Shown: positions 1 through 64,000 of the stretch, one piece after another
Position numbering within the stretch: the stretch's first letter is position 1
How the letters are laid out: every line of letters begins with the position of its first letter
Notes under the pieces: generated by a model
Told to the model about the DNA's origin: nothing
What the model saw: only the letters and a program-made list of their open reading frames with translations
Database searches by the model: none
NCBI GenBank assembly: GCA_973895155.1
Contig: OZ316895.1
Location: 13,067,086 to 13,131,085 of the forward strand
Direction: 5' to 3'
Origin: Marsupella aquatica
Taxonomy: Eukaryota > Plantae > Marchantiophyta
DNA length: 64,000 nt
Made by a program: the position numbers and the translations under genes

Positions 1-3000
1 AAGAAAAGGATTCTGTCTCCAAGTCTATCAAATGTTTCAAAGGATATAGTACTCATCTCATCTTGCAAGCTTTCTTGGACCAACTCCAAGAGTATACCAA
101 AGAGCAACTCCATCTGCACCTCGTCAACTGTTTTGTCAGGTAATTTAAATGCCAACCTCTCCTCGATTGATAAGAGATCTTCTGTGGTGGCATTAAATAT
201 CCTCGGGCAAATGTGTGACCTGACTGTCAAGTATACATTATTATAGATGGGTGGTGGTGGGTTGAACGTGAGAGCTTCCTTCTCCAATTGCTTGTTCCTC
301 TCCAAGTCTCTATTCTCTTCCAGACGCTCAAGCTTGAAGCGTGCATTGTCTGTCATGTGCAATTTAGCTGTAGTTGTGAATCTCTCTATAACACAATGAT
401 GTGTAAACAATTTATTGTAAATTCCTGCTCCAAGCCTTTTTGGCCATGTGTCCACGAAAATCTCAACTGGATCTCGTGGAGACCTTCCAGGTGGGATTTC
501 AATTAGCTCATCATATTCCAAGGGGATCCTCTTTGTAGCAAGGCACATCGTTGTCTCAAAAATTTGTGGTTGAAACCCAGCAGTAAAGTGCACCTGGAAC
601 AAACAACAAAATTACGATGTCTATGATGGGGTTCATGAGTCCAGAATCCACATTCATTTGCTAATTGAAGAGCACAATTGTACATAAGTATGAGCAAATG
701 CGTTCATGTATATCTCAATGGCTTAAGTTTGGCTTCATATAGAACTTACTTAGTTTGGACACTGCACTAGTCAGAGAGATGACAGAATATGGGTTGCATT
801 CAGATATATTTATCACTACTCTTCAGAAATAAAAATAAAAATAATTCCAAGGCCAAACTGGGCATGATATTAAGAATACTCCAATGATTTTCCAAGCCAG
901 AGTCTTCACCTTACACAAAACTTGTTTGCCTGGCTCAAGAATTCCTTGTTGCGGGTAGACCTGGAATTTACCTTGCACATTCTTCTCAATTGCTGCACTA
1001 TTGTGCCAAGAAAATTCTACTTTGCAATCAGTTGATAGACATTGAATGGCCAAGAGCCGATGGCTATCTGCTAGCTCAGTAACATAGTTAAAGTCTATCA
1101 GTTCAGTGGATAAAATGACAGGTACATCAGGCCAATTGTAGGTTTGTCCAACTTTTGGCGGCTCATTTCTTGGTGGGGATATTTCCAGCTCGAACCTATT
1201 TTTTGGATGAACTCCATTTCCTTCAATCATGAGTATTTTACCTTCCCCATTGCTTATATGGATAGGAACTCTCACACTGTAAAGTTTGGGTTCCAAAGGC
1301 TGGAACATCCAATTGAGTAAGATAGATTCTTGAGCAGGTATAACACCAATTGGGTTTTGACACCATAACACACGGAACCCAAAGTTAGCTGTCCTCATTT
1401 CTTCTAGAGGGCCATCATCCACCCTGTAGTCAATATCACATGGTCCCCTATTGCATAACTCAACAGTCTGGTATGCTGGATTGAAAACCCCTACAGGTGT
1501 GGGTTTTAGAAAATGTATTTCAGTGTCCATCACCAAAATTCTTGGAGGATCTATGACAGATCTTCCTTGGAGATTAATGTGAATAGTCCTGCCATGTTGC
1601 ACTTCAAGGATTGCTGGCAACACATGCTTTCCTTCCATTATGTGCACATATCTAAACCTTAAAAATTGCTCTTCCCCTGGTAAAATGTAACCTTTCCTGG
1701 GCTCTACATGGAAGAGATTGAATTTTCTTATAAGCATGAGTCTTCGTTCTTCCTCTGTAGGCGTTCCTGGCATCACCCAATTTTCCATGTCAACTTCAAC
1801 ATCATTCCACAACCTAACTCTCCATGCAACTGGGAGCTCGTTCCCACTTTTGATAACAAGGTCTATAATAGTTTGGTTTGTTGAGACAAGGTCAGCTCCA
1901 AAATCAAATGTGAAAGCTCTTGAAGTATCGCCATGATGACCACAACAAAACAGGTCTTCATATATCGCCTCTCCCAAAGGCTTAACATTAAGCCTCCCAT
2001 TGCACAAAGTATAATTCAACTTCCGAACTTGGAGCTCTTGCCACATTTGAGGGTTGCTAAGTCCCTCACTTCGAGCTGATGCAATAACTAAGTATGGATA
2101 CTTAGCATTGGCTCTCATTGATGATACAGCTGTGGCACCACGAGGGGATGACATAGGTAAGCCATCATTCTCGTATCTCAAAGGGTCTGTTTCAGGTAGA
2201 AGGTTGACATATTGGGGCATTTCTTGAAGGGGCAAATATGTTTGACAAAAAATACCGATGTCATAGTATAATTCCTTGATGGCATGGAATGTGACCAAGA
2301 TCTTGCGTTTAGCATGTCCATGAAGAAGTCCTGTTGGTCGATCAAAAGATATCTTACAATTATTCTCCACAGACTTTGAGGGGAAGGTGAATCCTAGTTC
2401 ATACCTTAGGCTACCAGCACTAAGATTTCTCAAAGTAATACGTGCCTTGCATGGAAAGCCCACCACAATAAATCCATAGTCTAAAATTTCAGGCTCAATT
2501 CTTATAGTTTCTAGAACTCCCTCTCCGTTGGCAATAAGTTGTATTCTATTCACTTCCTTTGTTGCAACATTTTCTATAGCCATGCCATTATCTTTAATAT
2601 AGGCTTTCTCTACATGTGCAAAAGCTCGACATGGTATATTACAATAGAAGAGTTTGGTCATCTGTGGTAGAAAACAAATAGATATGTTTACACTCTCCCC
2701 GGGCTGCAGAAGCCCACTTATAGGCTTGATAACAAAAATCTCACACATACGCTTAGGAACTTGCCATTCAAATTCTGTGGCAATGGCACTATCACTTGAA
2801 AGCGTAATGTACAACGTTGTTCTTGTCCCTACACTTGTTGGCTTGAATCTCATCACACCGTTTTTTTCTAGGACCAACTGCAATAAGGCAATCTCCACAA
2901 AAGATACCTTCAGAAAATGAACAGCAATTTGCTTTCTTTGGGATGTTCAAATATTTTGATTAAGCTTTGCTGATTAAAGTATTGGTTAGTCCCCAATCAG

Positions 3001-6000
3001 TCATTTTACAGCATTGTTTGAATTTCCAAATAAAACAGTCTTTCTGCGTTTTTTTGGATAATATCTTTTCAAAATAAGAAAAGCCTATTGGTAGTGGTAG
3101 ATATTGTGGCTTTGGTGATATTTTTCTGCTACTCACTGTTGGTTAGTTTTTCCTAACTTCAGATTGAACCTATTAATTTGTCATTCAAGTTCATAGCTTC
3201 AAGAACATGATAGAAAATGAATTACATGTACCTTAGGAACGTGGCTACTTCCGTTGAGAACAAATGTAAGGTTGTCAATCAATGAATGGTTCAAAACACA
3301 TTGCACATTGTTTGTGAGTCTTTGTGGCTCCCCTGCGTCGTACCTAAAGGTAATCAGCTGAAACTCGCCTGGTGGAATGAGACCTTGCTCAGGCTTTACT
3401 ACAAACTCTGGCAGAAGATTCCTTGGTTGGAATATGAAACTGCAGATACCAACTTAAATATCAGCGAGATAGATTAAAATATGACTACAAGTCAATGGAG
3501 GGAGTTGTGAAATATTAATCAGACCCAACCTCTGTTCAAGTGAGGACTTTTCAATCCATATTGAAGAAATATGTTGTGTTCATTTAAACCAGCAGTAGGA
3601 ACTCTGTACATAACAACGTAGCCCCACTATCTGGTTCTTTATACTTTCATTTTTATGTACATGTCCTAGGAGTGATACTAATAATAAAAAAGTACAAACA
3701 CATAATGACAAACTAAACGTTTTTTGCAAGATCTTCTATTAACACAGTACGACAAAGACTTCGTGTAGTTCAGAATTGGTGCAGTGCCCATAAGGTTGCT
3801 ATACAGTCAAGATTACGTATAGTGAGATATTTAAATTGGTGGATTCCCAAATGATATGGTTGCTGTAAAACAAAGATTTTGTATGTAATGAGATATTTTC
3901 AGACTTGTTGTGTAAGAAAATAATCACACTCAGAAGACAAGGGGTAGACCTACAAATTAAAGGAGGCATCCAGGACCTTTCCCTAGAGCTCTTAGGTTCT
4001 CAAAAAAATACAGGAGGGAAATATAGTTATACTTCTATAATAGCTAAGGTACCAAAGCAAGAATATCATTCACTTGATCTCATTCATTCAAAGTAATACT
4101 CAACAAGTTAAGATGTTGAGAAGAAAAGGAGAAAAACAAAGTACAGAATGTAGAATACCTCAAGGGCACGGTTATGTTGTGGTTGCGTAATATAATGGTT
4201 TGGTGGACGGAGAATCCTTTCAACACTGGGGGAAAGTTAACCCTGGTTTTTGATACAGAGTACTCAGGTAAGAATTCTTGACTTTGTGTTTCAAAACTGT
4301 GCCCAGCGGCACACACTAACATTGTCCATGGTGGTAGCACGTGATCGATGCTTGGAGTCCAAACAAACAACTGTAAGAATTGGCAGTAATGGTTGTTGGG
4401 TTCTTTGGGCTCAAATATGATACTGAAGGTATAAGATCCTCCCACAGGTATGATTGCTTTATCAGGGACCACATGAAAAGTGTTTCCTCTCAATTGATGG
4501 TCATGTTTTTTGGTTTGTTTTTGACGACCGGGCTTGATCCCTCTAAATTCAGCAGTTTTGGGCTGCTGAGGTGCCACCCAAAGAAGAGTGACAGGGGTAT
4601 GAACATTGTTGTGAACATGAAGAAATTGTGGTTCAGACAACTGAAGGCATTTTCCAAATCCAAAATCAAATACTTCTTTGTCAACAGTTACAGGTTCCCA
4701 ATACTCCAGCCGTCCAATGAAATACTCATCCCATATTTCATGATGATACATGTTCTTGTATCCTTCCATGCCACATTGCCAAGTCTTTGAGAAAACTAGA
4801 TATCGGGAGTCCAATCGAGCTTTCCTTTGTTGTGGGACTTCTATCTGTCCTGCAGCATTATCATCAAAACTTTGATTGCCATTTTCCAACCCGCTGAAGT
4901 TTTGCTGTTTCCCTGTCCCTTTCTCTAGAAGCTGTTCAGCCAATTCCTTTTGTTGAGCAGATGTTCTGTGCCGTGGTCCTTGAGCAGTGGACCCTTCCAA
5001 AGGATTGAGATAAACGTTTGCAAGATCTGCTGCATTAGGAGCAAATTTATCAGCATGACGTGGATCTGATCCTGGCTCAAATGTGACCTTCTTATCTACC
5101 TGACTAGAGGGAATTGTAGGTGATGTCGGATGAGCAGGTGAGCTAGTCTTGTTCTCAGCCCACTTTGGAGCTTCGATCATAGTGTGCCAAGCTCCTGGGT
5201 GACTCTCCCATTCTGCACCAGATAACCCTTTCTTTAAAGTTTTTCCAGAAGTGGTTGATGCTTGGAAGTAGGGCCTAAGGTTGCCCAAGATGGATTGTTT
5301 GGATGGGAAGTGAGATTTATCTTGATCAGCTGCCACTTGCACTTCAGCACAAGCTGTCTTCAAAAGCTCTCTATGTTGGTCCACATGATATTGAAATAGA
5401 GTTGGAGATTTGAGAGCCACCTTATAACAGTTCCCTAATAGATCACAGTATAGAGCATGCTGATCTTGAATGATAACAATGACTCGTTTGTAGTAATTTG
5501 CAATAACCGTTGGTCTGAAGTGGATTGTGATCATAGTTGCTCGATGGGGCCGACACACTGCCCTTGTTTGTAAGAACTCAAATACACTCATGTCATCAGT
5601 CATGAACTGGAAATGCACTGGGACAATGGATTGGTTGTCCAACAACACAGAGCGAGATACATAACCACCAGATTCCACGCTGCCAAAATCAAGAGAAAAG
5701 GTGGAGAGTTTGACAACAGGCCGTGCAGCGGTTCCTGTGCAAGCAAACGAAGCACGACATGTTTGACATGTGTGAATCTCAAATTTCTCTACACTGAAGT
5801 TGCCTGCAGTTATGGGACTGAAAATCACCTGCAAAACATTCATGAAAAAAGGATTCTACTTACCAAAGACACACTTAAGGATGGGTAGTTCCTGTTGAAC
5901 TTTGTAGTTTGGCTATAAGGAAGATGATAGGAAATTAACGGCCTTACAAGGGAAAAGTTCTTGAACTCTCACACAAATCAACATCTCATTATCCTTGTAT

Positions 6001-8606
6001 TATCTTAATGATTTACATGTACTGCACTAGAAATGGTGTCATACAATATCATTTTGCTTATATACTCCTTTATACAAATTTTGATGTCAAGATGTTATGT
6101 AAAAGGTTTTGTAATACAAATGCTAAAAAAAATTTTAATTGGGTTCTGCTCTGAGCTCTTTGGGAACATGGATCCCCATAAGGAGCTGTTCCCCCTACCC
6201 AAAGAACATTCTATAAACAAGAAAATTTACTCCTTTAATGGCAAAATATTCCACCAACATTATCTTCATCTGCTGGTATTTAACATGCTGGTATTTTACA
6301 TGTGTACCAAGCACTATACACTCCAAGCTAAGTACCTTGAATGTAAGAGACGAATTGGCCTTTATGACACCGTTCATTGGAATGATGTTGAAAATGTTGG
6401 CATCTGTTTTGCATAGCTTGTTTTCAAGCTTTACAACCTGAAACTTGGCTGGTACAATTGAGATATTTGTTACAACCAATGTCAACTCCTTTGTTGTACG
6501 GACAATTATTTCTCCAAATGCAAGAAGAGGAGTTGGAACAGCCAGAAAGGAGTACTTTCCAATTCCTTTCATTTGCAGTTTTGCATGAACACCTAGGTAT
6601 GTACAACATAGGGCCTACATGCAACAACCCCAGCAACAACACTTTCATATGTAAGTGAACCTTCAAACATGATAGCAAGTCAGAACAAGGGCAACTTTGT
6701 CTCCCTTAGATTGTTACTATGCACTGCCAAGTGTGGTAATAAAATCAACCATGAGCTTGCCAAAAGTAAATTTAGAGTTACATTATTTCCTTAAAAATGC
6801 GTCATAGATGACATATGCAGGCTAGAGATTCATAAATACAGTAAGTTGTTTGGAAATATTGCCTAGGATGGGCCATTATAGCCCAATTGTAACCTATGCT
6901 GGGCAAAATGGGGTTGACTCAGCTGGTTGTGACAGCCAGGAATATTTGTTCCTCTATACATTCATGTTACAACTATGAAAAATGCAATGAGTAATGGTTT
7001 CTGAGCCCCAAATGAAACATTTGAAGCCAGTATGTTGTCAGTGAGTTATTTAGGCTAATTTAGTGTTGCCAACTGAACACGACAACATACTTCAGATTGC
7101 TGAGGTAGTACTGTAGTAAGCCAGCTCAAATACAACATTCTCAGGATTCTGCTACTTGTTACTTAATGCATACATATGCATTTTACCGTAGTTGAGAATG
7201 CAGCAGCCTTGGTTGGTTCAAACCTACAATAAACCATCTCACTTTTGCCTCGTTGTATAGAAGAGCGAGTAGGATAAATAGAAAAAGGGAGCTCCACACT
7301 CCACTCATATGTGACATGGATATCTGAAGTGTTCTTCATGAGAAAGGTCTTCTCAGTCATATCATTTACCGGACCATATTCAAAGTCGATGGATGGAGGA
7401 ATGCCCAGATTTATTGTGGGAAGCGGACCTTTCAAGTTCAGAACAAATTGGCCCTGCCACAGGTGAACACAACTATGATAAATAGAATGTGTCTTTGGAG
7501 ATGCCCCGTCTAGACCTTTGAACCACCAGCTTAATTTAATCTTGATTTTTTGGGAAACAATTTTCTTTGTAAGAAGAAAAGAAGAAGATGCTCTTGTTGT
7601 CCCTGTATAAGAATGATCAAAGTAAAACAAACAAAAGTGAAAAGGTAGTAAAACCAGAGCTCTAGAAAACCAACCCTCCATGGACAAATCAAGATTTTTG
7701 AATTTAAGCTCTTGGCATGTGAATTTAGTCTAGAGAATTTCTCGGGATTCAAAGGGATGCCTTGATAAATTCCCAGGAAAGCTTTTAAACACAGCTCATA
7801 GACTAGGTATAATCCTGTCTGCCATTCAAATGATTTACACTCAAAATGTGTCTCTTAAAAACATTAAATGTCCAAAGTACAGTGGCTTCATTTGAAAAAG
7901 CATACCCGAAGTGTTCTGAATTGGATAGAGCTTGTGTAGGTTTCAAGACCCGCCGGCCTAAACACAATATTGATGGCAGCGATCATCATTGGACCTAGCT
8001 TGGCATGTGGCTCTTGAAACTGCACCTCAAAGTAGGGTGAAATTGGTGGCTCCCATCTCAAAATCTGTTGGAGACAAGCAGTTCCATTCAGATCTACTTG
8101 TTTCTTAGACCAGGGCCAACTCAAGCAATACACCATGGAATCCTGAAGCTAAACTAGACTTGCTGGGCTGTCAACGGTCACTTGAGAATATATGATTGGA
8201 TATGATTGGATATACTGTCAACAAACTTCACAAGAGTGCATTCTGCCAGGGTTGAGTGATCCCTATCGAGTGATCTCACATCTATCTAGCAACAGTTTGA
8301 CAACATCTTATTGTAGCATTGCTTACTCAAAAACTTAAGAGTAAAAACTATAGCATTCCCTGATTACATGGCAATTGTCATTCTTAAGGCATTAGATCAG
8401 TGACTTGCACTAATTTCTTGGAACTGAAGTTTAGTCAAGTCATAGTGAGCATTTACCTGAGTTTTAGTGGCAATATTTTTTACCACAAATGTTTTCAAAT
8501 ACTCATGTCCGGGATCCCAAGATGTGTAAACAATAGAGTCAACACAATCAAGTTTAAGCTCCACACGCCGCTGATCACGAACTTGGCTCTTTGTGAGGGA
8601 CTCCAT
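1..8606 (-). CDS. CFAP65: Cilia- and flagella-associated protein 65 (CCDC108 family, ASH/Ig-like repeats); multi-exon, 3' end runs off the window start
   Basis: Phase-compatible GT-AG exons read by hand: 8606-8457, 8064-7906, 7453-7174, 6592-6336, 5828-4159, 3439-3232, 2877-910, 593-<1 (about 1,760 codons without a stop). The N-terminus (LDCVDSIVYTSWDPGHEYLKTFVVKNIATKTQ-ILRWEPPISPYF...IVFRP...GQFVLNLKGPLP) and repeated 'LDFG...L.N...F.V.P..G.I.PG' units match CFAP65 as I recall it. Exons 3439-3232 and 593-1 are absent from the ORF track but open in frame. The exon 3/4 junction is the least certain. Confidence 0.88.
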
Positions 8607-10224
8607 AGTAGGGGCAACCTTAGAGATGAAGGCAAAACTGCATGAAATCTAATCTATGTCTTGAGTGGTCGCTTTAATTGTTGAATTTCTTGAATAAACA
8701 CTGGTTTTCATATCTTCTTGTTGCCCAAACACTCTCAGATTGCAAACCTGGAAACAAAAAACTGGTACTTCTGACTTTCACAAGAATATCCAAAAGACAC
8801 AGAGGAACTATTTTCTCCTATGTGTCAATGAAGATTTGAGCTCCTATGTAAGTGTACCTTAAGGCATGTTCCCTCTCGATACGGACATTCAAAATAAATA
8901 ACATACGTTTTCTTTGCACTTTCCTTCTAACATCTATGATAACCTTAGTCCAGGAAGTCCATACACTACAATACCTTGCTATCAACATCTCCCATGATAG
9001 GGCTTACTTTGAGGTAGCACTTTCTTCTCACTCTTTCTGTACAAAGTCTTTTACCTTTGAAATCTTACATGAGAAGTCTATACATATAGATAATTTTGCT
9101 TCAATCCCCACTGCATCCTCACTGTTCTTCCAATTTGTTACAAGCTGAGGTTGATGATCACAAACCTAAATAATTAGGTTAATCTGTTTGGTCTCATTTC
9201 TCTTCACTTAACCAAGGAAGATACCACAATTGCCCTAAATACTTTAGAAATTAGTCTTCTGGAGTGGGCCATACTTCCATGCTATAATTGATTGCCTCTT
9301 TGACAATAGCTGTAGATTGGTTTAAGAGCTGTCTGGAACCCCACATGCCCAATTTACATATATTCTCCTTGCAGAAAGATGACCCGAATGTGAGATCCAA
9401 TGAACTCCAAATTTCTTTAAACTAACAACGGTGATTTTAATGTCATAGCTGAAGTGAGGGACCTTGCTCACATAGATTGACCTTCCTTGTACCTTAATTT
9501 GTCTGATGGTTTCTATCTTCTTTGATGGAGCTGTGGGAGGAAGGTTTTACTACTGACATTAGCCTTGATTTTCCGCACAAATGCCTGCTAGTCTTTTGAA
9601 GGGACACTCATGCGAACAATATCCATCATGCATAATTTGAAATAATTATGCCTTGGCCTATGCATTAACCCATGGCACCAAATGACAGTACTCTGCCTCG
9701 AAGAAAAAATGGTAAACAAGAAGGCTCCATACTATGGTACAGCACGGTACTATACCATATGATAAGGGAATTTTACACAAAAGAGTGCACGGATGGACCA
9801 TTGGCATGAACCTTGCAACCTGGATGGACCAGATGACTATTGACCAAAAAATCTGGATTTTTCTACACGGAGAACTGCTCTCTGAGTATAATAAGGTTTT
9901 CTGGCTGTCAATGTGCGTTTGGCTGGTCCTCATATCTTGACGGATGCCTCCCCTATGGCACATGTTTCAAAGGAATTTGCTACCAATATTCTAATAACTA
10001 TTTTGAGATGTGAACTGCATAATACATGTTCATACACTAGCCTGACCTCGCGTCCTTTGCACGTAATTAGAGGAGAGGCCTGAGCTGCCTAGGCTGTGTC
10101 TATTCACACCCCCACCCTCAACTAACTCTGGCTGCACTCCCAAAGTCACTGTCTAGAGATTTCACTCTAGCAACAGGCTGTGAAGAATAAATAGCTTCAT
10201 ATTGCACTTTATCAGTTACTTAGA

Positions 10225-10410
10225 TTCTAGACCATTAGCTGGAGATTCACCAACATCCACTTTTTCATGCATCAGGAGGTATGCTATAGTTTAATTAAAT
10301 TCTAGGCCATTAGCTGGAGATTCAAAAACATCCCTTGTCATGCACCAAAAGGTATGCTATAGTTTAAATTATAGACCAGTAGATGGAGAACCACAAATAT
10401 CTGTGTTCAT
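10225..10410. repeat. Degenerate tandem repeat, ~75 bp unit, ~2.5 copies
   Basis: TTCTAGaCCATTAGCTGGAGATTCA...CATGCA...AGGTATGCTATAGTTTAA recurs at ~10225 and ~10301, with a partial copy at ~10370. Confidence 0.7.
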
Positions 10411-13400
10411 GCATAAAGGTGTGCACCAACTTATTTTTTAAGTGCAAAACTTTGCCACATTCCACCCCCATACTGAGAAGTATATGTCACGTTTAGCTTT
10501 TCAAATAAACTCACCATTAATTTTCATTTCACATTCAAGTGAAACTGTATTGACCACACTTATTGCCATTTTCACTTCACATTTTCACTTCACACCAGGT
10601 AACATTGGCCACTTTGGCATATAAAGAGAAAGCTTAAAAGTTAAGCTAGTATGCAGTCTGCATAAAACAGAAACATGTGACCACTGCACACACAGCACAT
10701 GCGCAATCAACCTTGCATTGTTTCCATTGGCTTACACTAGTAGGGACTCTCAAACCTGCTGTTAGTTTGTTTTGCTCCAGTTACAAATTGCTATCTCTGA
10801 CCTGGCCCAAACCCATTTTTGGTTGAAATCTAGAGGGTTTCTTGGTCCAGGGTTACAACATGCGTCAGCAGGTCAACTTGACATCACAGACTTTTCAATG
10901 AGTGCCTTTGATTCTTGAAGGACACCAACACATTTTCACGGAGCAATGTTTGGAGTGGGCACAAGTATGCCAACTCCCTGAGTTGCTGAGGGCCACGTTT
11001 TGTGAGAGCTGCAGACTCTCTCACCCTTTCCCAGCCTAGAGCATCCGGTAAAGGTACATGGTTGTAAAAGTAGTGGTTGCGACGCTGATTAGAGTAATTC
11101 ACATACAATGGCAAATGTTTATAGCACAATTATGGAGGTATTTGTTTGACGGCACCCCAAATGGAAAGTGTTGGGTCCACCCATCCTTAGAGTTCATGTA
11201 GAATACATGAAAATTTAAAAATAATAAAATGAAAATAATAGAATGAAATAAAAAATGTTATTTGATAGTACCCAGAGATTTTGGGAAGGTTGAATCAAGG
11301 TCTAACAAGAGTCAATTAATGGTCTGGATCACTCAAGGGGTCTAACAAGTCAATTAATGTTCTGGATGACTCACGGGTCCTGTCTAGTGACACTTTTAAT
11401 GACCTGCACAATTGGGCAGTCTCCACGAGTTTCCTGGAATCCTACAAATGAATCGGTATACAATGGGGAAGAGCGAACCTGGGCGACCAAGCGAATCCTA
11501 GCTTGCATGATTTGGTTCTCGGGAGAAGGGCAGCAATCTATGGGACTGATGAACAAGCTTTTCCAAGGTAGCATTTCAGCAATTATTGAACATTTCTTTC
11601 CCACGTGGAGAAACGCCGTCCAGTTCTTCAAAGCTTGCCAATTTCATACAGGTCCTCTTCACAGTGAAGCTCGATGGATGCACCTTTATTTCCTCGATCC
11701 ATTGTGTGACTGCGTTGCACAGTCGATCCAGCTGGAAGGGCGAATCCAATTCACACAGTGTTGATTGGATTCGTTCGCTTGTTGCTGCTGGGGAAGCGTG
11801 CCCCAACAGGTTTTGTCATTAGCTGCCGCTCAAAGGATCATGATGATCATATTTGTGATTAATGACGTAGAAGTCTAGCGCGATCACCGGTGAATCTGCT
11901 TTGATCAAAAGGTGGAACACTTTGATATTAGAATGATGGTTGTGACTGAGTGAAGCCACCCTGAGTGACTGAGTGACTGAGACTCAGGTCATTGATTTGG
12001 ACGATGGGTCCACGTCCATGTTGTCCAACGGCGGGGAAGATGGTACGCTGTTCTGTAATGAGTGTACCAGCCCTAGATCGCAGGAAATTGTTACAGTGAT
12101 CCGATGCCCACTTTATTACTGTAGCTCCATTGTGTTATATTGAAATCCCCTCCAGCTAGCCAAGGGCGAATTTATCGTCTAACATGGGGCAGAGCCACAA
12201 TGCATTACGAACTCTTCGCTCCCTCTTGCTTTGCAAATCGACCCTTTTTGATTGCAGTAAACAAGTAAATACAGAGGAAGCAGAACGAATGTCCATCAAC
12301 CACAGCGATGACTGGCAAAATCCTGTTGGGTCCAGCTTGATTATTGAACAATTAAAGTATATGCAGTAACAGGGAGGACTGATGTCCAGAGGTTTCATTA
12401 ACAAGAATGAGCAAAGCAACATCAAAACCAGAACCATGCCATACGATGCTCAAGAACGGGTTACATGATTATGTAGCCAATCCTGTTCAACTGCCAGTCT
12501 GCCATAATTTCACGAGACCACCAACAGCTGGATGATTGTATTGAACAACTTGGTGGAGCTGACCTTCGCCAAGTAGTTCCTGCCATGCTGTGCGCAACGA
12601 TTTCCGCGAAGTCAACTATGCAGTTCTCTCTTAGAGAGAGAGAGGGAGAGAGAGAGACGTGATGTTTTGCCAAGTAGCACCTGGTGAAAGACATAGCCGC
12701 CCCAATCTTACATCGTTCATCCTTCTTTCCGCCTTTCTGCATCCGTCGGCCATCAATATGCGTAGGACTTTTCTTCGTTTGGCCATCATTCATCCTTCTT
12801 TCCGCCATTCGGCCTCCGTGGGCCATCATGATTGTTAGTTCAGTCGTTGTATGAAACTCGGAACAATATTTTCTGAGAATCTGCCCGAGTGATTTGCTTG
12901 GTGATCTCAAATAAAAATGTTTTACTTGATAGGACCCGGAATGATCCACATCATTAATTTACCTTGAATAGACCTACCTGAACTTTCAAGGGTACTATTA
13001 AGTAAAACATTTCCATTTGAGATCCCACCAAGAAAATCTCTCAATCTGCGCAGGACTTAAACGATCTCACAATTTTACTGAGATATCGCGCAAGTACATC
13101 TGCGTGCGTACGTACCACAATAAAACTGACCCGAGCCACAAGTAAACTGTACGGCAGAGAGTCAAAGACGGAGAGAATTATACGTCCGCTCAATTATATT
13201 GTATCAGTAGGCAAAAAGTAGATGCTATCGACTCTGACTGTATCGCTTGTTCTTAGTGATTATGCTCTGGCCACCTCCTTTCTCCCTGGGCGTTCACGAA
13301 ATCCTGGAAAGCACGTAACTCTTTCTCACCCATCGAGGAGATGGTTCTAATCCGTTGTTTCAGTCATGAATGTATTCATTCACTCTAGCCAGGAAAGCCG

Positions 13401-14065
13401 CCTAGAATGGAAGCAAGTCCTGCAGCTAGCTATCATAGCCTTCTAAAGGCCGTTTCCTTAGAGACAGAAAATCGTCTCGATAGTGTTCACGCGTCTCCAA
13501 AATTCGTCCACTCCGTTGCGTCTGTTACCAACCCAAAAGAACAAAAAGGGCTGAATCTGGATACAAGACCCAATCGTGAAGAGACGCGGGAAATATGGAA
13601 TCTCTTCAAAGCAGAGAAAAGAAAAAGTCTATCACTTTTACCTTTTATTCAATAAATCGGATGCATTTGATATGACAATGAGACACAAGCCAGAGCTAGT
13701 TTCAATATGCTAGCGCTGACAGCAAATTCAAGTCTCGATCTTGAGAGTTTCACTATGTCAAGATTTTGGTGCGTGGAATAGGTCGATCTCTCGCTTTTCC
13801 TGGTAGAAAAGCAGGCGTCCAGATTGAAGCTCGGTAGGGAATTAACTTAACTCTGACAAGGTCACATGTCCGAGTGTCCTCTCTATCCTAATGATCAGAC
13901 TGTCAAAATCGCATCGAAATGGAAAGAAGAGTAAACAACTCATGAATGCACATGCATTACTGCGAATTCCAAAACGGAAGTTTCGAGCGGTACGATTTTG
14001 TAGTTTGTGCCGTGTTTTGAAGTTCGTCTAGTTCGGTAAATCCACCTTGCTCATTCTAGCCTCTT

Positions 14066-14111
14066 AACGAAACGAAACGAAACGAATCCAATCCAATCGA
14101 ATCGAATCGAT
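14066..14111. repeat. Compound pentanucleotide microsatellite (AACGA)4(ATCCA)2(ATCGA)3
   Basis: Read directly from the sequence. Confidence 0.85.
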
Positions 14112-17100
14112 CATTCTCGAATGCTCTCTCTTGTTGCCTAAATGGAAACAGTCTTATCACTTAAAGGAAAGAGATTATCACCTAAATGGAATCTCTCCTA
14201 TAGCCTACATGAAACTCGCATAAATGGCAATAGACAGGCAGGGAGCATCCAAGAGCCCGGTCCAGAGGGGTTGTAATAATTATGTATTCCCAAGGCCTGT
14301 TGTAATAAATGAGGTTTCAGGGACCCTATACTGGAAAGGAATTGTCTTCATGTGACCTACGTATTTCTCTTTCCAATAGAGAGGGTTTTATGTTGTCGAT
14401 GCTCCGACAATGGTCCAAACAATTGCAATCGACTCCTTTTCTAAAATGAACCGCCTTGGAGCAAAATCCAAACCCGTGACTACAGTAGGAGGCTCGAGAT
14501 CATCCCTTTTAAAACAGGAGGCTAGAGATGCTATCGAAAACCATTAAACCAATATGCTGCTAGAAATGTGTCCTGGTTCTGCTTCTGAGCAACCATTAAG
14601 TCCTAAGACAACAGTAAAGTTAGCCATTCGGATAGCAATCTTGGGAATTGTGCAATCTATCTGAGTGTGAATTATAAGCAAATAATTGATTGGCAGCAAG
14701 TCGTGCTACACTGCTACAGCCCCCATTAGAGTACTCCATATTCGAAACATGGCTCCTAAGACGGCCAGCGAGTTTTTAGTGAGAGATCAGAGATGCTGAA
14801 GGCGATCGATCTTGGGATTCACAATTTGAAGGAAGTTGGAGGAATATGTCGTCCACGACAGTTGAAATAATGCAGAACGCGCTCCGAATCTTATATGGTT
14901 ATATTCAACCCGCTTGCTTTCAGGAACCCTCGGAGTGGTCAATTAGAGCATATCCAAATTATAAGTTCCTGGGTTTGGCTATCATACGGAATAAATAACC
15001 AGTCTTACAACACCTCTTTTTGGTTTACTGCATTTGACTTCTCACACGATTTTAGATTACAATCTTGAAAACCGGGAAATAACCTGAAAGTCAAAACTGT
15101 ATATTATTTTTGCCTTCAAAGATCTTTTTGAAAGATCTACATTATTTCTCAAATACAGTTCCAGTGCTTTACACTGAATGGGTGACATGACTTCTTGCAT
15201 TTTACGTATGGTTCATTCAACACCCAAGGGTTGGAGATGCTGTTGTTTAGTGTTAGATTCATTCGTCCTCCTCTAACTTTGGTTGGGAATATCCAGGGCA
15301 GGTTACTTCCCAAGTTCTATCCACGAATCTCATGTGAGCGTACTATAAAGTCATCAGTCGGGACCGTTAACTTGAACCCTGAAGTGATTAGAAACGTTGG
15401 CATCACTACTTAATTAAATGATTTGAAGCAAGCTTGTTTAAGGGAATTCCGCAGGTAATCTGTAGCAATTTCACTGTTCACCCCTCATCCGAGTAGAGTT
15501 TAGGTCCAAATTCGAATCGAATCGGATCAATATACGACCTGCTCTCATCACACTCTTCGGTGATCGACTTTCAGTGGGCCCATCATGCAGCATGCATTGG
15601 CCTCAACTTATAATGAGGAGGCTTCGCTTCGACCTAGTGACAGCCCGTGAGCCACAACGTACACAATTACACATGCTAGTGGGGTAATACTGTAGAGCTT
15701 CTGGGCAGCTAGTATCGGGCAGTGGATTGATGAGCTTCTCAGTCTCTGAGGCGAATTTAAATGCCAGAAATAGCACTTGCCCATGCTGCATGTCATGATT
15801 ACATGCGAAATAGACCGAAGTCAAAAAGTTACTCTTACAGTTGAAAGAAAGGTTGACAAAAGAAAAACATGACAGAGACCTCATCAACCAGCTGAACGGG
15901 AAGGTCCCACCTTTCCTTCCTCAAAAACGTTTACTATGTTCATATAATTTGAGGTGAATCTGCCAATGAGACCAAAACAGACACTACAATTTAATTGCTT
16001 GAATATGTGGCCCTCAAGTGCCGTCAACGCCCACCAACTTCGGATAGTTCCCTGCAACGCCCACTGTAGGCATCTTTACTAGATCTGGAAATCACTGTTC
16101 TGCTACAGTTTGTTCGAAACGTGGGTGAGAGCCTCCACTACGCCTCTCAATTAAATTCAACGAAACGCCCTTTCAATTGAGACGCTAGATCTGAGGCTCC
16201 CTACTGTAGATCTCAAGTCAAAACGTAACATCACCGGTGACATTTTAGACATATGGTCACCGGTGAAATTTTAGTTTCATCGGTGAAAATAATTCCGCCC
16301 CGGATTCGACAAAATTTTCAAAGCGTTCATCTCAATCTATTCTTAAACTACCGACTGAGATTTTCATTTCCATTATACCACCGGAGATCTGTCACATATG
16401 CTGTAAAGGAGTCAACTGGAAGCACAGCGTCATCGAATCGGTTAAGCAATCGAGCAAAATTTGAGTTAATAGGAGATCATTTGTAGCTCTAAGCTGCAAG
16501 AAAACAGTTATTCTAGTTGAATCTACGTCCATCAAATTTGAGGCGTTGCGACCAACCTGTAAATTCGCCTATATCCTGATACGGTATGTAAATCACACTG
16601 TCCCACTTGTACGACACAGGCCTGTAATATACAGGACGAACTGTGTCACAGGTTTTGTGGTGACTGCTAGATTCCGATCGACACATCTTTCGATCCAGGT
16701 TTGAACATTCTAAGAGGGTAAGAATTTTAGGGTGGGCTTGAGTCTAAATAATTTGCTCCATGATCGAGTAGAACATTGCCTTGCTGGTTCTTGTGACTTT
16801 GCCAAAGCACTGTTTGCTTTCATGCAGCAAAACAAACTTCTTGTGAAGTGGTGATGAGAGTCATGTTCCAATAGTTTCCCGAACAGTTTGTGCATTGCAA
16901 TCATGGTCTTCACATGTCATCTTCATTGGATTCGATGTTTGTCATGAGGCCTATTTTAGACATGCAACCGTAGCAGTTCGGGAGGTGCTACTGACATGTG
17001 AGCTGTCGTCGATTCCACAATGTATTATTGATTACCACTCTCGCACAGTTGCCGGATTTGCAGAAAGTTTTGAACTTTTGTAATGTGAGCTGACTTGGAT

Positions 17101-18055
17101 TCCACAATCAAGTTACTGCAAATGGAACGATGCCTGGTAGTTAATTGTAGGCATGCAATTGGAGTGGGAGCCATGGATCAGTGGCAAGTTATTTTCTCCT
17201 AGGCGTCTCTCATAAGTAGTATTCGTCCGTGAGATCCAGAAACATCAGTCTGTTCACCCTCCTTCTGGCCTAGGCTCCACGAGGCTAAGGAAAAAGTAGA
17301 TGCCGTGCTCTAGATCAACTACGGTAGCCCAGATGGATCATTCAGTCTGCATAGTCTGCCAGAAGCCCAGAAGTTCAGAAGTGGTAGAGTGGCGTCTGAT
17401 TTTACAGCGTAAGACAAAATGACTCCAAGCTGGTGTACTTCCACCATTCCGTTCTGGCAGTGTACAGTAGCTGTGCAGCTGCTGAAGCGATTCTTGGCCC
17501 GCATGGTCTCATTTTGTCCTACACTAGGGCGTCGCGTCTCAAAGTCTCAGATGCGTACATTTTTTTTATCTGCTTTGAGTGCGCCCGGACTCGTGTGGTT
17601 AGAGACAACAATCATGACTCATGACTGGTCGGACACCAGGACACCTATTGTGAGGACCGAGCACACCCAGGACACTAAAAGGCCCCGATTTCATAGTAAA
17701 CACAATAACATTGCATTCGTCCTGAGTACACTCAATTTTTCGTACCCCAAAAAATTATTGCCCATTTCTACTCCCGACTGCCTTGCGGGCCTCCTGCGAG
17801 GTGCCTGTTTTTTTGGTTTGTTTATGAGACACCCTACTCCAGTCCTATCACAAAACGAGCACTGAGGTACAGAGTCAGGATTGAGCAGTTGACGGGTGAG
17901 CCAGAAGCCAGCTCTACTACAGTGTATGGAGTCACAAAGCAAACGTAGGCTACCCCAGTACTTTAGAGGGCTTTATTAACATAGGGCTCCGCAAGCAAAC
18001 GTAAGCTACCCAATTCTTTTATAGGATGCCTTAAAAACACCTATAAAAATGGTTG

Positions 18056-18203
18056 GGCACCTCTGACCCCCTGCTGGTAATCAGAAATCAAAATGTGTAA
18101 CATATGGTTTGCATTCATTGATTTAAAAGGCACCTCTAACCCCTTGCTGGTAATCAGATATCAAAATGTGGTAACATATGGGGTACATTCATTGATTTAA
18201 AAA
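18056..18203. repeat. Tandem duplication, ~73 bp x2
   Basis: GGCACCTCT.ACCCC.TGCTGGTAATCAGA.ATCAAAATGTG...CATTCATTGATTTAAAA occurs twice in tandem. Confidence 0.85.
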
Positions 18204-18599
18204 AATTAAGGAGGTTTATCATAGTATGGACTGATGTCTTCCACTATATGTGTCATATTTTGATGTGCAGGGACCCCCTCTAACCCCCTCTAACCATGGC
18301 CCTCATTTATTCTCATTTGACTAGTGTTGGGCACCTCCCAGGGCCCTCATTTATTTTCATATGACGAAACTGTATTTCCACTTGCAATAAAAATAATTTT
18401 CTAATAAGTGCAAGAAAACAGCAATGTTGCACTTAGTCACACAGTGAAAACCATGAGGATCCTCAGGCCCTTACCTATAATGCATGATCACCTTGCACTT
18501 ACCAAGTTATTCAAACTGGGTTCAAGTGCTCATCTTTTCTTCCCAATAGTACATACTTAGAGAGAGAGTAGACTGCAGTGGGCCAATTGGGAAAATCAA

Positions 18600-21500
18600 G
18601 TGCCAAATATTAAAGAAAAACTGGATCTTATTACTAAGGCCAAACACAGTACAATGGAGTAAAAGCAAACAAGGTCCAGAGAATAGAAATTAGGTGCCAT
18701 TAAAGGGAAAAATACCTCTTGAGAGTTCTAAGACCAAATTTGTGTTTCTTTCTTTTCAACAAGGCATCTAAAACCTCAAACTTGTTGTACCTTAGTGCTA
18801 GCTTAAGGTTACTGACCAAAAACCTATTTCCAATACCAGTTTCATACTCCATAAACTTTTGCCCTATTTACAACTATAATAAAGGATCCCATCTTTTTTT
18901 TGTCCTTCTTCCCAATACAAAAAAGTTCCTTGGTGGGAAAGATCTAGAGCCATCAGATTCAATTAAATTGTTTTCCCTGACCATTGATGGAGAAATGTGC
19001 ACCCCTGGCCCATATATACTTCCCCATTATCCCATAAATGCCCTGCCCCGACTCCCTATGGGGCGGCACTACTTGCACCATGCAATGCACGGGCATAGGG
19101 CTGGTAGACTATCATTTGCTGTTGCAAAGGCATAGAGCTGGTAGACCATCATTTGCCATGATCACAAGTCACTCTCAAGGATAGTGAAAATAAATCAAGT
19201 TACAAACCCTGTGAGAAAATCACTCACATTTCATTATGGCCAAAAGCCTGCACCTGGAACAATGGCCCTGGCAGCAAAGCCATAGGGGCATCGTGGTCCC
19301 AGTTCGTGGCTCTCATTCATGTGCACAGCCATTGTTCGAATCCCGTGCAAGGTGTAATTAAGGTACCTCCATTCCAACCCTTTGGTCAGGGCTCACTGCA
19401 AATCCATGGGGAGTCATTCTGTTCCCTGCGAGGCTGATAAGTCCAACCCCAAAATCTAGGGCCACCCAAACATTATTCGCTCAAATGAAATACAGGCTCA
19501 TTATGATACACTTACAAAGGTTTTGCAGGCTTTTAAGGCGTACGGTTGTGCAACGTTCTTTGTGGATTCCTGCCAGTGTTTCATGTTCCCTGTTTGATTT
19601 TACAGCTGCAACTGGCTATGGCCTCTGGTCGAACAGACGAACACCTCTCTCAATATGTAATGTCCGTCGTCATTTTCTTGGGGCATTCGGGAAGAAGAAT
19701 GTACATTCAAGATTTGGATGAGCTACTTACTTGCACTTTTAATAAAATGAGTGAAAAATAAATCTATTACTGACCCATGGTAGTGCATTAATGGCACTAT
19801 AAGGCTGTCAGCGCTTGCTGCCTGCCCAAGGCATCAGAAATTACTGGACCTAAAAATGGGACTGTCATATCCTCCAGCACACCATGGTCACTGCGGTAGA
19901 CCATTTGGGTGGGGAGGCACAGGGTATATGTTCAAAACTCCCTACAAGCATATTCATTTTGACAGAACCCATCCAAAAGTGTCCTTTAGACTTGACATTT
20001 AGTGAAAAAATGACTAATTTCAGATGTGTGAGGCGGTGGATGGGCAATAAATGCGCTTCCAGGAAGGCAAACGGAGACTCTACTATATACTTAATGCCCT
20101 TCCTGATATTCCTCTTAGCAATTTTGAGTCCATTAGCCCAGAAGAATGCATTGTCAAGATTTGGGTAATGTACTTAATGCCCTTCCTGATCTTTCTCTAT
20201 GCAATTTTGAGGGCATTATTGAAGAAGAAAGAACAGTCAGGAGTTAGATAAAATTATTATGCAGATTGTTTTATATATATTTTTGCATTAATAAAAATCT
20301 CAAGGACCTGTAAGTATAAAAAGGTCCTGTCACCAGAATAATATTATGGGCAATAATAGCCCCTCAAAACTCAAGCTGAACTCTCATGTTTCAAGGCATT
20401 ATGGCCCACATTTTGCTCTTAGCAGGACTTTCTACTATGTAAAGACTTTATTATGTATATTGGACCTCGTGGGGCACACTCAATAGGCCTTTTTGGAGTG
20501 ACTTGGGTTCTACTTTCTTGGCAATGCTTTGCTCCCACTCAAAGGATAAAGGTGGGGACTGCAGATTGACGTAAATCTGTTGCTCGCTCCCACCAAACAC
20601 AAGGATAAGCAACATTTCCGGTGACTGTTTCTCTTGGGCTTTTTGGGTCACTCTTCTGTCTTCCTCTCTTATTGGGTTTCTTTCCTTGGGATCCTGGCTC
20701 CCACTATGACCCCTTTTGTTCTTTGCACTATATTATATTTGGGTTCTACTTTCCTGGCAATGCTTTGCTCCCAGTCCTAGAATCGAGGTGGTGACTACAG
20801 AAGCAAGTTGTTCATTCCCACCAGAGAGAAGGACAAGCAACTCACTGGGGTTCTACTTTCCTGGCCTTGCTGTGCTCCCACTCAAAGGATCGAGGTGGGG
20901 ACTACAGAAGCTCACTCCCCCACACAGAAGGACAAGCAACTCTTCCATCATTCTGATGAGAGATCTCGAAGGTTGCTCACCTTGCAATGCAAAGGATTCT
21001 CCTCCCACATGCTAGAACACTTGATTTCAGTTCACTCATTGCATGTCCCACTTTCGAGATGATCATAATAGGCTTAATTAAATCGTTAGCGCAACAGGCT
21101 TCATTAAATTGTTAGAGAACTTTTTCTGGTTGGGTCCCAGCATTCGGATTTTCCAAGCGAAGAGAAGTGGGTGTCACTGAATCCAATTGAGTAGACTTTC
21201 ATGAGAAACCTTTTCGAAAACCTCGTTACTGTAGATATAAAGGCTACTCTAAGGCTTGAGATTGTATACAAAATTCTAAGGATCAATATCCATGTGTCAG
21301 TGGATCCTTGGCAAAATCTACCTTCCAGGGAATTAAGCCCCTGACTCCCATCAATTGACTTGCCTCCTTGAAATCAAGGGAAAAAAAAAGACTAGCCAAC
21401 ACTCTCGTGACAAACCTTTTTGCAAATTCCACTGCACTGAAAAGTGTTGGCCAAATTTGGCAAACAAAACTTAGCCAGGCTTTTGTCTTGGACCACATTA

Positions 21501-21700
21501 GCCAGAATCTGACCCTTACATGGAGGGAGATCTTATGGTCAGAAATTAGCTAGGAAATTTAGATAAGGTACACCCTGTCTGACCATCTTCTCCCTCACAC
21601 AAGGTGACATTATCCACCTTGGCAGAAAAGAAATAACATTAAATTTTACCCTGGTTGGGGGATTAATCTTGTGGGCTGTATTGGACAAAACACTTTAGTT
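18600..21700 (-). mobile_element. Highly decayed non-LTR (LINE-like) reverse transcriptase relic
   Basis: Broken minus-strand frames give FFSLDFKEAS (cf. RT 'klDfeKAyD'), LRILYTISSLRVAF...FSKRF, FFWANGLKIAKR and WVALDFGVGLISL (cf. post-RT 'GGLG'), in the expected order but with many stops and frameshifts. Motif resemblance only. Confidence 0.35.
20503..20945. repeat. Near-tandem ~105 bp repeat, 3 copies plus a fragment
   Basis: GGGTTCTACTTTC.TGGC..TGCT.TGCTCCCA...GGTGG.GACT.CAGA...AAGGA.AAGCAAC occurs at ~20503, ~20739 and ~20846, with a fragment at ~20673. Confidence 0.8.
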
Positions 21701-22349
21701 ACAGTCCTAGTGTCCAATTTGTTCAATCTAGTGTGATCAATCACCTTGATCGTTGTCAAAGATAGGAAGTTTGAATGTGTGAATCCTCGGCTGCTTGCAT
21801 ATAAGTCAGTGATTGCAAGCATTGCAAGGTCGGCGAAGGTCCTACCAAGGTGAATTGATTGTGAAGGCTTGTGGTTGCTTTAGGGTAGCCCATCATGCCT
21901 TCTCAAACTAAGATATTAAGTACTTGCAGTGACCTGAAATAAGCCATGTTGATTGTAGCTTATGAAGTGTTGCCCATTGTACCCTCTATATAGGTTAATT
22001 CGATGAATTCACAGCAACAATTTTTTTTTTCTATTATGGTTGCTTGGGTCACATTTTGAGTAGCTGTAATGCTTGTGGACCGGATAAAGTTCCACCTAGT
22101 CAAAATCTATCTGAAATAATTGTGAAGAGAAGCTGGAGGAAGGACTATGGTCTACAGAAAAGCCTGTTCCACCAGTAGCATGAAGAAGAGGAGCTAGAAG
22201 AAGAGCTGGTAGATCTTATTGCAATGGCTTCATGGGACTTGTCTGTCCAAAGGGTTACTTTCCATTACCGGGATTTTCAAAATTGCAAAATACATTAAGT
22301 AAACTCATATCTAGTGGAGTTTGGAAATAGAAAATATTTAAAACAAGGA

Positions 22350-23450
22350 GATAGAGAGAAATCTAGCACCCGTTGTGAACACATTTTGAAAGAAATATAA
22401 CGACACAAGAATTGTGCACTGCCCCAATCATGAGGAAATGCAGCAATACTATGAGCTGTGTAAATTGGTTTTGGAAGAAAGGCCAAGAGTTCGAAAAAGA
22501 CAAGCCAAAGTAACCCCAAGGCTAATTTTTTGTAAACTGTTCAGGATAGCAAATAGTGTTGGGGGCTTTACGAGATGTTGGGGCACGTGACTGTTTTCAC
22601 CAAAGCAAATTGGAGGGCTAGTTCTTGTTCTAAGCGTAAACTCCAAACCAAAATCTATTGCAATGAATCTCAATAAATGCAAGTCCCTTCAGTGAATGAG
22701 CCAAACTTTGGGAATGTTTTGGACCAAAAGTGAGTTTAAAAATCCAGAGAAAACCAGCATTCCACGTCAATACGTATTTGGGCCCACTCTTTGCCATGTA
22801 TTATTGGTTATCACCATACCTGAGGGGGCCCCCAAGTTCTTGTTGGCAATGTATTATCGATTGACACCTTACCTGAATGGCACCCAAGCAGCTCTTGTAA
22901 AGCAACTATGGGGCCCCAAGTTTTTGTTTTCACTCATTACTTTGTTTATAGTTTAAATCAACTCCCAACTTGTTGCGAACTTTTAGGGTATGATTAGAGG
23001 CACGCACAGGGTAATTGTGTAAGGTCTTGGTGCGTAGACATGTTGGAGACCTGTACCCAATCATAATGGTGTAGAAGACTTGTCTAACCCAAACTTTTTG
23101 GAAGTCAAAATAGTCGACTATGTAGGGGCCACCTAGGCACCTACTTCTATAGTTCGTTCTTAGAAGCGTGTTTTTTCATCTGCCCTAGACTTGCAAAGTT
23201 GCAAGGCACTTTGCCCCCACCCAGTGAGCGAGGAGAGGTTGAACTTGAGACCTGTTTCCCCAGCTCCAATAAGTTGGTCACTTGAGAGCTACGCCACTAG
23301 CCCCACTAGCCCCACTAAAGTAGTTCAGCTACCCCTATACTTGATCGTCCACTACTGTAGGCCCCACTCAAGTAGTTCAGTTACTCCTATATCTGAACGT
23401 CTCCAGTTGGAGGACAGATTTTAGTAGGTACTGGCTCAATACTTGTGAGT
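22350..23450 (-). mobile_element. Possible ancient Ty3/Gypsy gag-protease-RT relic
   Basis: Minus-strand remnants in gypsy order: a degenerate zinc knuckle (PCNF...GQMKK, ~23170-23210), a protease-like stretch (~23000-23065) and LLAFLPKPIYTAHSI resembling the pre-RT 'LPP.R.VDH.I' motif. Very weak. Confidence 0.25.
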
Positions 23451-23522
23451 TGTAGAGAAAATATTGTTGCAATATAATTTAGGAATATATATTATGACAC
23501 AAATGACGTTACATAAAGATCT

Positions 23523-23640
23523 CATCTTACAAAATGTAGAAAAGATTCATTGCATCAAACACGTTACCATACCATAAGCCCATCTTACAAAAAGTAAAAA
23601 AGATTATTTGCATCAAGCACGTTACCATACCATAAGCCCA
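23523..23640. repeat. Tandem duplication, 58 bp x2
   Basis: CATCTTACAAAA.GTA.AAAAGATT..TTGCATCAA.CACGTTACCATACCATAAGCC occurs at 23523 and 23581. Confidence 0.85.
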
Positions 23641-23699
23641 ATGGAGACGGGAGGGGCAGTACTCGCATGGGAGGGACCTCTAATCATACAAATAAATAA

Positions 23700-23885
23700 T
23701 TTTACTATATAATCCCAAACAGAAACTACTTTTAAGGGTTATGGTTAACAGAAAATACTTTTAAGGGTTATGGTTTAGAGTGAAATCTCTAGACCATAAC
23801 TCAAATAAGGACAAAATATATAATGACTCTGAATAAGACAAATATAAAAGGTGCAAAAAAAATAGGTATACAAAGTTAACAGAAA
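23700..23885. repeat. Dispersed repeat family member, inverted relative to 47280-47440
   Basis: TACTTTTAAGGG...GAGTGAA..CTCTAGACC.TAACTCAAA.AAGGAC.AAAT.TATAATGACTCT.AATAAGACAAAT aligns to the reverse complement of 47280-47440. Confidence 0.8.
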
Positions 23886-25116
23886 AAACTATAGATTTCT
23901 GTTGTTCAATTTTTTTTGTTTTCAATTCTATATAGGCTTGAAGGAAGGGGTAGTCAAGCTAGTCTATGTAAAATACCTTCTGGAGATTACCAACCGAATG
24001 TTTTGTAGGAAATATTTAATCCCAGCACGTATGCATTCGCATGGTTAAAAAACTCCCAAACTCGATAGTATATTTCATTGAAGTGTGTGTACAGATCTCA
24101 CTTATATATGGAGAATAGAGTTGGTTAAGTAACTGAATTGCACACGAATTGCACACGAACTGCATCCAAATTATCTGTGAAGGTCGCCTCATGAATTGTT
24201 TTTCCATTTGGTTACATTCTCTCCACACCTTGACTTCGGAGCCCATAAAAAGAACAAAAATAAAAAGTTTAGCTGAGAATCTAGATCACGTGACTGGAGG
24301 GCCTGTGCAAGTGTTTAACGCATGACCTATGCAAGGGTAGAATGATGAAGAATCTCCACAACCTGTCTTGGGGGGCAATCCAAGGTTAATGAAAAATAGA
24401 CCGGCCCAGAGAGGCATGATTTTGTGATAGTCTATTTGAGTAAAGACTGATAGATCTTGGGTTTAATTATTGTGATTGACTCTTCCCTTTTTGTGGAGTT
24501 TCACAGATTTCCCCTTAAAATTTAAAAAGAATAAAACATAGATAGAGTGAGCATTATTTTATTCAAATATAATTAATCAATCAAATAAATCTCACCATGC
24601 ACGATAGTCTATTACTGATTGAAAATTACAACTATGATTTTAGGAGGCCCTGCTCCAGAATCTCTTGCCAGTGAATGTGTACTAGTTAACATTATTCAGG
24701 ACTGTATTTACACACCATAAGAACACTTTTGGGCTAAGGTAGGGTTCTAGTCCAGATGTATCTGTACTCGTTAACATATTTCTGGACTCTCTACTCAACA
24801 TAAGGATACTTTGGGCTAGGGTTCTAGTCCAAATTCTACACCCGAATTGCTCACAAAGGTGGGGCAAAATTTCTTTCTGGTCACCAGATTTTAGCCTAGT
24901 AACCATCCTATGCTGGGTCTAGAGTACTCTGAGCCCCCAACTCAAGTCAGGCCCCTGGTTGAGTTATGAGAAGTCAGGCCCCTGGTTGAGTTGAGTTATG
25001 AATCATGTCTTCTGTTCAGTTAGCACAGGTGACAGAGAGAGTTCGGCATTTTTTGGCAGGCAGGTAGGAGGTCTCGCGAACGGGGGCTGGACGATGATGA
25101 GTAAATTCAATCTTTC

Positions 25117-25720
25117 CGGATCACTGTTTCCAATTGACCAATTGTACAGGAGCTTCGATCCTTCGCACCGTCAGTGCAATTAAGCAGTTGGCAGTGGAAT
25201 GCGGCAGTGGAATGCACGCTGCCCCGAATTTTGACCCGAAGGTGAGCAAAATTATATTCAAAAGACAGTCAGTCACAACAAACTCACTTGCATTGATCGA
25301 TGATACATGTTTACGAGGAAATTGAGCCTTTCAGGATTGATCACTGTTTCCAATCGACCAATTGTACAGGAGCTTCGTTTCCAATCCACCAATTGTACAG
25401 GAGCTTCGATCCCTCGCACAGTCAGTGCAATTAAGCAGTTGACAGTGGAATGCACGCTGGCCCGAATGTTGACCCGAACGTGAGCAAAATTATGTTCAAA
25501 AGCCACAACAAACTCACTTTATTAGAACTTTGCAAACATCGATGATGTATGTTGACGAGGAAATTGAACCTTCAGGATCACTGTTTTCAATTGACCAATT
25601 GTACAGGAGCTTCTATCCCTCGCACAGTCAGTGCAATTAAGCAGCTGGCAGTGGAATGCACGCTGTTTCCAATCTATGTACAAAATTAACAACAAACTCA
25701 CTTGCAATGATCCATGATGA
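25117..25720. repeat. Tandem repeat, ~220-235 bp unit, ~2.7 copies with internal micro-duplications
   Basis: GATCACTGTTT.CAAT.GACCAATTGTACAGGAGCTTC.ATCC.TCGCAC.GTCAGTGCAATTAAGCAG starts at ~25118, ~25340 and ~25576. Confidence 0.9.
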
Positions 25721-28346
25721 TTGACAGGTTTAGGCCAAATCAGATCGAAGACCTTCCGACGAACATGCGGAAGATCAGTGATTCATGTGACTGTCCACGT
25801 ATGTAATAATCCCATCCAGTTGCACCGAATGGAGCTAAGTACAGAGTCGAATCGTGGCCGTCAGAGCGTCAGTCCTCGGTCTAAATTGGCCCGTAAATTG
25901 GACGAGCTTCTCACTCCGTATGGAGACGCACGTTCGAGAGGACAAGTGTTGTGAGGCTGTGATGAGTGTGAATGCAACACTGTTAGGTAGTCGCAATCAG
26001 TCGAAACTTCAGAGCAACGTAAGGTGTTGTTGGCTCGTTGCCCTCCTGGCTGATGATATGGTTGCCGCCACTGTTTGTAAGGTTCGAACAGTCAGGAGGA
26101 TCGAAGCTCATGTACAGTTTGACTAGACTGATTGCTGAGTGATTCTTGCATTGATTTCTACTGCCTTCGACTGACAACATCACGTGTGCAGCCGGTACTA
26201 CTGAGGTACAGTATCGGACGCCAGCCTTTTCCTCGTTCGTTCCGTTCCATGCTGCTTTCGTTCTCGGTGTTCTCGAGTCAACGAACGTGCCTATACACTG
26301 CTCTCCAGAATCGTATCACATACAGTTCGACACAAAAGAAAAAGAATCGTATCACATCGTATCGCCTTGTTGTTTAGCACCGTGACCGCCTGACGGGGCT
26401 AATTGTTAAGCATAATTATTGTGACTCTTGCCAGGCGCTAATGCGAACGATTGCACTGTGGCAATGCCGGTATGGCGGGGTGACTGACGATGGCGACTCA
26501 CAGAGAAATATGACATCAAGGAACCTTCCAAATAATCCCGTCATCCCGTCAGGTCCGATCGGGTACGGTACGAATGTCGTCCAGTCCTCCACACGCGCGG
26601 AGGCCCCCGCGTGCTCTAGGTCTGACCGTATGACCTCTTGTCAATGTGAGGAGAGAGAGAGCTCAAAGCTGCTGAGCTGCAGCTCGAATCGTGCGCGCAT
26701 AAACTTATTCCGTTTCGGTTTTGTTTGTCCATACTTAGAGCCTGTAATATACCGTACAAGTACTTTCGAGCATCAGATTACGAAAACTTCGATTGTAACT
26801 GCAGCTAGGATCGCGCGGGACAATTTCTTCCGGTTTTGTTTGTTCATGCTTGGAGCTTATCGATGTACTCTACAGCACTTTCGAGCGTGACAGCCAGAAA
26901 ACTACGATTGTAGAAAAACTACGGTGACGTGTATACCGTGCCATGAAGGACCTTTCGAGCATGGCAGCCAGTCCCCTTATGATCTCCCAACTTTCGAGCG
27001 AAACTTACGGAATTTACGCAACAAGCCCCATATATAACAATTTTAGGGTGTCTCCACGTTTAGAACCACTCAGTCACTTTACATAATGATGATTTCCAAA
27101 CAGATTGACAAACGAAAGGAGGACTAACGTGAATGCATGACCATTCAAACATCCAAGGGTCATATCTGGAATCCGATCCTGCCAGCTAATTCATTGTGTG
27201 GACTTGATGAAGGAAATAGCAGCGCGGCGACCACTTCAAAGCAACGTACCTGCTCCTGTTTCTTTGCATGATGGGGAACATCCTGTCCTGTAAAGTGAAC
27301 AGCCTCGAGCCACAGAAACTGAGACTGTCAGAGCCCCGCACCTCGATTGTCACGCTCCGGCAGAGCACCCATAAAGGGACGACTGCGCATAACAAGACGA
27401 GAGTTCGGAATTTAAATTTCATTCCCTAATCATCAGGATTACTTTACAATCAAGATAAGCGATCCGAATTTTGTACTGATCCACCGAAAAGCCGAGCTCA
27501 AGTTGTCAACTTCGGTGGACTGTAACGTCGGTTCTCTCAATGCTCGGTCATTTATAGTAACTCAGCAATATGTCTCTTTTTCGGCTTGTACTCTAACAGG
27601 GTTGAAAGTAACGCAGCAAGAACAGGAGTATTCTATGTTCCGACTAGTCGACGGGGTAGGTTCCATACTCGACTGACATTAAGGCCGGCTGCTAAAGGCC
27701 TAAAGCGATCCTTCTTCTTTGCTCCGCTGTATAACTCTACTTTGAAGAAATACAAATCTAGTTACGAAACTACAGACTCCGACGGTCATGTTTTACTGTG
27801 ACTGGTACTGCATCGATTGAGAATTCTGAGAAGTACACGGATGTCTTGCTTCGGTGGTCAACGGCTGACATTGATCTAGGTTACAGGAGTATCTGACAAT
27901 TTGCTCCTTTGACCCTGAGCTTCATGTCTTTCATGCCGATGTCAAAGGTTTGCAGCGTTCACTGTACACAGCTCTTAGATCATCGTTAGGACGCAAGGAA
28001 TGGCACTGTCTTGCCACCGGAGGAAGCTAATTGAATGAAATTGAAGATTGCCTGTTATAATTTTCTAAGGGTGTTGAAAGACTGATTAACCGAAGCTTAC
28101 AATTTCGACAACGAAAGTGATTCAAAATCTGCAACGGATAAGTTTCCTTAGTTTAGGACATGTGACCTGGATGAGTAATCGAATAACCAAATACTTCGCT
28201 ACAGGATCGTAATCAGGAACAAGTCAATTAAGTATTTGGAGTCTACGACGCGAATGGGAGGGGATTATTAGTTCCAAGCCTTCATAATGAAGGGAAGGAC
28301 TATTTGCCGAGTAATGTGATAAGTGCTTCTGGTGAATTTAGCGCTA

Positions 28347-28659
28347 AATGAGAATAGCAAACTTCAAGTATGAACTCAAATCAGATTAACCTCTCCAACT
28401 GATTACAAGCATTTTGTTTACGGTTTCGAGTAAGCAATTCTCATAAATTGCAGAGTTGTCAAAATTCGACCTCTTCAGGTAGAAAAAGGAATTAGACTTT
28501 AAAACCGTTCACTTTGTCGAGATCGAATTTTGACAACTCTGCAAACAAATTTATGAGAATTGCTTTCGAAACCGTAAACAAAGTGCTTATAATCAGTTGG
28601 AGAGGAGTTGGAGAGGTTAGTCTGATTTGAGTTCATACTTGAAGTTTGCTATTGTCATT
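28347..28659. repeat. Long inverted repeat (foldback); arms ~127 and ~141 bp, loop ~45 nt
   Basis: Arm 28347-28473 (AATGAGAATAGCAAACTTCAAGTATGAACTCAAATCAG...GAGTTGTCAAAATTCGACCTC) is the reverse complement of 28519-28659, apart from a few substitutions and small indels. Confidence 0.93.
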
Positions 28660-31444
28660 ATTGGTTAGTTTTGGTGTGTTAATGTCAAAGGTTCAGAGAA
28701 ATCAAAATATCGATCTGAGCAAATGAAACTAATATGTATCTGTACACATACCTTCCGATTCTGATCGCGCAATTGAAATTAGCGATCTGAGGAGATGTAT
28801 TGGAATAAGGAAGAGATTATCCGGCAACACCTTCCCTTGTATCCCCCTTAACTACGCTTCTAGAGCATGCTCCGGTTCCCACCCGTTTAACCGGGGTTTA
28901 GGACGTGCAGCAGGCCAATGCGGCATCCTGGGCTAATAATCCATCATGTTTGCGAGCAGTTGGTCGAGAGGGACGCCAAAGGGGACTGCCCTTCTTGGTG
29001 ATCCACGTAGTCTCGTACCTTGTGAAAATTTGCACAGCACCATAGTAACTCAATTGGTCTCGGGCTACGGAGAATTCTTCGAATCCAATTTATCAAATGC
29101 TACACAATGAACTGAAACATCTATGGAAATCTCAAAGGTAAACTAGACTTGCAGTGATCGCGGCAGTGATAATCTCTGACAGATCCTTCCTAGCTATTTG
29201 ATCATAAAGCAACGAATCTGTTAAAGGGCCATTCAGAGACACTTTTATAGGTATATACTTCAAGGTAGGCTGGGCGCTGTTTCCATTTGAGCAGATCATT
29301 AATGTTTGAAGAATCTATCAGTATGGAGAAATTGATGAGGCGAACCTCAAGAAGGTTGAGTCCAGCTGTGTGCCTGTGCACCCTAAAGGGTCTTTCGACA
29401 GAACGTCAACTAGCGATCGGAGCGTACAAGCACTGAGAGCTATAGATCGAGCAAGCTGCAGCATCACATTGGTGCTGCACCATTCCTAGAGATGGCACCT
29501 ACCGCAACATTTCCTCAAAAGTTGACGGACGTGTCAGTAGCATGCAGTCACCCGAGGAACGAAACAGACGTGGACAAAGTATCAGACGCAGACTAAATAT
29601 CAATCTTCAGCTAACTTGTCCCGAGACTTGTCCTCGTCATGGCATTCGCAGACCCGTTGGCAGATAGAAGACATCTGCGATTATGATCGAATCAAAACCG
29701 AGGTTTCCTTGACGTCGAAAGGTTTATTAAAAATTTCTAAGAAAAGCAGCTTTTACATGATGGTATGTCCCAAGGTATGCCCAAACAGTCTTGTAGCTCG
29801 ACAAGTAACAAATCACATGTTGATCCGTACATTTGTTCGATCGACTGCTGAACCGAAATGTGTTCAACTTTTTCTCTGACAGTTGCGCTTTACTCATTAT
29901 TGCATGCAGCAATTCTACATAATTATCCACGTCTATGGTTTCCACTCTGAACGAGGAGTCGAGGACTTTCAAGCCAGAACATCACGTTTGACTTCGTAAC
30001 CGGGCGGGCCTTATTAATTACAGATCATGACTATCTTACCTTCTGAAGTCTCGCCTGAGCCGAGCCAGAAAGTCTTGTAGTTAAGAACTGATATAACTGA
30101 CTATGTCACCTGAAGAAGAGCGAACTTTAGAGCGAAGCTCGCTCCAGACTGGCTTAGAAACATTTGAAGTACAATCAAAACTGCAAGTTCCAATACAGTG
30201 ATTTTGATTTGAGGATAAAACTTAGCTCGAAGTCGGCAGAGGATACTTCGTCAACGCTTATATACGTATGACTGTGTACATAAAGCGCGTCCAGTGATCT
30301 CCAGTCTGAAACAGTTCAGCTTTTGCTGACTGACAGGTATGTTGAACGTTTCCCTTGTTTTCCAAGGTGACATTCCTTTAATTTGCTCTTTTCATGTGAG
30401 TTTTTTTCCATCCACCCCATCCATCCCATCCATTCTGGATCGAATGATCGTAAATATGTACGATCCCTACACTCTTTGGCAAACTAACGAGTTTCAATAC
30501 ACTCGCTTAAATATTCACAATGGAGCCTGGTCATTACAACGTTGATATCCTTTCGCACATTCGTACAGCTTTAAATCGGTGGGTAAAACTCACACTAGCC
30601 CCGAAAGTTCTGAGAACAATAGACTTCAACAAAAGGAAACGAGAGAGAAGAGGTTGAGTAGTAGATGAGATACATGAAGTACTTTCACATTTACAATCCT
30701 TCATAGATAGATTGCAGCAGAGTAAGAATACAAGGTAGAATAGTCGGTAACACTTGAAAGTGTGCTGACATCTGATTTCGTTGACTTAGAGTTCCCAAGA
30801 GGGTGGTGAGGTGCCTGGCTCAACTTTTATTCGTGTAGCTATGCTTCAATAGTATGACAATGACAGTGAGCACGAGGATAAAACGAGGAGTGAAGAAAGT
30901 CGGCCACTACGATTGCCAGAACACCTCACTCGTCGAGCTTTAGAGATTGGACTTTTGTAAATACTTGAACGTCAGGATGATTAATTGCGAATCCATAAGT
31001 GGTCCCCTTAGTACCAGGATTGAATGCTCAAACTAGCAGCAGCTGTCGATTGAGCTGTCCTGAGCATTCGGATTTTAAACCACTAGCCTAACTGCAACAG
31101 CTTTTCCTCAAACCTCAGCCCTGCAGTTGCCTTCCCCACCTATTGTCTCACCTGTCAAACTTGCCGCCACCCAGAGTCCAGAGGATTCATTCTGGACCAT
31201 AGGGTCCACTGTCCAGGGTGCAGCTTTAGATCGCAAATTATTACAGTAGTTAGATTCATTACCACCCCGCAATTCGTCCACTGGTGTACTGCCTTTGAGT
31301 GCTGAATTGGTTAGCTTTTTGCGACTACGTCCTTTCATTCCCTCTCGATAATTGCAGTAGTTCATTTCTGCAATGCCCTTGAATACTGAATTGATTCCTT
31401 CGATAAAGGCTGAGTATCCAGACGAGACATTCATCTCACGAGTT

Positions 31445-32025
31445 AGATTTTCTATTGATTGACACCAAAAAGGCAGACTTCTTATACCTGTCTTATGAAA
31501 AAGGATGTAGACTCACGCTATATAAACAAGACACTTATTGCGAGACAGATTCTATTCATTTAACACCAAAAAGGCTGATGTGATATAAGCAGTCTTGTCT
31601 ATTGGGATGTGGATCCAGGGCATCCAAACAAGACGGTCAGCTGAAGGGATAGATTTGCTATTGAACTGACGCCACAACGCTGATGTTTATAGCTGTCTTA
31701 TCTAAAAAGGAGGTCAGCTGAAGGGATAGCTTTGCTATTGAATTGACGCCACAACGCTGATTTTTTATAGCTGTCTTATCTAAAATGGAGGTCAGCTGAA
31801 GAGATAGATTTGCTATTGAATTGACGCCACAACGCAGATTTTTTATAGCTGTCTTATCTAAACAGGATGTAGATCCAGGGCACCATGCAGGACACTCACC
31901 TCAAGACTTGGATTGTCTACTGATTTGACACTGAAAAGGCTGATTTCTTTTAGCTGTCTTAGTCTAAAGGGATGTACATCCAGGGCATTCAGACGAGAAG
32001 ACATTCACCTCAAGACTTGGATTTT
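31445..32025. repeat. Degenerate minisatellite: three near-identical 77-78 bp units flanked by diverged ~100 bp units
   Basis: GGTCAGCTGAAG.GATAG.TTTGCTATTGAA.TGACGCCACAACGC.GAT.TTTATAGCTGTCTTATCTAAA occurs at 31635, 31712 and 31790. Related ACAC..AAAAGGC.GA...GTCTT...GGATGT units lie on both sides. Confidence 0.88.
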
Positions 32026-33299
32026 TTTCAATATAGAGACTGAATTGACGGCACCTGTACTGAGCATAACAGGTACCCATTTCTAGTTAACTCCTAGGCG
32101 CGGTGGTATGCGACCCAAGATCCTTGGTCGTCGTTCGATCTTCTCTGTTCACATGGTCTTCAGTTTGGCCATGTGAACAGAGAAGATGGAGTGGGAAAAA
32201 GGAACATGTTTTCGTATTTTCATTCACAACATTGTTAGCCTTGGAAGGACTCACCTGTCGACAGACGAGGGGATCAGAGCAATATGAGTATCCAAATCGC
32301 CGCAGACGAAATTGGACGGGTAATCCAAAGTGGTATTAATGAGGCCCATTGATAGTTCTAGTAACCTGGCCTTGGTAGTTACAGAATTTTATCAGCAAAC
32401 TATAAAACCTCTACTCTTAGTGAGCGGTTGTTCTTTGGTCAGACCACGGTAGGAGCAGCGCACAAGAACTTGAGAAAGAGGACCTGTAAGCATCATAAAA
32501 AGCCTGGCAACGCTAGCTTTATGACTACATGATTGGGTCTTTTGGACAAGTAGAGTGTGATACAAGGTAAGGACAGGAACAGTGATATTAGACTAGCAAC
32601 TAGGAAAACGGAATCAGTCTTCAGATAGGATGCGCATAAATCACGGTGAGGACTGAGCGCCCGTTTGATGGGGTAGATAAGTGGAAACCAGAGAATGGAA
32701 GATTGCAGACCACACAATATTAGATCAGGATACAATTTGTGCCGGAGTACAGTGGTTCCTAAACTCATGGTCCTCGCCAACATTTCTGTTTTGTGCATTT
32801 CTTCATGCTAACAGCAATTACACCTCTTTCATTCGGACAATAAATGTGTAACTGGGTGGCATTCTTTCAATGTGGGACGGCTGATACAGAGCAACTTTAG
32901 CAGGAGCTAGTAGACGATAAATCAAGTTCTTGAATAATCTACCACATAATTAGAACAGGTCAAGCAATTCACGGAAGCACCCGATGTACAAAAAATACAT
33001 GGATTTTACGTCATTGGGGCTTCAGATTTTCTTTTGTTAATCAATCTCACCTAATCATATGTACAAGGAGTGCAGACCAGGATGACCAAATCAGTATCAT
33101 ATGTAAAATATCCCATAGCAGCACCTTCCTTTCATGCTTGAAGCTTATATACTTAACTGCACAAATGCTATTCTCAATAACCTAAAGACTCGTGAGATCT
33201 GAGAACCCCGGAATTTGTCAACACTTGGATACTAGGAAAATTAATTTTAACAAAATTGGACAGCATCAACAGACGCTTAAAAACCTCATCGTGCCCTGT

Positions 33300-36200
33300 C
33301 TATCTTGATTCTGCTGACTTTGAGTAGCTATCTGCAGCTTGAACTAGCGATTGCAAGGACACTCGGACTCCAGGACCCATCTGCAAGAAGACACATTTCA
33401 AGTCATTGAGGTGAACAAGTACTAACAACAACGAAGACCACAAGAAAAAGGCACCGATCAATCATAGGACTTCTCATGTTGCAGTGCATACCGTGGAGGT
33501 AATCACAAAACTGTTTACATAACCTGCGTATCTTGAGGCTGCAACAGAAATACATTATCGTATTAATGCCTGTGCAAGAAACATGAAATCATCGCCAGCT
33601 TCATACAATGCATCGGGTAAGACCTAAACGTTTTTTTGCCTGATAGTCAAGCACTTAGCCCTCGATCTGAAGCCATGCACGTGCACTGTCAATTGTTTTG
33701 TATGGATGCTCACAAACACCTTTTTCGTACAGCTTGCTCACACATGTCCTTTCTTGCCCATGCACTCAGATGAGGGTAGATTCGTTACTACAGATGTCGT
33801 GAAACCCCTAAATGTAAAACCAGTCTTTGACTGAAAATTTGACAGCTAAAACACAGATTGACGAGTTGAGATAAGTCGAGTTTTGATCAATTTTCGAGTT
33901 TGAGACAAGAGTTTGCCTACGCTACAACCAATAGGTATGGAGACTTACTCTTCTTCAGGCCTGTGGGCTTTGCAGCCAGTAAGGCTCCAGTGAAGGCAGC
34001 AATGTTCTCCAAAAGAGCCTCGTCCTTGAAGCTGACCTGCAGATTATTGCCATAACATTAGAACACTCCATCCTGTAAGTCATATCTTCATCACATCCCA
34101 TGCTACACAGAACTAATAACTTCCTGACTGAAGCCAACACTGACAAAGTATATAAACTACACCGCCATCAAAGGAGTCCGGTTCCATAACAGTCGCCGGG
34201 ATATCCACAAGTTAATAATACTGATCGGGACTGTTTTGAGTTTGTGAATAGAGAGCCTATGCTGTTTGTTTCTATTCGAATCGTTCTACCTATCACTGCC
34301 AGACGCCAGAATGAAGAAACATACCTTGCCAAGACCAGCATGCACTATACCAGACTTGTCTGCTCGGAAGTCTACTCTTCCTTTCTTGGCGGCTCTTACA
34401 GCCTCTGTAACATTGGTAGTCACAGTTCCTACCTGATATATCCAAGCAGTACAGAAGAGTACAATCGATTTTAGATTTTCAACTCGCGTTGCATTCATAT
34501 TCTCAGAAATCACTTTAACAATTTCAAGTGTCTCAGTTGCCGATCGAGAAGCCTAAACTGAATGTCTCACGACAACGGAACACGACATCTATCAATCAGA
34601 GACGACTTGCACGAGATGAAAGGACTAAAGAAGCCATCAGCAGTCCTTCACCCTACAGTCACGAAGTTTGGGTTATCCAGAAAGATGAACTGCTCTGTTT
34701 TTCTCATCAGAAAGGGAAGAAACTGGAATGAGAAATGCTTACTTTGGGATTTGGCATCAACCCACGAGGTCCCAAGATGCGGGCCACCTGGAGCAGCAAA
34801 TTGAAAATGAGCCAGTGAGATACCAATGACACTCTAGTAACACTCTTCGAGGGTCACCAGTGCAAGATCAAATTCATTCATCACCACAGTTGAGCGAGTT
34901 TCGATTTTAACCTTGCCAAGCTTGGGCATAAATGACGGTGTAGCTATGCACTTATCAAAATCTAGCTTGCCTCCACCTGTAAATCCCATCCCAAGAACAA
35001 TGTGAGGATCGGAAAATTCCTCCAATTAGTAGTGAAGTTTGTAGCAGCTCAAACTAGATTGTGACATAATTCATGCCAGAAATTCACACTCTAGGATGTG
35101 CTTAGTAAAGCCGTCGGAATAGCATGTTGGCAGAGACTCCAAGAGATCGTGAGAGACAACAATGGATGCAGTTTAGACAGGAGTTAAGGAACTGGCTGTA
35201 CTTTCTTGAATCTCAGCCACTAGCGCATCACCTCCCACAACATCCGCACCAGCATTCGTGGCCTCCTCAGCTGCGGCTCCTTCTGCGAACACAGCTACCC
35301 TGACAACCTATCCCAAGACTCACTTGATATTTTCTTCGTACTGCAAACTGACCAGAAATGTGGAAACTACTCGCAGGAACTTGAACAGAAACAGTACTGC
35401 ACATCAATTGCAAAGCATTGTAGAGTTTAATACCTTGCCAATACCATGTGGAAGAGTTGCAGCACCGCGCACCGTCTGCCATAAGTGGATGTTCAAACAA
35501 TCAATCTCGCATGTAAATCGAAAGGTTCCGGGTTTAAAGTTTAAGATGTCACAGAGACGTATATTGCATATTAGTCCTGACATTCTCGCATTTGAAAGGC
35601 ATGACATGGCAGTCAGGACGACTCCTCTTCAAGTCATTCTGAGACTATTTAAATTGAGACTTTTGTGGGTCCAAAAAGCACTTCAATACTAACAGACTAC
35701 CCATAGGAGAATCATCGGCCTCTGTTACGGAGCTCAATTTCCATCTACTCAACTGAGGTAAAATCTAGCCAATGGACTCATTGAGCAGGACCCCAACCTG
35801 GTCACTCCTACGAGGATCGATTCCAAGCCGCACATGAGCTTCAAGACTCTCGTCGAAACGTGCACGAGCATTGGCCTGCATTGCCAAACAACCAGATCAC
35901 GCGCTTTCAAAGCTTATTGAAACCCCTCAGCCAGAGAGAGGGAGATGAGAGCCAAGGAGACACCACAAAATGAGGTGTTGTATGGAATATGGTCTCCCAT
36001 GTATAGAGAGATTGTGAAGAGATTGCAATATTTTTTTTCAATCATTAAATTCCAGACTGGCTTGAAAAATGGTCACAAATGTTCGCGGAACCCAAAACTA
36101 CCCTAAAACCCTGTAACCAACAAGCAGCGACCTTAAACCCTGATCGCAAGAAAAAGAATTAAATCGCTGACGGCTGATCCAGACCTTCACTTCACGTATG

Positions 36201-36628
36201 GCGTCGGCCAAAACAACGGGATTCCGCTTCTTCAATTGCGCAGCCTTCAGCAAGGTAGGGTAAGCCAGCTCCTTCGCTTCCTTCTCGCGCTTCAAGTCCT
36301 CGTCCTCATCCTCCTCCGCAATCTCTTTGGCCAGCGCCTGCAATTGTTCAGGCGTCAGATCCTCGGGAAGATTGGCCACACGAGGCTTCAGGACGGAGGA
36401 GTCGTCCTCCTCGCCGGGCTCCGTGGGATCCGAGGCGAAATGCTTTGCATCGGCGATCGAGTTGACGGGAGCGACTTGTTGAGGCACATCCGTCGCAAAC
36501 AGAGCTTTCGAGCGGAATGGGAAATTGTAGCTGGCAGATTGGAGGCTGAGAGACGATTTGGTTACAACACATTGGGAGAGTGTGGAACGCTGGTGTAGTA
36601 GCTGCCTCAGGAGGGCTGCCATCGCCAT
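33300..36628 (-). CDS. RPL1: Bacterial-type 50S ribosomal protein L1 (uL1), nuclear-encoded, probably mitochondrial; 367 aa, 10 exons
   Basis: GT-AG exons 36628-36185, 35875-35798, 35475-35434, 35307-35202, 34976-34912, 34787-34743, 34432-34325, 34036-33949, 33538-33492 and 33380-33300 total 1104 nt in frame. uL1 motifs: [97 protein letters not shown]. The Arg/Leu/Ser-rich, acid-free N-terminus suggests a mitochondrial presequence. Confidence 0.95.
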
Positions 36629-39087
36629 CGTTGGGCTCCTCCCAGGTCTTTGCCTCCTTCGCCCAGCTCAAACCTTTCGTCGAAAGAGAAACTGAGTCAA
36701 AAGACGAAGGGACAGTTTTCGACAAAGTTTCGTGGCACGACCTGTTTTTCGATAGAACAGAGGTCTCAAGCCTCAAAATTTGGACTCAAGCCTCAAAATT
36801 TGATGGATCTTAAGTTTGCAGTTAAGGACATAAATAGTTAACTATTAGTAAATTCAAAATCCTTGGATTTTTTTCTCATAAAGACTGCTCATATGCCAAA
36901 TGACTATAAGTCACTCCAGACGGTAGTGGGAAAATTAAAATACATAACATTGTGAAAAAGCTGTGGCCAAAAGCCATTGTGTGCAGCTGTAAAGCTTAGA
37001 TAGGCCCTAATAGACCTATTAGTAAAGTCAAGTGATATTGAGTGCAACTTTTAAAAACACTAAATAGCCCAAATGCCAGAGTTTTAATTGTTAGAAATTA
37101 ACTCTATGTTTTTTACTGTTGAGTTTGGTCTCACAAAGGTTAGTTAACCCTTGATTACTCAGGGACAAATCCACTAACTTAATCCACACTTCTTAGTATT
37201 GCTTGGGGGATACAAGTTGGAGGAAAAGCATTCTCTTCCTCATTCTTGACATGTATTACACTCTAGTGTTTTGGATTTTACACGGAATTTTCACTGTGGT
37301 GTCTTGACTATTTGGTGGGAGATTGAGTGTACTCTCATGTTCCGCTTATGCGCTGCCTAGTGTGAGCTGTCTGGTTTTGTATATTAATTTTAATACAATC
37401 ATGATAAATGAATAGATGATGAGTTCCATTTCACTGCCCTAACTGTGCCCTAGTGGAAGGGGAGAGTAACAATGTAGAGGTTTCACTATAGATTGTAGGC
37501 CCTTATCCTAGGTTTTGATCAGGCTTTGCTGAATAGATTTCAGAAATCTATCTGGTCCCAATTTGATTTCAAGACTTTTGAGATGATACCCTGTGGATTG
37601 TGACAGAGTTTACAACTTCACTCATTGGTGCCCTTCTCATTTCCAAAAAGTATTCAAAAGCAAAGGTTCTATATTCAATATATCCCTTGATATACCTGAG
37701 GATATACCCAAATAGTCTCTTCTTGGGCTAGTTAGAAGAGGTAAATGTAGAGGGTGAAACTCCAAAAAGTGAGGTGACTTAGACCCAGAAAAGTGTAACT
37801 GTAAACACTCTTTAGAACCTGTTAAGTCACCAAAACTGAGGTTGAGTTTTGCATCAGTCTTGACATTGCAAGTTGAGCAAAGACATGGACACTTCTACTG
37901 AATAGAAGCAGCACAAAATCATTCAATGCGAGGCGGCCCAGGCTACTGTGAAGAACTTGCAAACAGAACTTGCATGGTTTGCACTGAGTATGCTCAAGGA
38001 AATTTTCTAGATAACAAAACGAGAAACTCAGCAGCAAATGTAGAGGATTGAGCAAACACCGAGCTCTACTCAGTTGCTTCTTGAGCGAAGATCATGATCA
38101 ACAATTCCAGAGTTGCACACACAGCATACATGTTCTCTCAATTGTGAATTTATAACAGGAGGTGGTCTAAACTATTCCCTCCTCTGGCTTCTTCAATCAC
38201 AGGATTTGCATGTTTTTAACTACATTTTCAAGGAAAAGATTTTGGGTCTTGTCCCACTCCTTGCTCTTAAGATAGACAAGAAAGTGGCCTTCCAGTTTGC
38301 TTTGGTGAAGAAGAAATTCACCTGTGCCCCAATGTCTTGTCAAGTCACCCTATTCTCAGTCTTAAACTGCCACACTGAAGGAGCACAGAATCCTGGGATG
38401 TGGGTGTTGGTAGGAACAGGCTGCCATACAACTACAAATGAGGAGAGGAAGAAAAAGAGTGTAAGCATTTAATAGTATCCTAGGCCTGGAATATGAAATT
38501 GTGATCGCCTGTCCCTGTGGAAGCTGGAGGGTTCTCAATCCAAAGGCATGCCATGTTAGATAGAAGGTCTGACTATTAGGTGACACACATGCAAGGAAGT
38601 AACAATTTGATAAAGTAAATTTGATTGCAGTAATGTGATATCAATGAGAGTGGTGGTGTAGTTGCTTTGCCATCCGACAAAGAATTGGATTGCCATGCTT
38701 TTGCATGAGTTACTGATCTAAGAATTGAAGCATGCCATGTTATGTGACAGATCTCAACGTGCAGCATTGACGAGGGCGGTTAATTTCACTGGGTGAGAAC
38801 AGAGCCAGAAGTGCCAAACCATCGCATTGTTTATGGGAGGAATTCAGGGAGACAATGTAGTTGCATTGCATGATGATAATGGCGAGAGACGTTTCATCAT
38901 CACTCGAGAAAATCAGAGTCACAACCATCGATCCCATGGGGGTGCGATTATGCTGCGAAGATGAATTGCATAGACAAACAGCGAGTACACACCACCAATC
39001 TCAAGAAAGCTAGATAAGCAATGCCACATGACATGGGCAGGTTCACACATTGAAATAATTCACTCCAGTTGACATTCAATTTTAGTT

Positions 39088-39225
39088 TTACATCTGCCAG
39101 AATAGTGGCAGCCATATCTCCCTAACATCTGCCAGAATGGTGGCAGCAACAATGTCTCTAACATCTGCCAGAATAATGGCAGCAACGATCTCGCTCACAT
39201 CTGCCGGAATAATGGCAGTAACTAT
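39088..39225. repeat. Short tandem repeat (~35-37 bp unit, core ACATCTGCC.GAAT..TGGCAG) x4, mirrored at ~53195-53335
   Basis: Core occurs at ~39090, 39125, 39161 and 39197. Each unit contains a small inverted CTGCC...GGCAG. Confidence 0.8.
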
Positions 39226-40114
39226 CCCGCAACAATTTCTCTAAACACCTCCCAGAACTATTGGGCTATAAAAATGGATCCATGTGAATACTGTATACCA
39301 TCCCAGCCTGGAGATCAAGCAGACTGGGGACAAAGAATAAGTGCAATTCTTGATTGCCAGTAACTCTCAAAGCTGGCATTTCAGCTGAAGCTCTCAACAC
39401 TCTTATGCGCTACATGAGCTATGTCATTGCTGTCCGAGGAGAGACCTGAGGACAGACTGGATTTGTCGTCAATGTCATCCGTGGAAGCACTAATTGTGGT
39501 TCTCGTCCTGTCTACTAAGTAATAATCTGTGCACCAGTGGTCCTAACATATTATGGACCAATCGATGGTGACTCGAACTCTCAATCTAGAATCGTAGATT
39601 GGTAAATAATGGACTACAGGCCTACAATTATCTACAATTGTAATGAGCGTCTATCCACACACGCACGTATGTACAAAGTGTTGAACGTGCAGTAGTCTGC
39701 ACCGATTGCATACCTCCCGTGTTCCACTGGCCGGCATCCTCCGGAAAGAGAAAGACTACTCTTGGCACTTGAAAGTTGAAACACTGGAAAGACGGAACGG
39801 AAATCTGTCCTGTAAGATAAGTGTGCAATCGTTCCCCTGATGAAGAAGACCCACCCAGCTAGAACAGAGCAACACCCATGTCTGGTCAACCGGAGCAGGT
39901 CGGCAGTGCTGGTACCTCGCTGAAGAACTCTCCACTCGAATCGCTGTGTGATGGACTGACCAATTCACTCATTGCATCCGGAGCTCAGGAGCTGAAACTG
40001 ATAATAACTTCAGTCACTATATCGAGAGCTTATTCGTCAATATAAGATATCTAAGAGGAGGTATTACGCACACCGTACCATACCATACTCAGTAGCAAAT
40101 GGCAGGTCACGGTA

Positions 40115-43100
40115 TCAAATCGTGATCATGTGCACATTGTTCATTTGGTAAACATCCAAGTTGTTGACATGGATTGGAGTACTTCCGTTGTTGAAGAGGA
40201 AGAGATGCGAGTTCTCTTTGAGAGCTACTGTGGGGTACACCCTCGATGTCACCGCCTGCCTGCCGCCTTGCACAAAGGTCTCAACGATGGAGTGATCCAG
40301 CTGCATTTCAAAACAGCCATTAAAATATGAGTGACTAATTCAGCATATCTCACGACGAAACCAGCTCGAGTCACTATCGAATGTGAAAAATGTCCGAATC
40401 TCTCTGAAATGAAACCTATCCTCGTGACCGTAATGAGAGTGATTTTAAAGCTGAAACCACGTCAAGTCCAGAAAAGTAGATTCTATGACTCTAAATCAGC
40501 CGTACTCACCAGCACACGCATGGAGAGTTCGGTTTCCGTTGCCAAGACAGTGACAAAGCTGCCGTAGACAGTTTTGTCGATATCTGTCGCCAGAGAAGAT
40601 CTGCTCTGGTCGCTGCACACAATGGTAGACCACTGTCCGTTATCCTGGGCAGCAATGTAGAAGAAAACTGCGGTCTGCTCAAGCTGTGCATCGTCGGTGT
40701 GGACTAGAAATCCGAAGGGCCCAAATATCCCCTTCTGTGTCGACCCTCCTTGGCTGCAATCGAAGATCTCGGGATTCACGTTTCCGACGGCATAAACGTC
40801 CGGCTTTTCAAATGAAATCTCAATATCCAACTGCAAAACATACAGGAGTCACGAAACTTGTTAGATTTATTTTAAGAAATTCCATCTGGTATTGAACAAT
40901 CAGTCAATAACACTGGTCACCGGCCCACACGCTGATCACAAAAAGATTTCCAAAACATAGCGTGTCTAATGTTCCTGTTGTCAACTAAACAAGCAATCGC
41001 TGCGACAGAAATGTGACAATCTGTAAAGAGATGATGTTATCTACTCGCACACATACCTGAGATCCATCACCTCCTTCGACTTTGAGGACATCCCCCTCCT
41101 TCAAGGTAATGTTTTGGTAGGAAGCCTTGGCTCCACGCAAGTTGTTGACCTCCTCTACTGGCCATGTCAGCAAATTCTTCTGGGTCTTGTCGTCCAACCA
41201 AATTGTCCTTGGAATTGCCTGTCCAATCCGTCCAGGGTTAATTATCACCTAGCATAAACATGACCAGCACATACCATATATCTCTCCACACAAACTGGAG
41301 TAAAATTGTTGGCAATTTTCAAGCTATTTTGTCAGAATCCAATCCATAATTAAGCACACAATCAGAAACAATAGATAGGACAACTTGTCAACCTTGGTCG
41401 GGATCTGAAAGAGAAGTAGGTGCTCTACCTGAACGGAAGCCCACCCCTTGATGATGTCGTCTTCTTGAGTATCATCCTCACTGACCCAGCTCCACAAGAT
41501 GCGTCTGCCGGTGCTGGGGTCGTAGAAAGTCTTCGAGGCATAGAATTTTCCGTAATCGTACCGGTAGCCCTTGCCAACGTCCAGAGCAGGGTCATCAACA
41601 GTAAACTCGTGGGTCTCGGTGGAGTAAGTACCAATGGTGTAGTAATCTTGACCAATTGCGTCCAAACTGGCCTTCAAGACGTACTTGTACGAGTCCAAGT
41701 AGGTCTCTGGTCCCATCTTGGGGTGATCAATTTTCTCGACTGCTACTTCGGGTTTGTAACTGACTGGAAAGAAGTCCACACACTCCCACATCCCTGTGCC
41801 ATCAACCTTGTGCAAGTAGTTGGGAGCCAAATCCCACTCGGAGAAATCAGTGCTGCTGTACAGAAGAGACATTCCATCCTTAGTTCCGTCTGCTTGGTCC
41901 AACTTCGTTCCAATAATCAGCCTCCACAATCCATCAGCCTCCAGCCAGGCAGTCGTGGGGTCTCTGAAATCGTCCCTCTTGTAGCCCGCAGGGGTCTCCA
42001 GGATCGGATTGTTGTCCGCCTTCCTCCATTTCCTCAGCAATGGGTCCGAGAGGTCCACTGGGTAGGCCAGAGCTTGGGATTGGATACTGACGCCTGCCTC
42101 CGTTCGCCCGCCGGTGTAGCTGAGCACTGGAGTTCCATCTTTCAAGATTGTTGCAGAGCCAGACCACACACCATCGGCATCGTACCACTGGTCCGCATAC
42201 AGCGCCACCTCGAGGTAGGTCCAGTCAACCAAATCTGTTGACACTGCATGGCCCCAGGAGATATTGCCCCAGACGGCTGCGTTGGGGTTGTACTGGTAGA
42301 AGAAATGGTAGTAGCCTCCGTAGTACATAGGAGCTGCACAGTCGGAGAAAGCAAGATCAGTACGCCAATTACGTCATTTGTTACACTGCACTAAGACGTT
42401 TTCTCGAGTTCTAGGGGGGCACATTTCGTGAGAGAACAATGAGACGTGCGTGTGGTGCGAAGCCGGTAGCTTTAGTCTCAATAGATTAGTAGAGAGATAG
42501 GTGCATGCCAGAGCAAACTCCACTTGGCAAATTCAGAAACGGAGAGACCTAATAACGAATCGGGGAAAGACTACGGAATCATGACAGAAGCCCTTCGAGA
42601 TTACCGATCAAAAATTCCGAAAGGTCTGTGGCAAATGGAAACTAACAAGGGAGGATGAGTATGGCAGATTCGGAGATTCGAAGTGCCCAATTCAATTTAC
42701 TGGACTACTATGAATTAAACTAAGGTGAATACCATAAAATGGCGTGAAACCAGAGTTACAGATAGAGGAGAAAAAGGGGTGATTGGATAGCTGGGGAACT
42801 CTTTCCTTACTCTATTTCGGAACTGGCCATACTGAAGATATGGAGCAGACTGTCACTGCGTACAAAGAAAGACAACGAAAGAAAGAAATAAAGAAAAATC
42901 GGATTTGATGCTCACCATTGGGATCTGTTGACAGGAGCAAGTGAGCGCACATCCCCATATGACAGAAGCCAAACAAGAAGAGAAACTTCATCAGCCACAT
43001 CAATCTCTGCCATCCATGCTATAGAAATCACAACGTCGTGACAAAGGAATAACCAAGGGAAAAAGAATGCCAGTTGCTTAAATCAGCCGCCGAGTAGAAG

Positions 43101-43618
43101 CGCAGCTTAAATTGACAGTGAAATATACTGTAAGTTGCCAAAAATTGACCATCAATTGTACGTGCAAATTGGAATGTGGAATGTGGCCTACCGTTCATCC
43201 AGTTCTTCTCAGGCTGGAAGTGGAAAGCCGTTTTGGAAGCTTTGTAGAAAGCAGCATTCTCACTGCCTCCGTTAGCAGCACCAACCCCGACCCTCCATGC
43301 TGATTTCTCGACCTGAATCTGGGGGTCCGGAGCAGAAGCCTTCTGCAGGCTTGAATTGTATGAAATCGCTGCTCCACTCACGAACAGGATGGTGGCAATG
43401 CAGCAAATCGAGATGGCCAGGACGCCCGTCCAGCCGTTACTCTTCCGCTGAGAAGAAGCCGCACCGTCGTTGGAAGCGTTTGCTGCTGCTCCTTCTGCCT
43501 CGGACGCGGGTGCTGCACAGTAGTCCTCATTTACGCGTGAAATCCTTGCAGTTGCTCCGCTCTCGATATCGTGCGATTGTTGGACTAACAACGGCGCTTG
43601 TATCTCAGAATTCCCCAT
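40115..43618 (-). CDS. Vacuolar-type acid beta-fructofuranosidase (invertase), glycoside hydrolase family 32, copy A; 669 aa, 6 exons
   Basis: Exons 43618-43192, 42924-42916 (9-nt DPN mini-exon), 42333-41429, 41218-41057, 40830-40510 and 40300-40115. Motifs: [39 protein letters not shown] (vacuolar Val), [15 protein letters not shown]-terminal transmembrane segment present. Confidence 0.96.
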
Positions 43619-44560
43619 GTTTGTTATCAGAAGGGACCAATATATGTCGAAGAATTGGGTAAACAAAATTTACTGTGTCTCCTCTCCTCTCGTCAAGCAG
43701 GTTCCTTCGTGTTCTGCCGGATTAGATTGCGTAACATGTCACTAACGTCAAACTCTTTCAGAACTGACAACAACTTAGCACTACCGATGCTCCAATGCTG
43801 CTTGATTGGCTGCTACTGCAAACGCATCTCTCACTGGAGTGCTCTCCCACACTTTGATGGTGGAACTAATGCCGGACTGCTGGGATCTTATGCAGCCAGG
43901 AAGTGAGCGATGGGCCCGTGAAGAAATTGTTTGAGAGAAGAAAAATGAAAATGTACAGCACACCTATTGCTAGATGATAATAGCAACGGGGAAGACCTAT
44001 CGTAACCTCGATCAGCCCACACGGCCAGACAATTTTTCTGGTGGAACGATCTGTGAGTAATCCTGAAGCAAGTCAATATTCCATTCCTCTGCGTCACTCG
44101 GCAACTACCGTATATCGACCAAGGCACGGTTGATTAGTTAATTGGCTGCATATCTAAATAACGCCTGGATAAGTTTTCCTTGCATTACACGAATTTGCGT
44201 TGGGTTTCGTCCGCAGTGCAGTAACTTGACTGAGTAGTATTCAGAAAGTCAATTCCAAACTCCGCAAGTCATTCGGTCCGAGCTCGAGAGCCACGAGAGA
44301 AGCTTGCAGGAGCAGCAGCGTCCCGCACTCCCAGTCCCATCCCAAGCGGCTTCGTAACTTCCTTCGTTCAACGTCGGCGGCTCAGCTAGCACGGTTATGG
44401 TGTTCCCTTCTCATCAGTGGCCCCACAACAACATATCCGTGTCCGAGCTTGATCAGGATTCACGAAGTTACGTGACTCCCTCTACGAATAAGTGCTGCAA
44501 CTGCACTGTTGACCACGTCTCGTCACGTTTCAGCGTTCCTGACTTTCCCTGAAATGTTTT

Positions 44561-44950
44561 CAGAGGCGTCTGTGTAAATTGAACAGCTGAATCTGTGACT
44601 TTTGCTATCGTTTTGTGATGGTAGGGACACAAAAAGGCATCGCCAATGGGAATCGAGCAGTTTAGTCTGTCACTTCGCCTTCGTTTTGGGTTTGTACAAA
44701 CTCAAATCGCGTCATGGTCACTCACAGAAACCTCCTCTGTTGACACACAAGAGAGAAGGTCAGAGGCGTCTGTGTAAATTGAACAGCTGAATCTGTAACT
44801 TCGCTTTCGTTTCGGGTTTATTGGTAGGACCCAAAGGCATCGCCAGTGGGAATCGAGCAGTTCAGTATATCACTTCGCCATCGTTTTGGGTATGTAGAAA
44901 CTCAAACGCGTATTGCTCACTCGCAGAAATCCTCTTCTGTTGACACAAAA
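44561..44950. repeat. 200 bp tandem duplication upstream of invertase copy A
   Basis: CAGAGGCGTCTGTGTAAATTGAACAGCTGAATCTGT occurs at 44561 and 44761, with similarity along the whole unit. Only one diverged inverted copy exists upstream of copy B (~47655-47790). Confidence 0.88.
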
Positions 44951-45190
44951 CAGAAACGATAACTCTAAGATAAAATAACGACCGCCAACGACCGCGCCGA
45001 TCGAGTCCACTATTCGATCTTCATCAGTTCCTTCTCCTCTCGCATGTCGACGTGATGGTCCAGTTTCCATGGCGTTGAATGGTTTTCCAGGTCTTCGGAT
45101 TGAAATTTGACCCACGGACTGTATCCGTTAGTATTTTAACGGGGGCCATTCTGCCGCCGGGGAAATTGTCGTCTGGGATGGTTCTCGGCA

Positions 45191-46422
45191 AAGTCGGCTC
45201 TCTCTAAGCGCACACTACCCCATAAGCGCAAAAACGGACTTAGTGCAAGGCATCCTGTTCTTCCCTTTTATTTTACTTTTATTTTCCACTGAAGTTGCAC
45301 TTTGTTGTATTTTTTTATGTGCAAACAGGCCTTGGATCACTGTTCTTCCCTATTATTTTACTTTTATTTTACACGGAGGTTGCACTTTGTTGTATCCTTT
45401 TTATGTGCAAACAGGCCTGGAATCACTTTGCTGAAAGACAACCTCATAAGTGAAAAGCCCTCGTTAATTGCATTTTGTACTCTACTATGAATGTGTGTGC
45501 ACTTATCAGTAAGCGCAAAGTCCCATTAGATTGCTTTTATTCAGAAGCGGACATCCATTTGTAGTAGGGGAAAAATGTACTTATGGCGCTGGACACAGAT
45601 TTAGGGCAGGGGTGTACAATTTGTGTAACAAGTCAAGAGACTGCTCACAGTTGGAGGGGTTTTGCACTTATCAAGGCATGCAGAAACAGGTTTATTGCAC
45701 ACCAGATCCGTCTTCCAAAGAGGTGTGCACTTAGATGAATTAAGTGTGGCTACGCATAGGGTCTAAGCATGTGCACATGGGGAAAAAGCATGCCCAAGGG
45801 CTAGGAGGTGACTAGGATGGGTAATGGTTTTGCTGCCCCCAAGTTCATGTAAAGTGAAATCTTGCCACATTCAATGGCCAGGATTACATTTCACACATAG
45901 CACAATAACAGCACAAAAACAAAAGCAAGGCAAGGCTAGTCGTATGATACATTAGCCCTTCCGCCATAGCCCAGATTGGGCTAAAGATGACTGTACAGTC
46001 AGCTTGCCTTAACTGAAACCTGGATAAATACAAGGACTCATGCTATTCCCTTTTTTTTAACACAGAGTTTACACTTTTGTTGCACCTTTGTAAGTGCAAA
46101 CAGTCCTGAAATATTTTTCTAAACAACAACTTTATAAGTGAAAAACCTTGATAATTGTAATGTACACTTACCTGAAAGCTCACAATTCCACCATTGCATT
46201 TGCTCATACGTGCATGCCCCGGGCTAGTAGAGTAAAAAATGCTCTTATAGAGTAGGGCACCAAATCTAGGGCAGATATGTATAATTTGGGTTGCAAGTCA
46301 CAAGACTGCTTACTAATGGAGGGTGCACTCTTACCATTAAGTGCACAATTCTACAGGTTTGCAGTTATCAGAGGTAGACAGTACAAACCCCCATTTAGTG
46401 CACACTTATAGAGAGTTAACTG
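45191..46422. mobile_element. Putative non-autonomous DNA transposon (Tc1/mariner-pogo-like ends) in the palindrome spacer
   Basis: Imperfect terminal inverted repeats: left AAGTCGGCTCTCTCTAAGCGCACACTA; right, reverse-complemented, CAGTTAACTCTCTATAAGTGTGCACTA, flanked by TA. Internal diverged direct repeat (~45365-45660 vs ~46050-46325) and an ~84 bp tandem duplication near 45256-45420. No transposase ORF. Confidence 0.45.
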
Positions 46423-47104
46423 TATCACTTTGGTCAATCAATAGCACCTGTACAGGTAGCAGAGCTACTAAGTAGAGTATAGTCAAACCGACAACCATAC
46501 TGGTGACTTGACAGCAGGTCATTGGGTTTCATCTTATCAACCTGATATATGTGGAGGGAAGACATGATTTGTAACTACCAGGCCCTCAAGGGAGAAAAAA
46601 GTCTCAAGTCTCAAACTAATCAAAATCAGTACATGTGTTTATAGTGTTTGGCATCATTTATTTAAATAGACCCATAACCTGAAGAGACAAATTCAAACAA
46701 AATTTAAGGAGACCAATTCCAGTAATAGTAGACAAGCAAACCTAGCTCCATGCAATAGCCCCTTGGTAAAGTCAATTATCTGGAATCTAACTACTGTATA
46801 TAATTGGGATGGGAAGCTACTCTTCAGGTCCTATTGTCTAGAGTGTAACCTCTAGACACACAATTGATAACAAATCAGCAGCATGTAGCTAGTAGGACTA
46901 CATAGATTTCGAAGTTAATAACCAAACATGCATCGATAATCTAATTTTACACATCATTTTAAAGCCACTGAACCTCTGGGCCTGCTTGGCCTGGGGATTA
47001 TGAAATTTGAATGAGAAATAGAGTAAAGTGCAAGTGACAAACACTGACTGATCAGACTCTTCTTATGTAAAATTGAATTGAATGCTATGTACAAATTATG
47101 TAAA

Positions 47105-47600
47105 ATATTCACTCAGGCTTTATGCTTGGCAACTCATCCCCACTTGAGTATAATGACTGTAATCTCTTTGGGCTCAGCACCCTCAGGGATTACAACCCAC
47201 TAGCTTAACTACCTGTTCCTTTAACATAAATAGAATTGAAAATTAAAAAAATAAAATCTAAAATAATCTATACACTTTTTGGTTATCTTTGCATACTTAT
47301 TTTTTTGTGCAACATTGAGATTTGTCTTATTGAGAGTCATTATACATTTAGTCCTTGTTTGAGTTAGGGTCTAGAGGCTTCACTCAAGACCCCCTAGCCC
47401 TTAAAAGTAACTTCTGTTTCCTATTATATAGTAAGAGTATTCCCTCTTTTATATAGTAAGATTATGCCCCCTTGGAGATGAATGCTGCGCAAAACTTCAC
47501 TCAGGCTTTACACTGTAACTCATTCCCACTTAGGGATCATGGCTATAACCCTCAGGCTCAGCGCTCTTGGGATTAGAGCCCATTATCCTTGGGGATGGAT
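47105..47600. repeat. Repeat-derived segment: ~95 bp direct repeats (47109, 47496) flanking the dispersed repeat shared with 23700-23885
   Basis: TTCACTCAGGCTTTA...AACTCAT.CCCACTT...GGCTCAGC.C...GGGATTA...CCCA.TA occurs twice, about 390 bp apart. Confidence 0.65.
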
Positions 47601-48806
47601 TACCCTACACGTTTTAGGTACAATGTTCCAACACGAGGATTTCCACGAGTGATCATGACGCGTTTGAGTTTCGAGAAACCCAAGCGAAGGCAAAGTAACA
47701 GATTAAACTGTTCGATATCCACTGGCGATGCCTTTGGGTCTATACAATATCATAAATAAACTGTAAAACAATGTCACAGATTCAGCTGTTCAACTCCCAA
47801 CATGACTCTCAGACTCTGAACCCGTTTGCCAAAACATTTCAGGGAAGTCAAGACGCGCTGAAACGGGATGAGACGATGTCAACAGTGTCGTTGCAGCACT
47901 TATTTGATGAGGGAGTCACGAAACTCTCCCAAGGAAGACCGATGTGAGTACGGATATGTTATTGTTTGTGCAAGCGAGAAGGGGACCACCATAACCATGG
48001 CAACTGAGCCGCCCGACGTTGTTGAACCAACCAAGGAACGAAGTTACGCTGCTGCTATCGCAAGGTTCTCTCGTGGATCTCGAGTCTCGAGTCTCGATTG
48101 TTTCGGACCGGATGCCCACAGTTTGGCTAGCTTGCGGAGAATGGCACTATTTAACTTTTTGATATGCTACCCAGTCAAGTTACTGCACTGCGGACGAAAT
48201 CCAACCTCTACTCGTGCAATGCAAGGAATAGCTTCTCCCCGCATTATAATAAGCAACTAATCAACCAATCAACCAATCAACAGTGGCTTGGTCGATATCC
48301 GGTAGTTGCCGAGTGATCCGGTAGTTGCCGAGTGATGCATAGGAATGGAATGTTGACATGCTTCTGGATTCCTCACTGCTAGTTCCACCAGGAAAATGTC
48401 AGGCTGTGTACGTAGGCTGAGGATACGATAGGTCTTCCACGTTGCTATTATTATCCAGCAATAGGTGTGCGTACATTTTTCCTTTCTTTCTCTCAATTTC
48501 TTCATGGACCCATCGCTCACTTCCTGGCTGTATAAGATCCCAGCAGTTCGGCATTAGTTCCACAATCGAAGTGTGGGAGCGCAGTCCAGCGAGACATGCG
48601 TTCGCAGTAGCAGCCAAGCAAGCAGCATTAGTGCATCGGTAGTGCTAAGTTGTTGTCAGTTCTGAAAGAGTTCGACGATACTGTTGTGTTACAGAATCTA
48701 AGCGAGCAGAACACGAAGGAACCTTCTTGAGGAGACGAGAAGAGAGGAGAGGAGAAGAAAATTTGTTTCCCAATCTTCAATCAGTGGTCCATTCTGATAA
48801 CAAATA

Positions 48807-51800
48807 ATGGGGAACTCTGAGATACAAGCGCCGTTGTTAGTCCAACAATCGCACGATATCGAGAGCGGAGCAACTGCAAGGATTTCACGCGTAAATGAGG
48901 ACTACTGTGCAGCACCCGGGTCCGAGGCAGAAGGAGCAGCAGCAAACGCTTCCAACGACGGTGCGGCTTCTTCTCAGCGGAAGAGTAACGGCTGGACGGG
49001 CGTCCTGGCCATCTCGATTTGCTGCATTGCCACCATCCTGTTCGTGAGTGGAGCAGCGATTTCATACAATTCAAGCCTGCAGAAGGCTTCTGCTCCGGAC
49101 CCCCAGATTCAGGTCGAGAAATCAGCATGGAGGGTCGGGGTTGGTGCTGCTAACGGAGGCAGTGAGAATGCTGCTTTCTACAAAGCTTCCAAAACGGCTT
49201 TCCACTTCCAGCCTGAGAAGAACTGGATGAACGGTAGGCCACATTCCACATTCCAATTTGCACGTACAATTGATGGTCAATTTTTGGCAACTTACAGTAT
49301 ATTTCACTGTCAATTTAAGCTGCGCTTCTACTCGGCGGCTGATTTAAGCAACTGGCATTCTTTTTCCCTTGGTTATTCCTTTGTCACGACGTTGTGATTT
49401 CTATAGCATGGATGGCAGAGATTGATGTGGCTGATGAAGTTTCTCTTCTTGTTTGGCTTCTGTCATATGGGGATGTGCGCTCACTTGCTCCTGTCAACAG
49501 ATCCCAATGGTGAGCATCAAATCCGATTTTTCTTTATTTCTTTCTTTCGTTGTCTTTCTTTGTACGCAGTGACAGTCTGCTCCATATCTTCAGTATGGCC
49601 AGTTCCGAAATAGAGTAAGGAAAGAGTTCCCCAGCTATCCAATCACCCCTTTTTCTCCTCTATCTGTAACTCTGGTTTCACGCCATTTTATGGTATTCAC
49701 CTTAGTTTAATTCATAGTAGTCCAGTAAATTGAATTGGGCACTTCGAATCTCCGAATCTGCCATACTCATCCTCCCTTGTTAGTTTCCATTTGCCACAGA
49801 CCTTTCGGAATTTTTGATCGGTAATCTCGAAGGGCTTCTGTCATGATTCCGTAGTCTTTCCCCGATTCGTTATTAGGTCTCTCCGTTTCTGAATTTGCCA
49901 AGTGGAGTTTGCTCTGGCATGCACCTATCTCTCTACTAATCTATTGAGACTAAAGCTACCGGCTTCGCACCACACGCACGTCTCATTGTTCTCTCACGAA
50001 ATGTGCCCCCCTAGAACTCGAGAAAACGTCTTAGTGCAGTGTAACAAATGACGTAATTGGCGTACTGATCTTGCTTTCTCCGACTGTGCAGCTCCTATGT
50101 ACTACGGAGGCTACTACCATTTCTTCTACCAGTACAACCCCAACGCAGCCGTCTGGGGCAATATCTCATGGGGCCATGCAGTGTCAACAGATTTGGTTGA
50201 CTGGACCTACCTCGAGGTGGCGCTGTATGCGGACCAGTGGTACGATGCCGATGGTGTGTGGTCTGGCTCTGCAACAATCTTGAAAGATGGAACTCCAGTG
50301 CTCAGCTACACCGGCGGGCGAACTGAGGCAGGCGTGAGTATCCAATCCCAAGCTCTGGCCTACCCAGTGGACCTCTCGGACCCATTGCTGAGGAAATGGA
50401 GGAAGGCGGACAACAATCCGATCCTGGAGACCCCTGCGGGCTACAAGAGGGACGATTTCAGAGACCCCACGACTGCCTGGCTGGAGGCTGATGGATTGTG
50501 GAGGCTGATTATTGGAACGAAGTTGGACCAAGCAGACGGAACTAAGGATGGAATGTCTCTTCTGTACAGCAGCACTGATTTCTCCGAGTGGGATTTGGCT
50601 CCCAACTACTTGCACAAGGTTGATGGCACAGGGATGTGGGAGTGTGTGGACTTCTTTCCAGTCAGTTACAAACCCGAAGTAGCAGTCGAGAAAATTGATC
50701 ACCCCAAGATGGGACCAGAGACCTACTTGGACTCGTACAAGTACGTCTTGAAGGCCAGTTTGGACGCAATTGGTCAAGATTACTACACCATTGGTACTTA
50801 CTCCACCGAGACCCACGAGTTTACTGTCGATGACCCTGCTCTGGACGTTGGCAAGGGCTACCGGTACGATTACGGAAAATTCTATGCCTCGAAGACTTTC
50901 TACGACCCCAGCACCGGCAGACGCATCTTGTGGAGCTGGGTCAGTGAGGATGATACTCAAGAAGACGACATCATCAAGGGGTGGGCTTCCGTTCAGGTAG
51001 AGCACCTACTTCTCTTTCAGATCCCGACCAAGGTTGACAAGTTGTCCTATCTATTGTTTCTGATTGTGTGCTTATGGATTGGATTCAGACAAAATAGCTT
51101 GAAAATTGCCAACAATTTTACTCCAGTTTGTGTGGAGAGATATATGGTATGTGCTGGTCATGTTTATGCTAGGTGCTAATTAACCCTGGACGGATTGGAC
51201 AGGCAATTCCAAGGACAATTTGGTTGGACGACAAGACCCAGAAGAATTTGCTGACATGGCCAGTAGAGGAGGTCAACAACTTGCGTGGAGCCAAGGCTTC
51301 CTACCAAAACATTACCTTGAAGGAGGGGGATGTCCTCAAAGTCGAAGGAGGTGATGGATCTCAGGTATGTGTGCGAGTAGATAACATCATCTCTTTACAG
51401 ATTGTCACATTTCTGTCGCAGCGATTGCTTGTTTAGTTGACAACAGGAACACTAGACACGCTATGTTTTGGAAATCTTTTTGTGATCAGCGTGTGGGCCG
51501 GTGACCAGTGTTATTGACTGATTGTTCAATACCAGATGGAATTTCTTAAAATAAATCTAACAAGTTTCGTGACTCCTGTATGTTTTGCAGTTGGATATTG
51601 AGATTTCATTTGAAAAGCCGGACGTTTATGCCGTCGGAAACGTGAATCCCGAGATCTTCGATTGCAGCCAAGGAGGGTCGACACAGAAGGGGATATTTGG
51701 GCCCTTCGGATTTCTAGTCCACACCGACGATGCACAGCTTGAGCAGACCGCAGTTTTCTTCTACATTGCTGCCCAGGATAACGGACAGTGGTCTACCATT

Positions 51801-52306
51801 GTGTGCAGCGACCAGAGCAGATCTTCTCTGGCGACAGATATCGACAAAACTGTCTACGGCAGCTTTGTCACTGTCTTGGCAACGGAAACCGAACTCTCCA
51901 TGCGTGTGCTGGTGAGTACGGCTGATTTAGAGTCATAGAATCTACTTTTCTGGACTTGACGTGGTTTCAGCTTTAAAATCACTCTCATTACGGTCACGAG
52001 GATAGGTTTCATTTCAGAGAGATTCGGACATTTTTCACATTCGATAGTGACTCGAGCTGGTTTCGTCGTGAGATATGCTGAATTAGTCACTCATATTTTA
52101 ATGGCTGTTTTGAAATGCAGCTGGATCACTCCATCGTTGAGACCTTTGTGCAAGGCGGCAGGCAGGCGGTGACATCGAGGGTGTACCCCACAGTAGCTCT
52201 CAAAGAGAACTCGCATCTCTTCCTCTTCAACAACGGAAGTACTCCAATCCATGTCAACAACTTGGATGTTTACCAAATGAACAATGTGCACATGATCACG
52301 ATTTGA
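48807..52306 (+). CDS. Vacuolar-type acid beta-fructofuranosidase (invertase), glycoside hydrolase family 32, copy B; 669 aa, 6 exons
   Basis: Exons 48807-49233, 49501-49509 (ATCCCAATG mini-exon), 50092-50996, 51203-51364, 51591-51911 and 52121-52306 total 2010 nt in frame. Same motifs as copy A. The only amino-acid difference I found is AAPASEA vs AAPGSEA in exon 1. Confidence 0.96.
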
Positions 52307-53457
52307 TACCGTGACCTGCCATTTGCTACTGAGTATGGTATGGTACGGTGTGCGTAATACCTCCTCTTAGATATCTTATATTGACGAATAAGCTCTCGAT
52401 ATAGTGACTGAAGTTATTATCAGTTTCAGCTCCTGAGCTCCGGATGCAATGAGTGAATTGGTCAGTCCATCACACAGCGATTCGAGTGGAGAGTTCTTCA
52501 GCGAGGTACCAGCACTGCCGACCTGCTCCGGTTGACCAGACATGGGTGTTGCTCTGTTCTAGCTGGGTGGGTCTTCTTCATCAGGGGAACGATTGCACAC
52601 TTATCTTACAGGACAGATTTCCGCTCCGTCTTTCCAGTGTTTCAACTTTCAAGTGCCAAGAGTAGTCTTTCTCTTTCCGGAGGATGCCGGCCAGTGGAAC
52701 ACGGGAGGTATGCAATCGGTGCAGACTACTGCACGTTCAACACTTTGTACATACGTGCGTGTGTGGATAGACGCTCATTACAATTGTAGATAATTGTAGG
52801 CCTGTAGTCCATTATTTACCAATCTACGATTCTAGATTGAGAGTTCGAGTCACCATCGATTGGTCCATAATATGTTAGGACCACTGGTGCACAGATTATT
52901 ACTTAGTAGACAGGACGAGAACCACAATTAGTGCTTCCACGGATGACATTGACGACAAATCCAGTCTGTCCTCAGGTCTCTCCTCGGACAGCAATGACAT
53001 AGCTCATGTAGCGCATAAGAGTGTTGAGAGCTTCAGCTGAAATGCCAGCTTTGAGAGTTACTGGCAATCAAGAATTGCACTTATTCTTTGTCCCCAGTCT
53101 GCTTGATCTCCAGGCTGGGATGGTATACAGTATTCACATGGATCCATTTTTATAGCCCAATAGTTCTGGGAGGTGTTTAGAGAAATTGTTGCGGGATAGT
53201 TACTGCCATTATTCCGGCAGATGTGAGCGAGATCGTTGCTGCCATTATTCTGGCAGATGTTAGAGACATTGTTGCTGCCACCATTCTGGCAGATGTTAGG
53301 GAGATATGGCTGCCACTATTCTGGCAGATGTAAAACTAAAATTGAATGTCAACTGGAGTGAATTATTTCAATGTGTGAACCTGCCCATGTCATGTGGCAT
53401 TGCTTATCTAGCTCTCTTGAGATTGGTGGTGTGTACTCGCTGTTTGTCTATGCAATT
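48807..53457 (+). repeat. Right arm of large inverted repeat (near-identical core)
   Basis: Reverse complement of 38964-43618. Diverged homology continues outward to ~54330 and inward to ~47655. Confidence 0.97.
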
Positions 53458-56400
53458 GATCTTGGCAGCATTATCGCACACCCAATTGATCTTGGCAGCA
53501 TTATCACACACCCAATTGATCGATGAAACGTCTCGATCTCGCCAAGATGAGGCATTATCATCATGCAATGCAATTACATTGTCTCTCTGAATTTCTCCCC
53601 CAGACAATGCTTTGGTATGGCTTTTCTGGCTCTCTGCTCTCCCAATGCCGCACGTTGAGATCTGTTACATAACATGGCGTGTTTCTTAGATCAGGGTCTC
53701 ATCCAAAATCATGGCAGTCCAATTCTTTGTAGGATGGCCAAGCAACTAGACCACCACTCCCATTAAAATCACATTAGTGTAGTCGATTTCTTTAAATCAC
53801 AACTGGCCATATATAAGGGAGGAAGTGTCCAAGACCTCCCACTTTTTCCACATTTCTCCTCTCCCTGCCAGTTTGCTCCAGGATTCCAAGAACAATTTAC
53901 TTCTAATGGTAGCTACTGGTAATCTGTAGTGTATTACCCTATAGTCAGACCTTCTATATAAAATGGTATGCCTTTCGATTGAGAAGCCTCAAGCTCCGAC
54001 AGCAACAGGTGGTCGAGGCAATTAATCACAATCTCGTCATCCAGGCATACGATTTACAATTACTTGCTTACGCTCTAGCTCTAATATTAAGTCTCCTCTT
54101 TTTCTTCCTCTTCACATAATTGTAGTTGCATGCCACCCAGTTTAAAACTAAGACTTAGGGTGGACTTACAAGACATGAGACTCTTCAACGTTTCTTAACC
54201 AAAGCCAACTGGAGTGCCACTTCGTCTTCTAAAAATAGACTCCAGACCAAAAACTTCTGAAATGAAGGTCAATCCATACAAATCTTGTGAATGAAGGAGC
54301 AGGAGTTTGAAAATGTTTGGACCACCTCTCAGGTGCTCTAAAATTCTAGACCATGGGTGACATTATATCATTCAAATTTCTACTTTGTGACTTAAAACTT
54401 AATGTCATTGTTTTGAGCTTCACACTAGCTCGGTGCTAAAACTGAAACTCGTATTTTAGTAAGCCTTTTGTTAGTAACTAATGATTCAACGTGTCAGGTA
54501 AACCCCTCCCATGAAGGGTTGTCCAAAATGAAAGAACGAGGGCTGAGTAGCTGAAATCCCTTCGAGATTTTTGTCTTTGTATTTTTCTGGACTTTATGGA
54601 CAAGAATGCCCATCACATGCTCTGCTTGATAGGGCATTCCCTACTCATCGTTTGGTTAATTAAAGAGGTAGTCGGAGTTTGATTTTCTTGAAGCTGCTAT
54701 ATGGTGAATGCAACTTTCAGTATTTTGTCTTATTCAAACTTCTTTTGTTATGCATTTTTATTTCAATGTGTCTTACCAAGGTGCATCCCTTGTATAGTTC
54801 AGATTTCCAATTTATTTTGGCACCCCTCTAATTTTTTTAAATCTTTGCTATATTTTAAGATCATCCACCCTCTAACAAAGCTCGTTGAATTTCTAGCCCT
54901 TATTCTCATGAGTAAGGAAGAAATGATCTAAATAATGTGCGCACCTTATATCTTTAAGTACTACTCATGGTTTTGTGTCCTAAATTTTATGGTTTTAATT
55001 ATTTTGAGTGTCATTACCTAAAGTAAGTACATAAATATCTCTACTCATGTACATTATGTGCACATCCCAATACCATAAACTTAAACTTTCCTGTTCATTA
55101 TTATTTTCTTTACATGTGTACTTTTATTTTTGTACCTTATGTGCACAAGTTTCAATATCATAGACTGTATGTCTTCCTAGTCAATGTCCTGTTTATATTT
55201 TAATTAGAACATCTGTATATCACTAAAATACAAAACAAAAAATGAAGCATGTTCCAGGATGAGCATGCTATATCGGAGTAATTAAACAGTCGGAGTGACA
55301 AATATTCCAAAGATCAAAGTCCACTAACTCCTTGTTACCAGAGCAATATAGTCAATAAGAGTCCCTAAATTTAGGCTAAAGCCCCACTATAGTTTTGGGG
55401 GCATTACAGCTCACAGTGCTCTTAAAGCAGGGAGTCAAGACACTTCCACCAAACTGCCAAACAGAGTGTCACCAGGTAGTGTAAGTTGGATATGGATCTT
55501 ACAATTGCTCTCTAGCCAAAGAAGCTTGGGAAGTTGGTCATAAGTCATATCCCACATCCTAGAGATGAACACCACACTGGTCGGATTGTACCACTCGAAG
55601 GCATGTACTCAAGGACATGGGGATTTCATGTTATGACTGGTTGAAGTCTAGCTTCAAGTCCAGGACACTTGGGGGAAGGCACTTGGAAATAGGAGCAGTA
55701 AGTCCAAGACCAAGTTGGTGGTGGCTGGCACTTCTACACCATCAGGTATGCAACATCATGAGTGCATGCAGAAACCCAGAGTCCTGGTAATTGCAAATCA
55801 AAACCCTAAGCCAGATATGGTGTAGAACAACACTCAACGATTGAAACAGAATAATTGGGTTTGTTGTGGTATCAAAAACTTCAATTATATAGTGTTGCAC
55901 CAAAAAATGCAGTGGTCGTCATTTAAATTGTCTACTTAGAAGCATCACTATTACTCTTCCTCTTCAAGCTCTCATTTCTTGCTATGTGCTCTCTCTTGAA
56001 CACTCACAAACAAGTGCCCACACACTTGAGAACATGGAGAAGATAACCAACAATCTCTTCAACTAGGGTAAGAGCAAACCCTAGTTAACATATTCACCAT
56101 AGTTCATCCTAAGACTGAGTCACTATATTGTCATATTTTGGTGTGCACCCACAGTGTCAAGGAAAGGAAAGCAAAACATAGTTGAGGAGGACAAGCAACC
56201 CGAAGAGGAGAGCACAAAGAGCACTTCGGACTACCCCAGGGATGACTATGCGGAGGAGCCAATCGATTGCCATCAAATGGGAAAGGGGCTGGCAATTGAG
56301 TGCCCCTTTCAAGAGAAGTAAGTTGTGACCCAAAACCTCCACCACCAAATTCAACAGCGCAGGATATCTGAACCCAAAGAGAGGCCATACCCCGGGGTCC

Positions 56401-57001
56401 TCACTTCTTTTCTTCCGACCCATCACGCGCGAATAAGTATAGGGTTTTTTTTATTGGGTTTAGTGAAATACTTTTAAATTTTTGTTGAAGAACATTAGGG
56501 TTATTTTAATCCAATTTTGAGAATTATAAGAATCATAGGGTTTTTTTTAATCAAATATGGGAATATTCTTGGAATATTCCATTAAGTTAGGGGTTAACAA
56601 ATTCCTAAAAAAAACTTTATTGACTAAACGTTTAGGGTGTTTATTCCCCCAAAACTTCGAGCGTTCTATGAGACACCCCTTGGATTGAGGCCCCCGAGGG
56701 CCATACAAGTAAGGGAGACAACACCAAACCCAAATGGATGGAGGTTCATATCAAACCTAAGACTAAATTATTGTACTGGACGGGCAAGCTTTTGAGATCT
56801 ATCAAAGATACAGCTTATGATAACTGGCAACATTTAAAAGCCTAACCCAAATGGGCAATAATAAATCACAATAAATCAGTTTGCAGGGTATAAAAACAAG
56901 CAAGACATATAAATCATATCAAAGTGTCTCAAAGCTCTGAATTTGATGGACCTTAACTCCGTAGTTGTGGGTTACAGACACAAAGTTACAGACCACTAAA
57001 T

Positions 57002-57238
57002 TCATAGTCTATAAGGTTTCGCCATAAAGATTGGTTGTATGCCATTACCATTAGTCACTCTAGAGGCTAGACCCAAATTTTCTTCCGGCTCCCAAGTACT
57101 CTCGGCCTGGTCGTAGCCAGCCCACTTCACCAAATACTCTAAGATTTGCCTTCCCAATTTGCGTTTGTAACGGTGGTCCAAAATTGCCTCCACCTCGAAC
57201 TCCTCAGTGTCCTCCACCAGCATGGCGTCCGGACGCAA
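57002..57238 (-). pseudogene. Integrase C-terminal chromodomain of the chromovirus
   Basis: EEFEVEAILDHRYKRKLGRQILEYLVKWAGYDQAESTWEPEENL keeps the aromatic-cage residues F, W and Y. It is frameshifted from the upstream integrase. Confidence 0.92.
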
Positions 57239-58493
57239 GACCTATCCCGGTTGGGATCATCGTCTTTGACAAACTTCTTGAGCCGACTAACATGGTAGCT
57301 TTTGCCCACGCCCATTTCCTTGGGTGTCTCAAACACCACCAAAACCGGATTATCCTTGTGGGCCCATCGTATGATGCGATAGGGCCCCACATATCTGGGA
57401 GCCAGCTTCCTACTTATGTTCCCGTGGTATTGCTCAGGTCTCAACTACAACCAGACACTCTCCCCAATTTCAAAGCTTACCTGGCGTCGATGTTTATCCC
57501 CTTGGTAGCCGCTTCCACGACTAGGCGCCGCTCTCGAATAAAATCGTCCGCGGAAGGAACCTTGCTTTCCGTCTGCCAAGCTTCCAGATTTATAAACCAG
57601 GAGGGCGCCCTTGGCGTCCTCCCTGTGGCCAACACAAACGGCGCAAACCCCGCTCGAAACCCCGTTGCCCAATGCTTGGTTGAGTTATACCTAAACTCGG
57701 CCATTGTTAAATGCTTCGCCCAATCCTTCTGATTGGCTGTCACAAAGTGACGCAAGTAGTCCTCCACGATACCATTAACCTGTTCCGTTTGGCCATCTAT
57801 TTCGTGATGATATGCTGATCCCCTAGTCAGGTCTATTCCGGATAACCGGAACAACGCCTTCCAGAAATGGCCCGTGAACTTGGTATCGCGATCGGACAGG
57901 ATATGCAACGACAATCCCCATTGTCGGAAGACATTGTCAAATACTAGACCGGCAACTTCTCGGGCCAAAACCATCTTCGTAGTAGGCAAGAAATACGCCA
58001 TCTTGGAAAAACGATCCACGATTGTTAAGATGGAGTTACTGCCATGGGACTCAGGTAATCCAACAATGAAGTCCATGGAGATAGACTCCCATGGAGCCGC
58101 AGCTACTGGTAAGGGTTGCAACAGTCCTCCTTTTGCCCTATAGACCGTTCGGTTCTTCTGGCATGAGTAACAACTTTGCACGTGTTGAAGGACCGACTGC
58201 TTCATGTCCGTCCAATACACATCTCGCAACATGCTACGATACGTGGCGGCTTGTCCTCCGTGCCCTCCCCAGGGCGAGTCGTGGTATTTTTGCAGAACCT
58301 CTAACCTTAGAGACTCTGGTATGTACACACGCCTCTGCTTGTATCGCCATAACTGGACATTATGCGTCGTATCCAACCCTAACGATACGTGCCTTACCTT
58401 GCCCTGGCTACCCCCATTGCTTTGCCAATCCTTAGCTAACTTGTCATCCCCATATGCCACGGCCAGAACCTTTGGCCACTCGGATTCGAGCAT
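57239..58493 (-). pseudogene. Retrotransposon integrase (zinc-binding domain, DDE core, GPY/F region); frameshifted
   Basis: HDSPWGGHGG...CYSCQ, PWESISMDFIVGLP, IVDRFSK, ILSDRDTKFT, DGQTEQVN, KLAPRYVGPYRI. Confidence 0.92.
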
Positions 58494-58514
58494 CGTGATC
58501 CCATTGACACGATG

Positions 58515-59830
58515 TTAATCCTTACGCGATAGCGCGTCCGTTGCTGTATTTGTCTTCCCTGGAACGTGGCGGACTTTGAAATCGAAATCCGCCAAGAACA
58601 TTTGCCAGCGCATTTCCTTGGGGTTCAGCCTTGGCTTAGAACTGAAGTACCCGGCCGGCGAGCTATCTGTGTGGATTACCACTTTGGGACCGTTCTTAAG
58701 GTAAATCTCCCACTTCTTCAACGCATAGATCACAACATACATTTCCCTTTCCGGCGTGATCCAGTGATTTTCCAACTTACATGACTCGAAGGCCACATGA
58801 CGACCATCTTGGTGAAGACAGGCGCCGATGGCATAATCACTTGCGTCTGTCCAAATCTCGAACGGCTTCCCCATCTCAGGTAACTTTAGAATTGGTGGCG
58901 TTATCATTAATCGCTTAAGTTCTAGGAATGCTAACTCGCAATCCTGTGTCCACACAAACACTTTGTTTTTCAATGTTAGCGCATTTAGGGGCCTCGCGAT
59001 CCTCGCATAGTCTTTCATGTATCTCCGATAGAACCCCGTAAATCCTAAGAAGGCTCTAACTTGCCTTACATTGGACGGGCGCTCCCATTCTTTGATCTCC
59101 TTAAGCTTGTCCTGACTAGGCGTAATCCCTTCTGGGGTAAAGGTATGGGCGAGGAACTGAATCTCGTTCATCGCAAACTTGCACTTGCTAGGTTTAGCAA
59201 AGAGATGAGCCTTATGAAGGCGAGAGAACACTTCTCTGAGCAACTGCTCATGCTCCTCCAACGTTTTCGAGTAGATTAGGATGTCGTCAATAAAGACGAC
59301 CACTCTTTGGTCCAACAAGTCATGAAAAATGGTATTCATCATCTTCATGAACGTTGCGGTTGCATTACACAACCCGAACGGTATAACCAAAAACTCATAG
59401 GATCCGAACCTTGTGCGCATCGCGATCTTATACTCGTCTCCCTTAGCCATGCGGATCTGGTAATACCCAGACCGCAAGTCCACCTTTGAAAACTTCTTAG
59501 CCTCAGAGAGGCAATCGAAGAGGTCATCCATATGAGGTAACAGGTACTTGTTCTTTACCGTCTGCTTATTGAGGGCCCGGTAATCTGCGCACAATCTCAA
59601 AGTACCATCCTTTTTGGACACAAACAGTGCGGGCGCCCCATAGGACTCTTACTAGGGCGAATGAACCCTTGGTCGATCAACTCTTCCAAGGTGTTCTTCA
59701 ACATCATTCGCTCGTTCAGGTTCAAACGATAAGGAGCTTTAGCCTGAGGAGCCAATCCCGGCTCCAACTCAACTTGGTGATCCACTTCTCTCCGCGGGGG
59801 TAAACCTTTAGGTAGCTTCTGCAAGAGCAC
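58515..59830 (-). pseudogene. Retrotransposon reverse transcriptase and RNase H; frameshifted, with an in-frame stop before the integrase
   Basis: LPPRREVDHQVEL, APYRL, KKDGTLRLCADYRALN, DLRSGYYQI, PFGLCNA, FIDDILIYS, TDASDYAIG, HVPGKTNTATDALSR. Confidence 0.93.
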
Positions 59831-59844
59831 GTCGTTGAATTCCT

Positions 59845-62122
59845 CTAAAATTTCAGGAATTTGACCGTAGTCGGGCCCGACCTTAGCTGACTTGACCTTT
59901 GGCTGCGATGCAGCCCCTTAGTTGGGTGGAGATGAAAGAAGAAACATTCATGTCCACCCTTGAAGTCTTTCCACCATTGCTTCGCCGATACACACGGAGA
60001 CATCCACGACACTTTACTTACTTTAAGAAATCTTTCCTTATTTTCGGTAATTTCGTGTACAACGATGGGCTCACCGCCCTTATTGGGAAAATGGAGCCCC
60101 TCACCCCCCAGTTTCAAGGTAACATTGTGCTTTCTGAGATAACCTACCGACAAAATGAAGTCTACGGCTAGACCGTCTAGAACGTAGAACATCTCCTGAC
60201 TAACAAAATTTTGTTGTTCGCCTATGACCTCTACCCGAAGTCTATGCACTACTCTCGACACTATCCCCTTCGTGTCGTTGGCAAACTTGCACACTAACGG
60301 TTGTAACAACTCTTGCACGTCCACCCCAAGACGAGCTGCCACCTGCCCACTTATGAAGCAGGCGGTCGCGCCTGTATCCACCAAGGCAACACCCAGATAC
60401 CGTTAGAAGTAACATTCACAAAAATCAGTTTTTCAGGATCCATTGTCTTAACTTTAGGTATCTTCTCTTGCAACAACGCCCTCTCATTGTCAGGGACATC
60501 CCCTACAGGGACCTTGTCAGCTACTAAGGGTTTGGTTAGAGCGATACTTACCTTAATGCTCTTCTGCCCTCCACCATCTCCGTTTGGCTTGCCACCTTTC
60601 GTGGAACAATCCTTACTTTGATGGCCCATGGCGCCACATGTGAAGCACAAACCTTCAGGCCGCCTCTGCTCCATGGTCGCCTGCTTCTTTGCTTTCTGTG
60701 CCGATGAGGCTCCTTTCCCGGCTCCTTTCTTAAAGTTGCCGGCCTTCCGGTTTTGCTTGGCTTCTCCATTCTGGGGCTGGGGATCCAAACCACCGGCCCC
60801 CGCCCCCTCAGGTTGCTTTCGCTTATTCCTGGGACCTTTTGCTTTCCCAGCTTCCCCTTCGGATCCCTTGCCACTCACCTTCGCCAAGTCCGGTCGGTTA
60901 TTCACCAACGTAGTGGCCTTGTCGAAGGCGTCAGAAAGCGTTTTGAACTCATGACGCTTTTCCTGCAACTTTTCCCTGAGCAACGGCGGGAGCTTCACAA
61001 TAAAGTTGTGAAGCTGTGTATGTAGGGTCTCTTGTCCCGCCGGGATACATGCCAACTGATTCTGGTAATAAGTGATGAACTTTTGGATATCACCCCTGAA
61101 ACTCATCTCCGTTACGCATTTCTAAGCATGTCGCTCCGGGTACTTAGTGGTGACATGAGCACGGAGACCCTCAACCAGGTTTTCCCAAGTTAACGGCAAG
61201 GAGGAGTCCTCTCGCGACTTCTTCCATGACTTGTACCAAGTCAAGGCATAGTCCTTCAGGTAAGGAGCGGCTGCGGTAGCCCAAGTGGAACGCTCAACGC
61301 ACGCTTGGAGATGAATCTCCATCGTGGAGAGCCAACTCAGGAACTTTTGCCCACTTTGATCGTAGGCCCCGTCGTAAGTTGGAGGAGTCGGTAGCTGGTT
61401 CACTTGGAACATACTCCGTCCAACTACCATGTTCCCCCCTCGGGATGCGACGCACTCTAACTACCCAGACTAAGTAAGTACTTAATCTGGGCCCCCTTGT
61501 TGTGTTCCAACTGCTCATAGATGAGTCGTTGGTCTTGAGTCAACGGACCCAGACCGTCGTCAGCGGTCGGGCCTTTGCGGGTTGTATGAGGACGGTCCTC
61601 CAACCGTCTTTCCTTTGCGGGTCGCCTGTCCTTAGGTTCTCTTGTGGATTTTGGTGAAACACCCCGCGTTTTGCGAGTACCATGACCTCCCGGGACTGAG
61701 GTATCACCCGCATCATCCTGGTTCTGCTTGGTCAAATTATCCACGATGATGTCCGGCTCGGCATCATCCTCTGGTTCTGCGTTCAACCCTCTCAAGGCTA
61801 GGATCAGTTCCTCTTCCGGGTCCTGACCCCCTTCCTCTGTCTCAGCTTCAGTGTTGTCGTCGCTTGCGGTTGCGTCAGAGTCATCGTCATCCGACCCATC
61901 CTCTGAAGGATCAGCCGCCTCCTTTCCTTTAAGTTGACGGCGCTCTGCACTTGACTTGTTTGCCGCAGTGGTCGACGGTTCGGCCGTTGCGTCTTCTTCG
62001 TCCTGCTTGTAACGTTTGTCTAGGGAAGTCGACCCGTCCTCCTTCTGTTCATCGTGAACTTGGGCTCTCCCCTTGGTGGGGGGAGCCTGCTTGCCACTCT
62101 TTGCACGAGTGTTTTTTGCCAT
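59845..62122 (-). pseudogene. Retrotransposon gag (acidic N-terminal region, capsid, zinc knuckle) and aspartic protease; disrupted
   Basis: ORFs 62122-61457, 61430-61122 (PTYDG...WL...ALTWY...TWE capsid), 61106-60351 (CX2CX4HX4C) and 60384-59845 (VDTGATACFIS). In-frame TAG at 61122-61124 plus frameshifts. Confidence 0.88.
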
Positions 62123-62253
62123 GTTCTCAATGACCGAATCTGCCCGCAGTCGACCCGCTGAGCACGTTGAAGCACTAAGTCCCCGCGAAAATCCATTAAG
62201 ATTTTTGGATTCTGACTTAGCACAACCCCGACCCGGTGTCTATGCCAACAATC

Positions 62254-62265
62254 GCTCTGATACCA
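62254..62265 (-). promoter_or_regulatory. Primer-binding site complementary to initiator tRNA-Met
   Basis: GCTCTGATACCA on the plus strand is TGGTATCAGAGC on the minus strand, 4 nt after a ...CATCA candidate LTR end and just upstream of gag. Confidence 0.9.
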
Positions 62266-62269
62266 CAAG

Positions 62270-63756
62270 TGATGGACCTTGCCACCCAGCGCCCTCACCA
62301 ATCCCAGCACTTGCGCCTAAGTGCCCTTGGTGCCCGAACGCCTCCACAAAATACCTCGAGCAAGCATCCAAGTGCCTCTAGCACCACCTGCGGCCACTCC
62401 CATACGAAGCCGCACTTGCTCACCTACACGACCGCTACTTAACGGTCCTCACCGTCTGCACAAGCAACCAAACACCTCGGTAAGTAACCCCTCCGGATCT
62501 AGAACTCGCCAAGTCTAGCATCCTAACTCAAGCTCAACAGACGTTAGTAAATAGGTCAGCGATAGGTCCTCCCAATGCCATAAGCCGAAACCAGAACCCA
62601 CGCCAACAATCCGTCCAGGACAGCTCCTTCCTTGGGCGCGGCCCGGGTTCCCCCTCGTACCTATCCATCACCAACTAACCGCCCTGACCTCAGGACATGC
62701 TCATGGCCCAAATAGCGTAGCTTGTCCTAAAGCTTGTCCCAAGCTTGTCTCAACACGCCGGGACCAGAATGGCCCCGACTCTAACAACCGCTCCCGGTTC
62801 ACCCCACTGATGGTCTAGGGACCGAGCGCCCTTGGGACTCAGCCTCCATACCTACTTGGCCTTGCCTCCCTAACGCAAGCTTCCTTGGGAGGCTGAACGC
62901 GGCTTGGCTGCTGTTTGACAAGATTTGGCAAACGGGCGAGCTAACACCCGCAAACCATGAGAACCCATGGCACCCCCAGACCCAGCTGAGCTCAAGAGGG
63001 CGTAGCTCTCCTCAAGAGATTTCTAACGCACCTAAGAAGTCCTCCAACGGACTTCCCGTTGGGAAGATATCCCCATTTCCATTTGGCGGTTTCCCTTAGT
63101 GTCGCGACCGCCGCGGCTCACGACTTCGGCTCGCCCTTAGCCCCCAGGGAGGACCCACTCCCCTCATATATGCTTGTGGAGACCTGCCACCCCCGGACCA
63201 GCTTTGGTCCCTAAACATTTGGCCCCCAACCCGGATCCCATCGCGCATAATGGGCGCGCCACCAACTGGCAACGCCCATAACTTTCTTGATAGGCATCCG
63301 CAAGCAGAGTGCCTTAGCCCATTGTGACCGGGCCGACCCAGTGCTCATGCCTAGGCCCTCAGGTCTGATCGCCGCTCGGGGCCCCCGACCGGCCCAACCC
63401 GGATCGGGCCATAACTTGCGCCCCAAGCGTCCGTTGCCAATGGCAACAACTCCATTGGCCTTGGGCCCAAGAGGAGCTCAGTCCCAAGCCCTCAGAACTC
63501 AAAGCCCATCCGATGGTCCGAACGACCACCCTTGAGCCCGGCCCCTTTCCCCTTGACCTAACCAGCCATAGGCTAGTCCAAGTCCTTAGTGTGTGTCCCC
63601 AGCTTGGCCCCGTGCCTCGCTAGTGCCACGTCTCATTGCCCACAAGTCTCCCCATGCTAAGTCCTCCCCGGATGGCCTATCCGGGCCTGGACCATAAGGG
63701 AGCTCGGCGTCGGAGCTAAGTGTTAAGGTAGTCGAGTTGTGCGACTGGGACTCTCA
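62270..63756 (-). repeat. Putative 5' LTR (~1.5 kb)
   Basis: GC-rich non-coding block ending in CA next to the PBS, with a TATAT(G) candidate near 63165-63172. The outer boundary (minus-strand TGAGAGTCCC at 63756) is inferred from the change in composition; there is no second LTR to confirm it. Confidence 0.6.
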
Positions 63757-64000
63757 AATCTTCCAAATTAAGGGTGTTGGCTTTCAGCCATAAAGGAATG
63801 TATAACTTTTCACAAGGTTGTTTAATTTTAATCTAAGAGATCCTTGGAAGCTATCGTAAGCGAAGCGGCCTACCGCCGTTGTGAACTGGTACAGGCAACT
63901 GTAGCTACCTTTGTGAGTTGTATCCTAGTTTCACTCCTCTCGGCCTCTTAAGGATAAAGTCGGATCGCGTTGGTGCTAGAGGTTGTTGGGCGGCTGATTT

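What the first reader, a model, noticed from the sequence alone, without database searches (positions are those of the whole stretch)
38150..54330. 16 kb invertase palindrome with an old duplication but a near-identical core: candidate arm-to-arm gene conversion
Seen: two GH32 genes lie head-to-head around a ~2.7 kb unique spacer (~44920-47650). Homology spans ~38150-44915 vs ~47655-54330, but identity is stepped. The core 38964-43618 / 48807-53457 (all exons, all introns and ~1.15 kb of 3' flank) differs at only about a dozen sites by my count: one Ala/Gly change, about five synonymous changes, a 4-bp intron indel and a few non-coding SNPs. The promoter side and distal 3' flanks carry many substitutions and indels. 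Selection cannot explain near-identical introns, and a single recent duplication cannot explain diverged flanks on both sides. Established: palindrome arms on mammalian Y chromosomes are homogenised by gene conversion. Inference: a similar mechanism maintains a doubled sugar-metabolism gene here, which would matter in a haploid-dominant plant that lacks a homologue for repair for most of its life.
Basis: partly seen in the sequence, partly recalled or inferred. Interest (0 to 1): 0.78.

Follow-up and report, generated by a model that had tools for sequence, protein, structure and literature searches.

The report
Mirror-image invertase pair homogenised by conversion
A leafy-liverwort-type genome carries two back-to-back copies of a predicted sugar-splitting (invertase) gene that are 99.7% identical inside but about 20% different at their edges, and comparison with a related lineage shows the duplication is old, so one copy was likely overwritten from the other by gene conversion, a clean example of a process already described in flies and willow and proposed for moss.

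Summary
Observation confirmed. Two intact 669-aa GH32 genes lie head-to-head. A 4.65-kb core (start codon to 1.15 kb past the stop) differs by 11 substitutions and one 4-bp indel; the flanks differ by about 20%. A public run holds the core at about double depth, forking into both flanks exactly at the 3' core boundaries, which argues strongly against collapse; that run may be the assembly's source. A related lineage is 1-6% from the same-position flank, where the arms differ by 19-30%, yet 1-7% from the core, where the arms differ by 0-0.8%. So the duplication predates the lineage split and the core was homogenised afterwards, most likely by interlocus gene conversion, probably recurrent. The Y-like 'haploid repair' purpose is untested, and a similar idea is already in the moss literature. 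Closest precedent: Drosophila Amy-p/Amy-d and Hsp70 palindromic pairs. This scan noted the same pattern on other DNA. New member of a known kind.

The parts
40115..43618 (-). Left GH32 gene, 669 aa, six exons: 43618-43192, 42924-42916 (9-bp mini-exon), 42333-41429, 41218-41057, 40830-40510, 40300-40115
   Evidence: Exons mapped from the right copy through the alignment; open frame with a single terminal stop
48807..52306 (+). Right GH32 gene, 669 aa, six exons: 48807-49233, 49501-49509, 50092-50996, 51203-51364, 51591-51911, 52121-52306; all five introns GT..AG
   Evidence: Pfam PF00251 E 2.5e-81; 82% identical over the full length to Calypogeia fissa P0003/P0121
38964..43618 (-). Homogenised core, left arm
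   Evidence: 11 substitutions and a 4-bp indel against the right arm; X1 contig at depth 44 begins exactly at 38964
48807..53457 (+). Homogenised core, right arm (CDS 2010 bp, introns 1490 bp, 3' flank 1151 bp)
   Evidence: X1 contig at depth 44 ends exactly at 53457
43619..44954 (-). Diverged left promoter and 5' region, including a 200-bp tandem duplication at 44560-44954
   Evidence: 16-26% mismatch to the right promoter; tandem repeat; X1 contig 43885-44589 with 0 differences, depth 18.4
47629..48806 (+). Diverged right promoter and 5' region
   Evidence: X1 contig over 47700-48662 with 0 differences, depth 16.9
44955..47628 (.). Spacer, about 2.7 kb, not self-complementary, with dispersed repeats
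   Evidence: No inverted self-match above shuffles (score 28, shuffle maximum 32); X1 contig 44767-47013 with 0 differences, depth 17.4
38159..38963 (-). Diverged distal 3' flank, left arm
   Evidence: 20-23% mismatch plus indels; outer homology limit
53458..54328 (+). Diverged distal 3' flank, right arm; it begins inside a right-arm-only 30-bp tandem duplication (53453-53521)
   Evidence: X1 contig over 53428-54500 with 0 differences, depth 19.3

Best explanation
An old inverted duplication of a predicted vacuolar-type acid invertase gene, older than the split from a related lineage, has had its gene body made nearly identical again after that split, likely by repeated gene conversion in which a break in one arm would be repaired by copying the other arm. 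Shown: the stepped identity, the two-copy core in reads, flanks that group by position, and lineage-specific changes shared by both arms. Inferred: the copying is homologous-recombination repair between the arms (fold-back, or via the sister chromatid). Also inferred: tracts stop where divergence blocks pairing or where selection keeps two different promoters, and inverted orientation lets the pair persist because a crossover flips the spacer instead of deleting a gene. The likely outcome is one enzyme driven by two different promoters.
For: (1) Step from 20% to 0.2% and back to 21% mismatch, covering 2.6 kb of intron and 3' non-coding DNA. (2) Run X1: core contig depths average 36.8 (8 values) against 20.1 for flank and spacer contigs (6 values), ratio 1.84. 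Core and flank contigs overlap by exactly 30 bases at 38964 and at 53457. (3) Related lineage, flanks: 6 of 6 flank pieces examined (5 contigs, X4 and X5) are 1.0-6.3% from the same-position arm where the window's arms differ by 18.7-29.8%. (4) Related lineage, core: 10 of 10 core pieces examined are 1.0-7.3% from the window where the window's arms differ by 0-0.8%. (5) 21 of 21 core sites checked at which the related lineage differs are identical in both window arms. (6) At codons 111, 532 and 562 both arms carry G, T, A, while related-lineage contigs and both Calypogeia orthologues carry E, A, P, so the shared state is derived. (7) For recurrence: X5 gene-body contigs with 7-21 lineage-specific differences average depth 7.41 (6 contigs) against 4.72 for flank contigs (3). 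A 4-bp intron-2 deletion sits at about double depth in X3 (79.6), X4 (148.7) and X5 (8.8).
Against: The evidence that the related lineage's own arms are homogenised rests on contig depth. The ratio is only 1.57 in a low-depth run (X5), and X3/X4 are mixtures of two genomes, which inflates shared words. Some of its core pieces sit at single-copy depth (39001-39538 at 4.6 in X5; 53077-53444 at 91 in X4; an intron-2 deletion at 82.6 in X4 and 3.2 in X5), so homogenisation there is patchy or absent. The window's 12 differences are not significantly clustered (P 0.09, 0.30, 0.10 in three tests), which fits one event as well as many. Contigs show one allele per site: the left allele was seen in X1 at 7 of 12 sites and the right allele at 1 of 12. 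The right allele at 51452 and the left allele at 42089 were seen in no listed row. X1 may be the source of the assembly. No read spans an arm. Exon rows can be contaminated by further GH32 paralogues present in X1 at depth 11-19.
Confidence: 0.72

Rival explanations
1. One-off overwrite: a single long (4.65-kb) conversion or break-induced copying event replaced one gene body in this lineage, with no continuing maintenance.
For: Sharp single step at each end. Differences not significantly clustered. The 3' end coincides with a right-arm-only 30-bp tandem duplication that could be a repair scar.
Against: The related lineage appears to share its own variants between arms over parts of the gene body and not over others, which needs at least one further independent event. 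The Ala/Gly38 site shows one allele in an X4 contig and the other in an X5 contig of depth 3.55, hinting that the 5' end has an older history than the rest.
Confidence: 0.2
2. Assembly artefact: two diverged arms were collapsed or cross-polished into a near-identical core.
For: No long read spanning an arm was available. X1 may be the assembly's own data. Only one allele per site is visible in contigs.
Against: Diverged arms would give two single-depth contigs with many differences. X1 instead gives core contigs at 30-44 depth with 0-2 substitutions that fork into both flanks at the exact 3' boundaries, and both promoters are present at 17-18 depth. At 48919, 51087, 51176 and 53414 the left allele is seen in X1 and the right allele in X5.
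Confidence: 0.04
3. Recent duplication, or purifying selection alone, explains the identity.
For: The 5' step falls at the start codon, where selection on coding sequence begins.
Against: Introns and 1.15 kb of 3' flank are as identical as exons between arms, yet differ by up to 5-7% from the related lineage, so they are not frozen by selection. Both flank types exist in the related lineage, so the duplication is not recent.
Confidence: 0.02
4. Adaptive reading (not exclusive of the best explanation): the palindrome is kept because it gives a haploid gametophyte a repair template, as on Y chromosomes.
For: Closest relatives are liverworts. Retention of paralogues as pseudoalleles in a haploid-dominant plant has been hypothesised (PMC3729371, passage).
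Against: Same anatomy in diploid Drosophila (PMC3924832, passages). No sign of a sex chromosome. Three derived amino-acid changes were spread to both copies rather than corrected. From general knowledge, sister chromatids and not homologues are the usual mitotic repair template.
Confidence: 0.12

Closest known systems
Drosophila Amy-p/Amy-d and Hsp70Aa/Ab, Ba/Bb palindromic pairs (PMC3924832, passages read)
   Same: [quoted passage not shown]
   Different: Here the homogenised tract also covers five introns and 1.15 kb of 3' flank, and the host is a liverwort-type plant. Shared polymorphism within the species was not tested here.
Salix purpurea W-chromosome palindromes (PMC7023750, passages read)
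   Same: Plant palindrome; the same test (differences between species shared by the arms, few differences between arms, read depth as copy number); conversion limited to part of the arm.
   Different: There: 200-kb region, four arms, non-recombining sex chromosome. Here: 16 kb, two arms, one gene per arm, no evidence for a sex chromosome.
Physcomitrella tandemly arrayed genes and 'pseudoalleles' (PMC3045890 and PMC3729371, passages read; the primary sources they cite were not read)
   Same: Haploid-dominant plant with highly similar neighbouring duplicates, suggested to evolve by gene conversion.
   Different: In those passages conversion is inferred from similarity; here it is supported by diverged flanks and a related lineage, in a liverwort rather than a moss.
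Mammalian X and Y palindromes with arm-to-arm conversion (search listings and abstract starts only)
   Same: Inverted arms above 99% identity around a spacer.
   Different: Those arms are above 10 kb and sex-linked; here only 4.65 kb of a roughly 6.7-kb arm exceeds 99%.
Plant GH32 acid invertases (Pfam PF00251; PDB 3ugf, 2ac1, 1st8)
   Same: GH32 N-terminal domain, 9-bp mini-exon, motifs WMNDPNA, FRDP, WECVD, hydrophobic N-terminal segment at residues 67-85, acidic pI.
   Different: Invertase versus fructosyltransferase or fructan hydrolase activity was not tested; the first motif ends in A rather than G, as in both Calypogeia orthologues.

Membership tests
Inverted duplicate under concerted evolution by gene conversion (Amy/Hsp70 type) | Linked paralogues in mirror-image orientation | tested here: met
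Inverted duplicate under concerted evolution by gene conversion (Amy/Hsp70 type) | Duplication older than the split from a related lineage (flanks group by position) | tested here: met
   6 of 6 flank pieces examined are 1.0-6.3% from the same-position arm against 18.7-29.8% between arms
Inverted duplicate under concerted evolution by gene conversion (Amy/Hsp70 type) | Paralogues closer than orthologues in the tract, with derived changes shared by both copies | tested here: met
   10 of 10 core pieces examined; codons 111, 532, 562 polarised with two Calypogeia orthologues
Inverted duplicate under concerted evolution by gene conversion (Amy/Hsp70 type) | Independent homogenisation in a second lineage | tested here: inconclusive
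   Depth ratio 1.57 in X5, double depth for some variants in X3 and X4, single depth for others; no phased sequence
Inverted duplicate under concerted evolution by gene conversion (Amy/Hsp70 type) | Polymorphisms shared between paralogues within a population (ongoing conversion) | not testable with these tools
Sex-chromosome palindrome (Y/W type) | Location in a non-recombining sex-limited region | tested here: inconclusive
   Neighbour CFAP65 has its Marchantia orthologue on 31.6-31.9-Mb records; indirect, and no sexed samples
Sex-chromosome palindrome (Y/W type) | Arms above 10 kb at over 99% identity (definition from the abstract start of 10.1101/800185) | tested here: not met
   Arms about 6.7 kb, 4.65 kb above 99%
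Plant GH32 acid invertase, vacuolar type | GH32 domain with catalytic Asp/Asp/Glu motifs and 9-bp mini-exon (motif roles recalled) | tested here: met
   PF00251 E 2.5e-81; D143, D270, E329 and mini-exon
Plant GH32 acid invertase, vacuolar type | N-terminal membrane anchor and acidic pI (criterion recalled) | tested here: met
   Hydropathy peak 2.45 at residues 67-85; pI 4.6 for residues 121-669
Plant GH32 acid invertase, vacuolar type | Sucrose hydrolysis and vacuolar location | not testable with these tools
   Needs an enzyme assay and localisation

The most novel reading that the evidence does not exclude
Haploid-dominant liverworts keep key metabolic genes as 'pseudo-diploid' palindromes. 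Recurrent conversion holds the two coding regions as one allele, selection halts conversion at the start codon so that two different promoters survive, and occasional crossover flips the spacer. This locus, with a related lineage at a useful distance, would let conversion rate and the promoter barrier be measured in a bryophyte.
Probability: 0.15. Interest if true: 0.6.

Novelty: new member of a known kind. Interest (0 to 1): 0.33.

Why it matters
It is a clean, cross-lineage-supported case of conversion between inverted gene copies in a liverwort-type genome, where the idea has mostly been argued from similarity in moss. It warns that near-identical paralogues in bryophytes can be several times older than their coding divergence suggests: here 0.24% in the core against about 20% in the flanks. 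The stop at the start codon makes it a handy natural test of 'same enzyme, two promoters'. It does not show a new mechanism.

Tried and rejected
No whole genome is held for this window, so no genome-wide count of inverted pairs was possible. No RNA holder was listed; this says nothing about expression. No look-alike stretch in other scanned genomes. Clustering of the 12 core differences was tested three ways and is not significant. Nested strata in the flanks: the change-point search found none at the penalty used, although mismatch rises from 16% near the start codon to 26% distally. The spacer has no inverted self-match. A twin copy in Calypogeia fissa: the cluster of P0003 lists two full-length proteins on different contigs and one fragment, each with one accession, which gives no sign of a twin but is weak evidence. 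Sex linkage through CFAP65 found no support. Spacer-inversion polymorphism could not be tested because no contig spans a core. X5 has no cover in parts of both promoters, which proves nothing. PMC2817420 and PMC2871787 (passages) added nothing beyond a pointer to Hsp70. Paper searches (listings and abstract starts) showed no report of this locus or of a converted palindrome in a liverwort; the library lacks most subscription papers, so this is not proof of absence.
Full report
1. Observation. Self-BLAST of the window gives one long inverted match, 38611-44742 against 53794-47629. A local alignment extends the homology to 38159 / 54328 (score 95; best of 300 shuffles 30). Aligning the arms shows a core at 38964-43618 / 48807-53457 with 11 substitutions and one 4-bp indel. 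These fall as one Ala/Gly change at codon 38, five synonymous changes, three intron substitutions, the indel in intron 3, and two 3'-flank substitutions. A change-point search finds two steps only: mismatch 0.202, then 0.002, then 0.211. The longest identical run is 1248 columns against at most 233 in 2000 permutations.

2. The genes. Both copies have six exons with GT..AG introns, a 9-bp mini-exon and an open 669-codon frame. The large exon matches Pfam GH32 (E 2.5e-81) and solved plant invertases and fructan enzymes. The motifs WMNDPNA, FRDP and WECVD are intact. A hydrophobic segment at 67-85 and a pI of 4.6 fit a vacuolar-type acid invertase by recalled criteria; activity is untested. The nearest named relatives are two Calypogeia fissa proteins at 82%, and the neighbouring CFAP65 is 90% identical to C. 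fissa, so the host is likely a leafy liverwort.

3. Is the core an artefact? Five runs hold the region; four were laid on the left arm and three on the right. All are contigs, not reads. In X1, which matches the window and may be its source, core contig depths average 36.8 (8 values) and flank or spacer contigs 20.1 (6 values), a ratio of 1.84. The left flank contig (38027-38993) and the right flank contig (from 53428) each overlap the same 1242-base core contig by 30 bases, so the graph forks exactly at 38964 and 53457. Both promoters are present with no differences at depth 17-18. Collapsed diverged arms would not look like this. Limits: contigs show one allele per site (left allele seen in X1 at 7 of 12 sites, right allele at 1 of 12), and none spans an arm.

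4. Is the duplication old? X5 holds a lineage about 5-6% from the window in flanking DNA, and X3/X4 hold that type mixed with a window-like type. I compared 16 pieces from the tools' tables of longest contigs with the window's own arm-to-arm divergence over the same intervals. The tables are themselves cut (3163 and 604 further pieces not shown). I left out X1 and X3 pieces, window-identical and spacer pieces, repeats between the two calls, one X5 piece read as a further paralogue (50 differences in 382 bases) and one X4 piece (52563-52871, 22 differences, depth 38.9). Flanks: 6 of 6 pieces are 1.0-6.3% from the same-position arm where the arms differ by 18.7-29.8%; the distal figures are inflated somewhat by uncertain alignment. 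Core: 10 of 10 pieces are 1.0-7.3% from the window where the arms differ by 0-0.8%. Both flank types therefore existed before the lineages split, and the window's two cores became alike after it. All 21 core sites checked at which the related lineage differs are identical in both arms. At codons 111, 532 and 562 the related lineage and both Calypogeia orthologues agree against both window arms, so these are derived changes present in both copies, which requires copying between arms. Exon rows may include further paralogues, but the codon-562 contig aligns without gaps through intron 5.

5. Once or repeatedly? In X5, six gene-body contigs carrying 7-21 lineage-specific differences average depth 7.41 against 4.72 for three flank contigs. 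A 4-bp intron-2 deletion has about double depth in X3, X4 and X5. This suggests the related lineage homogenised its own arms. Other pieces sit at single depth (3' flank 39001-39538; an intron-2 deletion at 49646-49714), which suggests different tract ends. Against: depths are low or mixed, and the window's 12 differences are not significantly clustered. I put recurrent conversion at 0.72 and a one-off overwrite at 0.2. In rough relative terms, the arms split at 20-25% divergence, the lineages at 5-6%, and the last homogenisation at 0.24%.

6. How it likely works (inferred). A break in one arm is repaired from the other, 5 kb away in inverted orientation. Purifying selection keeps the exons alike enough to pair, and copying runs through the introns and into the 3' flank until divergence stops it. 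On the right arm the tract ends in a 30-bp tandem duplication. On the 5' side it ends at or just after the start codon, where 2 of the 12 differences lie within the first 113 bases. Either heterology or selection for two promoters could set that edge. A crossover would invert the spacer without gene loss.

7. Comparison with what is known. The closest case is Drosophila Amy-p/Amy-d, a palindromic carbohydrate-hydrolase pair with concerted coding regions and independent flanks, and the Hsp70 pairs (PMC3924832, passages). In plants, willow W palindromes were shown to convert by the same kind of test (PMC7023750, passages). Tandem genes of Physcomitrella were suggested to evolve by conversion, and paralogues to act as pseudoalleles in a haploid-dominant plant (PMC3045890, PMC3729371, passages). 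The locus fails the size criterion of sex-chromosome palindromes and shows no sign of sex linkage. Six searches (listings only) showed no report of this locus. Earlier notes of this scan describe the same pattern in an alpaca-like, an arthropod and a diplomonad genome (unchecked).

8. Verdict. Real, well supported, mechanism known. The haploid-repair purpose is an untested and previously voiced idea. New member of a known kind; interest 0.33.

Noticed in passing
runs X3 and X4, laid on window 37300-47650: Both runs hold two genome types: one identical to the window over 350-560-base contigs (depth about 19-24 in the X3 spacer) and one 5-6% diverged like X5 (depth about 37 in X3, 77-91 in X4). 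The ratio differs between the runs, which fits a mixed sample better than an allopolyploid.
   Followed up: partly
run X1, over the exons of 48807-52306: Contigs at depth 11-19 match the exons but skip or replace the introns: further, more distant GH32 paralogues elsewhere in the genome that were not homogenised.
   Followed up: no
window 48919 / 43506: The Ala/Gly38 difference shows the Ala allele in an X4 contig and the Gly allele in an X5 contig (depth 3.55); Calypogeia has Gly. It may be an arm-specific variant older than the lineage split.
   Followed up: partly
window 823-8000 (minus strand): CFAP65 flagellar gene with very long exons; 90% identical to Calypogeia fissa over the piece searched.
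   Followed up: partly
window 33300-36630 (minus strand): Multi-intron gene that looks by eye like an organellar ribosomal protein L1; its first exon had no Pfam hit.
   Followed up: no
window 57477-62239 (minus strand): LTR retrotransposon (zinc knuckle, reverse transcriptase, RNase H, integrase, in Ty3/gypsy order) broken into several frames, about 3 kb beyond the right arm.
   Followed up: no
window 28347-28659 and 12887-13042: Two imperfect self-complementary stretches (79% and 73%), possibly miniature inverted-repeat elements.
   Followed up: no
window 39090-39226 and 53187-53331: A 36-bp tandem array inside the homogenised 3' flank; the related lineage lacks about one unit (35-base skip).
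   Followed up: partly
proteins: Calypogeia fissa proteins come mostly in near-identical pairs on different contigs, as expected of two subgenomes or haplotypes.
   Followed up: no
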